The notes under the pieces: model-generated
What the model saw: the letters and a program-made list of their open reading frames with translations, nothing else
What the model was told of the DNA's origin: nothing
The model's database searches: none
In this document: in pieces, positions 1 to 64,000 of the stretch
Layout: the number at the start of each line of letters is the position of its first letter
Numbering within the stretch: the first letter of the stretch is position 1
NCBI RefSeq assembly: GCF_003018255.1
Contig: NZ_CP027440.1
Direction: 5' to 3' (one strand)
Origin: Escherichia coli
Lineage (GTDB): Bacteria > Pseudomonadota > Gammaproteobacteria > Enterobacterales > Enterobacteriaceae
Length of the DNA stretch: 64,000 nt
Position numbers and translations under genes: made by a program

Positions 1-1
1 A

Positions 2-757
2 ATTATTGAGGATTTAATCGCCCGTAAGGTTAATGCAATTACAATTGTGCCAAACGATGCCAACGTGCTGGAACCGGTATTCAAAAAAGCGCGAGATGCC
101 GGAATTGTGGTTCTGACCAACGAATCCCCCGGTCAGCCAAGTGCTAACTGGGATATCGAAATCATTGATAACGAAAAATTTGCCGCTGAATATGTTGAAC
201 ATATGGCGAAACGCATGGGTGGCAAGGGCGGCTATGTGATTTACGTGGGTAGTTTGACCGTGCCGCAGCATAACTTATGGGCTGACTTGCTGGTGAAATA
301 CCAGAAAGAGCATTACCCGGATATGCATGAAGTTACCCGCCGCATGCCGGTTGCCGAGAGTGTGGATGACTCACGTCGTACCACACTGGACCTGATGAAA
401 ACCTATCCTGACTTGAAAGCGGTTGTCTCCTTTGGTTCAAACGGTCCGATTGGCGCGGGACGTGCAGTGAAAGAGAAACGGGCGAAAAATAAAGTCGCAG
501 TCTATGGCATGATGATCCCTTCACAGGCGGCATCACTGATTAAAAGTGGTGATATCACCGAAGGGATTACTTACGATCCGGCCTCTGCAGGTTACGCACT
601 CGCGGCCGTCGCCAGCACGTTGCTGAAGGGTGAAGAGATCAAACCTGGATTAGAAATGCAGAATCTCGGTAAGGCCGACGTAGATATGGATAAGCGAATT
701 ATCCGTTTCCATAAGGTATTACTGGTCAACAAAGACAATATCGACTCACTTTATTAA
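2..757 (+). CDS. periplasmic sugar-binding protein of an ABC transporter (5' partial; type I periplasmic-binding fold, RbsB/LsrB-like)
   Basis: Reading frame is open from the window edge and in frame with track ORF 47..757; followed directly by a two-domain ABC ATPase and two permeases. Confidence 0.8.
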   Translation: MIEDLIARKVNAITIVPNDANVLEPVFKKARDAGIVVLTNESPGQPSANWDIEIIDNEKFAAEYVEHMAKRMGGKGGYVIYVGSLTVPQHNLWADLLVKYQKEHYPDMHEVTRRMPVAESVDDSRRTTLDLMKTYPDLKAVVSFGSNGPIGAGRAVKEKRAKNKVAVYGMMIPSQAASLIKSGDITEGITYDPASAGYALAAVASTLLKGEEIKPGLEMQNLGKADVDMDKRIIRFHKVLLVNKDNIDSLY

Positions 758-767
758 TCCATTTCTT

Positions 768-783
768 CGGGGCGAAAGCCCCG
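768..783 (+). promoter_or_regulatory. intercistronic stem-loop (cggggcgaaagccccg) between binding-protein gene and ATPase gene
   Basis: Perfect 5-bp GC stem with a 6-nt loop seen in sequence; position typical of hairpins that stabilise the upstream binding-protein transcript. Confidence 0.4.
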
Positions 784-805
784 ATTCTTATTGCCAGGGG
801 ATGCT

Positions 806-2290
806 ATGGAAACCTTCCTTTCCCTTCGTCATATCAACAAAACGTTTCATGCCACGCGAGCGCTGCGCGATGTTTCTCTCGACTTTATGTCGGGTGAGGT
901 GCACTGCCTTGCCGGGCAAAACGGCTGTGGTAAATCGACGTTGATTAAAATTATGTCCGGTGTTTATCGCCCGGATGAGGGGGCGGAAATTACGCTTGGT
1001 GGGAAAAACTGGTCAAAGCTGACACCCGCCGCTTCGGTGGCGCAGGGGATTCAGGTGATTTATCAGGACCTCTCTTTATTTCCTAACCTGAGTGTCTGGG
1101 AGAATATCGCCGTGAATCACTATCACCACGGTCTGTTTGTTAACCGCCGTCGTCTGCGTGAGGTGGCGCAGGCGGCAATGACCAGTATTAACGTCACATT
1201 GCCACTGGATACGCTCGTTTCTGAGCTTTCAATTGCCCGCTGTCAGCTGGTGGCAATTTGCCGTGCACTGGCGCAGGACGCACGGTTGATCGTGATGGAT
1301 GAACCAACCGCTTCGCTGACCCATCAGGAAGTGCAAGGGTTATTACAGGTGGTGCATCAATTGCGGGAACGCGGGATCTGCGTGGTCTTCGTCAGTCATC
1401 GTCTGGAAGAAGTGATGGAAGTTTCCGACCGTATTTCAGTGCTGAAAGATGGTGAGCTGGTCGGGACCTTTCCGGCCGCAGAGATGACCACAAAACAACT
1501 CAGTTTTCTGATGACCGGCCAGGAGTTCGAATATCAGGTACGAGAGTTGTGGCAGGGAAAATCCAGCACCCCGGTGCTGGAGGTGCGTAATTTAAGTCGT
1601 CATGGGGAATATCAAAATATTAACTTGCGGGTGGAAGCGGGCGAAGTGGTGTCGATTGTTGGCCTGCTTGGTGCGGGGCGCACGGAATTATGTCTGAGTC
1701 TGTTTGGTATGACCCGACCGGATGCTGGTGAGATCCTCATCAACGGTCAGCCGGTTACACTGCATAGTAACCAGGACGCCATCCGCCACGGTATTGGTTA
1801 TGTTTCGGAAGATCGCATGTCGCGCGGTTTGGTGATGGCGCAATCTATTGAAGACAACATCATTAGCACTGTTTTTCACAAGGTAAAAGATCGCTTCGGC
1901 TTTCTGAGTGAAGCTAAAGTGCGTGACCTGGTGGACAGGCTAATCAAGGCATTGACCATCAAAGTCTCTGACCCACATCTCCCGGTGAATACGCTTTCCG
2001 GGGGTAACGCGCAGCGAGTATCGATCGCCAAATGGCTGGCGATTGGGCCACGACTGTTGATTCTCGATAGCCCGACTGTCGGTGTTGATATCGCCAACAA
2101 AGCAGGAATATACGGCATTATCAGCGATCTGGCGGCTCATGGCATTGCGGTATTGATGATCTGCGATGAAATTGAAGAAGCGTGGTATCAAAGCCACCGG
2201 ATTTTGGTAATGCAAAAAGGTCAGATCACCCATAGCTTCCTGCCTGACAGCAGTTCTCAGGCCAGGATTGCGGAGGTGGTAAATGGCTGA
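806..2290 (+). CDS. sugar ABC transporter ATP-binding protein with duplicated ABC domains (RbsA/XylG-like)
   Basis: Two Walker A motifs (GQNGCGKST and GLLGAGRTE) and an LSGGNAQR signature; track ORF begins at TTG 791, in-frame ATG at 806 preceded by GGGGA. Confidence 0.85.
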   Translation: METFLSLRHINKTFHATRALRDVSLDFMSGEVHCLAGQNGCGKSTLIKIMSGVYRPDEGAEITLGGKNWSKLTPAASVAQGIQVIYQDLSLFPNLSVWENIAVNHYHHGLFVNRRRLREVAQAAMTSINVTLPLDTLVSELSIARCQLVAICRALAQDARLIVMDEPTASLTHQEVQGLLQVVHQLRERGICVVFVSHRLEEVMEVSDRISVLKDGELVGTFPAAEMTTKQLSFLMTGQEFEYQVRELWQGKSSTPVLEVRNLSRHGEYQNINLRVEAGEVVSIVGLLGAGRTELCLSLFGMTRPDAGEILINGQPVTLHSNQDAIRHGIGYVSEDRMSRGLVMAQSIEDNIISTVFHKVKDRFGFLSEAKVRDLVDRLIKALTIKVSDPHLPVNTLSGGNAQRVSIAKWLAIGPRLLILDSPTVGVDIANKAGIYGIISDLAAHGIAVLMICDEIEEAWYQSHRILVMQKGQITHSFLPDSSSQARIAEVVNG

Positions 2291-3254
2291 ACTGAAAAAA
2301 CGCCATGAATTCTGGCTGGCATTACTGATTGTGGTGCTGTTTGTTGGCCTTGCCTGGCGCAGCGACGAGTTTCTGACATTCGGTAATTTGTACGATCTCG
2401 CCAATAACTATGCCATGTTGACTATTCTCGCCTGTGGTTTGTTTGTGGTGTTAATTTCCGGTGGGATTGATATTTCGTTTCCGGCAATGACCATCATTGC
2501 GCAATACGGCATGGTGCTGTTGCTGCAAAAAATTGGTGGCAACTTTGCTGTTGCGTTTGCCCTGGCGGGCGGCATCGGCATTTTACTTGGCTTAATTAAC
2601 GCCTTACTGGTTAATCGCCTACGGGTGCCTTCTATCATCATCACTATCTCGACGCTGAATATTTTCTATGGCCTGCTGTTATGGTTGAGTAAAGGTGTGT
2701 GGCTGTACGACTTTCCGCCGTGGTTTGAGCAGGGGGTTATGTTGTTCAAGTACACCGATGCTGATGGCTATGACTATGGCCTTGGTCTACCGCTGATCGC
2801 CATGATTACGGTGGTGCTGCTAACAGCGTTTATCATGAATTTCACCAGTGTAGGGCGCAAAATTTATGCCCTTGGCGGGAACCGTGAATCCGCCAGTCGC
2901 ATCGGCTTTAGTGTGCTGAAACTGCAACTTTTCGTCTATGGCTATATGGGATTGATGTCTGGTGCTGCGGGTGTAGTGCAGTCGTGGACGGTGATGACTG
3001 TCGCCCCCGATTCTCTTCTGGGTTATGAGCTGACAGTACTGGCTGCGGTGGTGCTTGGCGGCACTAGTTTGCTCGGCGGGCGCGGCACGTTAACCGGTAC
3101 TTTGCTCGGCGTGGTGTTGTTGGCAGTGATGCAAAACGGGCTAAATTTATTGGGAGTCTCGTCTTACTGGCAAACATTGATCACCGGCATCATCATCGTT
3201 GCCAGCATTAGCGCCACGGCGTGGAGTCAGCATCAGAACCGGAGTCTGCTATGA
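2283..3254 (+). CDS. sugar ABC transporter permease (RbsC/branched-chain family)
   Basis: Hydrophobic multi-TM protein; ATG 2283 lies 5 nt upstream of the ATPase stop, so the two genes overlap by 8 bp. Confidence 0.85.
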   Translation: MAELKKRHEFWLALLIVVLFVGLAWRSDEFLTFGNLYDLANNYAMLTILACGLFVVLISGGIDISFPAMTIIAQYGMVLLLQKIGGNFAVAFALAGGIGILLGLINALLVNRLRVPSIIITISTLNIFYGLLLWLSKGVWLYDFPPWFEQGVMLFKYTDADGYDYGLGLPLIAMITVVLLTAFIMNFTSVGRKIYALGGNRESASRIGFSVLKLQLFVYGYMGLMSGAAGVVQSWTVMTVAPDSLLGYELTVLAAVVLGGTSLLGGRGTLTGTLLGVVLLAVMQNGLNLLGVSSYWQTLITGIIIVASISATAWSQHQNRSLL

Positions 3255-4207
3255 AAAAATCGTGGCGTAACAACGTTGAGTTTTACTTGATCGGCCTGCT
3301 GGTGCTAACTGTTGCAGCCTTCAGCATTACTATGCCGGAGATTTTCTGGTCGATAAGTAATTTCCAGTCCGTCGCTTCGCAAATGCCCGTGCTGGGCATT
3401 CTGGCGTTGGCTATGGCGGTGACCATGCTTTGCGGTGGCATTAACTTGTCAATTATAGCCACTGCTAACGCCTGTTCACTGGTGATGGCGTGGGTGGCGA
3501 CTCAGTATCCACCGGGTATTGCTACGGTTGTCGCTACGCTGCTGGCGGGCGCTGGCGCGGCGGTGATAATCGGTTTATGTAACGGCGTATTGATTGCTGG
3601 TATTCGAGTGTCGCCAATTCTTGCAACACTCGGGATGATGACGTTGCTCAAAGGGGTAAATATTCTGGTGACAGGCGGTAGCGCCATTGCCAATTATCCC
3701 TCATGGGTGCTGTGGTTGAATCATGCACAGTGGTTCGGTATTCCGCTACCGATGTGGTTGTTTACCGCAGTGGCGCTGGGGCTGTGGATATTGCTGGAGA
3801 AAACGCCGCTCGGTAAATCCATTTATCTGATTGGTTCTAACGAACGAGCAACACTTTACTCCGGTATTAACACTCGTCGGGTGCTGATATGGGTGTATGT
3901 CATTTCCGCCTTGCTTTGTGCGGTAGCGGCATTTTTGATGATGTCGAAACTCAACTCGGCTAAGGCCTCTTATGGCGAATCGTACTTGCTGGTGTCAATC
4001 CTCGCGGCAGTACTCGGCGGGGTTAATCCGGACGGCGGCAGCGGGCGGATAATTGGTATGGTGCTGGCGCTGTTTCTTCTGCAAATTATTGAAAGCGGCT
4101 TCAATATTCTCGGTATAAGCCCCTACCTGACGATGGCCTTATGGGGAACGTTGCTGCTCTGTTTCATTCAGGCTCGCGGCATGTTAGGGCTGGATCGGGT
4201 GGTTTAA
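3251..4207 (+). CDS. sugar ABC transporter permease, second subunit
   Basis: ATGA start/stop overlap with the upstream permease at 3251-3254, GGAG 7 nt upstream; track ORF starts at GTG 3221. Confidence 0.8.
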   Translation: MKKSWRNNVEFYLIGLLVLTVAAFSITMPEIFWSISNFQSVASQMPVLGILALAMAVTMLCGGINLSIIATANACSLVMAWVATQYPPGIATVVATLLAGAGAAVIIGLCNGVLIAGIRVSPILATLGMMTLLKGVNILVTGGSAIANYPSWVLWLNHAQWFGIPLPMWLFTAVALGLWILLEKTPLGKSIYLIGSNERATLYSGINTRRVLIWVYVISALLCAVAAFLMMSKLNSAKASYGESYLLVSILAAVLGGVNPDGGSGRIIGMVLALFLLQIIESGFNILGISPYLTMALWGTLLLCFIQARGMLGLDRVV

Positions 4208-4293
4208 ATATTGGCTATATTCAATGGACGCGTTTTGCCGCGATGACATATCAGGCATCGCCAAATACACATAGCTAATCAGGAGTAAACACA

Positions 4294-5343
4294 ATGAAGA
4301 TCAAAGCTGTTGGTGCATATTCCGCTAAACAACCACTTGAACCGATGGATATCACCCGGCGTGAACCGCGACCGCATGATGTCAAAATCGAAATCGCTTA
4401 CTGTGGCGTCTGCCATTCCGATCTCCACCAGGTCCGTTCGGAGTGGGCGGGGACGGTTTACCCCTGCGTGCCGGGTCATGAAATTGTGGGGCGCGTGGTA
4501 GCTGTTGGTGATCAGGTAGAAAAATATGCGCCGGGCGATCTGGTTGGTGTCGGCTGCATTGTCGACAGTTGTAAACATTGCGAAGAGTGTGAAGACGGGC
4601 TGGAAAACTACTGTGATCACATGACCGGCACCTATAACTCGCCGACGCCGGACGAACCGGGCCATACTCTGGGCGGCTACTCACAACAGATCGTCGTTCA
4701 TGAGCGATATGTTCTGCGTATTCGTCACCCGCAAGAGCACCTGGCGGCGGTGGCTCCTTTGTTGTGTGCAGGGATCACCACATACTCGCCGCTACGTCAC
4801 TGGCAGGCCGGGCCGGGTAAAAAAGTGGGCGTGGTCGGCATCGGCGGTCTGGGACATATGGGGATCAAGCTGGCCCACGCGATGGGGGCGCATGTGGTGG
4901 CATTTACCACTTCTGAGTCAAAACGCGAAGCGGCAAAAGCCCTGGGGGCCGATGAAGTTGTTAACTCACGCAATGCCGATGAGATGGCGGCTCATCTCAA
5001 GAGTTTCGATTTCATTTTGAATACAGTAGCTGCGCCACATAATCTCGACGATTTTACCACCTTGCTGAAGCGTGATGGCACCATGACGCTGGTTGGTGCG
5101 CCTGCGACACCGCATAAATCGCCGGAAGTTTTCAACCTGATCATGAAACGCCGCGCGATAGCCGGCTCTATGATTGGCGGCATTCCAGAAACACAGGAGA
5201 TGCTCGATTTTTGCGCCGAACATGGCATCGTGGCTGATATAGAGATGATTCGGGCCGATCAAATTAATGAAGCCTATGAGCGAATGCTGCGTGGTGATGT
5301 GAAATATCGTTTTGTTATCGATAATCGCACACTAACAGACTGA
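4294..5343 (+). CDS. yahK: NADPH-dependent aldehyde reductase, zinc-type alcohol dehydrogenase family
   Basis: 349 aa; GHEIVGRV zinc-ADH motif and GxGxxG (GIGGLGHMG); AGGAGT RBS upstream; matches my recollection of E. coli YahK. Confidence 0.9.
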   Translation: MKIKAVGAYSAKQPLEPMDITRREPRPHDVKIEIAYCGVCHSDLHQVRSEWAGTVYPCVPGHEIVGRVVAVGDQVEKYAPGDLVGVGCIVDSCKHCEECEDGLENYCDHMTGTYNSPTPDEPGHTLGGYSQQIVVHERYVLRIRHPQEHLAAVAPLLCAGITTYSPLRHWQAGPGKKVGVVGIGGLGHMGIKLAHAMGAHVVAFTTSESKREAAKALGADEVVNSRNADEMAAHLKSFDFILNTVAAPHNLDDFTTLLKRDGTMTLVGAPATPHKSPEVFNLIMKRRAIAGSMIGGIPETQEMLDFCAEHGIVADIEMIRADQINEAYERMLRGDVKYRFVIDNRTLTD

Positions 5344-5778
5344 AAAAATTAATAAACATCCTGTGGTTTAACATATTAACTTCGCTCCACTTAACTTTTT
5401 AGTTAAGGAGAGCGAAATAATATCAAAGTAGTGGTAAACCTATAGCGTAAATTCAGATTGTTAAATTAACTCCACTACTTTACACGTTAGTTATGAGCGA
5501 TTTCTGATAGTGTCTGGTTTAATCAGAGCTTTATTATCTGCGACGTTTATTTTTATTTAATAGAGCCACCTGCAAGTTGTTATTCCACCAGAGAGTGAAT
5601 CGCAAAGCAGGTAATCATTTCATCTGTATATCTGTATGCCAACTGGCATTCCATCTCTTTTTTCGCCGATATTTTGTTGTGATCGGCGACACTTCGCTTA
5701 AAAAAGCATCAGCAGTGGTTTCGCAGCTATGCGGTGTATAAAAAATGATCTCATGCAGATGTTTTGTGAATGTGTGGG

Positions 5779-5806
5779 TTGACATTCATATGAAAAAAAT
5801 CATAAT
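5779..5806 (+). promoter_or_regulatory. candidate sigma70 promoter (TTGACA, 16-bp spacer, CATAAT) pointing toward yahM
   Basis: Near-consensus -35 and -10 hexamers seen in sequence inside a 620-bp AT-rich non-coding spacer. Confidence 0.3.
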
Positions 5807-5964
5807 TCCATCATGTTTGTGTGGGGTCTTTTCTGTATCTTACGCATCGCACTCAAGCCTGACAGAAAATATGCTGTAAGGCTCATATCAAAAACCGCCA
5901 TTAGCTCATCAGGAAGAGCAGACGACAACCAGGATTGTTGTATGGTACGGGGTTCGAGGCCTCG

Positions 5965-6210
5965 ATGGCGGTCCAGCTTTTCAAAACTCTTCTGAATCAG
6001 ATCCCCTTATTATCATTCCTGCAAAGTGGAACATTGCCATTGTTTGGCTATTCAGGACGGGTCAGACCAATGAAAAAAGCCCACACAGGGGAGAGTGGGC
6101 TGAAATGGGAAGCTAAAGACTCAAGTAAACTTATCGGAAATAAGGACCACGCATTACGGGGGCTATCATCGCCGATGGTCGGGATTCGGCAAATCAGGTT
6201 GATTACGTAG
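5965..6210 (+). CDS. yahM: small protein YahM
   Basis: 81-aa ORF from ATG 5965 (GAGG 7 nt upstream) inside track ORF 5935..6210 (TTG start); the 16-bp gap to the convergent yahN matches the K-12 layout as I recall it. Confidence 0.55.
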   Translation: MAVQLFKTLLNQIPLLSFLQSGTLPLFGYSGRVRPMKKAHTGESGLKWEAKDSSKLIGNKDHALRGLSSPMVGIRQIRLIT

Positions 6211-6226
6211 AGAGTAAATTATCTGC

Positions 6227-6898
6227 TCACCGCTGCGTCACCCCTTCGTAAATCAGGCGTAGCGCGAATACACCAATAATTGCACCAATAACCCGACTGG
6301 CAACGCGTTGCATACGCCCATAAGCACGACGCACTGCGGGCAAAGAAAACGCCTGACTAAGAAAAACGCGCCAGATAACTGATGCGAGCACAATCCCCGC
6401 CCAGGCCATTAAACGTGCCCATGTTGGTGTTTCGGCATTTAATGTTACTGAGAAAATACTAATAAAAAATAAAACGGTTTGCGGGTTAGAGAGATCGGTA
6501 ATTAATCCGCGACGAAAAAAGACATACCAGGGGGCGTTAATCGGTTGTTGTAGTGTGCTCATTTGCGGTGTTGACTGGCGGCGCATGCTGCACCACGCAA
6601 ACCATAAGAGATAAGCGCCGCCGACGATTCTGATAAGCGAAAAAATCTCCTCACACTGCGTAATTAGCGTTGCAAGACCAAACAAACCCAACCCGGAATA
6701 AAATGCATCGCCCAGCGCCACGCCCAGTCCGGTCAGCACTCCTGCGCGTCGACCGGAAGCCAGGCTGGTTTGTACTACCACAAAGAGATTGGCTCCCGGA
6801 TTAAAAAAAGTAATCACGAACAGTCCTACGGTCAGGTAAACGGCGTGCAAAGGATCCATAGTGATTTCATCCATAAATAAGTGAACTAACTGCATCAT
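6227..6898 (-). CDS. yahN: LysE/RhtB-family amino-acid exporter
   Basis: 223-aa hydrophobic protein matching E. coli YahN. Confidence 0.9.
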   Translation of the reverse strand: MMQLVHLFMDEITMDPLHAVYLTVGLFVITFFNPGANLFVVVQTSLASGRRAGVLTGLGVALGDAFYSGLGLFGLATLITQCEEIFSLIRIVGGAYLLWFAWCSMRRQSTPQMSTLQQPINAPWYVFFRRGLITDLSNPQTVLFFISIFSVTLNAETPTWARLMAWAGIVLASVIWRVFLSQAFSLPAVRRAYGRMQRVASRVIGAIIGVFALRLIYEGVTQR

Positions 6899-7044
6899 AT
6901 TTCTACGAAAAATAATCGGGTGCGAGAGAGATCACAAAGTGTCTTATTTCCGGTTACTGGCGTTTATGCCCTGACTGAACTAATTATTAATCAACCCAAT
7001 AATGTGGGTGGGTGATAGTGTGAAAACAACTCTGGAGCCGTAAT

Positions 7045-7320
7045 ATGAAAATAATCTCTAAAATGTTAGTTGGTGCGTTAGCGTTTGCCGTTACCAATGT
7101 CTATGCCGCAGAATTAATGACCAAAGCGGAATTTGAAAAGGTTGCATCGCAATATGAAAAAATAGGTGATATTTCAACCAGTAATGAAATGTCGACCGCA
7201 GATGCGAAAGAAGATTTGATCAAAAAAGCCGATGAAAAAGGGGCTGATGTGTTGGTACTGACCTCTGGTCAAACTGACAATAAGATCCACGGCACGGCAA
7301 ATATTTATAAGAAGAAGTAA
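7045..7320 (+). CDS. yahO: periplasmic DUF1471 (YhcN-family) protein
   Basis: 91 aa with N-terminal signal peptide ([21 protein letters not shown]); GGAG RBS upstream. Confidence 0.9.
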
Positions 7321-7387
7321 TTCTGAATCCTATGTAAACATCCCCGATGCGTAAGTTTATCGGTGATCATCATCTATTGAAATTTAT

Positions 7388-7420
7388 GCCGGATAAAGCG
7401 TTCGCGCTGCATTCGGCAGT
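7388..7420. repeat. REP (repetitive extragenic palindrome) element
   Basis: gccggataaagcg...cgctgcattcggca palindrome between convergent yahO and prpR. Confidence 0.6.
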
Positions 7421-9007
7421 TCAGCTTTTCAGCCGCCGCCAGAACGTCGTCCGGCTGATACCTAAATAATTCGCCGCTGCTGTTTTATCGCCATTAAATT
7501 TTTCCAGTGCCTGTTGTGCTGTCAGCAAGCCTGGAATGGGAGTCTTCGCCGACTCGCGTGCCAGTTCCGGCAGTAGCAGCTGCAAAAATTGCGGCGTTAA
7601 ATCCGGCGTCGATTCCACACTTAAAAACAGCGCCAGTCGTTCCATCATATTGCGCAGTTCACGAATATTGCCCGGCCAGTCGTAGTGCACCAGCATGGTT
7701 TCGCTTGCCTGTAACCCCTGGCGTAATGCGGCAGCAAACGGGGCGGAGAGCGCCGCCAGAGACACTTTCAAAAAGCTTTCCGCCAGCGGCAGAATATCCG
7801 CCACCCGCTCGCGCAGTGGTGGCAATTGCAGACGCAAAATACTCAGCCGATAAAACAGATCACGGCGAAACTGCCCTTGCCGCATATCTTCTTCCAGATT
7901 GCAGTGAGTGGCGCTAATGATTCGCACATCCACCGGAACAGGCTGATGCCCGCCGACGCGGGTGACCTCTTTTTCTTCCAGCACCCGCAGCAGCCGAGTC
8001 TGCAACGGCAGCGGCATTTCGCCTATCTCGTCAAGAAACAGCGTGCCACCGTGGGCGATTTCGAACAGCCCGGCGCGACCTCCGCGTCGCGAGCCGGTAA
8101 ACGCCCCTTCCTCATAGCCAAACAGCTCCGCTTCCAGCAGCGATTCGGCAATCGCTCCGCAGTTGACGGCAACAAACGGATGCGACTTTTTGCCCTGTCG
8201 CGCATCGTGGCGGGCAAAATATTCCCGATGAATCGCCTGGGCCGCCAGCTCTTTGCCCGTCCCCGTTTCCCCCTCAATCAACACCGCCGCACTGGAGCGG
8301 GCATACAGCAAAATAGTCTGCCGCACCTGTTCCATCTGTGGTGATTGACCGAGCATATCGCCCAGCACGTAACGAGTACGCAGGGCGTTACGGGTAGCAT
8401 CGTGAGTGTTATGGCGTAACGACATGCGCGTCATATCCAGCGCATCGCTGAACGCCTGGCGCACGGTGGCGGCGGAATAGATAAAAATTCCGGTCATTCC
8501 GGCTTCTTCTGCCAGATCGGTAATCAGCCCCGCGCCGACCACCGCTTCGGTGCCGTTGGCTTTCAGCTCGTTAATCTGCCCGCGCGCGTCTTCTTCGGTA
8601 ATGTAGCTACGTTGATCGAGGCGCAAATTAAAGGTTTTTTGAAACGCCACCAGTGCCGGAATAGTTTCCTGATAAGTGACAACGCCGATAGAAGAGGTGA
8701 GCTTTCCGGCTTTTGCCAGAGCCTGTAACACATCGTAGCCGCTCGGTTTAATCAAAATAACCGGCACTGACAGGCGACTTTTAAGATATGCGCCGTTAGA
8801 GCCAGCAGCGATGATGGCGTCGCAGCGTTCGTTTGCCAGTTTTTTGCGGATGTAGGTCACCGCTTTTTCAAAGCCAAGCTGAATAGGGGTGATATTCGCC
8901 AGGTGATCAAACTCGAGACTGATATCGCGAAACAGCTCGAACAGCCGCGTTACAGATACCGTCCAGATCACCGGTTTGTCGTCATTCAGCCGTGGTGGAT
9001 GTGCCAT
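7421..9007 (-). CDS. prpR: sigma54-dependent transcriptional activator of the propionate operon
   Basis: 528 aa from ATG at 9005-9007 (N-terminus MAHPPRLND); central AAA+ domain ([14 protein letters not shown]) and C-terminal HTH; track ORF extends 4 codons further upstream. Confidence 0.95.
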
Positions 9008-9050
9008 AGCGCACCGCAAAGTTAAGAAACCGAATATTGGGTTTAGTCTT

Positions 9051-9107
9051 GTTTCATAATTGTTGCAATGAAACGCGGTGAAACATTGCCTGAAACGTTA
9101 ACTGAAA
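9051..9107. promoter_or_regulatory. enhancer-like repeats: inverted repeat GTTTCAT-N9-ATGAAAC followed by three further TGAAAC direct repeats at 10-12 bp spacing
   Basis: Seen in sequence between prpR and the prpB sigma54 promoter; consistent with an activator (PrpR) upstream binding region. Confidence 0.5.
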
Positions 9108-9183
9108 CGCATATTTGCGAATTACTTCATGACTATATTGCTAACAAATTGAAATTAAACATTTAATTTTATTCAGTCAATTG

Positions 9184-9198
9184 TGGCACACCCCTTGC
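9184..9198 (+). promoter_or_regulatory. sigma54 (-24/-12) promoter of prpBCDE: TGGCAC-N5-TTGC
   Basis: Exact match to the sigma54 consensus spacing, 48 bp upstream of the prpB ATG and divergent from prpR. Confidence 0.8.
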
Positions 9199-9245
9199 TT
9201 TGTGTTTATCAACGCAAATAACAAGTTGATAACAAAGGATGGGCT

Positions 9246-10136
9246 ATGTCTCTACACTCTCCAGGTAAAGCGTTTCGCGCTGCACTGTCTAAAGAAAATC
9301 CATTGCAGATTGTTGGCACCATCAACGCTAACCATGCGCTGCTGGCGCAGCGTGCCGGATATCAGGCAATTTATCTCTCCGGCGGTGGCGTGGCGGCAGG
9401 GTCGCTGGGGCTGCCCGATCTCGGTATTTCTACTCTTGATGACGTGCTGACAGATATTCGCCGTATCACCGACGTTTGTTCGCTGCCGCTGCTGGTGGAT
9501 GCGGATATCGGTTTTGGTTCTTCTGCTTTTAACGTGGCGCGCACCGTGAAATCGATGATTAAAGCCGGTGCGGCAGGATTGCATATTGAAGATCAGGTTG
9601 GTGCGAAACGCTGCGGTCATCGTCCGAATAAAGCGATCGTCTCGAAAGAAGAGATGGTGGATCGGATCCGCGCGGCGGTGGATGCGAAAACCGATCCTGA
9701 TTTTGTGATCATGGCGCGCACCGATGCGCTGGCGGTAGAGGGGCTGGATGCGGCGATTGAGCGTGCGCAGGCCTATGTTGAAGCGGGTGCCGAGATGTTG
9801 TTCCCGGAGGCAATTACCGAACTCGCCATGTACCGCCAGTTTGCCGATGCGGTGCAGGTGCCGATCCTCGCCAACATCACCGAATTTGGCGCAACACCGC
9901 TGTTTACCACCGACGAATTACGCAGCGCCCATGTCGCAATGGCGCTGTACCCACTTTCAGCGTTCCGCGCCATGAACCGCGCCGCTGAGCATGTCTACAA
10001 CGTCCTGCGTCAGGAAGGGACGCAGAAAAGCGTCATCGACACCATGCAGACCCGCAACGAGCTGTACGAAAGCATCAACTACTACCAGTACGAAGAGAAG
10101 CTCGACGACCTGTTTGCCCGTGGTCAGGTGAAATAA
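9246..10136 (+). CDS. prpB: 2-methylisocitrate lyase
   Basis: 296 aa; PEP-mutase/isocitrate-lyase family; first gene of the prp operon. Confidence 0.95.
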
Positions 10137-10165
10137 AAACGCCCGTTGGTTGTATTCGACAACCG

Positions 10166-10256
10166 ATGCCTGATGCGCCGCTGACGCGACTTATCAGGCC
10201 TACGAGGTGAACTGAACTGTAGGTCGGATAAGACGCATAGCGTCGCATCCGACAAC
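10166..10256. repeat. REP pair (BIME) in the prpB-prpC intergenic region
   Basis: gcctgatgcgccgctgacgcgacttatcaggcctac ... gtaggtcggataagacgcatagcgtcgcatccgaca palindromes. Confidence 0.8.
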
Positions 10257-10295
10257 AATCTCGACCCTACAAATGATAACAATGACGAGGATAAT

Positions 10296-11465
10296 ATGAG
10301 CGACACAACGATCCTGCAAAACAGTACCCATGTCATTAAACCGAAAAAATCGGTGGCGCTTTCTGGCGTTCCGGCGGGCAATACGGCGCTCTGCACCGTG
10401 GGTAAAAGCGGCAATGATTTGCATTACCGCGGCTACGACATTCTTGATCTGGCGGAACATTGCGAATTTGAAGAAGTGGCGCATCTGCTGATCCACGGCA
10501 AACTGCCGACCCGTGACGAACTCGCCGCCTACAAAACGAAACTGAAAGCCCTGCGCGGTTTACCGGCTAACGTGCGTACCGTGCTGGAAGCCTTACCGGC
10601 GGCGTCACACCCGATGGATGTTATGCGCACCGGCGTTTCCGCGCTCGGCTGCACGCTGCCAGAAAAAGAGGGGCATACCGTCTCTGGCGCGCGGGATATT
10701 GCCGACAAACTGCTGGCGTCACTTAGCTCGATTCTTCTCTACTGGTATCACTACAGCCACAACGGCGAACGCATTCAGCCGGAAACCGATGACGACTCCA
10801 TCGGCGGTCACTTCCTGCATCTGCTGCACGGCGAAAAGCCGTCGCAAAGCTGGGAAAAGGCGATGCATATTTCGCTGGTGCTGTACGCCGAACACGAGTT
10901 TAACGCCTCCACCTTTACCAGCCGGGTGATTGCGGGCACCGGCTCTGATATGTATTCCGCGATTATTGGCGCGATTGGTGCACTGCGCGGGCCGAAGCAC
11001 GGCGGGGCGAATGAAGTGTCGCTGGAGATCCAGCAACGCTACGAAACGCCGGACGAAGCCGAAGCCGATATCCGCAAGCGGGTGGAAAACAAAGAAGTGG
11101 TCATTGGTTTTGGTCATCCGGTTTATACCATCGCCGACCCGCGTCATCAGGTGATCAAACGTGTGGCGAAGCAGCTCTCGCAGGAAGGCGGCTCGCTGAA
11201 GATGTACAACATCGCCGATCGCCTGGAAACGGTGATGTGGGAGAGCAAAAAGATGTTCCCCAATCTCGACTGGTTCTCCGCTGTTTCCTACAACATGATG
11301 GGCGTTCCCACCGAGATGTTCACCCCACTGTTTGTTATCGCCCGCGTCACCGGCTGGGCGGCGCACATTATCGAACAACGTCAGGACAACAAAATTATCC
11401 GTCCTTCCGCCAATTATGTTGGACCGGAAGACCGCCAGTTTGTCGCGCTGGATAAGCGCCAGTAA
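10296..11465 (+). CDS. prpC: 2-methylcitrate synthase
   Basis: 389 aa citrate-synthase family protein. Confidence 0.95.
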
Positions 11466-11498
11466 ACCTCTACGAATAACAATAAGGAAACGTACCCA

Positions 11499-12950
11499 AT
11501 GTCAGCTCAAATCAACAACATCCGCCCGGAATTTGATCGTGAAATCGTTGATATCGTCGATTACGTGATGAACTACGAAATCAGCTCCAAAGTAGCCTAC
11601 GACACCGCACATTACTGCCTGCTCGACACGCTCGGCTGCGGTCTTGAAGCTCTCGAATACCCAGCCTGTAAAAAACTGCTGGGGCCAATTGTCCCCGGCA
11701 CCGTCGTACCTAACGGCGTGCGCGTCCCCGGAACTCAGTTCCAGCTCGACCCCGTCCAGGCGGCATTTAACATCGGCGCGATGATCCGTTGGCTCGATTT
11801 CAACGATACCTGGCTGGCGGCGGAGTGGGGGCATCCTTCCGACAACCTCGGCGGCATTCTGGCAACGGCAGACTGGCTTTCGCGCAACGCGGTCGCCAGC
11901 GGCAAAGCGCCGTTGACCATGAAACAGGTGCTGACCGCAATGATCAAAGCCCATGAAATTCAGGGCTGCATCGCGCTGGAAAACTCCTTTAACCGCGTCG
12001 GCCTCGACCACGTTCTGTTAGTGAAAGTGGCTTCCACCGCCGTGGTCGCCGAAATGCTCGGCCTGACCCGCGAGGAAATTCTCAACGCCGTTTCGCTGGC
12101 ATGGGTAGACGGACAGTCGCTGCGCACCTATCGTCATGCACCGAACACCGGCACGCGTAAATCCTGGGCGGCGGGCGATGCCACTTCCCGCGCGGTACGT
12201 CTGGCACTGATGGCGAAAACGGGCGAAATGGGTTACCCGTCAGCCCTGACTGCGCCTGTGTGGGGCTTCTACGACGTCTCCTTCAAAGGTGAATCGTTCC
12301 GCTTCCAGCGCCCGTACGGTTCTTACGTCATGGAAAATGTGCTGTTCAAAATCTCCTTCCCGGCGGAGTTCCACTCCCAGACGGCAGTTGAAGCAGCGAT
12401 GACGCTCTATGAACAGATGCAGGCAGCAGGCAAAACGGCGGCAGATATCGAAAAAGTGACCATTCGCACCCACGAAGCCTGTATTCGCATCATCGACAAA
12501 AAAGGACCGCTCAATAACCCGGCAGACCGCGATCACTGCATTCAGTACATGGTGGCGATCCCGCTGCTATTCGGGCGCTTAACGGCGGCAGATTACGAGG
12601 ACAACGTTGCGCAAGATAAACGCATTGACGCCCTGCGCGAGAAGATCAATTGCTTTGAAGATCCGGCATTTACTGCTGACTACCACGACCCGGAAAAACG
12701 CGCCATCGCCAATGCCATTACCCTTGAGTTCACCGACGGCACACGATTTGAAGAAGTGGTGGTGGAGTACCCAATTGGTCATGCTCGCCGCCGTCAGGAT
12801 GGTATTCCGAAACTGGTCGATAAATTCAAAATCAATCTCGCGCGCCAGTTCCCGACTCGCCAACAGCAGCGCATTCTGGAGGTTTCTCTCGACAGAACTC
12901 GCCTGGAACAGATGCCGGTCAATGAGTATCTCGACCTGTACGTCATTTAA
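11499..12950 (+). CDS. prpD: 2-methylcitrate dehydratase
   Basis: 483 aa MmgE/PrpD family protein. Confidence 0.95.
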
Positions 12951-12989
12951 GTAAACGGCGGTAAGGCGTAAGTTCAACAGGAGAGCATT

Positions 12990-14876
12990 ATGTCTTTTAG
13001 CGAATTTTATCAGCGTTCGATTAACGAACCGGAGAAGTTCTGGGCCGAGCAGGCCCGGCGTATTGACTGGCAGACGCCCTTTACGCAAACGCTTGATCAC
13101 AGCAATCCGCCGTTTGCCCGTTGGTTTTGTGAAGGCCGAACCAACTTGTGTCACAACGCTATCGACCGCTGGCTGGAGAAACAGCCAGAGGCGCTGGCGC
13201 TGATTGCCGTCTCTTCGGAAACAGAAGAAGAGCGCACCTTTACCTTTCGTCAGCTGCATGACGAAGTGAACGCGGTGGCCTCAATGTTGCGTTCATTGGG
13301 TGTGCAGCGTGGCGATCGGGTGCTGGTGTATATGCCGATGATTGCCGAAGCACATATTACCCTGCTGGCTTGCGCGCGCATTGGCGCTATTCACTCGGTG
13401 GTGTTTGGGGGATTTGCCTCGCACAGCGTGGCGGCGCGAATTGATGATGCTAAACCGGTGCTGATTGTCTCGGCTGATGCCGGAGCGCGCGGTGGCAAAA
13501 TCATTCCCTATAAAAAATTGCTCGACGATGCGATAAGTCAGGCGCAGCATCAGCCGCGCCACGTTTTACTGGTGGATCGCGGACTGGCGAAAATGGCGCG
13601 CGTCAGCGGGCGGGATGTCGATTTCGCGTCGTTGCGCCATCAACACATCGGCGCGCGGGTGCCGGTGGCATGGCTGGAATCCAACGAAACCTCCTGCATT
13701 CTCTACACCTCCGGCACGACCGGCAAACCTAAAGGTGTGCAGCGTGATGTCGGCGGATATGCGGTGGCGCTGGCGACCTCGATGGACACCATTTTTGGCG
13801 GCAAAGCGGGCGGCGTGTTCTTTTGTGCTTCGGATATCGGCTGGGTGGTAGGGCATTCGTATATCGTTTACGCGCCGCTGCTGGCGGGGATGGCGACTAT
13901 CGTTTACGAAGGATTGCCGACCTGGCCGGACTGCGGCGTGTGGTGGAAAATTGTCGAGAAATATCAGGTTAGCCGCATGTTCTCAGCGCCGACCGCCATT
14001 CGCGTGCTGAAAAAATTCCCTACCGCTGAAATTCGCAAACACGATCTTTCGTCGCTGGAAGTGCTCTATCTGGCTGGAGAACCGCTGGACGAGCCGACCG
14101 CCAGTTGGGTGAGCAATACGCTGGATGTGCCGGTCATCGACAACTACTGGCAGACCGAATCCGGCTGGCCGATTATGGCGATTGCTCGCGGTCTGGATGA
14201 CAGACCGACGCGTCTGGGAAGCCCCGGCGTGCCGATGTATGGCTATAACGTGCAGTTGCTCAATGAAGTCACCGGCGAACCGTGTGGCGTCAATGAGAAA
14301 GGGATGCTGGTAGTGGAGGGGCCATTGCCGCCAGGCTGTATTCAAACCATCTGGGGCGACGACGACCGCTTTGTGAAGACGTACTGGTCGCTGTTTTCCC
14401 GTCCGGTGTACGCCACTTTTGACTGGGGCATCCGCGATGCTGACGGTTATCACTTTATTCTCGGGCGCACTGACGATGTGATTAACGTTGCCGGACATCG
14501 GCTGGGTACGCGTGAGATTGAAGAGAGTATCTCCAGTCATCCGGGCGTTGCCGAAGTGGCGGTGGTTGGGGTGAAAGATGCGCTGAAAGGGCAGGTGGCG
14601 GTGGCGTTTGTCATTCCGAAAGAGAGCGACAGTCTGGAAGACCGTGAGGTGGCGCACTTGCAAGAGAAGGCAATTATGGCGCTGGTAGACAGCCAGATTG
14701 GCAACTTTGGCCGCCCGGCGCACGTCTGGTTTGTCTCGCAATTGCCAAAAACGCGATCCGGAAAAATGCTGCGCCGCACGATCCAGGCGATTTGCGAAGG
14801 ACGCGATCCTGGAGATCTGACGACCATTGATGATCCGGCGTCGTTGGATCAGATCCGCCAGGCGATGGAAGAGTAG
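12990..14876 (+). CDS. prpE: propionyl-CoA synthetase
   Basis: 628 aa acyl-CoA synthetase with AMP-binding motif YTSGTTGKPKG. Confidence 0.95.
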   Translation: MSFSEFYQRSINEPEKFWAEQARRIDWQTPFTQTLDHSNPPFARWFCEGRTNLCHNAIDRWLEKQPEALALIAVSSETEEERTFTFRQLHDEVNAVASMLRSLGVQRGDRVLVYMPMIAEAHITLLACARIGAIHSVVFGGFASHSVAARIDDAKPVLIVSADAGARGGKIIPYKKLLDDAISQAQHQPRHVLLVDRGLAKMARVSGRDVDFASLRHQHIGARVPVAWLESNETSCILYTSGTTGKPKGVQRDVGGYAVALATSMDTIFGGKAGGVFFCASDIGWVVGHSYIVYAPLLAGMATIVYEGLPTWPDCGVWWKIVEKYQVSRMFSAPTAIRVLKKFPTAEIRKHDLSSLEVLYLAGEPLDEPTASWVSNTLDVPVIDNYWQTESGWPIMAIARGLDDRPTRLGSPGVPMYGYNVQLLNEVTGEPCGVNEKGMLVVEGPLPPGCIQTIWGDDDRFVKTYWSLFSRPVYATFDWGIRDADGYHFILGRTDDVINVAGHRLGTREIEESISSHPGVAEVAVVGVKDALKGQVAVAFVIPKESDSLEDREVAHLQEKAIMALVDSQIGNFGRPAHVWFVSQLPKTRSGKMLRRTIQAICEGRDPGDLTTIDDPASLDQIRQAMEE

Positions 14877-15143
14877 GTCGGATAAGGCGCTCGCGCCGCA
14901 TCCGACACCGTGCGCAGATGCCTGATGCGACGCTGACGCGTCTTATCATGCCTACAGGCCTGAACCGTAGGTCGGATAAGGCGCTCGCGCCGCATCCGAC
15001 ACCGTGCGCAGATGCCTGATGCGACGCTGACGCGTCTTATCATGCCTACAGGCCTGAACCGTAGGTCGGATAAGGCGCTCGCGCCGCATCCGACACCATG
15101 CGCCGATGCCTGATGCGACGCTTACGCGTCTTATCATGCCTAC
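14873..15143. repeat. tandem BIME array: three ~94-bp units each carrying inverted REP palindromes
   Basis: The unit gtaggtcggataaggcgctcgcgccgcatccgaca...gatgcctgatgcgacgctgacgcgtcttatcatgcctac restarts at 14873, 14967 and 15061. Confidence 0.9.
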
Positions 15144-15293
15144 CCACTGTTTTTACACAGATAAGTTTCCCCCGCCTTTTTGTACTCATTCATATAAGAA
15201 ATATATCCCCATACGAAAACGATTGCTTTTTATCTTCAGATGAATAGAATGCGGCGGATTTTTGGGTTTCAAACAGCAAAAAGGGGGAATTTC

Positions 15294-16553
15294 GTGTCGC
15301 AAGATAACAACTTTAGCCAGGGGCCAGTCCCGCAGTCGGCGCGGAAAGGGGTATTGGCATTGACGTTCGTCATGCTGGGATTAACCTTCTTTTCCGCCAG
15401 TATGTGGACCGGCGGCACTCTCGGAACCGGTCTTAGCTATCATGATTTCTTCCTCGCAGTCCTCATCGGTAATCTTCTCCTCGGTATTTACACTTCATTT
15501 CTTGGTTACATTGGCGCAAAAACCGGCCTGACCACTCATCTTCTTGCTCGCTTCTCTTTTGGTGTTAAAGGCTCATGGCTGCCTTCACTGCTGCTGGGCG
15601 GCACCCAGGTTGGCTGGTTTGGCGTTGGCGTGGCGATGTTTGCCATTCCGGTGGGCAAGGCAACCGGGCTGGATATTAATTTGCTGATTGCCGTTTCCGG
15701 TTTACTGATGACCGTCACCGTCTTCTTTGGCATTTCGGCGCTGACGGTTCTTTCGGTGATTGCGGTTCCGGCTATCGCCTGCCTTGGCGGTTATTCCGTG
15801 TGGCTGGCCGTTAATGGCATGGGCGGCCTGGACGCATTAAAAGCGGTCGTTCCCGCACAACCGTTAGATTTCAATGTCGCGCTGGCGCTGGTTGTGGGGT
15901 CATTTATCAGTGCGGGCACGCTCACCGCTGACTTTGTCCGGTTTGGTCGTAATGCCAAACTGGCGGTGCTGGTGGCGATGGTGGCCTTTTTCCTCGGCAA
16001 CTCGTTGATGTTTATTTTCGGTGCAGCGGGCGCTGCGGCACTGGGGATGGCGGATATCTCTGATGTGATGATTGCTCAGGGCCTGCTGCTGCCTGCGATT
16101 GTGGTGCTGGGGCTGAATATCTGGACCACCAACGATAACGCGCTCTATGCGTCGGGTTTAGGTTTCGCCAACATTACTGGTATGTCGAGTAAAACCCTTT
16201 CGGTAATCAACGGTATTATCGGTACGGTCTGCGCATTATGGCTGTATAACAATTTTGTCGGCTGGCTGACCTTCCTTTCGGCAGCTATTCCTCCGGTAGG
16301 GGGCGTGATCATCGCTGACTATCTGATGAACCGTCGCCGCTATGAGCACTTTGCGACCACGCGTATGATGAGTGTCAATTGGGTGGCGATTCTGGCGGTC
16401 GCCTTGGGGATTGCCGCAGGCCACTGGTTACCGGGTATTGTTCCGGTCAACGCGGTATTAGGTGGCGCGCTGAGCTATCTGATCCTTAACCCGATTTTGA
16501 ATCGCAAAACGACGGCTGCAATGACGCATGTGGAGGCTAACAGTGTCGAATAA
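15294..16553 (+). CDS. codB: cytosine permease
   Basis: 419 aa from GTG 15294 (N-terminus [10 protein letters not shown]) preceded by AAGGGGGAA; track ORF starts 18 codons further upstream. Confidence 0.9.
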
Positions 16554-17826
16554 CGCTTTACAGACAATTATTAACGCCCGGTTACCCGGCAAAGAGGGGC
16601 TGTGGCAGATTCATCTGCTGGACGGAAAAATCAGCGCCATTGATGCGCAATCCGGGGTGATGCCCATAACTGAAAACAGCCTGGATGCCGAACAAGGTTT
16701 AGTTATACCGCCGTTTGTGGAGCCGCATATTCACCTGGACACCACGCAAACCGCCGGACAACCGAACTGGAATCAGTCCGGCACGCTGTTTGAAGGCATT
16801 GAACGCTGGGCCGAGCGCAAAGCGTTATTAACCCATGACGATGTGAAACAACGCGCCTGGCAAACGCTGAAATGGCAGATTGCCAACGGCATTCAGCATG
16901 TGCGTACCCATGTCGATGTTTCGGATGCAACGCTGACTGCGCTGAAAGCAATGCTGGAAGTGAAGCAGGAAGTCGCGCCGTGGATTGATCTGCAAATCGT
17001 CGCCTTCCCGCAGGAAGGGATTTTGTCGTATCCCAACGGTGAAGCGTTGCTGGAAGAGGCGTTACGCTTAGGGGCTGACGTAGTGGGGGCGATTCCGCAT
17101 TTTGAATTTACCCGTGAATACGGCGTGGAGTCGCTGCATAAAACCTTCGCCCTGGCGCAAAAATACGACCGTCTCATCGACGTTCACTGTGATGAGATCG
17201 ATGACGAGCAGTCGCGCTTTGTCGAAACCGTTGCTGCCCTGGCGCACCGTGAAGGAATGGGCGCGCGAGTCACCGCCAGCCACACCACGGCAATGCACTC
17301 CTATAACGGGGCGTATACCTCACGCCTGTTCCGCTTGCTGAAAATGTCCGGTATTAACTTTGTCGCCAACCCGCTGGTCAATATCCATCTGCAAGGACGT
17401 TTCGATACCTATCCAAAACGTCGCGGCATCACGCGCGTTAAAGAGATGCTGGAGTCCGGCATTAACGTCTGCTTTGGTCACGATGATGTCTTCGATCCGT
17501 GGTATCCGCTGGGAACGGCGAATATGCTGCAAGTGCTGCATATGGGGCTGCATGTTTGCCAGCTGATGGGCTACGGGCAGATTAACGATGGCCTGAATTT
17601 AATCACCCACCACAGTGCCAGGACGTTGAATTTGCAGGATTACGGCATTGCCGCCGGAAACAGCGCCAACCTGATTATCCTGCCGGCTGAAAATGGGTTT
17701 GACGCGCTGCGCCGTCAGGTTCCTGTACGTTATTCGGTACGTGGCGGTAAGGTGATTGCCAGCACCCAACCAGCACAAACCACCGTATATCTGGAGCAGC
17801 CAGAAGCCATCGATTACAAACGGTGA
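16543..17826 (+). CDS. codA: cytosine deaminase
   Basis: 427 aa from GTG 16543 (N-terminus [15 protein letters not shown]); overlaps the codB 3' end by 11 bp. Confidence 0.92.
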
Positions 17827-17863
17827 TCGGCTGGGCTGTGTGTTGACAAAGCGAGCGTAGTTT

Positions 17864-17946
17864 ATGCCGGATGCGGCGTGAACGCCTTATCCGGCCTACG
17901 TAGAGCACTGAACTCGTAGGCCTGATAAGCGTAGCGCATCAGGCAA
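17864..17946. repeat. REP pair (BIME) downstream of codA
   Basis: gccggatgcggcgtgaacgccttatccggcctac ... gtaggcctgataagcgtagcgcatcaggca. Confidence 0.8.
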
Positions 17947-17958
17947 TTGTGTCAGTGG

Positions 17959-18858
17959 TTACCGCGATTCATTTCCGCCAACAACCGCGCATTTATCCAA
18001 CGCCATGTGCAAAAATGCCTTCGCGGCGGCTGTCTGCCAGCTATTTTTCCGCCGCAACAAAACCGCCGTTCTCTCCAGTAGTGGCGGGGCAAGGGATATA
18101 GCTTTAAGCCCGTCATGTTGTGTGGCAATCGCTGCTGGCAACAATGTGGAAAGGGAAGTGCGGCGAATCAGCTCCAGAACCGCGCTAATTGAGTTCGCCT
18201 CAATGACCACCTGTGGATGTAGCCCCGCTTTCTCGCAGTAGTGGTCAATTTGCTCTCTGGTGGCAAATTCCGCGCTGAGCAGGACCAGTTTTTCATCATG
18301 CAAGCGACTCAACGCCACCTGTTCACAGGCAGCCAGCGGATGATGTTGCGCCACGACTAACGCTAAACTTTCTGTCAGTAAAGGAATTGCCTCCAGCTCC
18401 GGCGAATGCACAGGCGCGAAGGCAATCCCAACGTCCAACTCGTCGCGGCAAAGCAGATCTTCGATTTTCTCCTGCGACATTTCCTGTAGCTGGAGCGTGA
18501 TGCCGGGGTAGCGCGCATAGAAATCCGCCATTAAAGGGCCGATAAAGTAGCTTGTAAAGGTGGGAGTGACGGCGATACGCAGCGATCCTCGCGTCAGATC
18601 GGCAACATCATGAATCGCCCGTTTACCCGCCCCCAGTTCCTGTAACGCCCGGCTGGCGTACTGTCGCCAGACTTCTCCTGCATCAGTGAGACGAATCGTT
18701 CGCCCGCTACGGTCAAACAGCGGCACGCCCAAACTTTCCTCTAACTGGCGAATCTGCTGGGAAAGCGCAGGCTGGGAGACGTGCAACGCACTGGCTGCAC
18801 GGGTGAAGCTGCCATGTTCAGCCACGGCAAGAAAGTAATTGATATGTCGAGAGAGCAT
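17959..18858 (-). CDS. cynR: LysR-family activator of the cyanate operon
   Basis: 299 aa from ATG at 18856-18858 (N-terminus MLSRHINYF); divergent from cynT. Confidence 0.92.
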
Positions 18859-18967
18859 TCGCCAACCTATAAGTAAATCCAATAGAACTCATCATAAATG
18901 AGTCTTTTACCTTATGACAATCGGCGAGTAGTCTGCCTCTCATTCCAGAGACAGACAGAGGTTAACG

Positions 18968-19627
18968 GTGAAAGAGATTATTGATGGATTCCTTAAATTC
19001 CAGCGCGAGGCATTTCCGAAGCGGGAAGCCTTGTTTAAACAGCTGGCGACACAGCAAAGCCCGCGCACCCTTTTTATCTCCTGCTCCGACAGCCGTCTGG
19101 TCCCTGAGCTGGTGACGCAACGTGAGCCTGGCGATCTGTTCGTTATTCGCAACGCGGGCAATATCGTCCCTTCCTACGGGCCGGAACCCGGTGGCGTTTC
19201 TGCTTCGGTGGAGTATGCCGTCGCTGCGCTTCGGGTATCTGACATTGTGATTTGCGGTCATTCCAACTGTGGCGCGATGACCTCCATTGCCAGCTGTCAG
19301 TGCATGGACCATATGCCTGCCGTCTCCCACTGGCTGCGTTATGCCGATTCAGCCCGCGTCGTTAATGAGGCGCGCCCGCATCCCGATTTACCGTCAAAAG
19401 CTACGGCGATGGTACGTGAAAACGTCATTGCTCAGTTGGCTAATTTGCAAACTCATCCATCGGTGCGCCTGGCGCTCGAAGAGGGGCGGATTGCCCTGCA
19501 CGGCTGGGTCTACGACATTGAAAGCGGCAGCATCGCAGCTTTTGACGGCGCAACCCGCCAGTTTGTGCCACTGGCCGCTAATCCTCGCGTTTGTGCCATA
19601 CCGCTACGCCAACCGACCGCAGCGTAA
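18968..19627 (+). CDS. cynT: beta-class carbonic anhydrase
   Basis: 219 aa, GTG start; CSDSR and HxxCG zinc-ligand motifs. Confidence 0.95.
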
Positions 19628-19639
19628 CCTTATTTTTAA

Positions 19640-20128
<489 letters not shown>

Positions 20129-20160
20129 CAGCCATGCGCAACCATCAAAAGACGTTCACG

Positions 20161-21315
20161 ATGCTGCTGGTTCTGGTGCTGATTGGTCTTAATATGCGAC
20201 CACTGCTCACCTCCGTCGGGCCACTGCTACCGCAATTGCGCCAGGCAAGCGGAATGAGCTTTAGCGTGGCTGCCCTGTTGACCGCTCTGCCGGTGGTTAC
20301 CATGGGCGGGCTGGCGCTGGCCGGAAGCTGGCTTCATCAGCATGTCAGCGAACGTCGCAGCGTCGCCATCAGTTTGTTACTGATTGCCGTCGGTGCATTG
20401 ATGCGTGAGCTTTACCCCCAAAGTGCGCTGCTGCTTAGCAGCGCACTGCTTGGTGGAGTGGGGATCGGCATCATTCAGGCAGTGATGCCTTCGGTAATTA
20501 AGCGGCGGTTTCAGCACCGTACGCCACTGGTGATGGGGCTGTGGTCCGCGGCTCTAATGGGCGGCGGTGGACTTGGTGCCGCCATTACGCCCTGGTTAGT
20601 TCAACATAGCGAAACCTGGTATCAAACACTCGCCTGGTGGGCGCTGCCTGCCGTTGTTGCGCTCTTTGCCTGGTGGTGGCAAAACGCCCGCGAGGTCGCC
20701 TCTTCTCACAAGACAACAACCACTCCGGTTCGCGTGGTATTTACTCCCCGCGCGTGGACGCTGGGTGTTTACTTCGGTCTGATTAACGGTGGTTACGCCA
20801 GCCTGATTGCCTGGTTACCCGCTTTCTATATTGAGATTGGTGCCAGCGCGCAGTACAGCGGTTCCTTGCTGGCGTTGATGACGCTTGGGCAAGCTGCGGG
20901 GGCATTGCTGATGCCTGCTATGGCTCGCCATCAGGATCGGCGCAAACTTTTGATGCTGGCGCTGGCGTTACAACTGGTGGGTTTCTGCGGCTTTATCTGG
21001 CTGCCGCTGCAATTGCCGGTCTTCTGGGCGATGGTGTGTGGGTTAGGTCTGGGCGGCGCATTTCCGCTCTGTTTGCTGCTGGCGCTCGATCACTCTGCGC
21101 AACCGGCTATTGCTGGCAAACTGGTGGCGTTTATGCAGGGGATCGGTTTTATCATCGCCGGGCTTGCCCCGTGGTTTTCTGGTGTGCTGCGTAGTATCAG
21201 CGGCAATTACTTGATGGACTGGGCGTTTCATGCGCTGTGCGTCGTTGGGTTGATGATCATAACCCTGCGTTTTGCACCAGCACGTTTTCCGCAGCTGTGG
21301 GTCAAAGAGGCATGA
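20161..21315 (+). CDS. cynX: MFS-family cyanate transporter
   Basis: 384 aa from ATG 20161; alternative in-frame ATG at 20134 (track ORF). Confidence 0.85.
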   Translation: MLLVLVLIGLNMRPLLTSVGPLLPQLRQASGMSFSVAALLTALPVVTMGGLALAGSWLHQHVSERRSVAISLLLIAVGALMRELYPQSALLLSSALLGGVGIGIIQAVMPSVIKRRFQHRTPLVMGLWSAALMGGGGLGAAITPWLVQHSETWYQTLAWWALPAVVALFAWWWQNAREVASSHKTTTTPVRVVFTPRAWTLGVYFGLINGGYASLIAWLPAFYIEIGASAQYSGSLLALMTLGQAAGALLMPAMARHQDRRKLLMLALALQLVGFCGFIWLPLQLPVFWAMVCGLGLGGAFPLCLLLALDHSAQPAIAGKLVAFMQGIGFIIAGLAPWFSGVLRSISGNYLMDWAFHALCVVGLMIITLRFAPARFPQLWVKEA

Positions 21316-21406
21316 TGCGACGCTTGTTCCTGCGCTTTGTTTACGTTGGATGCGGCCTACGTAGATCACTGAACTTGTAGGCCTGATAAGCGGAGCGCAT
21401 CAGGCA
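21312..21406. repeat. REP elements downstream of cynX, between convergent cynX and lacA
   Basis: tgatgcgacgctt..., ggatgcggcctacgtag, gtaggcctgataagcggagcgcatcaggca. Confidence 0.75.
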
Positions 21407-21417
21407 ATTTTTATAAT

Positions 21418-22029
21418 TTAAACTGACGATTCAACTTTATAATCTTTGTAATAATAGTGCTTATCCCGGTCGTTTATTTCGCGAATAACCCGGCAAGGAA
21501 CGCCTGCAGCCACGACGTTTGGTGGAATGTCTTTTATGACGACACTACCCGCGCCAATAACAGAATTATCCCCGATGGTGACGCCAGGATTAATGACCAC
21601 ATGACTTCCGATCCAGACGTTATTGCCAATCGTTATCGGAAAAGAGTACATCTCACCGTTTTTTCTCAATTCATGGTGTACAGGGTGTCCCGTAACGGAA
21701 AGAGTAACATTGGGTGCAATCAATACGTTATCACCGATCGTTACCGTGTAGTCGTCTACAATGGTTAAATTGAAATTTGCATAAAAATTGCGGCCTATAT
21801 GGATGTTGGAACCGTAAGAGAAATAGACGGGTGGTTCTACCCAGGCGTTTTCCCCTACCGTGGCAAACATTTCTTTAATCAGGCTTTCTCTTTTTTCAAC
21901 TTCTGATGGATGCGAGTGATTAAACTCATACATTAACGTTTTCCCACGAAGTCTTTTTTCCGGTAAGCCTTCGCACATATCGGTAAATAGCTTGCCTGCT
22001 TTTATTCTTTCGGTCATTGGCATGTTCAT
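21418..22029 (-). CDS. lacA: galactoside O-acetyltransferase
   Basis: 203 aa from ATG at 22027-22029 (N-terminus MNMPMTER); hexapeptide-repeat protein; track ORF is extended upstream through a REP. Confidence 0.93.
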   Translation of the reverse strand: MNMPMTERIKAGKLFTDMCEGLPEKRLRGKTLMYEFNHSHPSEVEKRESLIKEMFATVGENAWVEPPVYFSYGSNIHIGRNFYANFNLTIVDDYTVTIGDNVLIAPNVTLSVTGHPVHHELRKNGEMYSFPITIGNNVWIGSHVVINPGVTIGDNSVIGAGSVVIKDIPPNVVAAGVPCRVIREINDRDKHYYYKDYKVESSV

Positions 22030-22054
22030 TGCGATCATTCCGTCCTGATATGTT

Positions 22055-22086
22055 GGTCGGATAAGGCGCTCGCGCCGCATCCGACA
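22055..22086. repeat. REP element between lacY and lacA
   Basis: ggtcggataaggcgctcgcgccgcatccgaca. Confidence 0.8.
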
Positions 22087-22094
22087 TTAATTGC

Positions 22095-23393
<1,299 letters not shown>

Positions 23394-23399
23394 TTATTA

Positions 23400-26596
<3,197 letters not shown>

Positions 26597-26604
<8 letters not shown>

Positions 26605-27679
26605 CGCTTTCGAGTCGGGAAATTTGTCGCGCCAGCTGCATTAAAGAATCTGCCAACGCCTGGGGAGAAGCGGTTTGCGTATTGGGCGGAAGGGTGGTTT
26701 TTCTTTTCACCAGTGAGACGGGCAACAGCTGATTGCCCTTCACCGCCTGGCCCTGAGAGAGTTGCAGCAAGCGGTCCACGCTGGTTTGCCCCAGCAGGCG
26801 AAAATCCTGTTTGATGGTGGTTAACGGCGGGATATAACACGAGCTGTCTTCGGTATCGTCGTATCCCACTACCGAGATATCCGCACCAACGCGCAGCCCG
26901 GACTCGGTAATGGCGCGCATTGCGCCCAGCGCCATCTGATCGTTGGCAACCAGCATCGCAGTGGGAACGATGCCCTCATTCAGCATTTGCATGGTTTGTT
27001 GAAAACCGGACATGGCACTCCAGTCGCCTTCCCGTTCCGCTATCGGCTGAATTTGATTGCGTGTGAGATATTTATGCCAGCCCGCCAGACGCAGACGCGC
27101 CGAGACAGAACTTAATGGACCTGCTAACAGCGCGATTTGCTGGTGACCCAATGCGACCAGATGCTCCACGCCCAGTCGCGTACCGTCTTCATGGGAGAAA
27201 ATAATACTGTTGATGGGTGTCTGGTCAGAGACATCAAGAAATAAAGCCGGAACATTAGCGCAGGCAGCTTCCACAGCAATGGCATCCTGGTCATCCAGCG
27301 GATAGTTAATGATCAGCCCACTGACGCGTTGCGCGAGAAGATTGTGCACCGCCGCTTTACAGGCTTCGACGCCGCTTCGTTCTACCATCGACACCACCAC
27401 GCTGGCACCCAGTTGATCGGCGCGAGATTTAATCGCCGCGACAATTTGCGACGGCGCGTGCAGGGCCAGACTGGAGGTGGCAACGCCAATCAGCAACGAC
27501 TGCTTGCCCGCCAGTTGTTGTGCCACGCGGTTGGGAATGTAATTCAGCTCCGCCATCGCCGCTTCCACTTTTTCCCGCGTTTTCGCAGAAACGTGGCAGG
27601 CCTGGTTCACCACGCGGGAAACGGTCTGATAAGAGACACCGGCATACTCTGCGACATCGTATAGCGTTACTGGTTTCAC
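26597..27679 (-). CDS. lacI: lactose operon repressor
   Basis: 360 aa from GTG at 27677-27679 (N-terminus VKPVTLYDVAEYAGVSYQTVSRV); stop codon overlaps O3. Confidence 0.97.
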
Positions 27680-27755
27680 ATTCACCACCCTGAATTGACT
27701 CTCTTCCGGGCGCTATCATGCCATACCACGAAAGGTTTTGCGCCATTCGATGGTG

Positions 27756-28589
27756 TCAACGTAAATGCACGCCGCTTCGCCGTCCGGCCACCAGAATAGC
27801 CTGCGATTCAACCCCTTCTTCGATCTGTTTTGCCACCCGTTGTAGCGCCGGAAGATGCTTTTCCGCTGCCTGTTCAATGGTCATTGCGCTCGCCATATAC
27901 ACCAGATTCAGACAGCCAATCACCCGTTGTTCACTGCGCAGCGGTACGGCAATAGAGGCGATCTTTTCTTCTTGATCCCAGCCGCGGTAGTTCTGTCCGT
28001 ACCCCTCTTTGCGCGCGCGCGCCAGAATGGCTTCCAGCTTTAACGGTTCCCGTGCCAGTTGATAGTCATCACCGGGGCGGGAGGCTAACATCTCGATTAA
28101 TTCCTTGCGTTCTTGTTCCGGGCAAAAGGCCAGCCAGGTCAGGCCCGAGGCGGTTTTCAGAAGCGGTAACCGTCGCCCGACCATTGCCCGGTGAAAAGAT
28201 AAGCGGCTGAAACGATGGGTAGTTTCGCGTACCACCATTGCATCAACATCCAGGGTGGACACATCTGTCGGCCATACCACTTCGCGCAACAGATCGCCCA
28301 GCAGTGGGGCCGCCAGTGCAGAAATCCACTGTTCGTCACGAAATCCTTCGCTTAATTGCCGCACTTTGATGGTCAAACGGAAACTATCATCGGAGGGACT
28401 ACGCCGGACATATCCCTCTTCCTGCAGCGTCTCCAGCAGTCGCCGCACAGTGGTGCGATGCAGGCCGCTGAGTTCCGCCAGCAGCCCGACGCTGGCACCG
28501 CCATCAAGTTTATTTAACATATTTAATAACATTAGACCGCGGGTTAAGCCGCGCACGGTTTTGTATGCCGTCTGCTCATTGTTCTGCAT
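27756..28589 (-). CDS. mhpR: IclR-family activator of the mhp operon
   Basis: 277 aa from ATG at 28587-28589 (N-terminus MQNNEQT); divergent from mhpA. Confidence 0.92.
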   Translation of the reverse strand: MQNNEQTAYKTVRGLTRGLMLLNMLNKLDGGASVGLLAELSGLHRTTVRRLLETLQEEGYVRRSPSDDSFRLTIKVRQLSEGFRDEQWISALAAPLLGDLLREVVWPTDVSTLDVDAMVVRETTHRFSRLSFHRAMVGRRLPLLKTASGLTWLAFCPEQERKELIEMLASRPGDDYQLAREPLKLEAILARARKEGYGQNYRGWDQEEKIASIAVPLRSEQRVIGCLNLVYMASAMTIEQAAEKHLPALQRVAKQIEEGVESQAILVAGRRSGVHLR

Positions 28590-28779
28590 ATTAATTGACA
28601 TTTCTATAGTTAAAACAACGTTGTGCACTTGGTGCACATTCGGGCATGTTTTGATTGTAGCCGAAAACACCCTTCCTATACTGAGCGCACAATAAAAAAT
28701 CATTTACATGTTTTTAACAAAATAAGTTGCGCCGTACTGTGCGCGCAACGGCATTTTGTCCGAGTCGTGAGGTACTGAA

Positions 28780-30444
28780 ATGGCAATACAACATCCTGAC
28801 ATCCAGCCTGCTGTTAACCATAGCGTTCAGGTGGCGATCGCTGGTGCCGGTCCGGTCGGGCTGATGATGGCGAACTATCTCGGCCAGATGGGCATTGACG
28901 TGCTGGTGGTGGAGAAACTCGATAAGTTGATCGACTACCCGCGTGCGATTGGTATTGATGACGAGGCGCTGCGCACCATGCAGTCGGTCGGCCTGGTCGA
29001 TAATGTTCTGCCGCACACTACGCCGTGGCACGCGATGCGTTTTCTCACCCCAAAAGGTCGCTGTTTTGCTGATATTCAGCCAATGACCGATGAATTTGGC
29101 TGGCCGCGCCGTAACGCCTTTATTCAGCCTCAGGTCGATGCGGTGATGCTGGAAGGATTGTCGCGTTTTCCGAATGTGCGCTGCCTGTTTTCCCGCGAGC
29201 TGGAGGCCTTCAGCCAGCAAGATGACGAAGTGACCTTGCACCTGAAAACGGCAGAAGGGCAGCGGGAAACGGTCAAAGCCCAATGGCTGGTGGCCTGTGA
29301 TGGTGGGGCAAGTTTTGTCCGTCGCACCCTGAATGTGCCGTTTGAAGGTAAAACTGCGCCAAATCAGTGGATTGTGGTAGATATCGCCAACGATCCGTTA
29401 AGTACGCCGCATATCTATTTGTGTTGTGATCCGGTGCGCCCGTATGTTTCTGCCGCGCTGCCTCATGCGGTACGTCGCTTTGAATTTATGGTGATGCCGG
29501 GAGAAACCGAAGAACAGCTGCGTGAGCCGCAAAATATGCGCAAGCTGTTAAGCAAAGTGCTGCCTAATCCGGACAATGTTGAATTGATTCGCCAGCGTGT
29601 CTACACCCACAACGCGCGACTGGCGCAACGTTTTCGTATTGATCGCGTACTGCTGGCGGGCGATGCCGCGCACATCATGCCGGTGTGGCAGGGGCAGGGC
29701 TATAACAGTGGTATGCGCGACGCCTTTAACCTCGCATGGAAACTGGCGTTGGTTATCCAGGGGAAAGCCCGCGATGCGCTGCTCGATACCTATCAACAAG
29801 AACGTCGCGATCACGCCAAAGCGATGATTGACCTGTCCGTGACGGCGGGCAACGTGCTGGCTCCGCCGAAACGCTGGCAGGGTACGTTACGTGACGGCGT
29901 TTCCTGGCTGTTGAATTATCTGCCGCCAGTAAAACGCTACTTCCTCGAAATGCGCTTCAAGCCGATGCCGCAATATTACGGCGGTGCGCTGGTGCGTGAG
30001 GGCGAAGCGAAGCACTCTCCGGTCGGCAAGATGTTTATTCAGCCGAAAGTCACGCTGGAAAACGGCGACGTGACGCTGCTCGATAACGCGATCGGCGCGA
30101 ACTTCGCGGTAATTGGCTGGGGATGCAATCCACTGTGGGGGATGAGCGACGAGCAAATCCAGCAGTGGCGCGCGTTGGGCACACGCTTCATTCAGGTGGT
30201 GCCGGAAGTGCAAATTCATACCGCACAGGATAACCACGACGGCGTACTACGCGTGGGCGATACGCAAGGTCGCCTGCGTAGCTGGTTCGCGCAACACAAT
30301 GCTTCGCTGGTGGTGATGCGCCCGGATCGCTTTGTTGCCGCCACCGCCATTCCGCAAACTCTGGGTAATACGCTGAATAAACTGGCGTCGGTAATGACGC
30401 TGACCCGCCCTGATGCCGACGTTTCTGTCGAAAAGGTAGCCTGA
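28780..30444 (+). CDS. mhpA: 3-(3-hydroxyphenyl)propionate hydroxylase (FAD monooxygenase)
   Basis: 554 aa; FAD-binding GAGPVG motif. Confidence 0.95.
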
Positions 30445-30445
30445 T

Positions 30446-31390
30446 ATGCACGCTTATCTTCACTGTCTTTCCCACTCGCCGCTGGTGGGATATGTCGACC
30501 CGGCGCAAGAGGTGCTCGATGAGGTCAATGGCGTGATTGCCAGCGCCCGCGAGCGTATTGCGGCTTTCTCCCCTGAGTTGGTGGTGCTGTTTGCGCCAGA
30601 TCACTACAACGGCTTTTTCTATGACGTGATGCCACCGTTCTGTTTAGGCGTTGGAGCGACGGCAATTGGTGATTTCGGTAGTGCGGCAGGAGAGCTGCCC
30701 GTGCCTGTTGAGCTGGCGGAGGCCTGTGCGCATGCCGTCATGAAGAGCGGAATCGATCTTGCCGTTTCTTACTGTATGCAGGTGGACCACGGGTTCGCCC
30801 AGCCGCTGGAGTTCCTGCTCGGTGGGCTGGATAAGGTGCCGGTTCTGCCTGTGTTCATCAACGGTGTCGCCACGCCGTTGCCCGGTTTCCAGCGTACCCG
30901 CATGTTGGGGGAAGCCATTGGACGTTTCACCAGTACTCTCAATAAACGCGTGCTGTTCCTGGGTTCCGGTGGGCTTTCCCATCAGCCGCCGGTGCCAGAA
31001 CTGGCGAAAGCCGATGCCCATATGCGCGACCGTCTGTTGGGGAGCGGGAAAGATTTACCCGCCAGTGAGCGCGAATTGCGTCAGCAACGGGTGATTAGCG
31101 CCGCTGAGAAGTTTGTTGAGGATCAGAGAACGCTGCATCCGCTCAACCCGATTTGGGATAACCAGTTCATGACTTTGCTGGAGCAGGGACGCATACAGGA
31201 ACTGGATGCCGTCAGTAACGAAGAGCTTTCCGCCATTGCCGGAAAGTCGACACATGAAATCAAAACCTGGGTCGCCGCTTTTGCCGCTATTTCTGCGTTT
31301 GGCAACTGGCGTAGCGAAGGGCGTTATTACCGCCCAATCCCGGAGTGGATTGCCGGATTTGGCTCGTTAAGCGCCAGAACAGAGAACTGA
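30446..31390 (+). CDS. mhpB: 2,3-dihydroxyphenylpropionate 1,2-dioxygenase (extradiol)
   Basis: 314 aa. Confidence 0.95.
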
Positions 31391-31407
31391 ATATGCAGGA
31401 GAAGATG

Positions 31408-32274
31408 ATGAGTTATCAGCCACAAACCGAAGCCGCCACCAGCCGTTTTCTGAATGTAGAAGAAGCGGGTAAAACGCTGCGCATCCATTTTAATGACTGC
31501 GGACAAGGCGACGAAACTGTTGTCCTGCTGCATGGTTCCGGCCCGGGTGCTACTGGCTGGGCGAACTTCAGCCGCAATATCGATCCGCTGGTAAAGGCGG
31601 GCTATCGGGTGATCCTGCTGGATTGTCCGGGTTGGGGTAAGAGCGATTCGATCGTTAATAGTGGTTCACGATCGGATCTTAATGCGCGAATCCTGAAAAG
31701 CGTGGTGGATCAACTGGATATCGCCAAAATCCACCTGCTGGGCAACTCGATGGGCGGCCACAGTTCTGTGGCGTTCACCCTTAACTGGCCGGAGCGCGTC
31801 GGCAAACTGGTGCTGATGGGCGGCGGTACGGGCGGCATGAGTTTGTTTACGCCGATGCCAACCGAAGGTATTAAGCGACTGAATCAGCTTTATCGTCAGC
31901 CGACTATCGAAAACCTGAAGCTGATGATGGATATCTTCGTTTTTGATACCAGCGATTTGACCGACGCCCTGTTTGAAGCGCGCCTGAATAATATGCTGTC
32001 GCGCCGCGATCACCTGGAAAACTTCGTTAAGAGCCTGGAAGCCAATCCGAAACAGTTCCCGGATTTTGGCCCACGTCTGGCGGAAATCAAAGCGCAAACC
32101 CTGATTGTCTGGGGGCGCAACGACCGCTTTGTGCCGATGGATGCGGGTCTGCGTCTGCTGTCCGGCATTGCCGGTTCTGAACTGCATATCTTCCGCGACT
32201 GTGGTCACTGGGCGCAGTGGGAACATGCCGACGCTTTCAATCAACTGGTGCTGAATTTCCTCGCACGCCCTTAA
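31408..32274 (+). CDS. mhpC: 2-hydroxy-6-ketonona-2,4-dienedioate hydrolase (alpha/beta hydrolase)
   Basis: 288 aa from ATG 31408 ([10 protein letters not shown]), AGGAGA upstream; GNSMGG nucleophile motif; alternative upstream ATGs at 31393 and 31405. Confidence 0.9.
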
Positions 32275-34036
<1,762 letters not shown>

Positions 34037-34040
<4 letters not shown>

Positions 34041-35050
34041 ACGGTAAAAAACTTTATATCTCGGACGTCACGTTGCGTGACGGTATGCACGCCATTCGTC
34101 ATCAGTATTCATTGGAAAACGTTCGCCAGGTTGCCAAAGCACTGGACGATGCCCGCGTGGATTCGATTGAAGTGGCCCACGGCGACGGTTTGCAAGGTTC
34201 CAGCTTTAACTATGGTTTCGGCGCACATAGCGACCTTGAATGGATTGAAGCGGCGGCGGATGTGGTGAAGCACGCCAAAATCGCGACGTTGTTGCTGCCT
34301 GGAATCGGCACTATTCACGATCTGAAAAATGCCTGGCAGGCTGGCGCGCGGGTGGTTCGTGTGGCTACGCACTGTACCGAAGCTGATGTTTCCGCCCAGC
34401 ATATTCAGTATGCTCGCGAGCTCGGAATGGACACCGTTGGTTTTCTGATGATGAGCCATATGACCACGCCGGAGAATCTCGCAAAGCAGGCAAAGCTGAT
34501 GGAAGGCTACGGTGCGACCTGTATTTATGTGGTGGATTCTGGCGGTGCGATGAACATGAGCGATATCCGTGACCGTTTCCGCGCTCTGAAAGCAGTGCTG
34601 AAACCAGAAACGCAAACCGGCATACACGCTCACCATAACCTGAGTCTTGGCGTGGCGAACTCTATCGCGGCGGTGGAAGAGGGCTGCGACCGAATCGACG
34701 CCAGCCTCGCGGGAATGGGCGCGGGCGCAGGTAACGCGCCGCTGGAAGTTTTTATTGCCGCCGCGGATAAACTGGGTTGGCAGCATGGGACCGATCTCTA
34801 TGCGTTAATGGATGCCGCTGACGACCTGGTGCGTCCGTTGCAGGATCGACCGGTACGAGTCGATCGCGAAACGCTGGCGCTGGGATACGCTGGTGTTTAC
34901 TCGAGCTTCCTGCGTCACTGTGAAACGGCGGCGGCGCGTTATGGCTTAAGCGCGGTGGATATTCTCGTTGAGCTGGGCAAACGCCGGATGGTTGGCGGCC
35001 AGGAGGATATGATCGTCGACGTGGCGCTGGATCTGCGCAACAACAAATAA
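34037..35050 (+). CDS. mhpE: 4-hydroxy-2-oxovalerate aldolase
   Basis: 337 aa; start overlaps the mhpF stop. Confidence 0.95.
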
Positions 35051-35089
35051 TGATGACTGCCGAGAACGTGCATTTTGTATGCCCATCCC

Positions 35090-35150
<61 letters not shown>

Positions 35151-35225
35151 CATTAAATGGTTCTGATTACGCGGCTGACAATGTATCAGCCGCGATTCAC
35201 CTGCACTCGCAACGAGGTTCATCTT

Positions 35226-36437
35226 ATGTCGACTCGTACCCCTTCATCATCTTCAACCCGCCTGATGCTGACCATCGGGCTTTGTTTTTTGGTCGCTCTG
35301 ATGGAAGGACTGGATCTTCAGGCGGCTGGCATTGCGGCGGGTGGCATCGCCCAGGCTTTCGCACTCGATAAAATGCAAATGGGCTGGATATTCAGCGCCG
35401 GAATACTCGGTTTGCTACCCGGCGCGTTGGTTGGCGGAATGCTGGCGGACCGTTATGGTCGCAAGCGCATTTTGATTGGCTCAGTTGCGCTGTTTGGTTT
35501 GTTCTCACTGGCAACGGCGATTGCCTGGGATTTCCCCTCACTGGTCTTTGCGCGGCTGATGACCGGTGTCGGGCTGGGGGCGGCGTTGCCGAATCTGATC
35601 GCCCTGACGTCTGAAGCCGCGGGTCCACGTTTTCGTGGGACGGCAGTGAGCCTGATGTATTGCGGTGTCCCCATTGGCGCGGCGCTGGCGGCGACACTGG
35701 GTTTCGCGGGGGCAAACTTAGCATGGCAAACGGTGTTTTGGGTAGGTGGTGTGGTGCCGTTGATTCTGGTGCCGCTATTAATGCGCTGGCTGCCGGAGTC
35801 GGCGGTGTTCGCTGGCGAAAAACAGGCTGCGCCACCACTGCGTGCGTTATTTGCGCCAGAAACGGCAACCGCGACGCTGCTGCTGTGGTTGTGTTATTTC
35901 TTCACTCTGCTGGTGGTCTACATGTTGATCAACTGGCTACCGCTGCTTTTGGTGGAGCAAGGATTCCAGCCATCGCAGGCGGCAGGGGTGATGTTTGCAC
36001 TGCAAATGGGGGCGGCAAGCGGGACGTTAATGTTGGGCGCATTGATGGATAAGCTGCGTCCAGTAACCATGTCGCTACTGATTTATAGCGGCATGTTAGC
36101 TTCGCTGCTGGCGCTGGGAACGGTGTCGTCATTTAACGGTATGTTGCTGGCGGGATTCGTCGCGGGGTTGTTTGCGACAGGTGGGCAAAGCGTTTTGTAT
36201 GCCCTGGCACCGTTGTTTTACAGTTCGCAGATCCGCGCAACAGGTGTGGGAACAGCCGTGGCGGTAGGGCGTCTGGGGGCTATGAGCGGTCCGTTACTGG
36301 CCGGGAAAATGCTGGCATTAGGCATTGGCACGGTTGGCGTAATGGCCGCTTCTGCGCCGGGTATTCTTGTTGCTGGCCTGGCAGTATTTATTTTGATGAG
36401 CCGGAGATCACGAATGCAGCCGTGCGCCGATGCCTGA
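35226..36437 (+). CDS. mhpT: MFS transporter for 3-hydroxyphenylpropionate
   Basis: 403 aa from ATG 35226 (MSTRTPSSSS); track ORF starts 23 codons upstream. Confidence 0.9.
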   Translation: MSTRTPSSSSTRLMLTIGLCFLVALMEGLDLQAAGIAAGGIAQAFALDKMQMGWIFSAGILGLLPGALVGGMLADRYGRKRILIGSVALFGLFSLATAIAWDFPSLVFARLMTGVGLGAALPNLIALTSEAAGPRFRGTAVSLMYCGVPIGAALAATLGFAGANLAWQTVFWVGGVVPLILVPLLMRWLPESAVFAGEKQAAPPLRALFAPETATATLLLWLCYFFTLLVVYMLINWLPLLLVEQGFQPSQAAGVMFALQMGAASGTLMLGALMDKLRPVTMSLLIYSGMLASLLALGTVSSFNGMLLAGFVAGLFATGGQSVLYALAPLFYSSQIRATGVGTAVAVGRLGAMSGPLLAGKMLALGIGTVGVMAASAPGILVAGLAVFILMSRRSRMQPCADA

Positions 36438-36538
36438 CGCGCCTTATTAAGCAGGGGCGAAAGGGACTTGCCCCCAATACACCTACGGCGTTTACAGGTA
36501 TACTCGCTAAAAATTATTCAGCGGGTTTGGAAACAAAG

Positions 36539-37078
36539 ATGGCAAAACTTACCTTACAAGAGCAGTTGCTCAAAGCAGGATTAGTCACCAGCAAAAAAGC
36601 GGCGAAGGTCGAGAGAACGGCGAAAAAATCGCGCGTTCAGGCGCGTGAAGCTCGGGCGGCGGTAGAAGAAAATAAAAAGGCACAGCTTGAGCGTGATAAA
36701 CAGCTTAGCGAACAGCAAAAACAAGCGGCGTTGGCGAAAGAATATAAAGCCCAGGTGAAGCAGCTCATTGAAATGAACCGAATCACCATTGCCAATGGCG
36801 ATATTGGTTTTAACTTCACTGACGGCAATCTGATTAAGAAGATTTTTGTCGATAAGCTCACACAGGCGCAGTTGATTAATGGTCGTCTGGCGATTGCCCG
36901 CTTGTTGGTCGATAACAATAGCGAAGGTGAATACGCCATTATTCCCGCCAGTGTTGCCGATAAAATTGCTCAGCGTGATGCCAGCAGTATTGTGTTGCAC
37001 AGCGCGCTCAGCGCCGAAGAGCAGGATGAAGACGATCCGTATGCCGACTTCAAAGTGCCTGATGATTTGATGTGGTAA
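36539..37078 (+). CDS. yaiL: DUF2058-family protein with Lys/Glu-rich N-terminal region
   Basis: 179 aa from ATG 36539 (MAKLTLQEQLLKAG); track ORF starts 39 codons upstream. Confidence 0.85.
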   Translation: MAKLTLQEQLLKAGLVTSKKAAKVERTAKKSRVQAREARAAVEENKKAQLERDKQLSEQQKQAALAKEYKAQVKQLIEMNRITIANGDIGFNFTDGNLIKKIFVDKLTQAQLINGRLAIARLLVDNNSEGEYAIIPASVADKIAQRDASSIVLHSALSAEEQDEDDPYADFKVPDDLMW

Positions 37079-37091
37079 ACATAGATAAGCC

Positions 37092-37292
<201 letters not shown>

Positions 37293-37304
37293 GTGCGCGG
37301 ATGC

Positions 37305-38138
37305 TCAACGCATATTCAGTTTATTGGCGTGGTACGCAATATGCTCGCCAATAAAACTGGAGACAAAATAATAGCTGTGATCATAACCCTCGTGATAACG
37401 GATTAACGTTTTGATATTCATCTCCTGGCAGATCTTTTCAAGATTTGGAGTCCGCAGCTGTTCTGCGTAAAAATCATCACTCAACCCCTGATCAACCATT
37501 ATTTCCGCAACGCGTTGACCTTGTGAAATAAGACTCACCGGATCGTAATCCAACCAGGCATCTTTATTTTCACCAAGATATGCGGTAAAGGCTTGCTGTC
37601 CCCACGGTACTTGCGATGGGGAGACAATGGGCGCAAACGCCGAGACGCTGACATATTCATCTGGGTTACGTAACGCCAGCACCAGCGCGCCCAGCCCGCC
37701 CATAGAATGACCTGAGATAGACTTTCTGGTCGTTGCCGGAAAATGTTGCATCACTAAATCCGGCAGCTCGTTGCGGATATAGTCATACATTTTGTAATGT
37801 TCATTCCACGGCGCTTGCGTTGCGTTCAGGTAAAACCCGGCACCTTGCCCGAGATCGTAACGGTCGGCATCTGCGACATGACTGCCTCGCGGACTGGTGT
37901 CTGGCGCAACAACAATAATGTTGTGCTCAGCCGCGTAACGCTGCATCCCCGATTTAGTAATGAAATTCTGCTCGTTGCAGGTCAGGCCTGAAAGCCAGTA
38001 CAACACCGGCAATTTTTCATTTGCGGCTTTTGGCGGGAGATAGACGCCGACATTCATTTCACATTTCAGTGATGGGGAATAATGCCGATACACATTTTGC
38101 CAGCCGCCAAAGCTGGCATGTTTTTCAATGAGTTCCAT
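37305..38138 (-). CDS. frmB: S-formylglutathione hydrolase
   Basis: 277 aa esterase with GHSMGG serine motif. Confidence 0.95.
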   Translation of the reverse strand: MELIEKHASFGGWQNVYRHYSPSLKCEMNVGVYLPPKAANEKLPVLYWLSGLTCNEQNFITKSGMQRYAAEHNIIVVAPDTSPRGSHVADADRYDLGQGAGFYLNATQAPWNEHYKMYDYIRNELPDLVMQHFPATTRKSISGHSMGGLGALVLALRNPDEYVSVSAFAPIVSPSQVPWGQQAFTAYLGENKDAWLDYDPVSLISQGQRVAEIMVDQGLSDDFYAEQLRTPNLEKICQEMNIKTLIRYHEGYDHSYYFVSSFIGEHIAYHANKLNMR

Positions 38139-38229
38139 CAGTCATTATCTCACGGTTAATCCCCCGGACGGCTGCCCGGGGAGAGTATTAAGAACCCCGT
38201 CTGAACTGGACGGGTAAACCTGCGGGAAA

Positions 38230-39369
<1,140 letters not shown>

Positions 39370-39373
39370 TCAG

Positions 39374-39649
39374 CTATTTAAGATAGGCACGAACCAGTTC
39401 AATAGTGTCGTCAACGGATTGGCTGACTTCGCGGCTGTAGCAGTCATTTCGGTCAAACGTTTCCCGGATATGGCTTTCAAGCACTTCTGCCATCAGTCCG
39501 TTAGCCGCGCCCCGAACGGCAGCGATCTGTTGGAGTATGGCACGGCATTCGGCATCACCCTCCAGCGACCGTTCCAGAGCATCAATCTGCCCCCGAATAC
39601 GACGAACTCGAGTAAGGACCTTTTTCTTCTCTTCCGGAGTACTGGGCAT
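39374..39649 (-). CDS. frmR: formaldehyde-responsive repressor (RcnR/CsoR family)
   Basis: 91 aa from ATG at 39647-39649 ([10 protein letters not shown]); track ORF begins at GTG 39668-39670. Confidence 0.9.
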
Positions 39650-39673
39650 TTCGCACCTCATCATCTGCACGCA

Positions 39674-39726
39674 ATATACTATAGGGGGGTATGTTATATG
39701 TCAATGCATACCCCCCTATAGTATAT
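39674..39726. promoter_or_regulatory. candidate FrmR operator: perfect 19-bp inverted repeat ATATACTATAGGGGGGTAT / ATACCCCCCTATAGTATAT separated by 15 bp
   Basis: Seen in sequence immediately upstream of frmR; G6/C6 tracts flanked by AT-rich arms resemble RcnR/FrmR-family operators. Confidence 0.6.
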
Positions 39727-39833
39727 AACACTGGAGAATAAAATTTATCCGGTGAATGTAGTCGGATAACAAAAAGTAAAGAGGGGCCTAATCGACAGGG
39801 AAGGCCGCCCCGGATAGCGGGCGGCAGAAGGAA

Positions 39834-40607
39834 TCAGAATTTCCAGGTCAGATGGGCTGCAAGTTGCAGACCGTTATAATCATCGGTTGGGGTGTCGTAC
39901 CACACTTTACCTGCCGTCAGCCCGAGATTAAGTTGCTCAGTCAGCGGTTGAATACGTTGCAAACTGACGCTCTTCATGCTGCCGTAGCGTGTTTCTGGCG
40001 TCCAGTCATAGGTGTAAGCACCTGTTCCGCGGCTTAGCCATAGTTGCGTATAACCAGTGCCGCGCGGGTCATTCAGACGCACGGAAATCATATTGCTGTA
40101 ACTACCACCTGCATCGCTGGAGTCATAATGGGTATAGCGATAGCTGGTGATCACCGGGCCTGTATAGAGGGATACGCCGCCTTGCCAGGCATCGACTTCG
40201 ACATCATCGTAATATTTAGTGTAGCGATAACCGGTCGTGAAAAGCGTTTTTGGCAACAGGGCCAGGTTAATATCCTGACGAAAATCCTGGCGGGCAAAGA
40301 CCGGCGTATTATCCGCAAAGGCAATACCCGTTCGGGTTGTCAGCCAGTTATTCCATTTATACCAGACCGCACCCTGACCGCGAGTGGCATTGAAATGTTC
40401 AGTTTCATAATCACGACGCCCCTGGGAAAGATTAAAAAGCAGCGTTGCGTTTTCAACTTTCGCCACCAGTTCAGCATACGCTAAATTACGGTTGCCATGA
40501 TCGCCAGAATAATCGGTAAAATCGTAGCCCGCGGTAATGGAAGTTAACCCGGCATAAGCGGGCAATGTGCTAAATATTGCCGCCGCTAATAACGTCCGTT
40601 TTATCAT
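39834..40607 (-). CDS. yaiO: outer-membrane beta-barrel protein
   Basis: 257 aa, signal peptide MIKRTLLAAAIFSTLPAYA, C-terminal ...HLTWKF; last gene of the yaiS-P-X-O operon. Confidence 0.88.
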   Translation of the reverse strand: MIKRTLLAAAIFSTLPAYAGLTSITAGYDFTDYSGDHGNRNLAYAELVAKVENATLLFNLSQGRRDYETEHFNATRGQGAVWYKWNNWLTTRTGIAFADNTPVFARQDFRQDINLALLPKTLFTTGYRYTKYYDDVEVDAWQGGVSLYTGPVITSYRYTHYDSSDAGGSYSNMISVRLNDPRGTGYTQLWLSRGTGAYTYDWTPETRYGSMKSVSLQRIQPLTEQLNLGLTAGKVWYDTPTDDYNGLQLAAHLTWKF

Positions 40608-40608
40608 T

Positions 40609-41319
40609 TTAATCTCCTGTACGGATAAGTTCTTGTCGGAGTGAATAAGTTCCGGTAGGTAAATTACGTTCTACAACCACGCGCGGGCCAAGTTGCGTGT
40701 TCGGGGAAATAATTCGCCCAGGCAAAATAATAACTTGTACGCCAAGGCGTGAACGCTGCCCGATATAACAACCTAATTTATCGCATCCGGTAGCGATAAT
40801 TCCCTCTGGAGTTCGAACAGACACGGGCTGTTCATCCAGACGATGATTACTGGTTCGTACTTGTGCGCCCAAATATGCCTGGTTTGCAACTACCGAGTCG
40901 GCAATAAAGCATTGCGGACCAATCGTTGCTTCCGCTTCAATAACCGCATTTTTAATTTCGGTGGCAAAACCAATTTTTACGCCATTGCTGATTATTGTGC
41001 CAGGACGAATAAACGCATAATTACCTATCAGGCAGTTTGCGCCAATCACTACCGGACCCTGAATAACGGCACCGTGGCAAATACGGGTATTCGCGCCGAT
41101 AACAACCTCACCGGCACTTTCATCAATAATCACCTGGTCTGCAATCTGAATATTTTTCTCTTTAACATTAAGCTTCAGATAGTTTTTCAGTTCCTGTGAC
41201 AGAAGGGTGGGAATAAGCGGTTGACGCTTCCACCAGTGCGGAATAGCGGGTGGGTTTGTCGCGCTGAGGTTCGCGTCCAGTAAAAAAGGCAATAAGTCCA
41301 TAAATAATCCAGATGGCAT
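40609..41319 (-). CDS. yaiX: hexapeptide-repeat (left-handed beta-helix) acyl/acetyltransferase
   Basis: Intact 236-aa track ORF with repeated hexapeptide motifs; real start uncertain because the first ~50 codons overlap the yaiP 3' end. Confidence 0.7.
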   Translation of the reverse strand: MPSGLFMDLLPFLLDANLSATNPPAIPHWWKRQPLIPTLLSQELKNYLKLNVKEKNIQIADQVIIDESAGEVVIGANTRICHGAVIQGPVVIGANCLIGNYAFIRPGTIISNGVKIGFATEIKNAVIEAEATIGPQCFIADSVVANQAYLGAQVRTSNHRLDEQPVSVRTPEGIIATGCDKLGCYIGQRSRLGVQVIILPGRIISPNTQLGPRVVVERNLPTGTYSLRQELIRTGD

Positions 41320-42364
41320 AAGCTAATAATACATACACAACGGAAAGCGGTGCTAAAGGCACCAACAACCAGCAACGATGAAACCAGGCGCTAAATGCAC
41401 CAATAACACAAACTACGCCGACCCAGATAAGCGGGAACATTGCCAACACCACACCATGTGGCCCGGTGGTGATGAATTCATTAAACCAGGTAGTGAGATA
41501 AATCCCAACGCCATAAAGCACAACCAACAGCATAGGAAATATACTGAAGATACCGAAGCGGCTAAATAAAAGTCTTTTATGCAGGCGCATACAGACCGCG
41601 TAGCCCACAATCCAACGCCGCCAGCGACGCCATTCCTCACGCGGGCTGTTGCATTCCTGTGGGTATACGATGCAGCGATTCGCCTGCCGAATACGATAGC
41701 CGTTTGCCACCAATGTCCAGGTGAGATCAAGGTCTTCGACTTTAGTACGATCAGAGAAACCGAACTTACGCAATACATCAGTACGGAACATCCCGCAGGC
41801 ACCGCTGATAATAAACGGTGCGCCGCCCAGGAGCTGCTGTAGCGTGCGCTTCATAACAATCATCGGCAACTTTACGGTCGCGCGGATGTGCGGTAACAGA
41901 CCCGCGCCTTTCAACGCAGTAGAGGGAATGCCGCCTACGGCATCAGCACCGCGCTCTATTTCTGCCAGCATATAGCCCATTCCGTCTTGATCGGGCGGAA
42001 CATAGGTGTCGGCATCATTTAAAAAAACCTGATCGCAGGTGGCGTAATTGAGGCCATTCATTAGCGCACCACCTTTACCGGTATTTTTTTGCGTGACGGC
42101 AATAAAGCGGTCGCCCCATTTGCGTTTGACTTCCGCCATGACCGCTTCGGTATTGTCCGTGGAGCCGTCGTTAACGCAAATTACCCGGCAGAAATAAGGG
42201 TTACGCAGCAGATTATCCAGTGACTGCGCCAGACACGGGCCTTCGTTATAAGCAGGTATAATGGCGTCAATACAGCCTTTCTTTTGGCTGGGCTTACGCC
42301 TTAACGTACTCAGAAACCATAGCAATATTGCTACGGCCATACATATAAAGATCCAGGTTTTCAT
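41168..42364 (-). CDS. yaiP: family-2 glycosyltransferase, membrane-embedded (putative processive synthase)
   Basis: 398 aa; N-terminal TM helix, GT2 catalytic core (DGSTDNT, DAD, EWRRWRRW resembling QxxRW) and C-terminal TM helices. Confidence 0.85.
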   Translation of the reverse strand: MKTWIFICMAVAILLWFLSTLRRKPSQKKGCIDAIIPAYNEGPCLAQSLDNLLRNPYFCRVICVNDGSTDNTEAVMAEVKRKWGDRFIAVTQKNTGKGGALMNGLNYATCDQVFLNDADTYVPPDQDGMGYMLAEIERGADAVGGIPSTALKGAGLLPHIRATVKLPMIVMKRTLQQLLGGAPFIISGACGMFRTDVLRKFGFSDRTKVEDLDLTWTLVANGYRIRQANRCIVYPQECNSPREEWRRWRRWIVGYAVCMRLHKRLLFSRFGIFSIFPMLLVVLYGVGIYLTTWFNEFITTGPHGVVLAMFPLIWVGVVCVIGAFSAWFHRCWLLVPLAPLSVVYVLLAYAIWIIYGLIAFFTGREPQRDKPTRYSALVEASTAYSHPSVTGTEKLSEA

Positions 42365-42373
42365 GCAATTTGC

Positions 42374-43060
42374 TCAAAGAATCATTTTATGAATAACAAA
42401 ACCTTCACCCAGATCGCTATTGACCTGTTGCCCGCGAAATTGAGCAACTGCACGCAGACGCTCCGGGCGCATATAATCTCGCTGGCTCTGACTTTTATGT
42501 TTTTTTAACGCAGTCAGTTTAAGAGAAAAATATTCTTCTTTCACGGATTCAAAAACCTGAGGCATAAATGAAAGCCAGGTACTTGGTGTTTCATAGCCGA
42601 GAATTTGCGGAATAGCGCGACAGGCAACCATTGAGGCTTGATAGACTGCAAGATGATCCTGATGGCGGTCAGCATCATGCATGGTATATACACGTATAAT
42701 TTCAATATCAGAGGGAATTTGATTTTTTATGATATTTTCCAGGGCAGAAATCATATCATTGAGCTGTAAATGAGCGCGGGTGTCAGCAAAATTAAGATGA
42801 ATAGTTTGGTGGCACCCTAATATCTTTAGAGCGTTGCGTGATTCTTCGTGGCGATCGATTATTCCATCTACGCCAGAATTACCGGTAGTCATCACCACGG
42901 TAGCAATATAAATTCCTTTTTGCGCAAGGCGAGCTAGCGATGCGCCACAGCCTAATTCTATATCGTCAGGATGCGCGCCAATGGCAAGGATACCCTTTCT
43001 TTTATTTGCCGAAGAAAGGATCGCTGAATCTAAAACCTTATCCACTTTATGACACTCCAT
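42374..43060 (-). CDS. yaiS: LmbE/PIG-L-family N-acetylglucosaminyl deacetylase
   Basis: 228 aa; AHPDDIE and HxDH motifs; 9-bp gap to yaiP. Confidence 0.85.
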   Translation of the reverse strand: MECHKVDKVLDSAILSSANKRKGILAIGAHPDDIELGCGASLARLAQKGIYIATVVMTTGNSGVDGIIDRHEESRNALKILGCHQTIHLNFADTRAHLQLNDMISALENIIKNQIPSDIEIIRVYTMHDADRHQDHLAVYQASMVACRAIPQILGYETPSTWLSFMPQVFESVKEEYFSLKLTALKKHKSQSQRDYMRPERLRAVAQFRGQQVNSDLGEGFVIHKMIL

Positions 43061-43651
43061 TTTATTTATTATACTACAAGCACAACGACGCCCGCAGAGA
43101 CGTAACCTCTGACGCAGACAGATGCTAATTTTTAAGTGTTAAAAATAGCTGATAGCTGAAAAACAAGGGGCTGCCAGGTACGGGGATAAGACTGTATAAT
43201 CTTTATGTAGTTCATATGTTAAGTGTTTGTGTGTTTGGTTTGTATGGTTATTTTGTTTTATATATTGTATTTAAATGTGATTTAGTTTGTCAATTAATTG
43301 CATATTAAAAATATGTTCTATGCACAAATATGGGTTATATACATTATGTGAATGTATTATGTGGTTGATTGAGAATGATACAGTTATATATGCAATGTGA
43401 ATATAATGGTTTCATTATATGTATTGCTGTTAATAAAATAAAAGACATTATAATCTGCTTGTTTATGCATTAATAAAATGAAGTGCAGTAACTTACTGAA
43501 TTGTCAGAGTGGGTGTAATTGCATATTTAATCTTTCCTTTGCCACTTTTTCGCTAAGAATAAAATCATCTGTGCGATAACAACTAATTCTTTTAATGAAT
43601 GTTTTTATTCCTGAATACTGCTCCCATAACAAGACAGGGGAGCAGACAATC

Positions 43652-44614
43652 ATGGCAATTTCATCGCGTAACACACTTCTTGCCGCACTGGCATTCATCG
43701 CTTTTCAGGCACAGGCGGTGAACGTCACTGTGGCGTATCAAACTTCAGCCGAACCGGCGAAAGTGGCTCAGGCCGACAACACCTTTGCTAAAGAGAGCGG
43801 GGCGAGCGTTGACTGGCGTAAGTTTGACAGCGGAGCCAGCATCGTGCGGGCGCTGGCTTCTGGCGACGTGCAAATCGGTAACCTCGGTTCCAGCCCATTA
43901 GCGGTGGCAGCCAGCCAACAGGTGCCGATTGAAGTCTTCTTACTGGCGTCAAAACTGGGTAACTCCGAAGCGCTGGTGGTGAAGAAAACTATCAGCAAAC
44001 CGGAAGATCTGATTGGCAAGCGCATCGCCGTACCGTTTATCTCCACCACCCACTACAGCCTGCTGGCGGCGCTGAAACACTGGGGTATTAAACCTGGGCA
44101 AGTGGAGATTGTGAACCTGCAGCCGCCCGCAATTATCGCCGCCTGGCAGCGGGGAGATATTGATGGTGCTTATGTCTGGGCACCGGCGGTTAACGCGCTG
44201 GAAAAAGACGGCAAGGTGCTGACCGATTCTGAACAGGTCGGGCAGTGGGGCGCGCCGACGCTGGACGTCTGGGTCGTGCGGAAAGATTTTGCCGAGAAAC
44301 ATCCTGAGGTCGTGAAAGCGTTCGCTAAAAGCGCCATCGATGCTCAGCAACCGTACATTGCTAACCCAGACGCGTGGCTGAAACAGCCGGAAAACATCAG
44401 CAAACTGGCGCGGTTAAGCGGCGTGCCTGAAGGTGACGTTCCGGGGCTGGTGAAGGGGAATACCTATCTGACGCCGCAGCAGCAAACGGCAGAACTGACC
44501 GGACCGGTGAACAAAGCGATCATCGACACCGCGCAGTTTTTGAAAGAGCAGGGCAAAGTCCCCGCCGTGGCGAATGATTACAGCCAGTACGTTACCTCGC
44601 GCTTCGTGCAATAA
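43652..44614 (+). CDS. tauA: taurine ABC transporter periplasmic binding protein
   Basis: 320 aa from ATG 43652 (MAISSRNTLLAALAF, signal peptide); track ORF starts 19 codons upstream. Confidence 0.92.
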   Translation: MAISSRNTLLAALAFIAFQAQAVNVTVAYQTSAEPAKVAQADNTFAKESGASVDWRKFDSGASIVRALASGDVQIGNLGSSPLAVAASQQVPIEVFLLASKLGNSEALVVKKTISKPEDLIGKRIAVPFISTTHYSLLAALKHWGIKPGQVEIVNLQPPAIIAAWQRGDIDGAYVWAPAVNALEKDGKVLTDSEQVGQWGAPTLDVWVVRKDFAEKHPEVVKAFAKSAIDAQQPYIANPDAWLKQPENISKLARLSGVPEGDVPGLVKGNTYLTPQQQTAELTGPVNKAIIDTAQFLKEQGKVPAVANDYSQYVTSRFVQ

Positions 44615-44626
44615 AAGGAGGCGCAG

Positions 44627-45394
44627 ATGCTGCAAATTTCTCATCTTTACGCCGATTATGGCGGCAAACCGGCACTGGAAGATATCAACCTGACGCTGGA
44701 AAGCGGCGAGCTTCTGGTAGTTCTGGGGCCGTCTGGCTGCGGCAAAACCACCTTGCTGAATCTGATTGCCGGTTTTGTGCCTTATCAGCATGGCAGCATT
44801 CAACTGGCGGGTAAGTGCATTGAGGGACCGGGAGCAGAGCGGGGCGTGGTTTTTCAGAATGAAGGGCTGTTGCCGTGGCGTAATGTGGTAGACAACGTGG
44901 CGTTCGGCCTGCAACTGGCAGGTGTAGAGAAAATGCAGCGACTGGAAATCGCACACCAGATGGTGAAAAAAGTGGGGCTGGAAGGCGCAGAAAAACGCTA
45001 CATCTGGCAGCTTTCCGGTGGTCAACGTCAGCGGGTGGGGATTGCCCGCGCGTTGGCGGCAAATCCCCAGCTGTTATTACTCGACGAACCGTTTGGTGCG
45101 CTGGACGCCTTCACCCGCGACCAGATGCAAACCCTGCTGCTGAAACTCTGGCAGGAGACGGGAAAGCAGGTGCTGTTGATTACCCACGATATAGAAGAAG
45201 CGGTGTTTATGGCGACTGAACTGGTTCTGCTTTCACCCGGCCCAGGCCGTGTGCTGGAGCGGCTGCCGCTCAACTTTGCTCGCCGCTTTGTTGCGGGAGA
45301 GTCGAGCCGCAGCATCAAGTCCGATCCACAATTCATCGCCATGCGCGAATATGTTTTAAGCCGCGTATTTGAGCAACGGGAGGCGTTCTCATGA
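44627..45394 (+). CDS. tauB: taurine ABC transporter ATP-binding protein
   Basis: 255 aa; Walker [10 protein letters not shown] and LSGGQRQR signature. Confidence 0.95.
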
Positions 45395-46218
45395 GTGTGC
45401 TCATTAATGAAAAACTGCATTCGCATCGGCTGAAATGGCGCTGGCCGCTCTCGCGTCAGGTGACCTTCAGCATTGGTACGTTAGCGGTTTTGCTCACTGT
45501 ATGGTGGGCAGTCGCGGCGCTGCAACTGATTAGCCCGCTGTTTTTACCGCCACCGCAACAGGTACTGGCAAAACTGCTCACCATTGCCGGGCCGCAGGGA
45601 TTTATGGACGCCACGCTGTGGCAGCATCTGGCAGCCAGCCTGACGCGCATTTTGCTGGCGCTACTCGCGGCGGTGTTGATCGGTATTCCGGTCGGGATCG
45701 CCATGGGGCTAAGCCCGACGGTGCGCGGCATTCTGGATCCGATAATCGAGCTTTATCGTCCGGTGCCGCCGCTGGCTTATTTGCCGCTGATGGTGATCTG
45801 GTTTGGTATTGGCGAAACCTCGAAGATCTTACTGATCTATTTAGCGATTTTTGCGCCGGTGGCGATGTCGGCGCTGGCGGGGGTGAAAAGCGCGCAGCAG
45901 GTTCGCATTCGTGCCGCCCAGTCGCTGGGTGCCAGCCGTGCGCAGGTGCTGTGGTTTGTCATTTTGCCCGGCGCGCTGCCGGAAATCCTCACCGGATTAC
46001 GCATTGGTCTGGGTGTGGGCTGGTCTACGCTGGTGGCGGCGGAGCTGATTGCCGCAACGCGCGGTTTAGGATTTATGGTTCAGTCAGCGGGTGAATTTCT
46101 CGCGACTGACGTGGTGCTGGCGGGGATCGCGGTGATTGCGATTATCGCCTTTCTTTTAGAACTGGGTCTGCGCGCGTTACAGCGCCGCCTGACGCCCTGG
46201 CATGGAGAAGTACAATGA
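45391..46218 (+). CDS. tauC: taurine ABC transporter permease
   Basis: 275 aa; overlaps tauB by 4 bp. Confidence 0.95.
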
Positions 46219-47066
46219 GTGAACGTCTGAGCATTACCCCGCTGGGGCCGTATATTGGCGCACAAATTACGGGGGCCGACTTAACGCGCCCGTTAAGCGA
46301 TAATCAGTTTGAACAGCTTTACCATGCGGTGCTGCGCCATCAGGTGGTGTTTCTGCGCGATCAAGCTATTACGCCGCAGCAGCAACGCGCGCTGGCCCAG
46401 CGTTTTGGCGAGCTGCATATTCACCCTGTTTACCCTCATGCTGAAGGGGTTGACGAGATCATCGTCCTGGATACCCATAACGATAATCCGCCGGATAACG
46501 ACAACTGGCACACCGATGTGACATTTATTCAAACGCCACCCGCAGGGGCGATTCTGGCGGCGAAAGAGTTACCCTCGACCGGCGGCGATACGCTCTGGGC
46601 CAGTGGTATTGCCGCATATGAGGCGCTCTCTGTTCCCTTCCGCCAGCTGTTGAGCGGGTTGCGTGCGGAGCATGATTTCCGTAAATCGTTCCCGGAATAC
46701 AAGTACCGCAAAACCGAGGCTGAGCATCAACGCTGGCGTGAGGCGGTCGCGAAAAATCCACCGTTGCTACATCCGGTGGTGCGAACGCATCCGGTGACCG
46801 GTAAACAGGCGCTGTTTGTGAATGAAGGCTTTACCACGCGAATTGTTGATGTCAGCGAGAAAGAGAGCGAAGCCTTGCTGGGCTTTTTATTTGCCCACAT
46901 CACCAAACCGGAGTTTCAGGTGCGCTGGTGCTGGCAACCAAATGATATTGCGATTTGGGATAACCGCGTAACCCAGCACTATGCCAATGCGGATTACCTG
47001 CCACAGCGGCGGATAATGCATCGGGCGACGATTCTTGGGGATAAACCGTTTTATCGGGCGGGGTAA
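46215..47066 (+). CDS. tauD: taurine dioxygenase (Fe/alpha-ketoglutarate dependent)
   Basis: 283 aa; overlaps tauC by 4 bp. Confidence 0.95.
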
Positions 47067-47073
47067 GGGGGAA

Positions 47074-47097
47074 ATGCCGGGTTGGATAACCCGGCAT
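47074..47097. terminator. bidirectional stem-loop between convergent tauD and hemB (atgccgggtt-ggat-aacccggcat)
   Basis: 10-bp perfect inverted repeat with 4-nt loop seen in sequence. Confidence 0.5.
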
Positions 47098-47105
47098 AAT
47101 GATCA

Positions 47106-48080
47106 TTAACGCAGAATCTTCTTCTCAGCCAAATCCAGCGCAAAGTAGCTGAAAATCAGATCCGCACCCGCACGCTTAATCGAACCTAAGCTTTCGAGCA
47201 CGACTTTCTCTTCATCTATAGCACCCGCCAGCGCGGCGAACTTAATCATCGCGTACTCACCGCTCACCTGATACGCGCCAATCGGCAATTCAGTACGTTC
47301 ACGCAGCTCACGCACGATGTCGAGGTATGCTCCGGCAGGTTTAACCATCAGGCAGTCTGCGCCCTGGGCTTCATCCAGCAGTGACTCACGAATCGCCTCA
47401 CGACGGTTCATTGGGTTCATCTGATAGCTTTTGCGGTCGCCTTTTAATGCGCTTCCGGCAGCTTCACGGAACGGGCCATAAAAGGAGGAGGCGAACTTGG
47501 TCGAATACGACATAATCGCCGTATCTTTAAAGCCCGCAGCGTCCAGCGCCTGGCGAATCGCCTGTACCTGACCATCCATCGCAGCGGAAGGGGCGATGAA
47601 ATCTGCGCCTGCAGCAGCTGCAACCACGGCTTGCTTGCCTAAATTTTCCAGAGTCGCGTCGTTGTCGACGCCATGCTCGCACAGCACACCGCAGTGACCG
47701 TGAGAAGTGTATTCACAGAAACAAGTGTCTGACATGACGATCATTTCTGGCACAGTCTGCTTGCAGATGCGCGACATACGCGCCACCAGTCCATCTTCCC
47801 GCCAGGCGTCGCTGCCGGTTTCATCGGTATGGTGAGAGATGCCGAAAGTCATCACGGAACGAATACCGGCGTTGGCGATGCGTTCAATTTCGCGTGCCAG
47901 ATGTTTCTCTGGAATGCGCATCACGCCTGGCATGGCTTCAACGGCTTTGTAGTCGTCAATTTCTTCTTCAACAAAGATCGGCAACACCAGGTCGTTAAGG
48001 CTAAGTGTTGTCTCTTCAAACATAGCGCGCAGCGCAGGAGATTTGCGCAGGCGACGAGGGCGTTGGATTAAATCTGTCAT
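47106..48080 (-). CDS. hemB: porphobilinogen synthase (delta-aminolevulinate dehydratase)
   Basis: 324 aa from ATG at 48078-48080 ([15 protein letters not shown]); track ORF starts 11 codons upstream. Confidence 0.95.
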
Positions 48081-48606
48081 GGTCTGCCTGATGTTTGTGG
48101 AATCGAGGAGCATAGTATACCTGAAGCAGGCTGGGTGTGTTTTACGAAAGTTGTCGCGATGTTGACAAAAAGAGAATGAAAAAGAGGTCAGGACATCTTT
48201 GTAATAGAAATAGCAATAATTTCATATTCACTGAAAATATTTTTTAATTTTTATTTATAGCCATAGATTATTGTTTTTGGGGATTTGGTGACGTTTTCAA
48301 AAAGTGAATAACTTAAAGTTCATTGCTTATTGATACATTATTTGTCTGTTTTGGTTGTTTTATATTTTCATGGTCTATGTTTTAAAATTAACGCTTTCGT
48401 TAACGTATTGAAATATTGTGTTTTTGTTATTTCTTTCTTTGTGTGTGTTCACGTGCTTTATATATGTCCGCAATCGGACTTAGGGGAAAGAATAATTGAA
48501 CCATTCCTCTATAACGCCGCATAATCGTAAACGCGAAACATAATATGTTTTCTATGCATTGATAATTGATGGATCAACTTATTACGTCCCTGAGGAGGGA
48601 TGACAA

Positions 48607-51576
<2,970 letters not shown>

Positions 51577-51577
51577 A

Positions 51578-51636
<59 letters not shown>

Positions 51637-51637
51637 A

Positions 51638-52264
<627 letters not shown>

Positions 52265-53422
52265 TCAGGATGCGGGGATAACCAACGGTTTATTCCCGCT
52301 TAGCTCGGTCACCAGGTCATTGATGCCATCGCTCATATTTTTGAAGCGCGTCAATGGCGAACGAGTGACCACCACAAATGCGCCAATGTTCTTCTGCGGG
52401 ATCATCGCCATATAGGTAATGAAACCGCCACCACCACCTGTCTTCTGAATAATCCCTGGACGACCCTCTTTCGGGGCCATATATACCCAGCCTAAACCAA
52501 GCGCATCCGCTTTGCCGGGGACATCCATGCCAATCACTTTTGTAAACTGCGCGCGCTGATAAATCAACGTCTGCATGCGATCAGCCTGGTTACTGCGCTG
52601 ATAAAAATCAGATGACAAATACTGCTGCATCCAGCGCATCATATCGCCTGGCGTGGAATAGACGCCGCCGCTGCCAATTGCCGCCAGCGTGTTATTGCAC
52701 GGACTGGCACCGCGCTCAGCAACCATTAAACGGCGGCACTGATCCGGTGAGGGGGTGTAGGTGGTGTCTTTCATCCCCAACGGACGGGTAATCTGCTCTT
52801 CAAACAGCTGGGTATAAGGCTTGCCGGACGCATTCGCCAGTGCATCTGCCAGCAGATCGAATGCGAGGTTGGAGTACGCCGCCTGACTGCCTGGCGCGGC
52901 TTTCAGCTTCGCCGTAGAAAGGTATTTCCAGCGTTGCTCGCGCGTTGGCCAGACAAATACCGGACGATGTGCCGCGCCACCGGGCTGTTCACGGGGCAGG
53001 GCGCTGGTATGGGTTGCCAGATTCACCAGCGTAATGGGCGTCCCATTGTAGGTCGGTACACGTGCGCCTGGTGGAGCATATTTACTTAGCGGATCGTTTA
53101 ACTTCACGGTCCCCTGGTCGAGCAATTTCACCAGCATCTCACTGGTCATTAACTTGGTGAGGGAAGCAATACGTATGACGGAATCCAGCTGCGGGCGAAC
53201 GTTATTACCAGGTCGCGTTTCGCCATAACTGCGAAAGACGCGCTGGTTACCGTCGATAACAACCAGCGCCATCCCCGTGGCACCGCTGCCGTAAAAAATA
53301 TGATCGGCATAACGATCGACAATATCAGAGGCAAACTCCGGTTCAGTGATCGGCTGCGCCGCATGGACGGAGGTCAATGACGCCGCACACAGCACGGCAG
53401 AAAAAAGCAGACTACGTTTCAA
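52265..53422 (-). CDS. ampH: penicillin-binding protein AmpH (class C beta-lactamase fold)
   Basis: 385 aa; signal peptide and SLTK active-site motif. Confidence 0.95.
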   Translation of the reverse strand: MKRSLLFSAVLCAASLTSVHAAQPITEPEFASDIVDRYADHIFYGSGATGMALVVIDGNQRVFRSYGETRPGNNVRPQLDSVIRIASLTKLMTSEMLVKLLDQGTVKLNDPLSKYAPPGARVPTYNGTPITLVNLATHTSALPREQPGGAAHRPVFVWPTREQRWKYLSTAKLKAAPGSQAAYSNLAFDLLADALANASGKPYTQLFEEQITRPLGMKDTTYTPSPDQCRRLMVAERGASPCNNTLAAIGSGGVYSTPGDMMRWMQQYLSSDFYQRSNQADRMQTLIYQRAQFTKVIGMDVPGKADALGLGWVYMAPKEGRPGIIQKTGGGGGFITYMAMIPQKNIGAFVVVTRSPLTRFKNMSDGINDLVTELSGNKPLVIPAS

Positions 53423-53773
53423 CGGTGGTGTCCATAGATTGAATGAAGGTAACTGAGCGTATTTATACTACTCATTGATGGATTGCAAAGGGCGAATTAG
53501 TGCAATAATAGTGTTAAAAACGTAACGGCGCGTAAACACGATCTTTTTCCTGCTCACCAATGCCTGCATTTGTGATCCTGCGCGTGTTAATCCGCTTACG
53601 TAAACAATCTTTGGTTTGTGAAATCCGTCGAAACAATTCTTATGCTCAGGCTGGCGAACTAAGCGCCTTGCTATGGGTCACAATGGGCGGTTTCATTTGG
53701 CTGACGCTTTGTAGCGGTCATGCGGTTAATACACAGCAGTTGTTAAAACGATAAGAAGTTAGCAGGAGTGCAT

Positions 53774-54994
53774 ATGTTTAAGTCTTTTTTCCCAAAGCCG
53801 GGACCGTTTTTTCTCTCGGCCTTTGTTTGGGCATTGATTGCCGTTATCTTCTGGCAAGCCGGTGGGGGGGATTGGGTGGCGCGTATCACCGGCGCTTCCG
53901 GGCAGATCCCGATTAGCGCCGCGCGTTTCTGGTCGTTGGATTTCCTGATTTTTTACGCTTACTACATTGTTTGCGTAGGAATTTTTGCATTGTTCTGGTT
54001 TATCTATAGCCCGCACCGTTGGCAATACTGGTCAATACTCGGTACTGCGCTGATTATCTTCGTCACCTGGTTTTTGGTGGAAGTCGGGGTTGCCGTCAAC
54101 GCCTGGTATGCGCCGTTCTATGATCTGATTCAAACGGCGCTAAGTTCGCCGCATAAAGTCACCATCGAACAATTTTACCGCGAAGTGGGCGTCTTTCTGG
54201 GGATTGCGCTGATCGCGGTGGTGATCAGTGTGCTGAACAACTTCTTTGTCAGTCACTACGTGTTCCGCTGGCGTACGGCGATGAACGAATATTACATGGC
54301 GAACTGGCAACAACTGCGTCATATCGAAGGGGCCGCGCAGCGTGTGCAGGAAGACACCATGCGTTTTGCTTCAACGCTGGAGAATATGGGCGTCAGCTTT
54401 ATCAACGCTATCATGACGTTGATCGCCTTCCTGCCGGTGCTGGTAACGCTCTCCGCACATGTGCCGGAGCTGCCGATTGTCGGGCACATTCCGTATGGTC
54501 TGGTGATTGCCGCTATCGTCTGGTCGCTGATGGGGACCGGATTACTGGCAGTGGTAGGGATCAAACTGCCGGGGCTGGAGTTTAAAAACCAGCGTGTAGA
54601 GGCTGCCTACCGTAAAGAGCTGGTTTATGGTGAAGACGATGCCACGCGCGCGACGCCGCCTACGGTACGCGAGCTGTTTAGCGCCGTACGGAAAAACTAT
54701 TTCCGCCTCTATTTTCACTATATGTATTTCAACATCGCCCGCATTCTCTATTTGCAGGTCGATAACGTTTTCGGTTTGTTCTTGCTGTTTCCGTCAATTG
54801 TTGCCGGTACGATTACGCTCGGCCTGATGACGCAGATTACTAACGTTTTTGGTCAGGTTCGCGGTGCTTTCCAGTACCTGATTAACTCATGGACCACACT
54901 GGTTGAGTTGATGTCTATCTACAAACGTCTGCGCAGCTTTGAACATGAGCTGGATGGTGACAAAATTCAGGAAGTAACCCATACCTTGAGCTAA
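53774..54994 (+). CDS. sbmA: peptide antibiotic/antimicrobial-peptide inner-membrane transporter
   Basis: 406 aa from ATG 53774 ([10 protein letters not shown]), AGGAG upstream. Confidence 0.95.
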
Positions 54995-55006
54995 AAAGGA
55001 GAAGTA

Positions 55007-56101
55007 ATGTCGCGCGTCAATCATCTATCTTCGCTGTCATTGTTGGCGGTTCTGGTTTTAGCGGGATGTAGTAGTCAGGCTCCGCAACCGTTGAAAAAGG
55101 GCGAAAAAGCGATAGATGTGGCGAGCGTCGTGCGGCAGAAGATGCCTGCGAGCGTGAAAGACCGCGATGCCTGGGCGAAAGATCTCGCCACCACGTTTGA
55201 AAGTCAGGGGCTGGCACCGACGCTGGAAAACGTCTGCTCGGTGCTGGCGGTGGCGCAGCAGGAGTCAAATTATCAGGCAGATCCGGCTGTTCCGGGCTTA
55301 AGCAAGATCGCCTGGCAAGAGATTGACCGTCGTGCTGAACGGATGCACATTCCTGCTTTTCTGGTGCATACCGCGCTAAAAATCAAATCGCCAAACGGCA
55401 AAAGCTATAGCGAACGGTTAGATTCGGTGCGTACTGAAAAGCAATTGAGCGCGATTTTTGACGATCTGATCAGCATGGTGCCGATGGGGCAGACGTTGTT
55501 TGGTTCGCTTAATCCGGTGCGCACCGGTGGGCCGATGCAGGTCAGCATTGCCTTTGCCGAACAGCATACCAAAGGGTATCCGTGGAAAATGGACGGTACA
55601 GTCCGTCAGGAAGTCTTCAGTCGTCGCGGCGGGTTGTGGTTTGGTACTTACCATTTACTGAATTATCCCGCCAGCTATAGCGCGCCGATATACCGTTTTG
55701 CTGATTTTAACGCTGGCTGGTACGCCAGCCGTAATGCCGCGTTTCAGAACGCGGTCAGTAAGGTCAGCGGCGTGAAGCTGGCACTGGACGGTGATTTAAT
55801 TCGTTACGACAGTAAAGAGCCCGGGAAAACCGAACTGGCAACGCGCAAACTGGCGGGAAAACTGGGGATGAGCGACAGTGAAATTCGCCGCCAGTTAGAG
55901 AAAGGGGACAGCTTCTCTTTTGAGGAGACGGCGCTGTACAAGAAAGTTTATCAACTTGCCGAAGCGAAAACGGGTAAATCACTACCCCGCGAAATGTTGC
56001 CTGGCATTCAACTGGAAAGCCCGAAAATCACCCGCAACCTGACTACGGCCTGGTTTGCGAAGCGCGTAGACGAACGGCGGGCGCGTTGTATGAAACAGTG
56101 A
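55007..56101 (+). CDS. yaiW: outer-membrane lipoprotein YaiW
   Basis: 364 aa; lipobox LAGC in signal peptide; 12 bp downstream of sbmA. Confidence 0.9.
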   Translation: MSRVNHLSSLSLLAVLVLAGCSSQAPQPLKKGEKAIDVASVVRQKMPASVKDRDAWAKDLATTFESQGLAPTLENVCSVLAVAQQESNYQADPAVPGLSKIAWQEIDRRAERMHIPAFLVHTALKIKSPNGKSYSERLDSVRTEKQLSAIFDDLISMVPMGQTLFGSLNPVRTGGPMQVSIAFAEQHTKGYPWKMDGTVRQEVFSRRGGLWFGTYHLLNYPASYSAPIYRFADFNAGWYASRNAAFQNAVSKVSGVKLALDGDLIRYDSKEPGKTELATRKLAGKLGMSDSEIRRQLEKGDSFSFEETALYKKVYQLAEAKTGKSLPREMLPGIQLESPKITRNLTTAWFAKRVDERRARCMKQ

Positions 56102-56158
56102 TCAAACAGGAATGTCATGCCAGATAAAGCGTTTTAGGTCCTATCTGGCAAGTAAATC

Positions 56159-56467
56159 TTACTGGCGGTGATGTCGCCAGTGCAGCCATAGCGCCACTAC
56201 TGCAAAAATGAGGCAGCCAACTAAAAACGGGATCAGCCCGAAAATGGTGCCGACACCTAAACCAATTTCCACCCGTGGGCGACCTGTTTCCTGGACCTGC
56301 ATTAAGCGCTCATAGACGCCGGGCGCATGCACTAACAGGTTCAGCAATTGCGCCCCAGCCCAAAAGCAAAACAGCACAAACAACGCATAGGCAATGTTGC
56401 CAGGCGTTGAAGAGGCATTGCGATATTTTCCGCTAAACAGCGATTTTGACAGGGTGAAATCAGCCAT
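56159..56467 (-). CDS. yaiY: small inner-membrane protein
   Basis: 102 aa with two hydrophobic helices. Confidence 0.85.
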
Positions 56468-56726
56468 AAAAACCTCCGGAAGTCATCTGCTTCTCTTCTG
56501 GTGTGATACCAGCGGCTTATGGCAAGTCTGACAGGTCATTAAGATTGTCAATATCAGAATCATGGTAAATTGATGTTGGGAATATTCCCGAAGCGTGAAT
56601 CTTCGTCGTGAGTCACAAAATGACAACCTTAAGTTAAATTTATTAACAATTACGGAAATGTTGTCTACGCCACAGACGGATGTTGCAGAATATGCAAGGA
56701 TGTTGTTTTTCGTTAACGGAGCTGCC

Positions 56727-56939
56727 ATGAACTTGCCTGTAAAAATCCGCCGTGACTGGCACTACTATGCGTTCGCCATTGGCCTTATATTCATTCTTAA
56801 TGGCGTGGTGGGTTTACTGGGATTTGAAGCAAAAGGTTGGCAGACCTATGCCGTCGGTCTGGTGACGTGGGTGATTAGTTTCTGGCTGGCGGGGCTGATT
56901 ATTCGTCGTCGCGATGAAGAAACTGAAAACGCCCAATAA
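56727..56939 (+). CDS. yaiZ: small inner-membrane protein
   Basis: 70 aa from ATG 56727 (MNLPVKIRRDWHYYAF); track ORF extends 44 codons upstream. Confidence 0.8.
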   Translation: MNLPVKIRRDWHYYAFAIGLIFILNGVVGLLGFEAKGWQTYAVGLVTWVISFWLAGLIIRRRDEETENAQ

Positions 56940-56984
56940 CAGAGGATTGGGCGTTCTGGGGGCTGACAAAGTGCTCGTTGTTTT

Positions 56985-57085
56985 TGCCGGATGCGGCGCG
57001 AACGCCTTACCCTGCCTACAAAATCATGCAAAATCAGTATATTGCAATTATCTGGTAGGCCTGATAAGCAAAGCGCATCAGGCAA
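56985..57085. repeat. REP elements between yaiZ and ddlA
   Basis: gccggatgcggcgcgaacgccttaccctgcctac ... gtaggcctgataagcaaagcgcatcaggca. Confidence 0.8.
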
Positions 57086-57141
57086 TCTTACGTTTGCCAT
57101 CAGTCTTAAATGCCCAATAAAAGTTATCAGGCATTTAAAAA

Positions 57142-58236
57142 TTACATTGTGGTTTTCAATGCGTTATCCGCAGCGTGACGCTCCAGCGCCAGCTCAATCA
57201 AACGCGTGATCAGGTCGGTGTAACCCAGACCGCTGGCTTGCCACAGCTTCGGATACATACTGATGTTGGTGAAGCCAGGCAGTGTGTTGATCTCGTTGAT
57301 CACCACTTCGTTCTCTGGGGTTAAAAACACGTCTACACGCGCCATGCCTGCGCATCCCAACGTCTGATAAGCCTGAACGGCAATCGCCCGGATCTTATCG
57401 TTGATTTCTGGCGCAATGGCTGCCGGAACTACCACTTTCGCGCCATCTTCGTCAATGTACTTGGTGTCGTAGGCATAGAAATCGCTGGTGAGTACGATCT
57501 CGCCACAGGTGCTGGCTTGCGGATTGTCGTTGCCCAGAACTGCGCATTCGATCTCACGACCTTTTATCCCTTGCTCAACGATCACTTTATGATCGAACTC
57601 GAACGCCAGATCGACGGCAATTGCGTACTGTTCTTCGCTGGTTACTTTGCTGACACCAACAGAAGAGCCCTGATTAGCCGGTTTTACAAACAGTGGTAAC
57701 CCCAGTTTAGACTCTACTTCGGCAAAACTGATGTTGTTACGATTAGCGCGCGTCAGGGTAATAAATGGCGCAATGTTCAGCCCGGCATCGCGCAGCAGAC
57801 GTTTGGTGACATCTTTGTCCATACAGGCTGCTGAAGCCAGAACATCTGAACCTACAAACGGTAAATTGGCGACCCGCAGCATTCCCTGCAAGGAACCATC
57901 TTCGCCCAGCGTACCGTGGACAATCGGGAAAATGACATCCACCGTCGGCAACGGCTGACCGTTTTGCGCGTCGATAAGCTGATGCTCATGTTTACCTGGC
58001 ACTTGCGCAAGGCTGGTCGCCGAAGGGCGCAACGCAATATGGGCAGGATCGTCTGCATTTAGCAGATAATTGCTGGCATCGCTGACGTGCCATTGCCCTT
58101 GTTTATCAATGCCCAGCAGCACAACGTCGAAGCGACTTTTATCAATGGCATCGACAATATTTTTTGCCGATTGCAGAGACACTTCATGTTCCGCTGATTT
58201 ACCACCAAAAACGATTCCTACCCGCAGTTTTTCCAT
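57142..58236 (-). CDS. ddlA: D-alanine--D-alanine ligase A
   Basis: 364 aa ATP-grasp enzyme. Confidence 0.95.
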
Positions 58237-58698
58237 CTTAAAAACCTATCCCGTCTAACACAAAGTGCATACATTACCACGACAAAACGGGGGATTCGCG
58301 GCCTTCTGACAGAATGTTGCAATCTTCTGCTGACAAAGCGTGCAACGTACTGGTGAAGAAAGTGCGTTATCTCAATGATGTGCGCAAGATCACAAAAATG
58401 ATGAACGGGAAGCTAATTTATTCCTGGCTTGTATGGCCATGCAGTGAGTTTTTTTCTCTTAATTATAAGTTAACGAAGAGAATATATTTCATAACTTTTA
58501 TTTATAATAAAGGTTGATAATTAAAAGCCTATATTTTGTGTGGGTAATTATTAAAATAAGAGAAACGTTTCGCTGGTAATCAAACAAAAAATATTTGCGC
58601 AAAGTATTTCCCTTGTCATAAAAATAATACTTCCAGACACTATGAAGTTGTGAAACATAATGTTAACTTCTCCATACTTTGGATAAGGAAATACAGAC

Positions 58699-58959
58699 AT
58701 GAAAAATCTCATTGCTGAGTTGTTATTTAAGCTTGCCCAAAAAGAAGAAGAGTCGAAAGAACTGTGCGCGCAGGTAGAAGCTTTGGAGATTATCGTCACT
58801 GCAATGCTTCGCAATATGGCGCAAAATGACCAACAGAGGTTGATTGATCAGGTAGAGGGGGCGCTGTACGAGGTAAAGCCCGATGCCAGCATTCCTGACG
58901 ACGATACGGAGCTGCTGCGCAATTATGTAAAGAAGTTATTGAAGCATCCTCGTCAGTAA
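58699..58959 (+). CDS. iraP: anti-adaptor protein for RpoS degradation
   Basis: 86 aa ([22 protein letters not shown]...). Confidence 0.9.
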
Positions 58960-58979
58960 AAAGTTAATCTTTTCAACAG

Positions 58980-58997
58980 CTGTCATAAAGCTGTCAC
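58980..58997 (+). promoter_or_regulatory. Pho box (PhoB binding site) of the phoA promoter: CTGTCATAAAGCTGTCAC
   Basis: Two direct CTGTCA-type repeats 11 bp apart, about 60 bp upstream of the phoA start. Confidence 0.85.
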
Positions 58998-59058
58998 GGC
59001 CGAGACTTATAGTCGCTTTGTTTTTATTTTTAATGTATTTGTACATGGAGAAAATAAA

Positions 59059-60474
59059 GTGAAACAAAGCACTATTGCACTGGCACTCTTACCGTTACTG
59101 TTTTCCCCTGTAACAAAAGCTCGGACACCAGAAATGCCTGTTCTGGAAAACCGGGCTGCTCAGGGCGATATTACTGCACCCGGCGGTGCTCGCCGTTTAA
59201 CGGGGGATCAGACCGCCGCTCTGCGTGATTCTCTTAGCGATAAACCCGCCAAAAATATTATTTTGCTGATTGGCGATGGGATGGGGGACTCGGAAATTAC
59301 TGCTGCACGCAATTATGCCGAAGGTGCGGGCGGCTTTTTTAAAGGTATCGATGCATTACCGCTTACCGGGCAATACACTCACTATGCGCTGAATAAAAAA
59401 ACCGGTAAACCGGACTACGTCACCGACTCGGCTGCATCAGCAACCGCCTGGTCAACTGGTGTCAAAACCTATAACGGCGCACTGGGCGTCGATATTCACG
59501 AAAAAGATCACACAACGATTCTGGAAATGGCAAAAGCCGCAGGTCTGGCGACCGGTAACGTTTCTACCGCAGAGTTGCAGGATGCCACGCCCGCTGCGCT
59601 GGTGGCGCATGTGACCTCGCGCAAATGCTACGGTCCAAGTGCGACCAGTGAAAAATGTCCGGGTAACGCTCTGGAAAAAGGCGGAAAAGGATCGATTACC
59701 GAACAGCTGCTTAACGCCCGTGCCGATGTTACGCTTGGCGGCGGTGCAAAAACCTTTGCTGAAACGGCAACCGCCGGTGAATGGCAGGGAAAAACGCTGC
59801 GTGAACAGGCACAGGCGCGTGGTTATCAGTTGGTGAGTGATGCTGCCTCACTGAATTCGGTGACGGAAGCGAATCAGCAAAAACCCCTGCTTGGCCTGTT
59901 TGCTGACGGCAATATGCCAGTGCGCTGGCTAGGACCGAAAGCAACGTACCACGGCAATATCGACAAGCCCGCAGTTACCTGTACGCCTAATCCGCAACGT
60001 AATGACAGTGTACCGACCCTGGCGCAGATGACCGACAAAGCCATTGAATTGTTGAGTAAAAATGAGAAAGGCTTTTTCCTGCAAGTTGAAGGTGCATCAA
60101 TCGATAAACAGGATCACGCTGCGAATCCTTGTGGGCAAATTGGCGAGACGGTCGATCTCGATGAAGCCGTACAACGTGCGCTGGAATTCGCTAAAAAGGA
60201 TGGCAACACGCTGGTCATAGTCACCGCTGATCACGCCCACGCCAGCCAGATTGTCGCGCCGGACACCAAAGCGCCGGGCCTCACCCAGGCGCTAAATACC
60301 AAAGATGGCGCAGTGATGGTGATGAGTTACGGGAACTCCGAAGAGGATTCACAAGAACATACCGGCAGTCAGTTGCGTATTGCAGCGTATGGCCCACATG
60401 CCGCCAATGTCGTTGGACTGACCGACCAGACCGATCTCTTCTACACCATGAAAGCCGCCCTGGGGCTGAAATAA
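59059..60474 (+). CDS. phoA: alkaline phosphatase
   Basis: 471 aa, GTG start, signal peptide [20 protein letters not shown], active-site DSAASAT. Confidence 0.97.
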
Positions 60475-60478
60475 AACC

Positions 60479-60518
60479 GCGCCCGGCAGTGAATTTTCGC
60501 TGCCGGGTGGTTTTTTTG
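60479..60518 (+). terminator. rho-independent terminator after phoA
   Basis: cccggcag/ctgccggg stem followed by TTTTTTT. Confidence 0.8.
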
Positions 60519-60592
60519 CTGTTAGCAACCAGACTTAATGGCAGATCACGGGCGCACACGCTCATGGTTAAAACATGAAGAGGGATGGTGCT

Positions 60593-60913
60593 ATGAAAAT
60601 AACATTACTGGTTACCTTGCTTTTCGGACTGGTTTTTTTAACCACCGTCGGCGCTGCCGAGAGAACCTTAACCCCGCAACAACAGCGTATGACCTCCTGT
60701 AATCAGCAGGCGACGGCGCAGGCGTTGAAAGGGGATGCTCGTAAGACCTACATGAGTGATTGCCTGAAGAACAGCAAGTCTGCGCCTGGTGAAAAAAGTT
60801 TGACGCCACAGCAGCAAAAGATGCGCGAATGTAATAATCAAGCAACGCAACAATCTCTGAAAGGGGATGATCGTAATAAGTTTATGAGCGCCTGCCTCAA
60901 GAAAGCCGCCTGA
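60593..60913 (+). CDS. psiF: phosphate-starvation-inducible periplasmic protein
   Basis: 106 aa from ATG 60593 (MKITLLVTLLFGLVF); internal duplication of the TPQQQ...CN..AT.Q.LKGD motif. Confidence 0.9.
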   Translation: MKITLLVTLLFGLVFLTTVGAAERTLTPQQQRMTSCNQQATAQALKGDARKTYMSDCLKNSKSAPGEKSLTPQQQKMRECNNQATQQSLKGDDRNKFMSACLKKAA

Positions 60914-60930
60914 TACCTGATAGTGCTAAC

Positions 60931-60960
60931 GGGTGAGCTACGAAAATGGCTCACCCGAAA
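60931..60960 (+). terminator. stem-loop after psiF (gggtgagc...gctcaccc)
   Basis: 8-bp stem seen in sequence; weak U-tract. Confidence 0.5.
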
Positions 60961-61014
60961 TTTCATACTTCTGCCTTTAGCCCCGTCTCTATAATTTGGG
61001 AAAATTGTTTCTGA

Positions 61015-62130
61015 ATGTTCCCAAAAATAATGAATGATGAAAACTTTTTCAAAAAAGCGGCGGCGCATGGGGAGGAACCTCCTTTAACTCCTCAAAACGA
61101 ACATCAGCGATCCGGGCTGCGCTTCGCCCGTCGCGTCAGACTACCCCGCGCGGTTGGCCTGGCTGGCATGTTCTTACCGATTGCTTCAACGCTGGTTTCG
61201 CACCCGCCGCCGGGCTGGTGGTGGCTGGTGTTGGTCGGCTGGGCGTTCGTCTGGCCGCATTTAGCCTGGCAGATAGCGAGCAGGGCCGTCGATCCGCTTA
61301 GCCGGGAAATTTACAACTTAAAAACCGATGCAGTATTAGCGGGAATGTGGGTAGGCGTAATGGGCGTAAACGTGCTGCCTTCCACCGCGATGTTGATGAT
61401 TATGTGTCTGAATTTGATGGGGGCAGGCGGCCCCCGTCTGTTTGTCGCGGGTCTGGTGTTGATGGTGGTTTCCTGCCTTGTCACCCTCGAACTGACGGGC
61501 ATCACCGTGTCGTTCAATAGTGCGCCGCTGGAATGGTGGCTCTCCCTTCCCATTATCGTCATTTATCCTCTGCTGTTTGGCTGGGTCAGCTACCAGACGG
61601 CGACTAAACTGGCGGAACATAAACGCAGGTTGCAGGTCATGAGTACCCGCGACGGTATGACGGGCGTGTATAACCGACGTCATTGGGAAACTATGTTACG
61701 CAATGAATTTGATAACTGTCGGCGGCATAACCGCGATGCGACATTACTGATTATCGATATCGACCATTTCAAGAGCATCAACGATACCTGGGGCCATGAT
61801 GTGGGCGATGAAGCGATTGTGGCGCTTACCCGACAGTTACAAATAACCCTGCGCGGTAGCGATGTGATTGGTCGGTTTGGCGGCGATGAGTTTGCGGTAA
61901 TCATGTCCGGTACGCCAGCTGAGAGCGCCATTACCGCCATGTTACGAGTGCATGAAGGGCTAAATACATTACGTCTGCCGAATACGCCACAGGTAACTTT
62001 ACGGATTAGTGTGGGGGTTGCGCCGCTGAACCCACAAATGAGTCACTATCGTGAGTGGTTGAAATCGGCAGATTTGGCGCTTTACAAAGCAAAGAAAGCC
62101 GGACGTAACCGCACCGAAGTGGCGGCCTGA
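61015..62130 (+). CDS. dgcC: diguanylate cyclase (MASE2 membrane domain plus GGDEF)
   Basis: 371 aa; GGDEF motif (RFGGDEFAV); also known as adrA/yaiC. Confidence 0.95.
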   Translation: MFPKIMNDENFFKKAAAHGEEPPLTPQNEHQRSGLRFARRVRLPRAVGLAGMFLPIASTLVSHPPPGWWWLVLVGWAFVWPHLAWQIASRAVDPLSREIYNLKTDAVLAGMWVGVMGVNVLPSTAMLMIMCLNLMGAGGPRLFVAGLVLMVVSCLVTLELTGITVSFNSAPLEWWLSLPIIVIYPLLFGWVSYQTATKLAEHKRRLQVMSTRDGMTGVYNRRHWETMLRNEFDNCRRHNRDATLLIIDIDHFKSINDTWGHDVGDEAIVALTRQLQITLRGSDVIGRFGGDEFAVIMSGTPAESAITAMLRVHEGLNTLRLPNTPQVTLRISVGVAPLNPQMSHYREWLKSADLALYKAKKAGRNRTEVAA

Positions 62131-62146
62131 CGTCCGGCAAAAATCA

Positions 62147-62956
62147 TCAGGATTTGCTGAGTTTTTCTGATTTTTCCATACACTTCGTCATCGCTTCGAT
62201 CACTGCGGCACGGAAGCCTTTCTCTTCCAGTACGCGTACCGCCTCAATGGTGGTGCCTCCCGGTGAGCAGACCATATCTTTCAGTGCCCCCGGATGTTCT
62301 CCCGTTTCCAGCACCATTTTTGCGGAACCCATTACCGCCTGAGCGGCAAATTTATACGCCTGGGCGCGAGGCATCCCGCCCAGCACGGCGGCGTCGGCCA
62401 TCGCTTCGATAAACATAAAGACGTAGGCTGGGGAAGAACCGCTCACACCGACCACCGGGTGGATCATCGGCTCGGCAATTACTTCCGCTTCGCCAAAGCA
62501 GCGGAAAATATTCAGCACATCAGCGGTATCTTCTGGGGTTACCAGCGCGTTTGGCGTTACGGAGGTCATCCCGGCATTAACCAGCGCGGGAGTGTTCGGC
62601 ATGGCGCGGATAATTTTCCGGTCATGGCCCAGCGCGCGGGCAAGCTGGTCGAGCGTGACGCCTGCTGCAATAGAAACGACCAGAGAGTCTTTATTCAGGC
62701 TGGAGGTGATTTCGCTAAGCACTTTAATCATGATGCCTGGTTTAACGGCGGCAAAAATGATGTCGGCGATTTGCGCCACTTCTTGCGCCGATTCTGCGGC
62801 GTTGATGCCGAACTGGTCATGCAGGGCGGCGACTTTATCCGGGGAGGGGGTATATACCCAGATTTGCCCTGGAAGCACCTGACCGCTGGCAATCAGACCG
62901 CCGAGAATGGCTTTTCCCATATTGCCGCAGCCAATAAAACCGATTTTCTTTTCCAT
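62147..62956 (-). CDS. proC: pyrroline-5-carboxylate reductase
   Basis: 269 aa from ATG at 62954-62956 ([14 protein letters not shown]); track ORF starts 36 codons upstream. Confidence 0.95.
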
Positions 62957-63075
62957 TGCCTCACTCCTGCCGTGAAATTCATTGTTTTGATAATCGCTGG
63001 CAGAAGCATAAACAGAACTATGCCGGAAGGCAAAAGCGCGACACAATAGAGGATTACCCAACAAAGGATGACTTT

Positions 63076-63534
63076 ATGACAATTTGGGTGGATGCCGACG
63101 CGTGTCCCAATGTAATTAAAGAGATTTTGTATCGCGCGGCGGAACGTATGCAGATGCCGCTGGTACTGGTAGCAAACCAGAGTTTACGCGTGCCGCCATC
63201 GCGATTTATTCGTACGCTGCGCGTCGCGGCAGGTTTCGACGTTGCCGATAACGAAATTGTCCGGCAGTGTGAAGCGGGCGATTTGGTGATCACCGCAGAT
63301 ATACCTCTGGCTGCTGAAGCCATCGAGAAAGGCGCGGCGGCGCTTAATCCTCGCGGCGAACGTTACACGCCAGCGACCATTCGTGAGCGCCTGACGATGC
63401 GCGATTTTATGGATACCTTACGTGCCAGTGGGATCCAGACCGGCGGACCAGATAGTCTTTCACAACGTGACCGCCAGGCCTTTGCCGCGGAGCTGGAGAA
63501 GTGGTGGCTGGAAGTGCAACGTAGTCGTGGCTAA
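63076..63534 (+). CDS. yaiI: UPF0178 family protein
   Basis: 152 aa from ATG 63076 ([12 protein letters not shown]). Confidence 0.88.
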
Positions 63535-63611
63535 ATGTAATTTATTATTTACACTTCATTCTTGAATATTTATTGGTATAGTAAGGGATGTATTGATATT
63601 TTCACCTTAAG

Positions 63612-63659
63612 TGGAATTTTTTCTTTACAATCGAAATTGTACTAGTTTGATGGTATGAT
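63612..63659 (+). promoter_or_regulatory. aroL promoter/operator region: TyrR box TGGAAT-N6-TTTACA (63612-63629), TrpR-like GTACTAGTT (63639-63647), -10 TATGAT (63654-63659)
   Basis: Motifs seen in sequence; aroL is known to be controlled by TyrR and TrpR. Confidence 0.65.
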
Positions 63660-63716
63660 CGCTATTCTCATGATACCGGCTTTCGCCGCATTGCGACCTA
63701 TTGGGGAAAACCCACG

Positions 63717-64000
63717 ATGACACAACCTCTTTTTCTGATCGGGCCTCGGGGCTGTGGTAAAACAACGGTCGGAATGGCCCTTGCCGATTCGCTTAACCGT
63801 CGGTTTGTCGATACCGACCAGTGGTTGCAATCACAGCTCAATATGACGGTCGCGGAGATCGTCGAAAGGGAAGAGTGGGCGGGATTCCGCGCCAGAGAAA
63901 CGGCGGCGCTGGAAGCGGTAACTGCGCCATCCACCGTTATCGCTACAGGCGGCGGCATTATTCTGACGGAATTTAATCGTCACTTCATGCAAAATAACGG
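63717..64000 (+). CDS. aroL: shikimate kinase II (3' partial, runs off the window)
   Basis: ATG 63717, N-terminus [19 protein letters not shown] with Walker A motif; no stop before the window end. Confidence 0.9.

Follow-up and report, generated by a model that had tools for sequence, protein, structure and literature searches.

The window analysed here is a 64,000-nt stretch of Escherichia coli DNA that begins with four co-directional ABC transporter genes ahead of yahK. This locus raises two questions: what the transporter imports, and whether the strains that carry it gained an island or the others lost an old locus. The open reading frames and elements at the start of the window are as follows.

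1-757, plus strand: 3' part of aauA, encoding residues 77-327 of the 327-aa periplasmic substrate-binding protein
767-792, plus strand: GC-rich hairpin TCGGGGCGAAAGCCCCGA (767-784) with a T-rich tail, in the aauA-aauB spacer
806-2290, plus strand: aauB, fused double-domain ABC ATPase of 494 aa; intact, two ABC_tran domains (E=4.5e-55)
2283-3254, plus strand: aauC, permease 1 of 323 aa; intact, BPD_transp_2 (E=4.6e-34)
3251-4207, plus strand: aauD, permease 2 of 318 aa; intact, BPD_transp_2 (E=2.4e-31)
4136-4207, plus strand: 3' end of aauD (72 bp), left behind as a scar in K-12 and roughly half of complete genomes
4294-5343, plus strand: yahK, NADPH-dependent aldehyde reductase; conserved right flank, outside the variable segment

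Identity of the transporter and its substrate

We assign the segment, with a probability of about 93%, to aauABCD, which encodes the CUT2-type ABC importer known as the Accessory L-arabinose Uptake system and corresponds to Z0415-Z0419 on O-island 17 of EHEC. AauA, which carries a Peripla_BP_4 domain (Pfam, E=4.5e-63), differs in 1 of 327 residues from PDB 9I1M, a structure of AauA bound to D-ribulose (E=1.8e-213), and the paper that deposited 9I1M names the protein AauA of EHEC (PMC12307932). The gene order (substrate-binding protein, fused ATPase, two permeases) and the location between yahJ and yahK are those of Aau on OI-17, where the locus Z0415-9 has been described (PMC11127945). AauB possesses two Walker A motifs (GQNGCGKS and GLLGAGRT), the signature LSGGN and the Walker B motif LIVMDE, with LLILDS at the Walker B position of the second domain, where Ser in place of Glu would make the ATP site degenerate.

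The first-pass annotation regarded the substrate as unknown, a statement that is outdated. By isothermal titration calorimetry, AauA binds D-ribulose with a Kd of 1.98 µM and L-arabinose with a Kd of 598 µM; its crystal structure contains D-ribulose, its expression is AraC-dependent and induced by L-arabinose, and the use of D-ribulose requires AraB (PMC12307932). All six D-ribulose contacts listed in that paper (K37, W43, E118, H167, E196, S223) are kept. Four of them (E118, H167, E196, S223) are encoded in the window, and K37 and W43, just upstream, were read from a 99.9%-identical locus, L001. By analogy with the published binding protein, which differs by one residue, the allele in the window would work as follows. 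Periplasmic AauA would bind alpha-D-ribulose (Kd about 2 µM, with L-arabinose bound about 300-fold more weakly) and hand the sugar to the AauC/AauD permease, with AauB, the fused two-domain ATPase, supplying the energy. AraC and L-arabinose would be needed for transcription of aau, and the imported D-ribulose would be phosphorylated by the L-ribulokinase AraB and enter the pentose phosphate pathway. Since the substrate, structure, regulation and gut-colonization role of Aau are already known from two papers (Cottam et al. 2024, PMC11127945; 2025, PMC12307932), the assignment carries no functional novelty.

Two other substrates have names or scores on their side. A main role in accessory L-arabinose uptake, after which Aau was first named and which would add scavenging capacity to AraE and AraFGH, would agree with its induction only by L-arabinose via AraC, with the small growth gain that its overexpression gives an araE mutant (PMC11127945; PMC12307932), and with the NCBIfam comparison, in which AauB scores highest against AraG and AauC against AraH. 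These scores, however, fall far below the equivalog cut-offs (425 bits vs 689 for AraG, 157 vs 378 for AraH); AauB matches the AraG, YtfR, XylG, RbsA and LsrA models at E of about 1e-112 to 1e-127, none of them reaching the cut-off. Together with the affinity difference and the bound ligand given above, this makes the L-arabinose reading improbable. The binding protein was also described as LsrB/RbsB-like, which is correct at the level of fold and superfamily: LsrB structures are detectable as relatives of AauA (E of about 1e-21 to 1e-24; the match with 5GTA is weak at E=8.5e-24 and 88 bits), and the two systems share the fold class of the periplasmic binding protein, the CUT2 ABC architecture and structurally equivalent ligand-contact positions. 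The PGAP product name, 'autoinducer 2 ABC transporter substrate-binding protein', likewise points to an autoinducer-2 importer of the LsrB type, and import of ribose or rhamnose belongs to the same class of proposals. At the family level the likeness does not hold, as the model cut-offs are 384 bits for LsrB, 342 for RhaS and 337 for RbsB, and AauA reaches 111, 137 and 46 bits, respectively. The criteria for LsrB proteins, as quoted in PMC3386761, are an identity above 63% to the S. Typhimurium protein and the presence of all six AI-2 residues; at the positions of K35, D116, D166, Q167, P220 and A222, AauA has K, E, Q, H, F and S, so that one of six is kept. D-ribose gives a thermal shift of only 2 °C (PMC12307932), and the neighbors of aau are yahJ, an ASCH-domain gene and yahK, with none of lsrK, lsrR, lsrF or lsrG nearby. 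We therefore rejected membership in LsrB, RbsB and RhaS on family cut-offs and binding-site residues, and give an autoinducer-2, ribose or rhamnose importer almost no weight. Among the remaining NCBIfam models compared with AauA, AlsB reached 49 bits against a cut-off of 335 and AraF gave no match.

Junctions and candidate regulatory elements

The segment was first taken for a complete operon with overlapping start/stop junctions. The four genes ahead of yahK are there, and two of the three junctions do overlap: aauB and aauC share 8 nt (2283-2290), and aauC and aauD share the 4-nt ATGA (3251-3254). The aauA and aauB genes, on the other hand, are separated by a 48-nt spacer, and the operon is incomplete within the window because the aauA start falls 227 nt before position 1. 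Codons 1-76 of aauA, its signal peptide and the promoter thus lie outside the window; the full gene corresponds to positions 14774-15757 of L001.

The hairpin in the aauA-aauB spacer has a 7-pair stem with 6 GC pairs and is the sole intergenic terminator-like site on the plus strand; none was found between aauD and yahK. From its sequence, it is probably a partial terminator or an mRNA-stabilizing element that would lift the output of the binding protein over that of the membrane components. No convincing sigma-70 promoter was detected inside the operon or between aauD and yahK, where the counts of the promoter scan did not exceed those in shuffled sequences, and an Rfam scan of window positions 1-7000 gave no match at the gathering score. 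Upstream of aauA, L001 contains a direct repeat, TGCCCGTTTTGTCCATA-N4-TAACCAAATTTTTAATA, that resembles the AraC I1/I2 motif and represents a putative AraC site; this site and the promoter are assigned by motif resemblance and conservation. Compared by eye, the block that holds it is seemingly unchanged between E. coli and a divergent Escherichia locus of about 90% identity (L031).

The yahJ-yahK site in carriers and non-carriers

The suggestion that the segment is strain-variable was confirmed. Among the complete E. coli genomes, 5426 in all, 2212 (about 41%) count as carriers, defined as having at least 80% of the segment, and K-12 MG1655 has no such operon at this position. The accompanying view, that K-12 carries yahF-yahJ here instead and that the segment is a replacement, had to be corrected: carriers have yahD-yahJ immediately upstream, followed by the ASCH gene and then aau. 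The difference between yahJ and yahK is presence or absence, with no replacement. What the present analysis adds is this correction and an examination of the empty site of K-12, which proved to be a deletion scar.

Non-carriers match the segment only at positions 4136-4207, at 98.6-100%, and position 4136 marks the right-hand deletion breakpoint. In K-12, the spacer between yahJ and yahK is 376 bp long and includes two gene ends, 72 bp from the 3' end of aauD and ~50 bp from that of the ASCH gene. The aauD remnant, annotated by PGAP as an incomplete CDS without an N-terminus, translates to LWGTLLLCFIQARGMLGLDRVV and a stop, identical to the AauD C-terminus; the ASCH remnant likewise translates to the C-terminus of the ASCH protein. 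Because the spacer retains these gene ends, K-12 represents the deleted state. A base-by-base comparison of K-12 with the uropathogenic strain EcPF18 revealed identical breakpoints, and the scar is 96.1% identical between them, similar to the flanking genes (94.5-97.8%). The same contiguous K-12-type spacer occurs in 2760 of the 5426 complete genomes (about 51%). This empty site would have resulted from two old deletions; one would have taken most of the ASCH-domain gene, and the other would have run from the aau promoter into aauD, up to codon ~295.

Outside the common E. coli alleles, L031 (strain SCPM-O-B-8794) shows aauABCD and yahK in collinear order; over its 11.7 kb no complete E. coli genome matches above 90%. 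Its aau genes show 91.0-93.4% identity and its flanking genes 86.5-93.5%. As the aau-yahK region has diverged about as much as its flanks, the locus looks ancestral rather than a recent island. The scars, together with the synteny in this one outgroup genome, whose species is uncertain, lead us to infer that aau was present ancestrally and was probably lost repeatedly. More specifically, we lean, at somewhat better than even odds, towards a scenario in which aauABCD and the ASCH gene already stood beside yahK before E. coli split from the ~90%-identical Escherichia lineage. The empty site would have arisen once, by the two deletions; both alleles would since have formed an old polymorphism reshuffled by recombination, and the acquisition of OI-17 would be an artefact of comparison with K-12. 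If so, the enrichment of aau in LEE-positive lineages reflects retention, not acquisition.

The opposite view, which is that of the published work and comes close to the accessory segment of the first-pass annotation, takes the segment for recently acquired pathogenicity-island cargo that EHEC-type lineages received at a previously naive site between yahJ and yahK. In its favor, the literature lists the locus as O-island 17, regards it as horizontally acquired and finds it enriched, with LEE, in phylogroups B1 and E (PMC11127945). The AauA family is also patchily distributed across Enterobacterales, Pasteurellaceae, Vibrio and Aeromonas. The sampled empty sites are nevertheless not naive, since in K-12 and EcPF18 they retain the ends of aauD and of the ASCH gene, cut at identical positions, and the scar is contiguous in the 2760 genomes; moreover, aau and yahK join in L031 as they do in E. 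coli, at a divergence like that of core genes. Nor are there signs of mobility: the annotated flanks contain no integrase, IS or tRNA, no flanking direct repeats or att-like repeats were found, and the GC content of aau (48-52%) is not anomalous against 52% for the whole window. We consider recent acquisition unlikely, although an older horizontal acquisition is still likely because the family is patchy outside Escherichia. The scar thus bears on how Aau is labeled, as an acquired pathogenicity-island gene or as an ancestral metabolic trait lost in many commensal and extraintestinal lineages.

A 25-nt imperfect inverted repeat (L001 13761-13785 and 19136-19160, 76% complementary) has one arm that starts exactly at the right breakpoint. 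It was set aside, as it depends on a 10-nt seed with the palindrome AACGTT, and chance pairs of this kind are expected by estimate in 5.7 kb, where 11 pairs were reported.

Relatives of aau and the allele in the window

The aauC gene of the window has four private substitutions, M84I in AauC and three more that are clustered, in comparison with 2217 other carriers. In the genome collection, which does not include the strain of the window itself, the closest match is a Japanese clinical isolate, over the first ~7 kb only. O157 genomes show 98.2-98.3% DNA identity to positions 1-4207. The aauB gene is intact here; in EDL933/TUV93-0, by contrast, Aau is reported to be non-functional, and its ATPase carries two annotations, Z0416 and Z0417 (PMC11127945).

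Among the best 80 AauA loci, there were no named Escherichia except E. coli and no Salmonella, which is indirect evidence for the yahJ-yahK junction of E. albertii, E. fergusonii and the named cryptic clades, and the closest relatives outside Escherichia belong to Franconibacter, Klebsiella pneumoniae and Mangrovibacter (90-92%). A related system is Rbl, the D-ribulose utilization locus of Citrobacter rodentium (ROD_24811-61), which resembles Aau in its four-gene ABC architecture and likewise takes D-ribulose as its substrate. Unlike Aau, Rbl includes a D-ribulokinase and is D-ribulose-responsive; neither a kinase nor a regulator gene lies next to aau, and the system relies on AraC and AraB (PMC12307932). 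Loci of ~60% identity (e.g., L064 of Citrobacter amalonaticus) combine the aau gene order with a downstream ORF of ~546 aa at the position that the kinase takes in Rbl.

The full aauABCD cassette is found in K. pneumoniae ATCC 13883 in another genomic context, with no yahK neighbor. A close AauA ortholog from this species is PDB 3D02 (phmmer E=3.6e-188 for the mature protein, 92% identity by tblastn), which was deposited under the misnomer 'putative LacI-type transcriptional regulator'. Both this name and the autoinducer 2 product name in RefSeq are misleading for members of this family.

Gene content and identity of the transporter

Window positions 1-4207 contain four co-directional genes followed by yahK:

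1-757, plus strand: in-window part of aauA, binding protein; the frame runs off the left window edge
806-2290, plus strand: aauB, ATPase of 494 aa with two ABC_tran domains
2283-3254, plus strand: aauC, permease (BPD_transp_2)
3251-4207, plus strand: aauD, permease (BPD_transp_2)
4294-5343, plus strand: yahK, downstream of aauD

The reading frames of aauB, aauC and aauD are all intact. The first-pass annotation described a complete operon with overlapping junctions ahead of yahK. Its gene order stands, as do two overlaps, of 8 nt (aauB/aauC) and 4 nt (aauC/aauD, ATGA); the aauA-aauB junction is instead a 48-nt spacer, and aauA is cut by the window edge, so that only residues 77-327 are encoded in the window, while the signal peptide and promoter lie outside. 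In the best-matching complete genome, E. coli JNEC-KY177 (locus L001; 99.9% identity to window 1-6000), aauA (L001 14774-15757) starts 227 nt before window position 1. No terminator-like site was found ahead of yahK, and a search of window 1-7000 against Rfam gave no matches. The aauA-aauB spacer contains, at 767-792, a strong GC-rich hairpin (TCGGGGCGAAAGCCCCGA) that ends in a T-rich tail. It probably acts within the operon as an attenuator or stabiliser, fixing how much binding protein is made relative to the membrane components.

AauA differs by a single residue (D200V; E=1.8e-213) from PDB chain 9I1M_A, the binding protein of the EHEC Accessory L-arabinose Uptake (Aau) transporter (Cottam et al., Nat Commun 2025, PMC12307932). 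The Aau locus, on O-island 17, comprises Z0415 (binding protein), Z0416-7 (ATPase) and Z0418/Z0419 (permeases) (PMC11127945). AauA binds D-ribulose with a Kd of 1.98 µM versus 598 µM for L-arabinose, its alpha-D-ribulose ligand is held by Lys37, Trp43, Glu118, His167, Glu196 and Ser223, and AraB is required for phosphorylation of the imported D-ribulose (PMC12307932). All six contact residues are kept in the window allele, four of them encoded in the window; K37 and W43 precede position 1 and were taken from L001. Given the one-residue match, the published Aau data and the conserved contacts, the function and mechanism of the operon are already known and are taken here from the literature. The operon is real, and its function, structure and population distribution have been characterised; the earlier statement that the substrate is unknown is out of date.

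AauA shares its fold and transporter class with LsrB and RbsB, but not its family, and the initial description as LsrB/RbsB-like holds only to that extent. Its scores fall far below the model cut-offs for LsrB (111 vs 384 bits), RhaS (137 vs 342) and RbsB (46 vs 337). Functional LsrB receptors are defined by six AI-2 residues, K35, D116, D166, Q167, P220 and A222 (PMC3386761), whose AauA counterparts in an alignment with the LsrB structure 5GTA are K, E, Q, H, F and S. No lsr accessory genes are present in the aau neighbourhood of L001. Despite the failure of the LsrB model, the RefSeq name of AauA is 'autoinducer 2 ABC transporter substrate-binding protein'. The structure of the Klebsiella orthologue (PDB 3D02) is titled 'putative LacI-type transcriptional regulator'.

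In the second domain of AauB, residues 417-424 (LLILDSPT, window 2054-2077) have Ser where the catalytic Glu follows Walker B. Of 79 Aau/Rbl-family homologues, 77 have Ser (or Ala) in place of this Glu, and the signature motif of the first domain is degenerate too (LSIARCQ); on these grounds the family appears to combine a canonical ATP site with a degenerate one.

Strain distribution and the K-12 spacer

The operon is strain-variable, as first proposed: at least 80% of window 1-4207 is present in 2212 of 5426 complete E. coli genomes (41%; identity 98.2-99.9%), and the operon is absent from K-12 MG1655. Among sampled matches from the ∼2500 other genomes with any match, only 4136-4207 is aligned (4146-4207 in the weakest). 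The order in carriers is yahD, yahE, fdrA (yahF), yahG, yahI, yahJ, an ASCH-domain gene, aauABCD and yahK, whereas K-12 has yahD-yahJ, a 376-bp spacer and yahK. The proposal that K-12 carries yahF-yahJ instead, making the operon a replacement segment, thus fails, since carriers hold yahD-yahJ as well; in K-12 the transporter and the ASCH gene are simply absent, with no substitution.

Aligned to the carrier sequence, the K-12 spacer falls into three blocks:

Block 1: the end of yahJ and a further 61 bp
Block 2: 70 bp, of which 48 bp are the 3' end of the ASCH gene and 22 bp lie downstream of it; translation EMDIIFEEYALIDVV-stop, vs EMDVIFEEYALIDVV-stop in the intact gene
Block 3: the terminal 72 bp of aauD together with the aauD-yahK spacer; translation LWGTLLLCFIQARGMLGLDRVV-stop, equal to the AauD C-terminus

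By this alignment the K-12 state is a deletion, with two events accounting for the spacer. One removed ∼0.6 kb that includes the 5' portion of the ASCH gene; the other removed ∼4.5 kb, beginning ∼160 bp ahead of aauA and ending at window position 4135. The breakpoints are shared by the uropathogenic isolate EcPF18, whose aauD remnant is annotated by PGAP as an incomplete CDS. The K-12-type junction occurs as one contiguous match in 2760 genomes (51%; identity 95-100%); the other states, among them an IS1-associated deletion that spans yahE to yahK, make up ∼8%. Divergence of the scar between K-12 and EcPF18 (3.9%) is within the range of the flanking genes (94.5-97.8% identity), which makes the scar an old one.

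Upstream of aauA, about 350-385 nt before window position 1, is a putative AraC I1/I2-like direct repeat, TGCCCGTTTTGTCCATA-N4-TAACCAAATTTTTAATA (L001 14617-14654), proposed from motif resemblance. The block holding it looks unchanged by eye between E. coli and L031, a ∼90%-identical divergent Escherichia locus, and the K-12 deletion begins just upstream of the repeat.

Ancestry of the locus

AauA was scanned against one genome per GTDB species, and the top 80 loci were considered. The four-gene cassette is present in many Enterobacterales, Pasteurellaceae, Vibrio and Aeromonas; among these loci it adjoins yahK only in L031, from a record titled E. coli strain SCPM-O-B-8794. The 11.7-kb pdeL-prpR segment of L031 has no match above 90% in any complete E. 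coli genome, and L031 is therefore assigned to a divergent Escherichia lineage. Its aauABCD-yahK region is collinear with that of E. coli, and identity in the aau genes (91.0-93.4%) is similar to that in pdeL, yahK, yahM, yahN, yahO and prpR (86.5-93.5%). Homology starts within the 3' end of the ASCH gene, and this breakpoint is unlike that of K-12. In L031 7681-10000, the yahB-yahJ block is missing in its entirety, and an ASCH remnant of ∼100 bp, immediately ahead of aauA, adjoins pdeL.

The aau genes have a GC content of 48-52%, versus 52% for the window, and neither mobility genes nor flanking direct repeats were found at the locus boundaries. We infer that aau already stood beside yahK before E. 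coli diversified and was later lost by deletion. If so, the published 'horizontally acquired' label would reflect comparison with K-12; the words 'remnant' and 'ancestral' are absent from the 2024 paper (PMC11127945). An older horizontal origin of aau is likely, because the top 80 loci include no named Escherichia besides E. coli and no Salmonella, and the nearest AauA relatives among them are from Franconibacter, Klebsiella pneumoniae and Mangrovibacter (90-92%). The scar and ancestry argument is the sole addition made here and is of modest interest. A 4.7-kb contig of a 'Bacteroidales' MAG (SFEK01000152.1) encodes aauABCD with 99-100% identity to E. coli; it almost certainly derives from contaminating E. 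coli DNA that was binned with the MAG.

Other variation near the operon

Over its first 7 kb, the window departs from the closest genome at just four sites, clustered third-codon-position changes in aauC, all to T (2534, 2552, 2597 and 2630; M84I and three synonymous). None of 2217 carriers exceeds 98.5% identity across 2480-2680, and the cluster could be a private variant patch or a sequence error. The 99.9% identity to JNEC-KY177 continues until about 7140, in yahO, and is followed by differences and an indel near 7372, a pattern that suggests a recombination mosaic. Finally, yahL is absent from the yahK-yahM junction at 5565-5566, where K-12 has 835 extra bp with the 816-bp yahL and L031 has 964 bp; this junction is another presence/absence polymorphism, lying 1.3 kb from aau and opposite in state to K-12.

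Follow-up and report, generated by a model that had tools for sequence, protein, structure and literature searches.

The yahK–yahN interval

The locus studied here lies between yahK and yahN in the window (the whole 64-kb stretch of Escherichia coli DNA that was analyzed), and the list of open reading frames (ORFs) in the window places yahO and prpR past yahN. The gene names yahK and so forth are likewise annotated in JNEC-KY177, a strain that is 100% identical. The initial annotation described 620 bp of AT-rich, non-coding DNA between yahK and yahM, from which yahL appeared to be missing and in which a near-consensus promoter was present. Counted from the end of yahK (5343) to the annotated ATG of yahM (5965), the spacer comprises 621 bp (5344–5964). 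It is indeed AT-rich (38.2% GC), but the description as non-coding does not hold, since the xtpA ORF begins within it, at 5813, and 5894–5975 form a tRNA-like element. The features considered below are as follows:

4294–5343, + strand: yahK, NADPH-dependent aldehyde reductase, left anchor; 349-aa ORF, 98.9% identical to K-12 YahK
5344–5565, + strand: left flank, formerly yahK–yahL intergenic DNA; its indels and SNPs form a haplotype linked to the yahL-less allele
5381–5416, + strand: long imperfect hairpin, 38 nt past the yahK stop; possible 3′ structure of yahK, without a U-tract
5565–5566, no strand: deletion junction; the absent DNA corresponds to NC_000913.3 344170–345004
5566–5778, + strand: right flank, K-12/O157-like; rapidly evolving DNA without coding function, ahead of the xtpA promoter
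5779–5806, + strand: sigma-70-type promoter, TTGACA-N16-CATAAT, 11 of 12 consensus positions
5813–5995, + strand: xtpA ortholog, 60 aa; 59/60 aa (98.3%) identical to K-12 XtpA (b4845), with the same neighbors
5894–5975, + strand: tRNA-like cloverleaf (8-bp acceptor stem, 3′ CCA) within xtpA; overlaps the start of yahM
5965–6210, + strand: yahM ORF, 81 aa, intact here and overlapping xtpA; coding status doubtful
6073–6100, − strand: terminator-like hairpin (GCCCAC...GTGGGC, then TTTTTT, a T6 run) for yahN, inside the yahM ORF
6227–6898, − strand: yahN, LysE-family exporter, right anchor; 223-aa ORF, 99% identical to K-12 YahN

The hairpin at 5381–5416 is based on inverted repeats I11 and I12 of the K-12 copy and is the source of spurious low-score Rfam matches; an Rfam scan of 5300–6300 gave chance-level matches only, all stemming from hairpins. 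A 54-aa TTG-initiated ORF just past the junction (5577–5741, + strand) was considered as a candidate gene and rejected, as it is probably none. This ORF is open in eight of eight E. coli, its codon changes amount to 24 synonymous versus 231 non-synonymous, and in L005, a divergent Escherichia, it is without a start codon and broken by a stop. When all reading frames of 5566–5778 were assessed, none showed an excess of synonymous changes, and no other frame was coding-like.

Upstream of yahK (approximately 630–4207), the window carries an ABC-transporter cluster whose substrate-binding protein is annotated as autoinducer-2-type. The same cluster precedes yahK in O157, O170:H18, and L037, an Escherichia outgroup nearer to E. 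coli than L005. K-12, SE15, CFT073, LWY24, and ST648 have yahI/yahJ and a 75-bp annotated pseudogene fragment in its place, which makes this a second presence/absence polymorphism, unlinked to that of yahL.

Promoter, xtpA, and the tRNA-like element

The promoter proposed initially, TTGACA-N16-CATAAT reading toward yahM, was confirmed on the + strand. Based on 3000 simulated spacers with preserved first-order base composition, the number of matches to at least 11 of the 12 consensus positions expected by chance is 0.028 per spacer, and the whole 64-kb window contains only two. The second of these, TTGACA-N18-TACAAT, is found at approximately 43264–43293 on the − strand. Both hexamers of the promoter upstream of xtpA are invariant in eight E. 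coli (including K-12, O157, SE15, KE48, O170:H18, LWY24, and ST648), L037, L005, and E1V33; the promoter of E. albertii is weaker (TTGACA-N15-CATATT). Homology with E1V33 and E. albertii starts at approximately 5757, just upstream of the −35 element, and the sequences are unalignable further upstream.

The initial annotation also suggested that the indel comes with a strong promoter for a tiny gene. One part of this stands, in that the promoter is real and conserved. It is, however, identical in K-12 and located 213 bp from the deletion junction, and it was neither made nor moved by the indel; going by these comparisons, the promoter is independent of the yahL deletion. Nor is it dedicated to yahM, because it abuts the ATG of xtpA, with the yahM ORF beginning 152 nt further on.

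The ATG of xtpA (5813) is positioned 6 nt past the end of the −10 element (5806), a spacing typical for a −10 element and its transcription start site. Because initiation at this distance falls on the ATG itself, the xtpA mRNA is expected to be leaderless, with its start at or next to the A of the ATG. In K-12, xtpA has been described as yielding a leaderless mRNA with a tRNA-like sequence and a small peptide (Muto et al. 2022, J Biochem 171:459, as cited in RegulonDB v12, PMC10767902). Going by the title of that article (cited in PMC10767902), the XtpA peptide regulates GcvB expression. For the window strain, we infer the transcription start, leaderless translation, and any function from this K-12 literature. 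The K-12 locus and the window are alike in the position of xtpA between yahK/yahL and yahN, in the promoter, in the spacing to the ATG, and in an 85-nt tRNA-like block. They differ at residue 55 of XtpA (N in K-12, S in the window) and in the upstream context, which is 835 bp shorter in the window, with yahL gone.

A massively parallel reporter study in K-12 identified an active, IHF-repressed promoter for yahM (bioRxiv 10.1101/2025.05.13.653802). Searching 5566–5900 for the IHF consensus WATCARNNNNTTR with at most one mismatch yielded no site, so that the IHF repression reported for K-12 cannot be placed on the sequence.

The xtpA frame is open in all E. coli sequences (57–60 aa), in L037, and in E1V33. 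Codon 4 (5822–5824) reads TGG in E. coli and L037 and AAG in E1V33, whereas L005 and E. albertii have a TAG stop there. Parsimony, with one genome per lineage, suggests that TAG is the ancestral state and that the frame was opened twice.

The tRNA-like element was called by ARAGORN as tRNA-Ser(GGA) at 5895–5975. The minimum-free-energy fold of 5888–5978 is a cloverleaf (z = −2.7; none of 200 shuffled sequences folds as well), which consists of the acceptor stem ACCGCCAU/AUGGCGGU and the D, anticodon, and T arms, followed by CCA. This fold holds both in isolation and inside a 298-nt transcript. With the Rfam tRNA covariance model, there was no tRNA-clan match even at E ≤ 10. The anticodon loop in the ARAGORN placement, C-A-GGA-U-U, has A at position 33 and U at position 37, which departs from the canonical combination of U33 and a purine at 37.

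The 85-nt block at 5891–5975 does not differ between E. coli, L005, E1V33, and E. albertii, and across 5167 E. coli genomes its identity is 97.8% or higher, whereas divergence surrounds it, in the initial 80 nt of the xtpA ORF as well as in the sequence downstream. Such identity amid diverging flanks suggests that the block is constrained at the RNA level or by overlapping codes. In DETEC-S792 (NZ_CP116067.1, approximately 4676329–4676399), which matches the window perfectly at the junction, the block aligns only to query position 71 and has a second match elsewhere, possibly reflecting an insertion in the T-arm of the tRNA-like block.

Relatives of the block, with 76–85% identity, occur in 247 lambdoid/Stx phage records, where they sit between tRNA(CAU) and tRNA-Arg(UCU) genes downstream of Q. 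The phage cluster has the arrangement ileZ-(argN)-argO (phiP27, mEp460, and TL-2011c), and the slot to which the block aligns is one that we take to be argN, after the 933W-type phages. Two phage copies, those of phiP27 (L038, 2501–2582) and mEp460 (L039, 2501–2588), were examined against window 5887–5975. The phiP27 copy agrees with the xtpA block at every base of the acceptor stem, the D arm, and the 3′ GATGGCGGTCCA, and mEp460 is one D-arm base off. The phage copies differ from the xtpA block in the anticodon arm and the variable region, and the copies of phiP27 and mEp460 are not called as tRNAs by ARAGORN. In contrast to the phage cluster, the chromosomal copy stands alone, without flanking tRNAs, lies inside an ORF, and has its own promoter. 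The phage relatives suggest phage ancestry for the tRNA-like element of xtpA. Matches of 60–90% to the block are also found in approximately 160 plasmid records, mostly Salmonella conjugative plasmids.

These observations allow a tentative reading, which we consider possible although the odds are against it, namely that the conserved function of the locus resides in an RNA and in neither of the annotated proteins. A phage-derived pseudo-tRNA would have been captured together with a strong promoter in the Escherichia ancestor, and the XtpA frame would be a recent by-product. The source would have been a lambdoid-phage tRNA cluster, and the pseudo-tRNA would have remained base-for-base invariant since capture. 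In E. coli and E1V33, the TAG at codon 4 of xtpA would have been opened independently, becoming TGG in the former and AAG in the latter, and yahL, yahM, and the flanks would be decaying by lineage-specific deletions, the loss of yahL from the window being one of them.

It seems unlikely that the promoter serves mainly to express the YahM protein, as first proposed. The yahM ORF is intact in the window and would lie on the same transcript, downstream of the predicted start, and the K-12 reporter study assigns the promoter to yahM. Apart from the window, however, only K-12, LWY24, ST648, and L037 have an intact yahM. A frameshift disrupts the ORF in SE15, KE48, O170:H18, and CFT073, the O157 copy is truncated, and L005, E1V33, and E. 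albertii have a degenerate copy or none. The ORF is thus broken, degenerate, or absent in many lineages where the tRNA-like block stays invariant and the promoter is conserved. Also counting against a promoter for YahM are the −10 element abutting the xtpA ATG and the terminator hairpin of yahN that yahM houses on the other strand (this hairpin was not called by the scan, as its loop exceeds 8 nt). A family search with YahM, moreover, gave no family match. Viewed across these lineages, the status of yahM as a gene appears doubtful. The better-supported features are xtpA and its tRNA-like RNA. In the automatic annotation of the window, only yahM is labeled here, and annotation of short-allele strains should carry xtpA.

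Deletion of yahL

The gene order in MG1655 is yahK, yahL (816 bp), xtpA (b4845, 183 bp), yahM (overlapping xtpA), and yahN, and the yahK–yahM interval measures 1470 bp, yahL included. Global alignment revealed a sole large difference between the window and K-12, an 835-bp gap at window 5565|5566; the left flank has three further, small indels (2, 1, and 11 bp). The initial suspicion that K-12 carries yahL and that it is missing here is thereby borne out; the K-12 spacer is long and contains yahL, so that the counter-case put forward at the time, an equally short K-12 spacer, fails. Searches of the whole 64-kb window with tblastn and blastn detected no trace of yahL.

The 835-bp block extends from 6 bp before the ATG of yahL to 13 bp after its stop. 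The junction sequence ...TATTTAAGAGAG|CCACCTGC... is common to SE15, KE48, and O170:H18, from which the window differs by one substitution (AATAGAG). Base-by-base inspection of the junction covered four yahL-less strains; CFT073 was assessed by annotation and spacing only, and its annotation shows a yahL-less yahK–yahM spacing of 621 bp as well. The breakpoints show no microhomology, and no pair of direct or inverted repeats at the ends of the block coincides with K-12 locus positions 2171 and 3005. The median number of places per genome that carry the block is one, and of 4122 places in all, 4113 are on chromosomes. Excision of a mobile element or gene cassette was considered and rejected, there being no terminal or flanking repeats and no multiple or mobile copies. 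Because the ends lack repeats and microhomology and the block is single-copy and chromosomal, we infer an illegitimate deletion. No repeat or microhomology accounts for the deletion hugging the ORF boundaries so closely.

To polarize the change, we used outgroups picked by a YahN scan of species-representative genomes, L037 being found via a YahL variant. Both L037 and L005 branch outside all E. coli sampled. L037 has a yahK with 96.1–96.6% nucleotide identity to E. coli and the gene order of K-12; its YahL protein is 87% identical and its yahL gene 90%. In L005, nucleotide identity to every E. coli tested is approximately 88.7% for yahK and approximately 86.4% for yahN, yahK-yahL-xtpA-yahM-yahN is collinear with K-12, and the identities are 79% for the YahL protein and 83% for the yahL gene. 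Because yahL is collinear in two outgroups, with a divergence that grows with lineage distance, the short allele is, on this comparative evidence, a derived and old deletion; yahL is ancestral and was not inserted in K-12.

The left flank (5344–5565) tells of the history of the allele. It has three to five differences to SE15, KE48, and O170:H18, compared with 10 to 12 to four yahL-carrying strains, and its 2-bp and 11-bp deletions and several SNPs are common to SE15, KE48, and O170:H18. The outgroup is without these two deletions. Among the fixed sites of this flank, the short-allele haplotype is outgroup-like at three (5433, 5435, and 5445) and the yahL-carrying haplotype at the others. As each haplotype keeps the outgroup state at different fixed sites, the two split deeply.

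An ancestral short spacer, with yahL inserted in the lineage leading toward K-12-like strains, is very improbable. Such an insertion would suit the character of yahL, an AT-rich (39% GC), fast-evolving orphan almost devoid of homologs, as acquired genes often are, and it would suit the three outgroup-like sites in the yahL-less left flank. It is contradicted by the presence of yahL at the same position in L037 and L005, with divergence rising with species distance, and by the derived 2-bp and 11-bp deletions of the yahL-less flank. Furthermore, the other yahL-less lineage, E1V33 (L004; 762–1294), has a different, larger deletion and is without yahL, most of the spacer, and yahM.

Different deletions in other Escherichia lineages mark the yahK–yahN interval as a decay hotspot. 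MOD1-EC7003 (L027; 6670–8181) has lost the promoter and xtpA and kept a 3′ fragment of yahL next to yahN, and E. albertii (L006) has kept the promoter–xtpA module, with neither yahK nor yahL close by. In Citrobacter, Salmonella, and Edwardsiella, yahN is present, in most cases together with yahO, and its vicinity contains no yahK, yahL, xtpA, or yahM.

Coming back to the old deletion carried by the window, the right flank (5566–5778) has six differences to K-12 and O157 and 14 to 17 to SE15, KE48, and O170:H18, and the yahN of the window is also K-12/O157-like. Judged by this pattern of differences, the window is a recombinant mosaic with only a short tract of the deletion haplotype. It shares the deletion junction and the left-flank haplotype, 2-bp and 11-bp indels included, with SE15, and the 621-bp yahL-less spacer with CFT073. 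Unlike SE15 and CFT073, it has a K-12/O157-like right flank, yahM, and yahN, an intact rather than frameshifted yahM, and the ABC-transporter cluster instead of yahJ upstream of yahK. A 1021-bp query matched only 13 records at 99% identity or more, which is due to the mosaic flanks of the window strain and not to the deletion.

Of 5426 complete E. coli genomes, 4076 carry the 835-bp yahL block, and in 1071 (19.7%) the junction is contiguous. These numbers for the junction were obtained with a 200-bp probe centered on it, which in the other genomes is split exactly at the junction. SE15 and a strain named ST-131 are among those with the short allele; SE15 and CFT073 are phylogroup B2 reference strains. 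The indel does distinguish strains, as the initial annotation expected, with yahL being present in K-12, yet it is not strain-specific, given that some 20% of genomes have the same junction. An assembly artefact or a private, recent deletion of the isolate, for which one might cite the 13 records retrieved with the 1021-bp query, can be dismissed with near certainty in view of the contiguous junction in 1071 independent complete genomes, SE15 among them, the same spacing in CFT073, and the mosaic flanks that account for the scarcity of matches.

As a whole, the locus is, with high confidence, best explained by an old, single-origin deletion of yahL combined with an independent, conserved xtpA promoter. 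On this account, a single 835-bp deletion removed the Escherichia-restricted orphan yahL almost exactly, and the short allele has moved between backgrounds by short-tract recombination, now reaching approximately 20% of complete E. coli genomes. The conserved sigma-70 promoter would drive a leaderless xtpA mRNA from approximately 5813, whose 3′ half folds into the invariant tRNA-like cloverleaf and also holds the overlapping yahM ORF.

YahL and the significance of its loss

In itself, the deletion is of small importance, being a common polymorphism in the presence or absence of an uncharacterized orphan gene. The unit driven by the promoter has already been described in K-12, and the finding is real but ordinary. 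One practical consequence concerns water-quality testing by qPCR, for which a published proposal treats yahL as a signature gene that is conserved and “exclusive to E. coli/Shigella” (PMC11057252). The published yahL primers and probe lie inside the deleted block (K-12 locus L001, 2765–2876) and are absent from the window. Because of this location, yahL qPCR would miss strains without the yahL block, which make up approximately one-quarter of complete genomes and include CFT073 and SE15. Along with this marker conflict, the RNA-level conservation, the phage ancestry, and the unstable ORFs are side points that are perhaps worth a separate look.

Comparison of YahL with Pfam, NCBIfam, PADLOC, and PHROGs returned nothing above threshold. 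An AlphaFold2 model, built from a three-sequence alignment, had a mean pLDDT of 46 and was too poor for use. The 271-codon frame of yahL is intact in all three lineages, and its codon differences are approximately 1:1 synonymous to non-synonymous (38:36 and 57:57), compared with 36:5 and 101:12 for yahK. A word-indexed search found YahL homologs only among Escherichia proteins and fragments. An exhaustive search added one remote relative, P0027, which aligns over the full length with 26% identity. P0027 (L036, 5001–5828; GCA_009799345.1) has an invasin/intimin-like gene and a gene of the DUF2686 family in its vicinity; YjfZ, which has likewise been proposed as an E. coli signature protein, belongs to DUF2686.

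Follow-up and report, generated by a model that had tools for sequence, protein, structure and literature searches.

The 238 bp at 9008–9245, between the divergent start codons of prpR (CAT, 9005–9007) and prpB (ATG, 9246), very probably form the control region of the propionate (2-methylcitrate cycle) genes, with positions 9051–9108 as the PrpR enhancer that drives the sigma-54 promoter PprpB. Alignment with orthologous spacers indicates that the tandem direct repeat within this enhancer is specific to Escherichia and results from a rearrangement of the PrpR site closer to the promoter. Positions refer to the window, that is, the whole stretch of 64,000 nucleotides of Escherichia coli DNA that was analysed. 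The analysis covers sequence anatomy, orthology, conservation and recurrence across lineages; sigma-54 binding, the dependence on PrpR, 2-methylcitrate, IHF and CRP, and the sufficiency of the segment are taken from the literature.

The sequence-only reading had assigned this locus to prpR-prpBCDE, and this assignment held: the prpR ATG at 9007, on the minus strand, is divergent from the prpB ATG at 9246. The gene order is yahO-prpR / prpB-prpC-prpD-prpE-codBA (Table 1). The PrpR protein showed, in Pfam, a PrpR_N sensor domain, which matches PDB 2PJU, together with the AAA+ domain Sigma54_activat (PF00158), AAA_lid and HTH_8. The Walker A motif was found at residue 246, GAFTGS at residues 301–306, and the recognition helix at residue 517, near the C terminus. 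The adjacent prpR thus encodes the cognate enhancer-binding protein, with the sigma-54 interaction domain (AAA+, with a GAFTGA-type motif).

Table 1. Coordinates of the features of the prpR-prpBCDE locus in the window.
Feature	Position	Strand	Basis
prpR, sigma-54-dependent activator	7421–9007	-	ORF; RefSeq annotation of the 99.8%-identical genome H1; Pfam domains; motifs
Distal wide dyad GTTTCAT-N10-ATGAAAC, putative PrpR half-sites at registers 0 (inverted) and +18	9051–9074	.	Repeat finder; gapless 20-locus alignment
TGAAAC, register +28, Escherichia-specific	9079–9084	+	Alignment
TGAAAC, register +40, right half retained from the ancestral tight dyad GTTTCATGAAAC	9091–9096	+	Alignment; published consensus CGTTTCATGAAACG
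TGAAAC, register +52, exact half-site in Escherichia	9103–9108	+	Alignment
A+T-rich (76%) spacer from enhancer to promoter, presumed bending/looping segment	9109–9183	.	Composition; SNP-rich within E. coli
Weak CRP-like match TGCGA-N6-TCATG, 7/10	9116–9131	.	Consensus scan; polymorphic in E. coli
IHF-like site TTTCAATTTGTTA, one mismatch to WATCAANNNNTTR	9142–9154	-	Consensus scan; conservation
Sigma-54 promoter PprpB, TGGCAC-N5-TTGC	9184–9198	+	Consensus match; orthologous Salmonella site; K-12 gSELEX peak
Leader inverted repeat TTATCAAC-N11-GTTGATAA	9206–9232	+	Repeat finder; RNA fold; conservation
prpBCDE operon	9246–14876	+	ORFs; annotation of H1
prpB	9246–10136	+	ORF; H1 annotation
prpC	10296–11465	+	ORF; H1 annotation
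prpD	11499–12950	+	ORF; H1 annotation
prpE	12990–14876	+	ORF; H1 annotation

The region was matched in 5219 of 5426 complete E. coli genomes, where it is annotated as prpR and prpB. Over the control region (8900–9350), just 8–9 of the 5426 genomes were at least 99% identical, most being 95–99% identical and 298–723 of them 90–95% identical; the scarcity of close matches indicates that the window comes from an uncommon E. coli lineage. Some E. coli strains carry a frameshifted or truncated prpR (Ecol_448; hit H50). In addition, the gap between prpB and prpC (10137–10295) measures 159 bp and includes two REP-like palindromic units, gcctgatgcgccgctgacgcgacttatcaggcctac and taggtcggataagacgcatagcgtcgcatccgaca. 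The same gap has 44 bp in the closest genome, H1, and is presumably much longer in K-12. From these differences in length, the prpB-prpC spacer appears to vary through REP/BIME insertion.

The promoter element TGGCACACCCCTTGC lies on the plus strand 48 bp upstream of the prpB ATG, with the GG at 9185–9186 and the GC at 9197–9198, and it is the single match to TGGCAC-N5-TTGC in the window. At least one such match appeared in 25 of 100 shuffles, so the sequence match alone is weak evidence. The -24/-12 element that had been proposed at this position was nevertheless corroborated by its Salmonella orthologue, TGGCATAGCCTTTGCTTT, on which sigma-54 was located by ChIP-chip, with 45-fold rpoN dependence (PMC3844500 Table 3); the Salmonella loci recovered here carry that same sequence. 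An RpoN holoenzyme gSELEX peak has been reported as well in the K-12 prpR/prpB spacer (PMC8743547). Transcription is predicted to start near 9210. A simple scan of 8950–9300 for a sigma-70 promoter of prpR gave nothing above threshold.

The leader between this promoter and prpB contains an inverted repeat with 8-bp arms, whose RNA hairpin has a folding energy of -7.7 kcal/mol (z = -2.1) and which includes a perfect IHF consensus, TATCAACTTGTTA, at 9219–9231 on the minus strand. The repeat is kept in Escherichia, Citrobacter, and Kluyvera and is degenerate in Salmonella. Candidate roles for it are as a stem in the mRNA or as a site for a protein beyond the transcription start.

Upstream of the promoter, five exact hexamers were found, GTTTCA at 9051–9056 and TGAAAC at 9069–9074, 9079–9084, 9091–9096, and 9103–9108, with start-to-start steps of 18, 10, 12, and 12 bp. 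They are located 76–133 bp upstream of the -24/-12 element, at about -159 to -102 with respect to the predicted start, so that GTTTCA/TGAAAC half-sites are present within 100–160 bp upstream of PprpB. Clustering of these hexamers is far beyond chance. Along the whole window, TGAAAC showed no overall enrichment (42 copies found vs. 37 expected). However, none of 1000 dinucleotide-preserving shuffles of the window reached five copies within 60 bp, the maximum being four, attained once, and no shuffle in 1000 produced a same-strand cluster of four. TGAAAC is also the sole hexamer with at least four non-overlapping same-strand copies within 45 bp in the window.

Most of what the sequence-only reading had described in this array was confirmed, with corrections to its geometry. 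A GTTTCAT/ATGAAAC pair is indeed followed by three more TGAAAC copies at 10–12 bp (at 9079, 9091, and 9103; steps 10, 12, and 12), although the repeat finder placed 10 nt, instead of the nine described, between the inverted arms (9051–9057 and 9068–9074). It also reported a second inverted pair, TGTTTCA/TGAAACA, with 22 nt between arms. The location of the copies on one helical face is no more than approximate: assuming 10.5 bp per turn, phases of 0, 343, 34, and 86 degrees were obtained for the four direct copies, and every 12-bp step shifts the phase by about 50 degrees, which rules out binding strictly to one face. Finally, contacts with multiple PrpR protomers are a reasonable reading of the array, as TGAAAC is a half-site of the published PrpR enhancer consensus. 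A review of enhancer-binding proteins in Salmonella gives this consensus as CGTTTCATGAAACG and the signal as 2-methylcitrate (PMC4987338 Table 1, citing Palacios and Escalante-Semerena 2004), and the hexamer of the window is exactly one half of it.

The possibility that the solo TGAAAC copies have cryptic dyad partners was considered and discarded. By eye, the six bases 5' of each copy matched GTTTCA at 2, 0, 3, and 3 of 6 positions, which is about chance level. In the absence of an upstream partner above chance, the classical reading of one dimer on each dyad does not fit the three promoter-proximal copies. A count of six half-sites, one per protomer of a hexamer, was rejected too. The weak sixth copy that it would require, GTTTAG at 9041–9046, is kept in most enterobacteria but is cut off in a functional promoter part (PPrp, described below), and exact copies range from four to seven in other lineages. 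In the same area, between the prpR start codon and the array, we observed an 18-bp near-palindrome, AAACCGAATATTGGGTTT, at 9027–9044, which includes a conserved GGTTTAG and the one-mismatch half-site AGAAAC. Being outside the published PPrp part, it is more likely tied to prpR expression.

Orthologous spacers for comparison were collected through a genome scan with PrpR and through exact-protein look-ups, the latter providing those of Kluyvera, C. koseri, C. amalonaticus, and E. marmotae. The set also comprised seven other E. coli lineages, among them K-12, O157:H7, APEC O1, and B7A, and loci recovered by scanning metagenomes for a dyad of the Salmonella type with a sigma-54 element after it. 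Exact PrpR identity assigned five of these metagenomic loci to Salmonella enterica, including subsp. arizonae. Of the 33 metagenome pattern matches, 10 were beside neither prpR nor prpB (e.g., L098, beside a MacB/FtsX gene) and were treated as unrelated.

Twenty enterobacterial enhancers could be aligned without gaps, taking the first GTTTCA as register 0. All 20 loci showed GTTTCA at 0 and TGAAAC at +40, and TGAAAC was also present at +18 in all of them except Kluyvera (TAAAAC). At +34, Salmonella, several Citrobacter species, and the enterobacterium L121 carry a GTTTCA that forms the tight dyad GTTTCATGAAAC with the +40 copy; this dyad was counted in all 14 aligned non-Escherichia Enterobacteriaceae, with the left half reading GTTTTG in Kluyvera. 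In contrast, the Escherichia loci (coli, marmotae, and albertii) have ATTGCC or AGTGTC at +34 (ATTGCC at 9085–9090 in the window) and so lack the left half of the tight dyad. The contiguous 14-bp dyad CGTTTCATGAAACG is therefore not found in E. coli, where the aligned position reads CATTGCCTGAAACG. Register +28 is TGAAAC in Escherichia, except for TGAAAT in E. albertii, and the copy is absent from Salmonella, Citrobacter, and Kluyvera. Register +52 is an exact TGAAAC in Escherichia and TGACAC in all the aligned Enterobacteriaceae of other genera. The number of exact hexamers is thus four plus TGACAC in the ancestral layout and five in Escherichia.

As the tight dyad GTTTCATGAAAC is found in Photorhabdus too, it is the ancestral state, with the fourfold direct repeat derived in Escherichia. 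There, the tight dyad lost its left half, and new exact half-sites appeared at +28 and +52 that keep register with the conserved +18 and +40 copies. The TGAAAT of E. albertii suggests that the +28 copy may be dispensable. An origin of this copy through a small inversion was discarded, as its flanking bases show no similarity to the inverted ancestral segment. Regarding the distance between enhancer and promoter, values of 93, 103–104, and 115 bp are suggestive of helical phasing for some genera, but the 118 bp of Salmonella and C. koseri led us to reject it as a general rule. In addition, the inner spacer of the distal dyad (9058–9067, TAATTGTTGCAA), especially TGTTGCAA, is nearly invariant across Enterobacteriaceae, as the half-sites are. 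The invariance of TGTTGCAA suggests a second, overlapping signal, which could be the CRP site that has been reported, part of a prpR promoter, or additional contacts for PrpR.

Variation within the species points to purifying selection on the array. Among eight E. coli lineages, one of 72 array positions was variable, compared with 15 of the 73 positions of the spacer next to it (Fisher p = 2.6e-4); the single variable position lies outside the hexamers, none of which varied. For the genus Escherichia, the corresponding figures were 6 of 72 and 28 of 73. The prp spacer outside the array is unusually polymorphic among E. coli genomes.

A functional counterpart of the segment is available in the literature. 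With PrpR supplied from a separate promoter, E. coli PprpB gave a 59-fold response to propionate (PMC9452892). The PPrp part used begins with gtcttGTTTCA, so that 5 bp precede the first GTTTCA, and it extends into the leader (PMC9452892 supplement), which is equivalent to 9046–9236 of the window. This part consists of the array, the spacer, and the -24/-12 element, so these together are sufficient for the propionate response. The conservation of the array and the sufficiency of PPrp argue for the tandem copies being working parts and not debris.

Analysis of PrpR loci beyond Enterobacteriaceae revealed that clusters of TGAAAC/GTTTCA also adjoin the PrpR orthologues of Photorhabdus and Burkholderiales, which are 58–62% identical. 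All the PrpR proteins compared, those of distant loci included, share the recognition helix ISRTT(L/F)WR(R/K)L, which explains the common half-site; the helix has an F/L difference, with ISRTTLWRRLK as one of its forms. An Oxalobacteraceae MAG showed GTTTCA, GTTTCA, and then four TGAAAC at steps of 10, 10, and 11 bp, and a Burkholderiaceae MAG showed two inverted and three direct copies. The Rugamonas locus contains GTTTCAaaaTGAAAC with a further TGAAAC 11 bp on, and that of Photorhabdus has GTTTCT, GTTTCA, and GTTTCATGAAAC at 11-bp steps, with a TGAAAC 22 bp beyond. Finally, a metagenomic PrpR_N-PAS-AAA-HTH_8 paralogue located by a PEP-mutase gene is accompanied by seven exact copies, including three in direct orientation spaced by 11-bp steps. 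The number of exact copies varied from four to seven among the loci examined. Same-orientation steps were mostly of 10–12 bp, with a minority of 7–8 bp, and the usual plan places inverted copies on the prpR side, direct ones on the prpB side, and a central inverted pair between them. The direct-repeat layout had been regarded as unusual for an enhancer; it indeed departs from the two-dyad plan of Salmonella and Citrobacter, but it recurs in these other PrpR loci, so a direct-repeat enhancer is not odd for the PrpR family.

Some of these distant loci differ in the genes associated with the cluster. In L106 and L107 (Ga0153920_1006042 and Ga0181519_10001058), the 681-aa PrpR_N-PAS-AAA-HTH_8 regulator is divergent from a PEP_mutase/ICL-family gene whose product is only 40% identical to PrpB, and the seven exact GTTTCA/TGAAAC hexamers of the enhancer include TGAAACGTTTCA and GTTTCATGAAACGTTTCA. 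The regulator looks like a PrpR paralogue that would control a different lyase with the same DNA code. In the loci of two Massilia PrpR orthologues (L006 and L008), a GTTTCA...TGAAAC cluster faces a gene for a small membrane protein (product starting with MHDDMVQKIKSDPNYRKLV...) and not prpB, and neither locus gave a canonical -24/-12 match. In L008, prpB is located some 2.4 kb farther along. The first gene of the regulated unit seems to be different in Massilia.

In the mechanism that we consider very probable, the HTH_8 domains of PrpR bind the GTTTCA/TGAAAC hexamers at 9051–9108 and 2-methylcitrate lifts the inhibition exerted by the PrpR N-domain, allowing the AAA+ ring to assemble on or beside the array. 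The bent A+T-rich spacer, probably with IHF, would bring the ring to the closed sigma-54 complex at 9184–9198, and ATP hydrolysis would open the promoter for prpBCDE. We infer that each hexamer is contacted by one PrpR HTH and that the array helps oligomer assembly. A broader proposal, which we consider tentative and less likely than not to be right, is that PrpR-type proteins read solitary half-sites with single HTH units, largely regardless of orientation, the enhancer being an evolvable array with about one site per protomer and not a set of fixed dimer dyads. If so, Escherichia would have swapped the inverted +34 copy for a direct one at +28, and TGACAC for TGAAAC at +52, with activation kept. 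This would document compensatory half-site turnover inside a bacterial sigma-54 enhancer, and the same-orientation steps of 10–12 bp that recur in unrelated lineages would reflect the tethered DNA-binding domains of the ring reaching successive turns.

The spacer between the array and the promoter is where IHF-like matches were found. That at 9142–9154 varies across the genus Escherichia only at its N positions, and its location in a 76% A+T spacer fits the ihf requirement reported for Salmonella prpBCDE in the title of Palacios and Escalante-Semerena 2000 (cited in PMC4987338 and PMC3844500). No comparable match to the simple consensus WATCAANNNNTTR was found in the Salmonella spacer. Two further suggestions of the sequence-only reading, that an IHF or a CRP site overlaps the array, were not supported by the consensus scans: IHF-like matches were located at 9142–9168 and in the leader instead, with none within 9051–9108, and CRP-like matches (TGTGA-N6-TCACA) inside the array did not exceed 6/10, a noise level. 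The best CRP match, 7/10, lies outside it at 9116–9131, and 1.4 matches of that quality are expected per 238 bp.

The scans also bear on whether the tandem TGAAAC copies could be operators for CRP, Cra/FruR, or IHF that overlap or replace the PrpR contacts. The Cra/FruR consensus half-site is likewise TGAAAC, and a match to RSTGAAWCSNTHHW with one mismatch covers the last hexamer (9101–9114). For CRP, a site overlapping the PrpR operator is mentioned in a statement of PMC9452892 that cites Lee et al. 2005, and TTTCA-N6-TTGCA, inside the distal dyad, matches the CRP consensus at 6/10. However, Cra-like matches occur in the window at chance frequency (15 found vs. 12.9 expected) and that in the array covers one copy only, CRP-like matches with 3–4 mismatches are expected 1.4–8.4 times per 238 bp, and the array lacks an IHF consensus. 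As the hexamer travels, moreover, with PrpR orthologues into Burkholderiales, we consider this explanation highly improbable and rejected all three proteins as the cause of the repeat, given that their matches inside the array are at noise level. Even less credit, practically none, is due to an origin of the array by chance or slippage with no regulatory meaning. In its favour, TGAAAC is not enriched window-wide, but the size of the cluster was reached in none of the 1000 shuffles, conservation of the array extends over the genus and its register agrees with that of the outgroups, and the unequal steps (10, 12, and 12) and unrelated sequences between copies argue against slippage. The shuffles, the alignment, and the conservation effectively refute it.

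A more serious competitor is that only the distal dyad (9051–9074) works in E. coli, the three downstream TGAAAC being decayed remnants or neutral by-products. This dyad is the sole element common to all the aligned Enterobacteriaceae (with TAAAAC at +18 in Kluyvera), E. albertii tolerates TGAAAT at +28, and the left half of the proximal dyad has truly been lost in Escherichia. Against this, the copies at +28 and +52 are exact in Escherichia and not in the outgroups, and they keep the same register, which resembles compensation and not decay; besides, all the hexamers are invariant in the eight E. coli lineages while the adjacent spacer gathers SNPs. Palacios and Escalante-Semerena reportedly footprinted, in 2004, two dyad-symmetric sites in Salmonella, the promoter-proximal one being of higher affinity. 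Loss of the site so described should hurt activation, yet E. coli PprpB is strongly inducible. We therefore regard a function limited to the distal dyad as unlikely and favour the whole array as the PrpR enhancer.

The prp switch is an already known and well-studied system, in use as a propionate-inducible expression system and biosensor, and the lineage-specific twist described here is small. The modestly new point concerns the consensus dyad published for Salmonella, which is missing in Escherichia and replaced there by tandem half-sites, a layout also seen at distant PrpR loci. PprpB of E. coli performs well despite the missing dyad, and genome scans for PrpR sites with CGTTTCATGAAACG would miss the proximal sites of E. 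coli. In minimising PprpB for synthetic biology, the units to consider would be individual hexamers and not a dyad. Turnover of half-sites with function retained would, if confirmed, neatly illustrate the flexibility of enhancer grammar in bacteria.

The multi-site organisation has well-known counterparts. At glnAp2, NtrC, a protein with a Fis-type HTH, acts from more than 100 bp upstream by contacting the sigma-54 polymerase through DNA looping, and several adjacent sites promote oligomer assembly. PrpR shares with it the AAA+ and HTH_8 domains. However, NtrC sites are 17-bp dyads that take one dimer each, whereas three of the five exact half-sites of E. coli prp have no recognisable dyad partner. 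Similarly, NorR acts at norVW of E. coli through three GT-N7-AC sites, all of them needed for oligomer assembly. In both the norVW and prp cases, a multi-site enhancer is located in the divergent spacer between regulator and operon, the regulator senses a ligand and is not phosphorylated, and there are roughly as many sites as protomers in the active ring. In contrast to the inverted repeats that make up the NorR sites, PrpR half-sites vary in number, with four to seven exact copies.

The closest known system is the PprpBCDE promoter of Salmonella enterica with its PrpR enhancer (Horswill and Escalante-Semerena 1997; Palacios and Escalante-Semerena 2000, 2004). Both species have a divergent prpR-prpBCDE arrangement, a sigma-54 -24/-12 promoter, the GTTTCA/TGAAAC half-site, the same PrpR recognition helix, and an identical distal dyad, GTTTCAT-N10-ATGAAAC, which includes the inner TGTTGCAA, with an A+T-rich spacer further on. 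In Salmonella, the tight dyad CGTTTCATGAAACG occupies +33 to +46 and TGACAC is found at +52, whereas Escherichia carries ATTGCC where the left half would be, together with exact TGAAAC copies at +28 and +52, which results in four direct copies. The +40 site is 93 bp from the promoter in Escherichia vs. 118 bp in Salmonella.

Follow-up and report, generated by a model that had tools for sequence, protein, structure and literature searches.

A three-unit BIME-2 repeat array as the probable structured 3′ end of the prp operon in Escherichia coli

In the 64-kb stretch of Escherichia coli DNA analysed here (the window), the plus strand carries prpE at positions 12990-14876. This last gene of the prpBCDE operon was recognised by its 628-aa open reading frame and is annotated as prpE (propionyl-CoA synthetase) in all matching RefSeq genomes. 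The next transcription unit opens with codB (cytosine permease; 15294-16553, plus strand), for which we adopted the GTG start given by the RefSeq genomes. Between these two co-oriented, independently regulated units, prp and codBA, lies an extragenic repeat array of 271 bp (14873-15143, plus strand). It overlaps prpE by the stop codon and one base only, and the codB start follows 150 bp downstream.

Tandem Repeats Finder (TRF) reported 14873-15143 as 2.9 copies of a 94-bp period with 98% matches and a score of 521, and a repeat search returned three in-register copies at 94-bp spacing. The repeat is genuine and far above chance. Units 1 (14873-14966) and 2 (14967-15060) are the same at 94 of 94 bases. 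Unit 3 (15061-15143) is missing the trailing linker, measures 83 nt and departs from unit 2 by three substitutions, at 15098, 15104 and 15123. Each unit opens with an inverted Y REP, which a 13-nt linker connects to a Z2 REP. In unit 1, the Y REP (14873-14906, minus strand) runs opposite to the classical GCC...CTAC consensus and reads GTAGGTCGGATAAGGCGCTCGCGCCGCATCCGAC on the plus strand; it matches the Y consensus at 91% (blastn-short; nhmmer E=9e-11), and its hairpin, with a stem from 14877, has a folding energy of -18.8 kcal/mol. The head-to-head S linker that follows (14907-14919, plus strand, 13 nt, ACCGTGCGCAGAT) is the segment that varies most among alleles, as judged from 22 unit variants. 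It leads into the Z2 REP (14920-14955, plus strand, GCCTGATGCGACGCTGACGCGTCTTATCATGCCTAC; 94% to the Z2 consensus, nhmmer E=1e-12), whose hairpin amounts to -14.8 kcal/mol. An 11-nt tail-to-tail linker (14956-14966, plus strand, AGGCCTGAACC) connects to the identically built unit 2 (14967-15049, plus strand: Y 14967-15000, S linker 15001-15013, Z2 15014-15049), and a second tail-to-tail linker (15050-15060, plus strand) to unit 3 (15061-15143, plus strand: Y 15061-15094, S linker 15095-15107, Z2 15108-15143).

The REPs were typed by blastn-short and nhmmer against Y and Z2 consensus sequences, which are backed by 100% matches to canonical REPs elsewhere in the window (17866 and 37154). Over the whole array, three Y REPs (91% to consensus, nhmmer E=9e-11) and three Z2 REPs (92-94%, E~1e-12) alternate in the orientation -,+,-,+,-,+, with 13-nt head-to-head and 11-nt tail-to-tail linkers. 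The tetranucleotide GTAG/CTAC stands at the palindrome foot in all six REPs, and the Y REP fold shows an AA/GC internal stem mismatch. BIME-2 elements are defined as y plus z2 with a short S linker, in tandem copies of strain-variable number (PMC3333891). Y/Z2 makeup, alternating orientation, S linkers, tandem copies, GTAG/CTAC feet and an extragenic position are all found here and, judged from its sequence, the prpE-codB repeat is a BIME-2-type REP array of three tandem units. A first-pass annotation of this DNA had described a triple tandem BIME array of near-identical 94-bp units; both TRF and REP typing bear this out, with the refinement that the third unit is the shorter, slightly diverged one. 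A Y-Z2 doublet can also fold as a single long hairpin (-41.1 kcal/mol), and the fold of the entire array reaches -144.9 kcal/mol (z = -6.8); as this global minimum-energy fold pairs Y with Z2 across units, it was taken as a measure of thermodynamic potential, not as the co-transcriptional structure.

The contact between the array and prpE is closer than the wording "immediately after the prpE stop" used in the first-pass annotation. Adjacency is correct, yet this wording understates the arrangement, because the array starts at 14873 and the stop codon TAG (14874-14876) is supplied by the GTAG of the first Y REP. The stem of the first hairpin begins at 14877, the base directly after the stop, and the stop codon itself is base-paired if the long hairpin forms instead. 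The distance between the prpE stop and the first palindrome is 0-8 nt in all alleles. The overlap with the stop codon had gone unmentioned in the earlier annotation, as had the match of the units to naRNA4 and the Rho-binding overlap of the K-12 counterpart, both of which are described below.

In K-12, the element REP26 (NC_000913.3, 354600-354770; name and coordinates from the supplement of bioRxiv 10.64898/2026.03.23.713779) shares with the array the locus, the flanks, the Z2/Y units and the 11-nt and 13-nt linkers. By this correspondence the array is the orthologue of K-12 REP26 and, as such, an ordinary REP/BIME cluster that is already catalogued in E. coli. REP26 has two units instead of three. 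Its leading palindrome has the variant sequence GTCGGATGCGTCGCGCGGTGCATCCGGCA and begins 8 nt downstream of the stop, whereas the first REP of the window array is a canonical Y whose GTAG includes the prpE stop. From the BIME-2 family described by Gilson, Bachellier and Hofnung (PMC3333891) the array does not differ substantively: alternating Y/Z2 orientation, S linker, tandem copies and strain-variable number are common to both. REP325/naRNA4 (yjdM-yjdN, RF02564) has the same Y-Z2 unit layout and is likewise placed between two co-oriented genes, but it comprises six units (12 hairpins) with linkers of its own, and terminator and stabiliser activity have been measured for REP325. As in the REPIN/RAYT (TnpA-REP) system, there is an inverted REP doublet that shows both the GTAG foot and the mismatched stem that TnpA-REP requires; no RAYT gene was found within the 64-kb window.

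The prpE-codB array is one of several REP loci in this DNA. Fourteen further REPs at eight extragenic loci were detected by blastn-short and nhmmer, so that the earlier count of nine or more additional REP or BIME elements is right if single REPs are counted but too high for loci. Five of these loci lie at 7386-7417, 17866-17944, 21377-21405, 22053-22085 and 35099-35131. A pair made of a Z2 and an inverted Y-like REP (10168-10253, plus strand) is located in the prp operon itself, between prpB and prpC. A second BIME-2 array, Z2-Y-Z2-Y, separates yaiL from fghA, two convergent genes (37102-37288, plus strand; TRF period 101, 2.2 copies; REP typing). Between yaiZ and ddlA, a BIME-1-like element (56986-57083, plus strand) combines a Y, a 35-nt linker and an inverted Z1 and has an IHF-like site, AATCAGTATATTG, at 57032 with one mismatch. 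A 15-nt REP match at 24625, within lacZ, was dismissed as chance. The statement that the other REPs mark operon boundaries applies to six of the eight loci, which are at 3′ ends of transcription units, but not to the two within operons (prpB-prpC and lacY-lacA).

Two further identities proposed for such repeats can be set aside with near certainty. Minus-strand ORFs of 61-91 aa beginning MIRRVSVASGI are present in the ORF list (14674-14949, 14849-15043 and 14952-15137), and on this basis the repeats could be thought to encode small proteins. However, three does not divide the period of 94, so that the reading frame changes from one unit to the next and the ORFs overlap each other; the number of ORFs would also shift with copy number. 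Searches of these ORFs against Pfam and NCBIfam gave no family match, and no gene is annotated between prpE and codB in the 12 RefSeq loci inspected. Protein coding by the repeats was rejected on these grounds, in agreement with the earlier view that the ORFs are artefacts. An IHF-binding RIB/RIP (BIME-1) element is just as improbable. The literature states in general that REPs bind IHF (PMC3333891), and BIME-1 resembles the array in being built from REPs and placed at 3′ ends of transcription units. Yet BIME-1 elements are single-copy and combine Y and Z1 with a long L linker that holds the IHF site, as the element at 56986-57083 exemplifies, and IHF binding is a property of this L linker (PMC3333891). 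The array is multi-copy and has neither a Z1 REP nor a long L linker, and it contains no match to the IHF consensus WATCAANNNNTTR at two or fewer mismatches, the best having three. An IHF-binding identity was rejected accordingly, and the general remark that REP arrays bind IHF does not carry over to this locus.

The unit number at this locus is polymorphic. In sampled complete E. coli genomes, about 25% have one unit, about 50% two and about 12% three; five units are rare and eight occur in O157:H7. Here the unit numbers 1, 2, 3, 5 and 8 were confirmed by sequence and the frequencies were sampled by flank spacing. The expectation that copy number varies between strains was thereby confirmed, with a range of 1-8 units. 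All 60 best-matching genomes, which we take to be phylogroup B2 strains, have two units, and JNE112863, the closest genome over the whole window, has the same three-unit form. The three-unit state is a lineage-specific allele. Because units 1 and 2 are identical, the third unit probably stems from a local duplication of unit 1, either through slippage or unequal exchange between the 94-bp repeats or through TnpA-REP-mediated BIME amplification. Beyond E. coli, the array is present in E. whittamii and one divergent Escherichia according to a GTDB scan with a degenerate prpE 3′ end, whose three loci show presence but are too few to date the insertion. The locus was occupied in every allele examined, and a zero-REP state was never seen among the sequences read. 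IS621 and IS1 insertions occur at the locus, the linkers are not the same in different Escherichia species, and some strains have prpE as a pseudogene. Variation among the 22 unit variants is concentrated in linkers and loops. With few stem substitutions among them, their G-U versus A-C asymmetry does not separate RNA- from DNA-level selection.

Most likely, the array constitutes the structured 3′ end of the prp operon. A scan of the plus strand from 14600 to 15400 for intrinsic terminators, defined as a GC-rich stem followed by a T run within 0-2 nt, gave none; a T5 run at 15150-15154 is 6 nt past the last REP and 10 nt past its predicted stem. Downstream of the array, a C-rich, G-poor, unstructured spacer (15144-15223, plus strand; 21 C and 8 G in 80 nt) matches rut-like composition and is a candidate Rho loading region. 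A sense-strand peak of in-vitro Rho binding in K-12, P_R10_256, extends over the final 59 bp of REP26 and the spacer, and it carries no flag for a bicyclomycin-sensitive transcript (bioRxiv 10.64898/2026.03.23.713779 supplement). Mapped onto the window, this peak covers 15085-15251. For REP325, a model BIME-2 array, downstream expression is reduced ~8-10 fold and upstream mRNA is stabilised; this effect is partly bicyclomycin-sensitive, and REP325 fragments with two or four hairpins show no Rho dependence (bioRxiv 10.64898/2026.03.23.713779). The sequence and studies of other REPs suggest the following steps. The array would be transcribed as the 3′ UTR of prpE, and its six hairpins together with the following C-rich, G-poor tract would create a leaky, partly Rho-dependent end of prp transcription, which would limit read-through into codBA. 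Hairpins remaining at the RNA 3′ end would block 3′-to-5′ exonucleases. As the first hairpin starts directly behind the stop codon, ribosomes completing PrpE may also be slowed by it at termination. On the DNA, the BIME-2 class is one preferred by gyrase. The stabilisation of upstream mRNA that the first-pass annotation ascribed to REP arrays is seen in some contexts but fails as a general rule; terminal REPs show no association with longer mRNA half-lives genome-wide (bioRxiv 10.64898/2026.03.23.713779). Expression of prpE is absent under standard laboratory conditions. Taken as a whole, the reading of a BIME-2 array with an extra unit from local duplication, acting as a hairpin-based and Rho-assisted 3′ end of prp, is one that we hold with good confidence.

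The most serious competitor, which we nevertheless consider the less probable account, is that the array is essentially selfish or neutral REP doublet DNA, spread by RAYT/TnpA-REP and slippage and tolerated without a locus-specific job. In vitro, TnpA-REP cleaves and recombines BIMEs. A drift of unit number between one and eight among lineages, linkers that vary between Escherichia species and the tolerated IS621 and IS1 insertions are what this account would predict, and the confinement of variation to linkers and loops is expected if only the transposase-recognised hairpin is constrained. It is at odds with the occupancy of the locus in all alleles examined, including E. whittamii and the divergent Escherichia, with an array that stands in for an absent intrinsic terminator, and with the in-vitro Rho binding of the K-12 orthologue REP26. 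Moreover, a selfish or neutral origin is compatible with a secondary function. Very improbable, by comparison, is a role of the units as a naRNA4-like noncoding RNA that, with HU, bridges REP cruciforms and condenses the nucleoid. All three units do exceed the gathering threshold of the Rfam naRNA4 model (RF02564; 70.2, 70.2 and 71.6 bits on the plus strand against 59.5) with alignments that span the full model, 1-77, and the original model was derived from REP325 Y-Z2 units (PMC4550694). The Rfam model, however, in effect describes any Y-Z2 unit, as its match to the second array at 37157-37235 (81 bits) illustrates. In addition, the prp operon is normally silent, and a 2026 preprint from the same laboratory reports no effect of REP325/naRNA on nucleoid volume and no REP-REP contacts (bioRxiv 10.64898/2026.03.23.713779).

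Two other proposals would shift the main role of the array to translation or to DNA topology, and we regard both as unlikely. A hairpin abutting the stop could stall the terminating ribosome and thereby cause mRNA cleavage, tmRNA tagging and a lower yield of PrpE. The stem that follows TAG directly at 14877, the pairing of the stop codon in the long-hairpin fold and the 0-8 nt spacing in all alleles are in keeping with such a role, and REPs at most 15 nt from a stop codon cause ribosome stalling (Liang et al. 2015, summarised in PMC12306157). For this purpose, however, a single hairpin would be enough, which leaves the tandem array unexplained. Alternatively, the array could serve chiefly as a gyrase binding and cleavage site, i.e. 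a topological insulator that would absorb positive supercoils from prp before the codBA promoter. Its place between two co-oriented, independently regulated units would suit this function; BIME-2 elements have a higher affinity for gyrase than BIME-1 (PMC1475751) and are cleaved by gyrase in vivo according to references given in PMC3333891 and PMC1475751. This evidence, however, is at the level of the class. A structured, Rho-assisted 3′ end of prp remains our preferred reading.

Beyond annotation hygiene the importance of the array is small, and nothing about it will surprise a specialist. For annotation, it calls for masking as a REP/BIME-2 element and for removal of the ORFs that overlap it; for typing, the locus offers a convenient, stable and lineage-informative length polymorphism. 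A bolder idea, to which we give little credence, is that the unit number of 1-8 is a heritable dial, more hairpins bringing tighter insulation of codBA and altered prpE mRNA stability while the stop-embedded hairpin sets the yield of PrpE. Selection on such dosage is probably weak, because natural alleles span 1-8 units and because prpE has become a pseudogene in some strains. If the dial were real, O157:H7-type alleles with eight units would show measurable differences in the catabolism of propionate or the uptake of cytosine. For the model of REP arrays as Rho-assisted attenuators and mRNA stabilisers, the array represents a natural allelic series.

The array at 14873-15143, between prpE (12990-14876, + strand) and codB (15294-16553, + strand), is REP26, the already catalogued prpE-codB REP element of K-12. 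It belongs to the BIME-2 class and is nothing new in kind; the window carries a three-unit allele, which is found in other sequenced strains too. The window covers E. coli chromosomal DNA from a gene for an lsrB-like ABC transporter, directly 5' of yahK, to aroL; an alignment with strain JNE112863 spans its whole length at 99.39% identity. Tandem Repeats Finder reported a period of 94 bp, 2.9 copies, 98% matches and a score of 521, and a separate repeat search of the window placed three copies in register. Units 1 (14873-14966) and 2 (14967-15060) are identical at 94 of 94 positions; unit 3 (15061-15143) is without the trailing linker and has substitutions at 15098, 15104 and 15123. Both searches and the direct comparison thus bear out the triple array of near-identical 94-bp units proposed in the first-pass annotation. 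That annotation had placed it immediately after the prpE stop. The array does lie at the end of prpE (ORF end 14876), but because the TAG sits within the first REP, in its GTAG foot (junction GAG-TAG-GTCGGATAAGG), the stop codon is itself part of that REP.

A full unit consists of an inverted Y REP (34 nt, GTAGGTCGGATAAGGCGCTCGCGCCGCATCCGAC), a 13-nt head-to-head linker, a Z2 REP (36 nt, GCCTGATGCGACGCTGACGCGTCTTATCATGCCTAC) and an 11-nt tail-to-tail linker. All six REPs of the array have the GTAG/CTAC foot and an internal stem mismatch. This architecture fits the published definition of BIME-2, i.e. y and z2 REPs, a short S linker and tandem copies of strain-variable number, BIME-1 being defined by y and z1 REPs in one copy with a long L linker that bears an IHF site (PMC3333891). 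The earlier BIME assignment therefore stands and can be refined to an orthologue of REP26: in K-12 this element is a tandem pair at 354600-354770, from prpE to codB (supplement, bioRxiv 10.64898/2026.03.23.713779), and alignment confirmed that the two are the same. As an addition to the first-pass annotation, each unit matches the full Rfam model RF02564 (naRNA4) with 70-72 bits (gathering score 59.5), as does a second BIME-2 array at 37102-37288. Since this family was derived from Y-Z2 units of REP325, the yjdM-yjdN model array (PMC4550694), the match only repeats the Y-Z2 architecture and is no sign of a separate function.

ORFs on the minus strand that begin with MIRRVSVASGI, previously called artefacts, were likewise rejected as genes. 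Each begins at an ATG within a Z2 REP and crosses the neighbouring unit in a shifted frame because 94 is not divisible by 3; none matched a family in Pfam or NCBIfam, and none of 12 RefSeq loci inspected has an annotated CDS between prpE and codB. The suggested IHF binding does not apply to the prpE array, which has no match to WATCAANNNNTTR at up to two mismatches. In contrast, the BIME-1-like element at 56986-57083, between convergent yaiZ and ddlA (Y, 35-nt linker, inverted Z1), carries in its linker an IHF-like site, AATCAGTATATTG, at 57032 with one mismatch.

The expected strain variation in copy number was confirmed across E. coli genomes. Reading the spacer directly, we found one unit in XH992 and 2018-05-5CC, two in K-12 MG1655, ATCC 11775, E3 and S40, three in ATCC 8739, JNE112863 and the window, five in PKF11 and eight in O157:H7 F7349. 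In 60 records evenly spaced down the ranking of 5,232 that matched a flanks-only query, array length was inferred from flank spacing: two units in 30, one in 15, three in seven, eight in three and five in one, with flanks apart and no count assigned in four. Within lineages the unit number is stable; all three O157:H7-type rows of this sample have eight units, and the 60 best-matching genomes, including UTI89, S88, APEC O1 and ATCC 11775, which belong to phylogroup B2, all have two. Overall, the genome closest to the window is JNE112863, whose array shares the three-unit form and differs at two bases. Given this shared form and that units 1 and 2 are identical, the third unit is a recent duplication in place.

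Outside B2, most alleles have a variant first palindrome, GTCGGATGCGTCGCG.GGTGCATCCGGCA, which starts 8 nt past the stop; in the window, as in the B2 strains, a canonical Y sits at the prpE stop. The same site is occupied by three units in E. whittamii, and in a representative of a divergent Escherichia the array starts with Z2 and comprises five Z2 and four Y REPs with longer tail-to-tail linkers. The array is kept in E3 and STEC1575, where prpE is annotated as a pseudogene (frameshift and internal stop, respectively). S40, STEC1575 and PKF11, one strain group, share a 7-bp duplication (CCCACTA-CCCACTG) directly 3' of the last Z2 REP, which accounts for the 991/992-bp spans in the flank-spacing sample. 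In STEC1575, IS621 (IS110 family; about 2065-3360 of that locus, CDS 2245-3225) lies inside the last Z2 REP, between ...TTATCAGGCCT and ACCCACT. REPs are known targets of IS621; the 7-bp duplication is not its target duplication, since it is found with and without the element. MS20673 has an IS1 within the spacer. DXKH01000124.1, a MAG contig labelled Citrobacter sp., is E. coli-like by eye in this region and has a one-unit array as in XH992; it seems that either the bin is mislabelled or the contig misbinned.

Beyond the prpE array, the window holds 14 REPs at eight extragenic loci: yahO/prpR (7386-7417), prpB-prpC (10168-10253), codA/cynR (17866-17944), cynX/lacA (21377-21405), lacA-lacY (22053-22085), mhpE-mhpT (35099-35131), yaiL/fghA (37102-37288) and yaiZ/ddlA (56986-57083). 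That such REPs mark operon boundaries is true of most loci only, because those at prpB-prpC and lacA-lacY are inside operons. A 15-nt REP match at 24625, within lacZ, was discarded as chance. The yaiL/fghA array is Z2-Y-Z2-Y with a period of 101 and gives the top naRNA4 match of the window (81 bits). The Y REPs at 22053-22085 and 10219-10253 share with the prpE array an unusual GTCGG...CCGAC foot, in which a compensatory U-A pair replaces the consensus C-G pair; this common foot suggests a local Y subfamily spread over about 12 kb. On the gene map, REPs lie 3 nt from the stop of prpR (7386-7417), 15 nt from cynR (17916-17944), 13 nt from lacA (21377-21405) and 10 nt from lacY (22053-22085), i.e. 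in the 15-nt range for which PMC12306157 reports a translational effect.

No intrinsic-terminator-like site was found on the + strand of 14600-15400. The Y and Z2 hairpins have predicted energies of -18.8 and -14.8 kcal/mol, and a unit can alternatively fold into a single long hairpin (-41.1 kcal/mol) with the stop codon base-paired; the whole array folds at -144.9 kcal/mol versus -110 for shuffles (z = -6.8). The 80 nt 3' of the array are C-rich and G-poor (21 C, 8 G). In K-12, a sense-strand peak of an in-vitro Rho-binding screen, P_R10_256 (354711-354878), covers the last 59 bp of REP26 plus spacer, equivalent to 15085-15251 of the window, with no link to a bicyclomycin-sensitive transcript (bioRxiv 10.64898/2026.03.23.713779 and supplement). 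Peaks of the same screen at 346558-346773, 357791-357902 and 361627-361796 adjoin the K-12 elements REP24, REP28 and REP30, which correspond to yahO/prpR, codA/cynR and lacY-lacA; several REP loci of the window thus coincide with Rho sites. Directly 5' of the array, the prpE 3' end (14755-14855) has seven GATC (Dam) sites in 101 bp, the densest cluster of the 64-kb window. K-12 has the same cluster, and in dam mutants the RNAP ChIP signal about 200 bp downstream goes up; prpE is silent under standard conditions (bioRxiv 10.1101/2025.01.06.631547).

REP325 lowers expression downstream by a factor of about 8-10 and makes the message upstream of it more stable, with partial bicyclomycin sensitivity for the full array only (bioRxiv 10.64898/2026.03.23.713779). 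Gyrase binds BIME-2 better than BIME-1 (PMC1475751), and ribosomes stall at REPs that lie within 15 nt of a stop codon (Liang et al. 2015, as cited in PMC12306157). For the prpE array, prp transcripts would end within or just 3' of the repeats through leaky, partly Rho-assisted termination, the leftover hairpins would shield the prpE 3' end, and the hairpin adjoining the stop may damp PrpE synthesis. Since one to eight units are tolerated, any dosage effect of unit number would be weakly selected.

Follow-up and report, generated by a model that had tools for sequence, protein, structure and literature searches.

The yaiL locus

The window analyzed here is a stretch of 64,000 nucleotides of Escherichia coli DNA, in which yaiL follows mhpT on the same strand and converges with frmB/fghA. 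The following features lie at the locus:

36454–36474, plus strand: hairpin GGGGCGA-AAGGGAC-UUGCCCC, between mhpT and the yaiL promoter
36476–36504, plus strand: putative sigma-70 promoter of yaiL, consisting of a −35 element AATACA (36476–36481), a 17-nt spacer and a −10 element TATACT (36499–36504)
36511–36538, plus strand: predicted 5′ UTR of yaiL, about 28 nt, its start placed from the −10 element
36539–37078, plus strand: yaiL coding sequence, 179 codons plus TAA, DUF2058 family; the ORF translation and the RefSeq annotation have the same coordinates
37088–37304: two tandem BIME units of about 101 bp with four REPs, direct repeats between the convergent yaiL and frmB/fghA
37305–38138, minus strand: frmB/fghA, convergent with yaiL (RefSeq)

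The mhpT stop codon is at 36437, leaving a gap of 101 bp, close to the 100 bp given in a preliminary description of this DNA that was made from the sequence alone. RefSeq names the product of 36539–37078 yaiL, "DUF2058 domain-containing protein", and the Pfam profile DUF2058 (PF09831) matched the protein over its entire length (positions 1–174 of 174) with 199.2 bits (cut-off 25, E = 7e-59), the sole match of YaiL in Pfam and NCBIfam profile searches. The locus was present in 5324 of 5426 complete E. coli genomes, presence being defined as coverage of at least 80% of a 1101-bp query that spans it. The list of open reading frames also contained a GTG-extended version of yaiL (218 amino acids, 36422–37078, plus strand), which overlaps the end of mhpT, and an antisense frame of 139 amino acids within yaiL (36581–37000, minus strand). 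Since the family alignment begins at the ATG at 36539, and a conserved −10 element lies inside the extension, we regard both alternatives as by-products of ORF listing.

Both the gene and its family are already annotated, and yaiL is in that sense a known object. What the present analysis adds is the anatomy of the protein together with its invariant motif at the C terminus, the footprint of a promoter, a domain that is unmatched among solved structures, and a short list of candidate partners. YaiL belongs to the E. coli genes without an assigned function, and it is unusually well conserved for that set. A search of a literature library for yaiL and DUF2058 found no functional paper, with mentions confined to lists and figure legends. 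PA0937 is presumably the DUF2058 homolog of Pseudomonas aeruginosa. One proteomics table gives it as a "hypothetical protein" (PMC10805311); "yaiL" in another paper appears to be a typographical error for yaiI (PMC5499597), and the supplements of a third do not mention yaiL (PMC9959377).

Family range and selection

The DUF2058 family comprises 1257 clusters at 50% identity, 709 of them with E ≤ 1e-10. Nearly all members are 170–190 residues long and match end to end, with the same layout in the members examined. All named members are from Gammaproteobacteria, including Enterobacterales, Vibrionaceae, Glaciecola, Simiduia, Microbulbifer, Kangiellaceae, Pseudomonas, and Acinetobacter. E. coli YaiL is 86–89% identical to the proteins of Serratia, Pectobacterium, Yersinia, Rahnella, and Hafnia, but only 76–83% identical to those of its closer relatives Citrobacter, Kluyvera, Leclercia, and Pseudescherichia, a pattern that could result from unequal rates or from transfer.

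Where dS was unsaturated, dN/dS (Nei-Gojobori) ranged from 0.04 to 0.08, and non-synonymous divergence (pN) was low in all regions of the protein. Because dN/dS is as low as about 0.04 and pN is low throughout, yaiL is, judged from its substitution pattern, a functional gene under strong purifying selection.

Anatomy of the protein

We modeled the YaiL monomer with AlphaFold2 from a 105-sequence alignment, and derived a conservation profile from an alignment of 105 diverse DUF2058 members. Five parts can be distinguished:

36539–36586, plus strand: conserved N-terminal motif, residues 1–16; MAKLTLQEQLLKAGLV in E. coli, family consensus M..SLQDQLLKAGLV
36587–36688, plus strand: basic part of the long helix, residues 17–50; variable in sequence and length, positive charge kept
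36689–36775, plus strand: conserved C-terminal part of the long helix, residues 51–79; amphipathic
36776–36997, plus strand: compact alpha/beta domain, residues 80–153; beta-beta-alpha-beta-beta-alpha-beta
36998–37075, plus strand: acidic tail, residues 154–179, ending ...DDPYADFKVPDDLMW-COOH; family mean charge −7.0

The model has a mean pLDDT of 91.5, with lower confidence in the tail, and predicts a short helix (residues 6–12), an uninterrupted 62-residue helix (residues 18–79) and a compact alpha/beta domain (residues 89–153). The preliminary description had anticipated both a helical N-terminal half and a compact C-terminal domain, and the model agrees with it on these two points. YaiL has the layout of the family throughout, that is, an N-terminal motif of the SLQDQLLKAGLV type, a long basic helix, an alpha/beta domain and a C-terminal ...PDDLMW. 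Seven residues are invariant in the 105-member alignment (Q9, G115, Y168, P174, D175, D176, and W179), all of which are present in E. coli; in the N-terminal motif, which contains the first of them, G14 is also shared by at least 90% of the members.

The long helix divides into two parts of very different conservation. In its basic part, column entropy is high, and the length of the helix region ranges from 60 to 76 residues across the family, yet the net charge of residues 15–50 remains positive in all 105 diverse members (mean +7.4, range +3 to +13). In YaiL itself, net charge is +9 over residues 1–80, 0 over residues 81–155 and −8 over residues 156–179. Lys, Glu, Ala, Gln, and Arg together account for 65% of residues 1–80 and 73% of residues 17–76, which confirms the enrichment noticed previously, although "almost entirely", as the first 80 or so residues had been described, is an overstatement. 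In the C-terminal part of the helix, by contrast, individual positions are conserved (R52, D53, K54, L56, 57, K67, A71, Q72, Q75, L76, and I77), position 57 being Asn in the family and Ser in E. coli. We infer that this helix end packs on the globular domain.

A coiled coil, which the preliminary description had suggested for the N-terminal half, is not supported. In the family profile, the strongest periodicity of residues 18–60 is 2.9, instead of the 3.5- or 7-residue hydrophobic periodicity of a coiled coil, and hydrophobic residues occur only at positions 21, 24, 42, and 50. Residues 55–79 have a periodicity peak at about 7; since this segment holds only about 3.5 repeats, we take it as an amphipathic helix end. 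Fold matches of YaiL to coiled-coil proteins reflect the single straight helix only. On the basis of the model, residues 17–50 are a charged, solvent-exposed helix and not a coiled coil.

Within the alpha/beta domain, the conserved residues are F93, G115, A140, K142, I143, and R146. A fold search with this domain gave no significant match among solved structures, and no chain in the PDB matched YaiL or the family profile, with structures of the E. coli ribosome and its assembly intermediates included. Likewise, fold and profile searches detected no OB fold or other nucleic-acid-binding fold in YaiL. The preliminary description had left room for a well-defined enzyme family that structure prediction or homology might reveal; none emerged, as sequence, profile and fold searches gave no significant match of YaiL to any enzyme family.

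A likeness of the N-terminal SLQDQLLKAGL to the N-terminal helix of Hfq was also considered. The Hfq helix is SLQDPFLNALRRE. BLAST gives no such alignment, and therefore the likeness is treated as due to chance.

The C-terminal peptide

The acidic tail with its terminal P-D-D-L-M-W-COOH is the most conserved feature of YaiL, and one that was absent from the preliminary description. Its consensus is DDPYAD(F/Y)x(V/I)PDDLMW-COOH, in which Y168, P174, D175, D176, and W179 are the invariant residues given above and L177 is found in at least 90% of members; the last 16 residues in E. coli are EDDPYADFKVPDDLMW. When proteins were searched with the pattern [YF]x[IV]PDDL[MI]W, 593 of the 600 reference-genome matches and 582 of the 600 metagenome matches were family members, and the C-terminal motif alone thus appears almost diagnostic of DUF2058. 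Invariant C-terminal peptides with a terminal aromatic residue are typical docking motifs.

The sequence properties of an SSB-type tail (acidic and hydrophobic, with a C-terminal aromatic residue bearing a free carboxylate, family-wide) are all found in ...VPDDLMW-COOH. The C-terminal tip of SSB, DDDIPF-COOH, is a docking peptide for genome-maintenance proteins, and this motif serves about 17 partner proteins (PMC5872125; PMC7145534). By analogy, both proteins would have an acidic, probably flexible and highly conserved tail that ends in acidic-acidic-hydrophobic-x-aromatic-COOH, attached to a part that binds nucleic acid, or in YaiL may do so. However, YaiL differs from SSB in that an OB fold was not detected, and in that its motif is PDDLMW with a conserved DDPYADY upstream.

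Gene neighborhoods

Two sets of loci were compared. In the reference set, ORFs were called in 80 reference-genome loci from about 70 species and the neighbors were clustered; the metagenome set consisted of 80 independent, non-enterobacterial loci. The neighbor counts below are raw counts, and the loci are not phylogenetically independent.

The flanking genes of yaiL vary from genus to genus. Nevertheless, three genes stay beside it in many Enterobacterales, in shuffled order: those for an RluA-family pseudouridine synthase (17 loci), a 160-residue cold-shock-domain protein (13 loci) and an 81-residue protein (7 loci), with Pfam DUF2543 being matched by two immediate neighbors. The shuffled cluster was seen in our loci L004–L048 (e.g., L005 6001–7883, L008 5423–6820, and L045 6001–7850). 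Of this cluster, E. coli has yaiL alone at the locus, with none of the RNA-related neighbors. A Pfam census of 122 immediate neighbors was headed by PseudoU_synth_2 (15), CSD (10), LysR (6) and DEAD helicases (5, two of them DbpA), LysR regulators being ubiquitous.

Beyond the enterobacterial cluster, several neighbors connected with 23S rRNA recur. DbpA is adjacent to yaiL, or one gene away, in Edwardsiella and Vibrio, and occurs in four loci of the metagenome set; its adjacency was found in at least four different gene arrangements. A Pseudomonadales MAG has the order yaiL-rluE-dbpA, and rluE is adjacent in another MAG. In a distant marine gammaproteobacterium, genes for pseudouridine synthases lie on both sides of the homolog, on the same strand. 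An RlmA-like 23S G745 methyltransferase was found in four metagenome loci, in three of which it lies directly downstream and co-directional, and rlmG and rlmD lie 1.2 kb from the Simiduia homolog and 4.5 kb from the P. aeruginosa homolog, respectively. EarP with EF-P recurs as well, in four metagenome loci. The RluA-like and RlmA-like neighbors score below the NCBIfam equivalog cut-offs, and therefore their substrates are putative.

At positions ±4 of the same loci, 139 genes served as a control, and no family had more than two members there, indicating that synteny has fully decayed around a few retained neighbors. A broad enrichment of translation genes was also considered and rejected: translation-related neighbors make up only about 7% of the metagenome set overall, a share near a rough genomic baseline. 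For this reason we counted only the specific recurrences, i.e., DbpA and several 23S rRNA-modifying enzymes. In the metagenome set, DsbA, LpxB, cytidine deaminase and a GST resembling YghU are equally frequent neighbors. With these counts in view, the recurrence of genes for 23S rRNA enzymes is suggestive of a link to RNA or the large ribosomal subunit.

A possible role of YaiL

Taken together, the best explanation of these features is that YaiL is a cytoplasmic, non-enzymatic protein of an adaptor type, belonging to the gammaproteobacterial DUF2058 family. As to what it might adapt, we tentatively favor a link to RNA or to the large ribosomal subunit, in which the basic helix would bind and the C-terminal peptide would dock a partner. 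Helices whose charge is conserved while their sequence is free are typical of non-specific nucleic-acid binding. Accepting this reading, the long positive helix (residues 17–50) would bind nucleic acid non-specifically by charge, most likely a structured RNA, for example 23S rRNA or a precursor of it. The small alpha/beta domain, together with the conserved end of the helix, would make up a structural core. The C-terminal peptide, DDPYADF.VPDDLMW-COOH, might then act as a short linear docking motif, either recruiting a partner protein, for instance a helicase acting on RNA or an enzyme that modifies rRNA, or folding back onto the basic helix and thereby gating its binding.

An association with nucleic acid or the ribosome had already been suggested in the preliminary description from amino acid composition. 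The conserved charge of the helix and the recurrent 23S rRNA-enzyme genes are consistent with that suggestion, and we infer the association itself from these indications. Against it stand the absence of YaiL from solved ribosome structures, the lack of RNA-related neighbors in E. coli, and the recurrence of non-RNA genes in the neighborhoods.

DarP/YjgA (DUF615) is a small, highly charged, helical, ribosome-associated factor of E. coli. Factors of this type offer an analogy: YaiL is likewise small and rich in Lys, Arg, Glu, and Gln, has a long helix, and is encoded beside 23S rRNA enzyme genes in several lineages. However, YaiL has no sequence or profile similarity to other Pfam families and is absent from solved ribosome structures, and its helix is accompanied by a globular domain and an acidic motif at the C terminus.

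In a more far-reaching and rather doubtful version of the RNA-linked reading, DUF2058 proteins would constitute an undescribed class of cofactors for large-subunit rRNA maturation in Gammaproteobacteria, whose helix binds 23S precursors, whose PDDLMW-COOH is a new docking motif through which DbpA-type helicases, or pseudouridine synthases and methyltransferases, are recruited or regulated, and whose domain has a fold that is new to the PDB. Experiments now have defined elements to address, namely a mappable promoter, a helix of conserved charge, the invariant peptide formed by the last six residues, and DbpA and 23S rRNA modification enzymes as candidate partners. Should the rRNA link hold, bacterial ribosome biogenesis would gain one factor and one docking motif; should it fail, yaiL would stay an ordinary conserved hypothetical gene.

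Alternative to binding RNA, YaiL might work through proteins only, as a scaffold or regulator in which the helix is a rigid spacer or a dimerization element and the terminal motifs bind proteins or, in an antiparallel dimer, each other. Conservation is strongest in two short peptides at the termini, as would be expected of linear motifs; the helix is long, exposed and rich in Glu, Lys, Arg, and Gln like single alpha-helix spacers; pairing of the basic half (+9) with the acidic tail (−8) is conceivable, in one chain or across two; and the searches described above found no nucleic-acid-binding fold. However, a spacer would be expected to be balanced in charge, whereas the helix keeps a net positive charge across the family (+3 to +13), the recurrent neighbors of yaiL are RNA enzymes, and a coiled-coil dimer is unsupported as no heptad pattern was found. 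We therefore consider a purely protein-binding role unlikely.

A role in DNA metabolism seems less probable again. In this case, the helix would bind DNA, and the acidic tail would mimic, or compete with, the C-terminal tip of SSB for SSB-interacting proteins, an idea that draws on the analogy between the invariant D-D-L-M-W-COOH of YaiL and D-D-I-P-F-COOH of SSB, both being acidic and hydrophobic with a terminal aromatic residue and a free carboxylate. RecQ-type helicases in two Vibrio loci and a photolyase-related DPRP in three metagenome loci would fit such a role, as would older annotations as "nucleoprotein/polynucleotide-associated enzyme", which are annotation labels only. However, the resemblance to SSB extends over five residues, the extended conserved tail DDPYADY.IP is absent in SSB, an OB fold or other DNA-binding fold was not detected, and DNA-related neighbors are fewer and less widespread than rRNA-related ones.

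Transcription of yaiL

To examine the promoter region, we aligned the 99 nt preceding the start codon in 27 enterobacterial genera whose upstream genes differ. A −10 element stands about 35 nt before the ATG, with the sequence TATACT in E. coli and TATAAT in the majority of the genera; all 27 genera agree at four of its six positions, and at least 90% agree at a fifth. The −35 region is weak (AATACA in E. coli and GGTACA elsewhere), which is why a simple consensus scan missed the promoter. Also conserved across genera are ATTACAGG, directly 5′ of the −10 element, and the leader (36505–36538), which contains a weak Shine-Dalgarno sequence and reads AAATTATTCAACGGGTTTAGAAACGAAG in the majority of genera; together they may be a regulator site or a translation-initiation signal. 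RNA folding predicted no stable structure for the leader. A sigma-54 promoter was considered too, as in a few genera a conserved CTGG(T/C)ACAG upstream of the −10 element looks like a −24 element; it was rejected because the GC of the −12 element is not conserved.

Since the −10 element is conserved whatever gene lies upstream, yaiL would have a promoter of its own that does not depend on mhpT, and the alignment argues that yaiL is an autonomous transcription unit with its own promoter-like element. Between mhpT and this element, the hairpin at 36454–36474 is not a canonical intrinsic terminator, because it lacks a U tract. A terminator scan called none upstream of yaiL and gave two terminator-like hits inside the coding sequence; folding of the whole mhpT-yaiL intergenic region was not significant (z-score −1.78). 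Read-through from mhpT into yaiL is possible, as the only intergenic hairpin has no U tract.

The preliminary description had implied a link to mhpT by its emphasis on the position of yaiL, and this link is not supported. Among the loci compared, the E. coli context (mhpT and frmB) is not shared outside Escherichia; the adjacency of mhpT and yaiL is found in E. coli only, with different upstream genes in E. albertii and about 70 other species. It is hardly conceivable, then, that YaiL assists the mhp (3-hydroxyphenylpropionate) pathway and that its gene is transcribed together with mhpT, which encodes the transporter: yaiL does lie on the same strand 101 bp 3′ of mhpT with no canonical terminator between them, but this adjacency is confined to E. 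coli, yaiL has its conserved promoter-like element, and the DUF2058 family is far more widespread than the mhpT context.

Mobile elements

An origin of yaiL in phages or anti-phage defense was considered and rejected, with no PHROG or PADLOC hit. "Phage" records with a yaiL homolog are short unannotated fragments or apparent bacterial contigs. One of them, a 107-kb contig labeled "Acinetobacter phage MD-2021a" (CAKLQH020000011.1; our locus L173), has maf, sstT, msbA, gcvH, and cobB around the homolog, and two hits in a phage collection (H19 and H20) are Salmonella records of 501 kb, apparently bacterial chromosome contigs.

A plasmid origin was rejected as well. The hits in E. coli plasmids are episomes of 214–242 kb from K-12 or laboratory cultures, which we read as F-primes, and records of 1.2–4.9 Mb. 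In P. aeruginosa, positions 1–6279 of one locus (L174, NZ_CP131792.1) contain a DUF2058 gene beside lpxO2 and 1.2 kb from mazG-relA-rlmD; NZ_CP131792.1 is typed as an 847-kb conjugative plasmid.

The downstream BIME array

Convergent genes are the usual surroundings of BIMEs, and the array between yaiL and frmB/fghA is of this kind. The preliminary description had reported a double BIME after yaiL, and two repeats of about 100 bp with four REPs were indeed found, the palindromes lying at 37102–37137, 37154–37188, 37202–37238, and 37255–37289. A search of Rfam returned no RNA families besides the REP-derived naRNA4, which matched 37157–37235 on the plus strand with 81 bits against a gathering score of 59.5. 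The naRNA4 family consists of nucleoid-associated REP RNA. The match corresponds to the second and third REPs of the array jointly, and that on the minus strand falls just below the gathering score. The window contains further REPs of the two types seen in this array, at 10168–10203, 14920–15143, 17865–17899, 35098–35132, and 56985–57019; those at 14920–15143 form a triple tandem, and one of the copies lies between mhpE and mhpT.

Follow-up and report, generated by a model that had tools for sequence, protein, structure and literature searches.

The 64-kb window (the whole stretch of Escherichia coli DNA that was analysed) holds a long and perfect palindrome in front of the frmRAB operon. The question raised by this locus is whether the palindrome serves as the operator of the repressor FrmR, as had been proposed in a sequence-only reading, or whether it is better explained as a nucleic-acid structure, as the target of another regulator or as the ends of a mobile element. 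With a probability of about 0.93, the 53-bp palindrome is the E. coli frmRAB operator, composed of two mirror-image type I sites of the CsoR/RcnR family through which FrmR represses the promoter.

The repeat, its promoter and the two sites

A repeat finder and a script both returned a perfect inverted repeat at 39674-39726, with 20-nt arms that are 100% complementary and a 13-nt spacer; according to the script, complementarity stops at the outer ends and the repeat does not extend outward. Read on the plus strand it is ATATACTATAGGGGGGTATG-TTATATGTCAATG-CATACCCCCCTATAGTATAT, and along the direction of transcription (minus strand) the region reads tgtt-ATATACTATAGGGGGGTATG-cattgacatataa-CATACCCCCCTATAGTATAT-tgcgtgcagatgatgaggtgcgaaATG. 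The sequence-only reading had placed the repeat at exactly these coordinates, directly upstream of frmR, with perfectly complementary arms and G6/C6 cores, and all of this was borne out; it had also called an inverted repeat with 19-bp arms and a 15-bp gap, of which the inverted repeat stands while the lengths were one base off at each inner end. Its remark that the length and perfection are striking was justified as well, the 39674-39726 repeat being the longest perfect inverted repeat in the window for loops of up to 40 nt, with a runner-up of 13-nt arms, and the longest arm in 200 first-order Markov simulations of the window ranging from 9 to 14 nt. The repeat is real and far beyond chance. 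The features of the locus are as follows.

37305-38138, minus strand: frmB, S-formylglutathione hydrolase (TIGR02821, 399 bits)
38230-39339, minus strand: frmA, S-(hydroxymethyl)glutathione dehydrogenase (TIGR02818, 743 bits)
39374-39649, minus strand: frmR, 91 aa, repressor of the DUF156/CsoR-RcnR family, autoregulated from the promoter of the repeat (NCBIfam FrmR equivalog, Pfam PF02583)
39654-39659, minus strand: Shine-Dalgarno-like GAGGTG, read from the sequence; its GAGG core stops 6 nt short of the frmR ATG
39669-39671, minus strand: predicted transcription start, placed 5-7 nt downstream of the -10 hexamer
39674-39726, no strand assigned: whole inverted repeat, very probably the FrmR operator region of the frmRAB promoter (repeat finder; PMC5146963 Fig. 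6a)
39674-39693, plus-strand reading: left arm, ATATACTATAGGGGGGTATG
39676-39681, minus strand: -10 hexamer TAGTAT, inside the proximal arm, at 17-nt spacing from the -35 hexamer (consensus prediction)
39676-39692, minus strand: predicted proximal FrmR site (type I), ATACC-CCCCTAT-AGTAT (pattern match, 1 mismatch)
39684-39689: G6 tract in the inverted repeat
39699-39704, minus strand: -35 hexamer TTGACA, a perfect consensus match, within the spacer between the arms (consensus prediction)
39707-39726, plus-strand reading: right arm, CATACCCCCCTATAGTATAT
39708-39724, minus strand: predicted distal FrmR site (type I), ATACT-ATAGGGG-GGTAT (pattern match, 1 mismatch)
39711-39716: C6 tract in the inverted repeat
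39834-40607, minus strand: yaiO (TIGR04390), upstream of frmR on the same strand

The gene that follows the repeat is frmR itself, which opens the minus-strand operon frmR-frmA-frmB and has its ATG 24 nt from the end of the repeat. The frmR product scored 189 bits against the NCBIfam FrmR equivalog (cutoff 133), also matched Pfam PF02583 and is 100% identical to FrmR of K-12; against the RcnR model it scored 68 bits, under the cutoff of 138.

Only one sigma-70-like promoter was found in 39500-39950, and it overlaps the repeat, with -35 and -10 hexamers that together match 10 of 12 consensus positions. When the published offset of the repeat centre (-29 from a predicted start, PMC5146963) is applied to the centre at 39700, a start at about 39671 is predicted. 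Relative to the predicted start, the distal site is centred at about -45 and spans roughly -37 to -54, immediately upstream of the -35 hexamer, and the proximal site is centred at about -13 and spans roughly -5 to -22, covering the -10 hexamer and most of the promoter spacer. The -35 hexamer therefore sits in the gap between the two sites, whose centres are 32 bp, or about three helical turns, apart.

Each arm is a quasi-palindromic type I site of the form ATAC(T/C)-N7-(A/G)GTAT around its G6/C6 tract. As searched here (ATACT-N7-AGTAT with at most one mismatch), such a pattern is expected by chance 0.62 times in the whole window. Both arms also read ATAC-TATAGGGGG-GTAT with the G6/C6 tract, in agreement with the type I definition of PMC5146963, and the overlap with a promoter that characterises operators of DUF156 repressors was found too, the -35 hexamer lying in the spacer, the -10 hexamer in the proximal arm (both as consensus predictions) and a DUF156 gene downstream. 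All testable defining features of a CsoR/RcnR type I operator are thus present in the repeat. The 53-bp palindrome is two complete sites and not a single operator, and its large symmetry arises because the two sites mirror each other across the -35 hexamer.

Two further one-mismatch matches to ATACT-N7-AGTAT, at 58591-58607 and 58627-58643, lie 36 bp apart in AT-rich intergenic DNA before a small ORF (58699-58959). With no G/C tract and AT-rich surroundings, they were rejected as FrmR-type sites and are most likely due to chance.

Variation within Escherichia and across frmR homologues

Conservation was examined at close range in an alignment of 11 Escherichia sequences, seven of them from E. 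coli and four from other species of the genus. The distal sequence TTATATACTATAGGGGGGTAT was unchanged in all 11, and the proximal sequence ATACCCCCCTATAGTATATTGC was unchanged except for one C-to-T substitution in E. albertii; the remaining differences within the repeat fall on the innermost two positions of the arms and on a single spacer base. These differences define three alleles, given here with the number of E. coli genome records that match each exactly.

Majority E. coli allele: arms 21 nt, spacer 11 nt, 3555 records
K-12 (MG1655) allele: arms 19 nt, spacer 15 nt, 1033 records
Window allele, T at 39694: arms 20 nt, spacer 13 nt, about 4 records

The T at 39694 (A on the minus strand) lies just inside the proximal arm, in the spacer between the -35 and -10 hexamers, where nearly all Escherichia have C. 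Of some 5400 E. coli genomes, only about 4 carry an exact copy of the 91-bp stretch of the window, strain CFSAN018748 being an example. The changes at the inner positions are uncompensated on the opposite arm, which argues against selection for base pairing.

The region was matched in 5415 of 5426 complete E. coli genomes, and the repeat occurs at a median of one place per genome in about 5400 of them. At a coverage of at least 80%, a 301-bp query was recovered in 4281 of the 5415 genomes versus 5398 for the 91-bp core. Conservation among strains ends about 20 bp upstream of the distal arm, and the yaiO-frmR intergenic DNA at about 39745-39833 is polymorphic (strains CD306, str149 and M15 differ). 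A G+C-rich hairpin, GCCGCCC-gctatccg-GGGCGGC, is also found in this interval (39804-39825, minus strand), 9 nt past the yaiO stop codon; no T-run follows it and it was not called in the terminator scan. It may mark where the yaiO transcript ends, or be a REP-like element.

A wider comparison was made with 83 loci encoding FrmR homologues of 44-100% identity to the window protein, drawn from plasmids and from one genome per species and spanning Enterobacterales, Aeromonas, Pasteurellaceae, Neisseriales, Burkholderiales, Xanthomonadales, Rhizobiales and Acetobacteraceae. In 78 of the 83, frmA directly follows the frmR homologue. The site upstream of these orthologous repressor genes is conserved: ATACT-N7-AGTAT, with at most one mismatch, was found within 120 bp upstream of 77 of the 83 frmR homologues versus 6 of 2609 control 120-bp segments taken from the same loci, and three of the six loci without a match have the same flanks around a 6-bp centre.

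Three architectures could be distinguished. Most alpha- and betaproteobacteria carry a single 17-bp site beside or overlapping a TTGAC -35 element. A second arrangement consists of a single long palindrome, represented by an E. coli plasmid frmR-frmA locus (L002) with TATAGTATA-G6-TATACTATA, and similar single palindromes with a shorter and interrupted C tract are found in Tatumella (L022-L025, L028). The third comprises two sites 32-35 bp apart, with TTGAC between them in every two-site locus, and occurs in Escherichia, Providencia, Edwardsiella, Serratia, Pantoea, Erwinia, Aeromonas and Deefgea. The arms of these two-site loci are usually mirror images, often imperfect ones (13-17 of 17 positions matched). 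At one of them, in Erwinia endophytica (L019), the sites ATACTGGGATATAGTAT and ATACTGGTGTATAGTAT are direct repeats 33 bp apart, about 70-40 nt upstream of frmR, with 15 of 17 positions matched in direct orientation versus 10 of 17 in inverted orientation. This pair offers a natural test case for orientation dependence.

Because the arms are often imperfect and the Erwinia sites are direct repeats, the conserved feature appears to be not a stem but a pair of protein-sized sites around the -35 hexamer. In this survey a gene-proximal ATACT-N7-AGTAT site, with the same geometry as RcnR sites, is common to the frmR operons of alpha-, beta- and gammaproteobacteria. The second, upstream site, hence the large palindrome, is a gain specific to certain lineages, namely Escherichia, some other Enterobacterales, Aeromonas and Deefgea. 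Whether the two arms evolve in concert was examined in 11 two-site loci. The distal site agreed over its central 7 bp with the reverse complement of its own proximal site at 4.9 of 7 positions on average and with that of other loci at 4.3 of 7. Co-evolution of the arms through gene conversion or selection on a stem was not retained, the signal beyond shared ancestry being unconvincing.

Two observations of a different kind came out of the survey. Four loci with near-identical upstream regions (L001, L009, L010 and L014, in records of Citrobacter, Klebsiella and Maribrevibacterium) carry an orphan frmR of about 91% protein identity with no frmA downstream. The L001 copy is plasmid-borne, with an IS66-family transposase gene about 0.8 kb downstream, and in its upstream region (about 1400-1470) the proximal site is intact (ATACTCCGATGCAGTAT), the distal site is built around an 8-bp centre and the G/C tracts are disrupted; this looks like a repressor gene spreading on mobile DNA. 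In Lysobacter and its relatives (L037-L039, L054, L065 and L079), the site ATACTCCCCCCCACTAT abuts the annotated start, its last base being the A of the ATG, which suggests either a leaderless transcript or a mis-set start codon.

Experimental evidence and alternative explanations

The geometry of the repeat relative to the promoter hexamers and the conservation of its sites are direct observations, and experiments published by others have established binding of FrmR to the promoter fragment, its release by formaldehyde, repression in vitro and in vivo, and the sufficiency of two transplanted sites. The same large inverted repeat was described as tandem type I FrmR sites, each a G/C-rich 9-bp core between ATAC and GTAT, by Denby et al. 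2016 (Sci Rep 6:38879, PMC5146963, Fig. 6a), and their figure draws two tetramers on the E. coli repeat, a stoichiometry that was modelled. In that work FrmR of E. coli bound the frm promoter (Pfrm) with a Kd of about 220 nM, the value for an unrelated promoter being about 3600 nM, the complex came apart with formaldehyde, purified FrmR alone repressed Pfrm transcription in vitro with relief by formaldehyde, and a stop codon in frmR rendered a Pfrm reporter constitutive. The binding test with and without formaldehyde that the sequence-only reading had proposed is therefore already published at the level of the promoter fragment (PMC5146963). More recently, two ATAC-N9-GTAT sites placed upstream of the -35 hexamer and in the spacer of the J23100 promoter conferred FrmR-dependent repression that was relieved by inducer (PMC11127321, 2024). 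A truncated native promoter retaining both sites lost repression in the same study, and consequently the DNA flanking the two sites may also matter.

These data are consistent with a simple mechanism. Without formaldehyde, FrmR tetramers very probably occupy both sites, one tetramer per site according to the published model, and deny RNA polymerase access to the -10 hexamer, to the promoter spacer and to the DNA upstream of the -35 hexamer, so that the operon, with frmR itself, is repressed while FrmR is bound. Formaldehyde cross-links Pro2 and Cys35 of FrmR, and the modified repressor comes off the DNA, allowing transcription of frmRAB. We infer the bases contacted, the number of tetramers on the E. 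coli promoter and the transcription start.

The mirror-image arrangement could itself be functional, either through cooperative bridging or wrapping by the tetramers or through the loading of two tetramers per G/C tract as in Salmonella, that is, four per promoter. This idea is rather unlikely; room for it is left by the loss of repression in the truncated two-site promoter (PMC11127321) and by an E. coli stoichiometry that is modelled. If it were true, inverted orientation and a spacing of about three turns would matter for how strongly the promoter is repressed or how sharply it is induced.

The frmRAB promoter is widely used as a formaldehyde biosensor. Rohlhill 2017 reportedly applied Sort-seq mutagenesis to Pfrm, and Woolston 2018 is said to be a biosensor paper with an engineered or mutagenised promoter. 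In a literature search that did not cover these two works, neither a footprint at base resolution nor mutagenesis of half-sites was found for the E. coli operator. The naturally variable bases reported here (the two innermost arm positions and one base between the arms) may be of help to those who engineer Pfrm.

Among the alternatives, a role of the palindrome as a nucleic-acid structure, namely a cruciform formed under negative supercoiling or a 20-bp RNA hairpin blocking read-through from yaiO before frmR, has the fold in its favour: as a single strand the repeat forms a perfect 20-bp stem of -19.1 kcal/mol (z-score -6.6), with none of 200 shuffles as good, and yaiO does lie upstream on the same strand. 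However, a U-run is missing after the stem on either strand (TGCGTGCAG on the minus, AACACTGGAG on the plus) and the terminator scan gave 0 sites, so that an intrinsic (Rho-independent) terminator was rejected. The inner stem positions vary without compensation among E. coli alleles, leaving arms of 19, 20 or 21 nt; in other genera only 10-17 of the 17 arm positions match, the Erwinia sites being direct repeats, and most frmR homologues have a single site, which is unable to form such a hairpin. Since the promoter hexamers put the predicted start downstream of the repeat, the repeat would moreover be absent from the frmR transcript. A structural function is consequently very unlikely. A search of 39300-40000 against Rfam 15 returned only generic microRNA-precursor hairpin models, whose scores of 19-30 bits fall short of the gathering scores (80-139), and these sub-threshold matches were set aside as an artefact of the perfect stem.

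It is highly improbable that the sites are mainly used by another regulator such as the paralogue RcnR. The RcnR site (TACT-G6-N-AGTA) has TACT-N7-AGTA geometry, and this flank geometry is indeed common to both, as seen in the TACT-C7-AGTA of Salmonella rcnRAPro and in the E. coli motif quoted in PMC5146963; the window FrmR also obtains its sub-cutoff score on the RcnR model. The site nevertheless co-occurs with frmR-frmA in 77 of 83 loci across three classes, and both the constitutive promoter activity when frmR carries a stop codon and the in vitro repression by purified FrmR alone (PMC5146963) point to FrmR. As for the terminal inverted repeats of a small mobile element or its remnant, the close-set perfect 20-nt arms resemble a miniature element and the DNA just upstream is polymorphic among strains, yet such an origin is barely conceivable: the repeat is single-copy in the E. 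coli genomes, by which dispersed mobile elements and IS terminal repeats were excluded, no other G/C-tract copy exists in the window, its position relative to frmR is kept in distant bacteria and the promoter hexamers are embedded in it. No further copies at unrelated loci with target-site duplications were found. The reading of the repeat as a FrmR operator overlapping the promoter is, on the other hand, supported by the identity of FrmR, the hexamers within the repeat, the conservation of the sites and the binding, release and repression reported in PMC5146963, as the sequence-only reading had anticipated.

Comparison with known systems

The repeat is the already published FrmR operator of K-12, and its identification is correct but ordinary, being already known. 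The K-12 Pfrm operator (PMC5146963) is the same element at the same locus with an identical FrmR protein, and the window differs from it only in its allele, at the two innermost arm positions (19-nt arms in K-12 versus 20-nt arms in the window). The main use of the finding is therefore that a characterised regulatory element was correctly called from sequence alone, and it opens no new question; the comparative survey adds a modest refinement in the form of a proximal site shared across three proteobacterial classes and a lineage-specific second one.

The operator of frmRA in Salmonella Typhimurium (frmRAPro) is a further close relative and shares CCCCCCTATAGTATAT with the E. coli proximal arm; this sequence is the retained half of the frmRAPro* oligonucleotide, identical to the E. 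coli arm over 16 bp. The Salmonella operator is bound by FrmR, and the binding is weakened by formaldehyde and needs the flank (PMC4528141, PMC5016687), mutation of one AT-rich flank of the site having abolished it (PMC5016687). It holds a single G/C tract with long arms on both sides and takes up two tetramers per 33-bp fragment (Osman et al. 2015/2016, PMC4528141, PMC5016687). In E. coli, by contrast, the -35 hexamer is flanked by two distinct G/C tracts that lie 32 bp from each other, and the Salmonella type of single long palindrome is also present in E. coli at the plasmid locus L002.

RcnR belongs, as FrmR, to the DUF156 family. Between rcnR and rcnA of E. coli and Salmonella, according to the account of Iwig & Chivers 2009 cited in PMC5146963, it has tandem type I operators that read TACT-G6/7-(N)-AGTA, share the TACT-N7-AGTA geometry of the FrmR sites and take one tetramer per site. 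The effector of RcnR is Ni/Co versus formaldehyde for FrmR. In the Salmonella rcnRAPro oligonucleotide, which reads TACT-C7-AGTA, both C tracts are on the same strand and the sites are closer together than the FrmR pair. The FrmR sites, finally, carry extended ATA/TAT flanks, unlike the RcnR sites.

Follow-up and report, generated by a model that had tools for sequence, protein, structure and literature searches.

Layout of the yaiSPXO locus

Within the window, a stretch of 64,000 nucleotides of an Escherichia coli contig (NZ_CP027440.1), four intact open reading frames lie tightly packed on the minus strand between positions 39834 and 43060, just as the first-pass annotation had described them. 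Read along that strand, they are yaiS (42374-43060; longest ORF 228 aa), yaiP (41168-42364; 398 aa), yaiX (40609-41319; longest ORF 236 aa) and yaiO (39834-40607; 257 aa). Nine nucleotides separate yaiS from yaiP, the 3′ end of yaiP is overlapped by yaiX, and a single nucleotide lies between yaiX and yaiO. The yaiS gene probably starts at GTG 43045, giving a protein of 223 aa, because GGAG is found 9 nt upstream and codon 5 of the longer ORF is a stop in other strains; RefSeq pseudogene flags on intact yaiS genes look like an artefact. For yaiX, the start candidates are ATG 41319, ATG 41301 and TTG 41292, PGAP takes CTG 41202, and the conserved core of the protein begins near residue 56.

How might such an operon be transcribed? 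The AT-rich region that had been noticed upstream of yaiS has a G+C content of 26-32% (43000-43600), and in the yaiS-tauA intergenic part of it, about 200 nt upstream of yaiS, lies a candidate sigma-70 promoter (minus strand, 43264-43293; TTGACA-18 nt-TACAAT), which matches 11 of 12 consensus positions but is a consensus match only, promoter-like sites being no commoner than in shuffled sequences. At the other end, 9 nt past the yaiO stop, a GC-rich hairpin (GCCGCCC...GGGCGGC; minus strand, 39804-39825) may tentatively be taken as a possible 3′ end of the transcript; it has no clean T-run and was not called by the terminator scan. An intact ykiC-like ORF of 39 codons (plus strand, 42389-42508) lies opposite the 3′ end of yaiS, in antisense; PGAP calls it in relatives, and a table of K-12 small ORFs places YkiC between yaiP and yaiS (PMC6001520). 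Because of the AT-rich upstream region and because no Shine-Dalgarno sequence precedes yaiX, as described in a paper on yaiX overexpression (PMC13058169), expression of the operon may be low or silenced.

Properties of the four proteins

YaiS had been taken for an LmbE/PIG-L deacetylase, and so it is: it matches Pfam PIG-L (E 3e-24), carries the metal-binding and catalytic motifs AHPDD at residue 29 and HQDH (HxxH) at residue 133, and is a bona fide member of the family, predicted from its sequence to be a zinc de-N-acetylase. Among solved structures, the archaeal diacetylchitobiose deacetylases 8bgn/3wl4 are closest to it (E 3e-12, with an alignment reaching residue 223), and it stays below every equivalog cut-off (BshB1, 79 vs 182 bits). 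The C-terminal ~43 aa are retained in all orthologs from the cassette. To our knowledge, every characterised PIG-L/LmbE deacetylase acts on a GlcNAc glycoside, and the substrates of the founding members of the PIG-L family are glycolipids.

YaiP is an inner-membrane GT2 of synthase type. It matches Pfam Glycos_transf_2 (E 2e-27), Glyco_trans_2_3 and also Glyco_transf_21 (E 2e-7), and D66, D117xD119, E210-D211 and R247xxR250-W251 are invariant among orthologs. Thus, the GT2 assignment and the DxD motif of the first-pass annotation hold, while its "QxxRW-like" motif reads R247-W-R-R250-W251-x-x-G254, with an invariant Arg where Gln is expected. Arg in this place is also a feature of glucosylceramide synthase, which glycosylates lipids non-processively. 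The AF2 model (pLDDT 80.6) has four TM helices in total, one at the N-terminus, followed by a cytoplasmic GT-A domain, an interface helix bearing RWRRW, and three long C-terminal helices. Its top Foldseek matches in the PDB are hyaluronan synthases (E 6e-13, TM 0.62-0.64); other matches, such as GtrB (TM 0.34-0.37) and ArnC (0.39), are weaker. Class I hyaluronan synthases of Chlorella virus and Xenopus (HAS1) share with YaiP the GT-A domain, the interface helix with an xxRW motif and the membrane helices, but their identity to it is only 14-17%, they are about 100 residues longer (solved chains of 488-527 residues) and have six TM helices instead of four, their motif Gln is Arg in YaiP, and nothing in YaiP points to a GlcA-containing product. 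Among NCBIfam models, PgaC_IcaA is the top match, at 100 bits against an equivalog cut-off of 422, so that YaiP was rejected as a PgaC. That its donor sugar may be GlcNAc is suggested by this sub-threshold match and by the partner enzymes only. Many of its structural neighbours in AFDB are labelled beta-monoglucosyldiacylglycerol synthase, these labels being automatic annotations, and fusions to GlcNAc deacetylases of NodB type are frequent among its neighbours there.

YaiX is a left-handed beta-helix (LbH) protein with Pfam hexapeptide repeats, as had been proposed; the acyltransferase activity proposed along with the fold is putative. NCBIfam Arch_glmU matches it (129 bits) only over the C-terminal LbH domain, and the likeness to Sulfolobus ST0452 (PDB 2ggo/5z09; E 8e-23, residues 242-398) is specific to the GlcN-1-P/GalN-1-P N-acetyltransferase domain and takes in its long insertion loop. 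On this basis YaiX appears to be a cytoplasmic LbH protein of the archaeal-GlmU C-terminal (amino-sugar-1-phosphate N-acetyltransferase) type. However, Pro135 of YaiX aligns to the canonical catalytic His308 of ST0452, which we take to be the equivalent of GlmU His363, GlmU itself being outside the alignment. Lys337 and Lys340 of ST0452, presumably phosphate-binding, are replaced in YaiX by Gln and Ser, and orthologs differ at these positions. Since the catalytic His is absent and YaiX also resembles the non-catalytic LbH domains of eIF2B-epsilon, GlgC and GMPPB, it could instead be a structural partner. It is to be noted that neither in YaiS nor in YaiX is a signal peptide visible, orthologs of both beginning directly at the fold; YaiS, too, is predicted to be cytoplasmic, and because of this shared location the two proteins would be unable to modify a polymer after its translocation.

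YaiO is indeed an outer-membrane beta-barrel (TIGR04390, 184 bits vs a cut-off of 32; also PF19413). It has a Sec signal peptide cleaved after AYA, which leaves a mature protein of 237 aa, and forms a 14-stranded barrel with short loops, closest to the monomeric sugar channels CymA and OmpG. With 8-9% identity this likeness is at the level of the fold only, the loops of YaiO are much shorter, and a CymA-like N-terminal plug is missing. YaiO has no periplasmic domain either, and with such a barrel a PgaA/BcsC-type secretin was rejected. Likewise absent is the hatch domain at the N-terminus by which lipid transporters of FadL type are defined.

Distribution of the cassette and its lesions in K-12

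That the four genes make up one functional module, as had been supposed, is supported by their distribution. All orthologous loci that were examined have the order S-P-X-O, even where the identity of YaiO has dropped to 26-35%; from Enterobacteriaceae to more distant groups, it is identical in Citrobacter, Salmonella plasmid-like contigs, Acinetobacter, Stenotrophomonas and Lysobacter, as well as in a Pseudomonadota MAG, a Sphingomonadaceae MAG and metagenome contigs (adjoining MvaT); YaiP is 62-69% identical in Xanthomonadales and Acinetobacter orthologs. Plasmid records that carry the cassette number 49, and 33 of these are conjugative; they include a CNF2 IncF plasmid and a STEC plasmid on which the copy is flanked by IS elements. 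Its settings include conjugative virulence plasmids and IS-flanked islands. The same four-gene order across distant taxa, plasmids and islands therefore indicates a self-contained mobile cassette. Within E. coli all four genes are under purifying selection (dN/dS 0.05-0.3), which holds even between deeply diverged yaiS alleles (dS ~0.35), and the four frames are open in all eight sampled loci except that of K-12. O157:H7 has no cassette (PMC4453288).

K-12 carries two lesions. The first-pass annotation was right that IS2 splits yaiX there and that the operon is uninterrupted in the present strain, but it missed a private CAG>TAG nonsense mutation at codon 191 of K-12 yaiS, which truncates a protein that is full length here. 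Since every component is intact in the present strain, the module is probably functional if transcribed. According to a short statement in EcoGene 3.0, repair of yaiX′ in K-12 leads to vegetative clumping for which YaiP is required, the source being a meeting abstract cited in that database paper and not a peer-reviewed article (PMC3531124). As far as this statement goes, clumping after yaiX repair is a surface phenotype, and because K-12 yaiS is truncated, the clumping may not require YaiS, or at any rate not the C-terminus of YaiS.

A possible pathway and its alternatives

What, then, may the cassette make? We consider it the best reading, with a probability of roughly 45%, that yaiSPXO, a self-contained and horizontally mobile unit, is an envelope-glycan cassette in which a synthase-type module produces a GlcNAc/GlcN-based adhesive glycan; the likeliest product is a glucosamine-based sugar at the surface by which cells adhere to one another. 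YaiP would first draw on UDP-GlcNAc, on the cytoplasmic side, and assemble a short glycan that contains GlcNAc; an oligosaccharide or a short chain is likelier than a long polymer of PNAG type, since YaiP has no more than four TM helices and lacks a partner like PgaD. YaiS would then take the N-acetyl group off a GlcNAc residue, be it in the donor, in the primer or in the oligomer once released, and YaiX, if catalytic, would re-acylate the free amine, possibly with an acyl group other than acetyl. This acetyl swap would be completed before the product leaves the cytoplasm, following the logic of NodC/NodB/NodA or LpxC/LpxD with unrelated enzyme families. The product would finally cross the outer membrane via YaiO as an OmpG/CymA-like, sugar-sized pore and promote cell-cell adhesion at the surface, seen as clumping. 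Apart from YaiP, the cassette has no inner-membrane exporter.

The Nod-factor pathway of rhizobia is a working analogy here, and no membership is claimed. The three predicted cytoplasmic-side steps (a GlcNAc oligomer, a freed amine, re-acylation) are the same, in both cases a small, membrane-bound GT2 having few TM helices would make the oligomer, and chitobiose is the substrate of the closest solved relative of YaiS. Yet none of the three proteins belongs to a Nod family (the NodC model TIGR04242 gives 29 bits where its cut-off is 550, NodB belongs to CE4, and NodA to a family of its own), and the cassette has an added outer-membrane barrel but no NodIJ-type ABC exporter. To glycosylate, deacetylate and re-acylate is also a recurring logic of LmbE/PIG-L pathways, and yaiS likewise adjoins genes for a glycosyltransferase and an acyltransferase-like protein. 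Mycothiol MshA/B/D, bacillithiol BshA/B, GPI PIG-A/PIG-L and teicoplanin-type Dbv21 with its acyltransferase all use the deacetylase family of YaiS, but with soluble GT4/GT1 glycosyltransferases instead of a membrane synthase-type GT2; YaiS falls below every equivalog cut-off, and the cassette has no ligase (MshC/BshC) but has an outer-membrane channel.

It is less likely, though worth considering, that YaiP moves a single GlcNAc or a few sugars onto a membrane lipid (diacylglycerol, polyprenyl phosphate or another acceptor), that YaiS, acting at the inner leaflet, frees the head group of its N-acetyl, that YaiX turns it into an N-acyl-glucosaminyl lipid, and that YaiO helps to place this at the surface, in resemblance to GlcNAc-PI to GlcN-PI conversion (PIG-A/PIG-L), hopanoid HpnI/HpnK and LpxC/LpxD. 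Two cytoplasmic tailoring proteins suit a lipid-anchored substrate at the inner leaflet, and the RxxRW motif, the Glyco_transf_21 match, the four TM helices, the labels of the AFDB neighbours and the glycolipid substrates of the PIG-L founders all point the same way. But those labels are automatic, both the top curated family of YaiP and its top matches among solved structures are processive synthases, YaiO is a small barrel with short loops and no FadL-type hatch, and clumping, as briefly reported, is more typical of an exopolysaccharide.

A classical synthase-dependent exopolysaccharide, which is what the first-pass annotation had in mind, seems somewhat less probable still: here YaiP would polymerise and translocate a long PNAG- or chitin-like polymer, which would be partially deacetylated and acylated and would leave through YaiO, as with pgaABCD of E. 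coli and icaADBC of staphylococci. With these systems the cassette shares a membrane GT2 synthase whose top curated match is PgaC_IcaA and whose modelled fold is like that of HAS, neighbouring genes for a GlcNAc de-N-acetylase and an acyl-modifying protein (cf. IcaB and IcaC), a dedicated outer-membrane barrel and, by the abstract-based account, YaiP-dependent aggregation; the fusions of AFDB neighbours to NodB-type deacetylases also agree. However, YaiP is far below the PgaC cut-off and has four TM helices, no PgaD/IcaD, PgaB or TPR partner is found in the cassette, and YaiS and YaiX come from cytoplasmic families (LmbE and GlmU-type LbH), so that a polymer on the periplasmic side would be out of their reach; PgaB/IcaB are periplasmic CE4 enzymes and IcaC is a membrane O-acyltransferase. 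PgaA has 16 strands and TPRs, whereas YaiO has 14 strands and none. Thus, the proposed export route from synthase through tailoring to porin, in the sense of PNAG or cellulose, finds no support. A product at the cell surface agrees with the clumping described in EcoGene 3.0; a polymer, as against an oligosaccharide or glycolipid, is putative.

In a further scheme, which we regard as improbable and which differs from the short-glycan pathway in the order of steps only, YaiS and YaiX would convert UDP-GlcNAc or GlcNAc-1-P to an N-acyl analogue that then serves YaiP as donor. Amino-sugar-1-phosphates are the substrates of those characterised proteins that are closest to YaiX, both proteins are predicted to be cytoplasmic, and the need for YaiX in the YaiP-dependent phenotype, as briefly reported, would be explained; but deacetylation of a nucleotide sugar or sugar-1-phosphate is not known for any enzyme of the PIG-L family, and the presumed phosphate-binding lysines of ST0452 are not conserved. 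Very improbable is a silent or decaying relic, with genes intact by chance, unexpressed or no longer cooperating and of no physiological role, to which the possibly silenced AT-rich upstream region, the missing Shine-Dalgarno sequence of yaiX, the tolerated K-12 lesions and the absence from O157:H7 (PMC4453288) might point, since the low dN/dS of all four genes, the open frames outside K-12, the gene order, strictly kept in different proteobacterial classes and on conjugative plasmids, and the similarity of YaiP in distant genera all speak against it.

Taken as a whole, the first-pass interpretation is partly supported: YaiP did not fall into a non-processive family, YaiS did not fall outside the deacetylases and a surface phenotype is on record, if only in abstract form, these being the points on which that annotation had said it could fail. 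What is newly seen is that this little-studied unit recurs as four genes, is mobile, is kept by purifying selection, and has suffered a second lesion in K-12.

Layout of the locus and its state in Escherichia coli

In the window, yaiS (42374-43060), yaiP (41168-42364), yaiX (40609-41319) and yaiO (39834-40607) lie on the minus strand between frmRAB and tauABCD, in a locus that is 99.9% identical to that of strain JNE23-011 and 94.7% identical to that of K-12. Their spacing is operon-like: a gap of 9 nt separates yaiS from yaiP, the yaiP 3′ end runs into the yaiX ORF, and yaiX and yaiO are 1 nt apart. The first-pass annotation had described an operon of four tightly packed minus-strand genes preceded by an AT-rich region, and the ORFs agree with this description and its coordinates, the upstream region being a stretch of about 540 bp with a G+C content of 26-32%. 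Within this stretch lies a near-consensus sigma-70 promoter-like site (43293-43264, minus strand), and beyond the yaiO stop codon, on its 3′ side, there is a GC-rich hairpin. Searches for an upstream riboswitch or leader RNA gave no Rfam match above the gathering score. Translation of yaiS probably starts at GTG 43045, because GGAG is placed 9 nt upstream of it and the longer ORF has a stop at codon 5 in other strains. The start of yaiX is ambiguous, since codons 10-63 contain no canonical start codon, and PGAP uses CTG. Just upstream of frmR, at 39674-39726, a perfect 20-nt inverted repeat (ATATACTATAGGGGGGTATG / CATACCCCCCTATAGTATAT) surrounds a TTGACA hexamer and is presumably the FrmR operator together with the promoter of frmRAB; spurious matches to microRNA-precursor families of Rfam at this place are due to the repeat.

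How well is the operon kept within the species? Some part of a 4-kb query including the frmR and tauA flanks was matched in 5,424 of 5,426 complete genomes, and at least 80% of it was covered in one place in 4,251. O157:H7-type genomes keep the flanks only in this search, as has also been reported (PMC4453288). When the alleles of the window are compared pairwise with others, dN/dS lies at 0.05-0.3 in each of the four genes, and the low ratio holds for yaiS even against the K-12/SE11 allele, where dS reaches about 0.35. Across 42300-43500, nucleotide identity to SE11 and K-12 is 88-93% in yaiS and 79-83% at 43100-43500, while yaiP, yaiX and yaiO, at 97-99%, are far less diverged than yaiS and its upstream region. 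This pattern points to an ancient split between alleles, or to recombination with a breakpoint where yaiS and yaiP meet.

K-12 carries two lesions: yaiX is split by IS2, as the first-pass annotation had stated, and a CAG to TAG change in yaiS removes the last 38 conserved residues of the protein. The TAG codon site is CAG in all sampled non-K-12 loci. The 63-mer around the K-12 TAG codon is matched exactly in 355 genomes and differs by at least one base in another 2,223; the two examples listed among the exact matches, ER1709 and C600, are both K-12 laboratory strains. It is to be noted that in six of the RefSeq genomes examined, including the nearest genome, intact yaiS is marked as an incomplete pseudogene ("pseudo, missing C-terminus"), and a ykiC-type small ORF is annotated antisense over its 3′ end. 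We do not accept this PGAP label, because the DNA there does not differ or has an open reading frame, and the protein aligns over its full length with all cassette orthologs and with solved Dac structures. Thus, the flag looks like an annotation artefact, with the practical consequence that intact yaiS genes carry pseudogene flags in RefSeq. The window also has the ykiC-like small ORF, which is intact, 39 codons long and antisense to the yaiS 3′ end (42389-42508, plus strand); in K-12, ykiC is an entry in a small-ORF table (PMC6001520).

The four cassette proteins

YaiS belongs to the PIG-L/LmbE family of zinc-dependent GlcNAc de-N-acetylases (PF02585, Pfam E 3e-24). Its metal-binding and catalytic motifs, (A/P)HPDD and HxxH, take the forms AHPDD (residue 29) and HQDH (residue 133) and are kept in all cassette orthologs. 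Relatives in the PDB are Dac, BC1534/2ixd, TT1542 and BshB, among which the archaeal diacetylchitobiose deacetylases are the closest and align end to end. All curated equivalog cut-offs are missed (BshB1, 78.8 against 182.5 bits; BshB2, MshB and Mca, at most 29 bits). The catalytic motifs of this PIG-L deacetylase are intact.

YaiP is a GT2 protein with matches to Pfam Glycos_transf_2 and Glyco_trans_2_3. Its best curated family is PgaC_IcaA (TIGR03937), but the score is 100.2 bits (residues 23-286) against a cut-off of 422.3; ArnC and other polyprenyl-phosphate transferases stay at about 34 bits. The DxD and QxxRW-like motifs and flanking TM helices seen at first pass are indeed there. D66, D117-x-D119, E210-D211 and R247-W-R-R250-W251-x-x-G254 do not vary among 29 orthologs, and these residues make up the motif set of processive synthases (D, DxD, (T)ED, QxxRW), with Arg in place of the first Gln. 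This RxxRW variant is also known from glucosylceramide synthase, which is non-processive. In the AlphaFold model (pLDDT 80.6), an N-terminal TM helix is followed by a GT-A domain, an interface helix bearing RWRRW and three long C-terminal helices; these 1+3 TM helices are probably too few for a translocation channel in a monomer. The top PDB matches of the model are hyaluronan synthases (TM 0.62-0.64), with GtrB, ArnC, PcManGT and BcsA lower. Beyond orthologs, its AFDB50 neighbours are GT2s that either resemble PNAG synthases or bear the label MGlcDG synthase, and several have NodB-type deacetylase domains fused to them. A sequence profile of the orthologs searched against the PDB found generic N-terminal halves of GT2 proteins and did not reach HAS or BcsA, so that the assignment of YaiP as a synthase-type membrane GT2 comes from NCBIfam, Pfam and the fold search. 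Past the last membrane helix, a C-terminal tail, GREPxRDKPTRY (residues 363-374; approximately 41243-41278, minus strand), is invariant in all orthologs and contains RxxxR. Counting of helices would place this basic tail in the periplasm, the positive-inside rule in the cytoplasm; it might serve in docking or regulation.

YaiX had been taken for a hexapeptide-repeat acyltransferase. The fold part of this claim stands: YaiX is a left-handed beta-helix protein akin to the C-terminal amino-sugar-1-phosphate N-acetyltransferase domain of archaeal-type GlmU, including the insertion loop of that domain (TIGR03992, 129 bits over profile positions 233-393; Sulfolobus ST0452, E 8e-23 over residues 242-398), with a conserved core that starts near residue 56. 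The GlmU N-terminal nucleotidyltransferase domain is absent, the beta-helix part being there alone, and 129 bits is below the family cut-off of 292. The catalytic part of the claim is less secure. ST0452 His308, which we take to be equivalent to the conserved catalytic His363 of E. coli GlmU, is replaced by Pro135 inside a GP(Q/M)C motif invariant in orthologs; ST0452 Asn331, with a role we likewise assume from ST0452 and GlmU, is kept as Asn158 and is followed by an invariant His159. YaiX may thus be non-catalytic. In a 2026 paper, overexpression of the 71-aa K-12 YaiX fragment increased tolerance to many antimicrobials, the 236-aa form was weaker, and YaiX was assigned no biochemical function (PMC13058169).

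YaiO, claimed as an outer-membrane beta-barrel, is one by family score (TIGR04390, 184 bits against a cut-off of 32; PF19413, E 5e-26), by its barrel and by its signal peptide, and is the founding member of its family, which proper comprises 61 clusters among 1.84 billion representatives. It has no sequence relative in the PDB. The model (pLDDT 89) is a barrel of 14 strands with short loops and no periplasmic domain, unlike PgaA, BcsC, AlgE and PelB, which have 16-18 strands and usually a TPR domain or partner. Fusion of YaiO-family barrels to TPR repeats, which would favour a PgaA-like role, was not borne out: the longer members inspected have an apparent N-terminal SPOR-type domain and a low-complexity linker. 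Such proteins (P0316, P0323, P0333 and P0339; 448-544 aa) consist of an apparent SPOR-type domain, judged by eye, a charged low-complexity linker and a YaiO-type barrel. They are distant from the cassette profile (E about 1e-6), and their architecture points to a separate subfamily, putatively tethered to peptidoglycan.

Distribution and mobility

yaiS, yaiP, yaiX and yaiO occur together, in constant order and as four genes only, in every orthologous locus examined, which shows a co-inherited four-gene unit. Its surroundings differ from host to host. The cassette adjoins hemB in Citrobacter braakii, lies downstream of rpoBC in Acinetobacter sp. ANC 4558, is accompanied by ccdAB and a PapB-type regulator in Salmonella contigs, adjoins MvaT in metagenome contigs, and is found also in Citrobacter sp. 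FP75, in an integrase-associated island, in Stenotrophomonas (where the yaiO ORF is present and uncalled), in Lysobacter pythonis, and in a Pseudomonadota and a Sphingomonadaceae MAG. Across these cassettes YaiP is the most conserved protein (52-85% identity) and YaiO the least (26-81%). A scan with one genome per species returned few full orthologs, and the next-best GT2s fall to 32% identity. In E. coli ST131 strain 2822, the copy examined (1499-4705 of its locus) adjoins an IS66 fragment and a PAPS-reductase gene, not frmR and tauA; its YaiS is only 62.5% identical to that of the window, with YaiP, YaiX and YaiO at 94-97%. In one Salmonella contig, a PAPS-reductase gene followed by a DUF3440 domain is situated about 4 kb upstream of the cassette. 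We left out of consideration an actinobacterial locus, that of Mumia quercus, since it is not a cassette ortholog (GT2 at 32% identity, with a receiver-PIG-L fusion). At 4556-11783 it encodes a PgaC-like GT2 (TIGR03937, 166 bits), an ATP-grasp protein, a histidine kinase and a fusion of a response-regulator receiver with a PIG-L part 41% identical to YaiS; a deacetylase controlled by phosphorylation would be unusual.

The cassette is present on 49 plasmid records from E. coli, Salmonella and Enterobacter mori, 33 of them conjugative. A complete copy is carried with cnf2 (CNF2) by the conjugative IncF plasmid KS-NP019_P1, and another, bounded by IS1, IS66 and IS3 and adjoining fimbrial genes, by the STEC plasmid pSTEC388_2 (IncFIB). 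YaiO has been localised to the outer membrane, and yaiO has served for E. coli-specific PCR as an "orphan" target (PMC4453288). Since complete cassettes reside on plasmids, yaiO is not strictly a chromosomal E. coli marker; it belongs to a mobile cassette that is shared with Citrobacter, Salmonella and Enterobacter plasmids. In CFT073, a screen for altered expression of type 1 fimbriae recovered a transposon insertion in yaiO (PMC6727828). For anti-phage defence, the four proteins had no match in PADLOC at E ≤ 0.001.

A short, tailored glycan as the possible product

What does such a cassette make? Our literature search found no paper identifying its product or treating the four genes as a mobile cassette. 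The y-genes had been named and a phenotype hint, clumping, was in print: an entry of EcoGene 3.0, citing a 2011 meeting abstract, says that repair of the yaiX′ pseudogene causes clumping in vegetative growth and that YaiP is needed for it (PMC3531124). The first-pass annotation proposed a module for synthesis, tailoring and export of a polymer, and this holds in part. A synthase-type GT2, a PIG-L deacetylase and an outer-membrane barrel are at hand; features of the pga/ica type are missing, and neither YaiS nor YaiX has a signal peptide. Because the defining features of the pga, ica, bcs, pel, alg and nod systems were looked for and not found, the locus is not a member of any of them; by analogy, it may work like a hybrid of them.

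The sugar would be GlcNAc, as suggested by the family of YaiS (PIG-L), by its GlmU-type partner, by the best match of YaiP (PgaC), and by the GT2-NodB fusions among the structural neighbours of YaiP. Deacetylation and any re-acylation would be cytoplasmic, given the lack of signal peptides in YaiS and YaiX and orthologs that start directly at the catalytic fold. GT2 synthases add to the chain at its non-reducing end while it exits through the membrane, so that cytoplasmic enzymes are unable to edit a polymer already translocated. Three options are then left for the tailored molecule: a donor or primer, a short oligomer released in the style of Nod factors, or a lipid-linked head group. A short glycan is favoured over a long polymer, because YaiP is predicted to have few TM helices and has no PgaD-like partner, and YaiO is a small barrel of the OmpG/CymA type, unlike secretins. 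With these features we prefer an "acetyl-swap", in which a GlcNAc glycan would be deacetylated and then re-acylated before leaving the cytoplasm, and we give this short-glycan model, its variants included, a probability of about 0.45. Several points weigh against it: catalysis by YaiX is predicted and may be absent, the RxxRW variant is shared with a non-processive enzyme, clumping of K-12 arose despite its truncated YaiS, and the cassette encodes no inner-membrane exporter.

The same RxxRW variant, and neighbours labelled MGlcDG synthase, would suit a glycolipid pathway ending in a tailored head group, which we consider rather unlikely, the YaiP model being closest to hyaluronan synthases. 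A classical PNAG-like system, for which PgaC as the best curated match speaks, is unlikely: the cassette lacks the pgaABCD accessories, namely the small membrane partner PgaD, the periplasmic CE4 deacetylase PgaB and PgaA with its TPR and 16-strand porin, and in contrast has a PIG-L deacetylase and a 14-stranded YaiO with no TPR. Editing of the donor would agree with cytoplasmic tailoring; we hold it to be quite improbable. That the cassette is a silent relic, as its two lesions in K-12 might hint, is very improbable in view of the low dN/dS of all four genes.

Within the preferred short-glycan model, the likeness to Nod factor synthesis is one of analogy only: YaiP reaches 29 of the 550 bits required for NodC (TIGR04242), a PIG-L enzyme stands in for the CE4 deacetylase NodB, and the acyl partner is a beta-helix protein and not NodA. 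A more specific version, which we regard as doubtful, is that the product would be a short GlcNAc oligomer with a non-acetyl acyl group on its terminal amine, in other words, an acylated chito- or PNAG-oligosaccharide resembling a Nod factor. Only families previously unlinked to such chemistry (an RxxRW synthase-type GT2, an LmbE deacetylase and a GlmU-type beta-helix protein) would take part in its synthesis; it would leave through a dedicated minimal channel of 14 strands and be carried from one enteric pathogen to another by conjugative virulence plasmids. If true, the product would represent a novel type of surface or signal molecule in bacteria.

Tailoring in the cytoplasm, as predicted here, is unusual for a synthase-type system, and N-deacetylation and re-acylation on the cytoplasmic side would set the cassette apart from all well-studied synthase-dependent exopolysaccharide systems. 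Cellulose, PNAG, colanic acid, ECA and capsules would be joined by a further envelope-glycan system of E. coli. Most natural isolates have the cassette, whereas K-12 has it with two breaks, which explains why decades of K-12 genetics, and the Keio collection, have been silent on it. Since it is carried on conjugative virulence plasmids (CNF2, STEC) and ST131 islands, a product that is adhesive or interacts with the host could be of importance in colonisation and biofilm.
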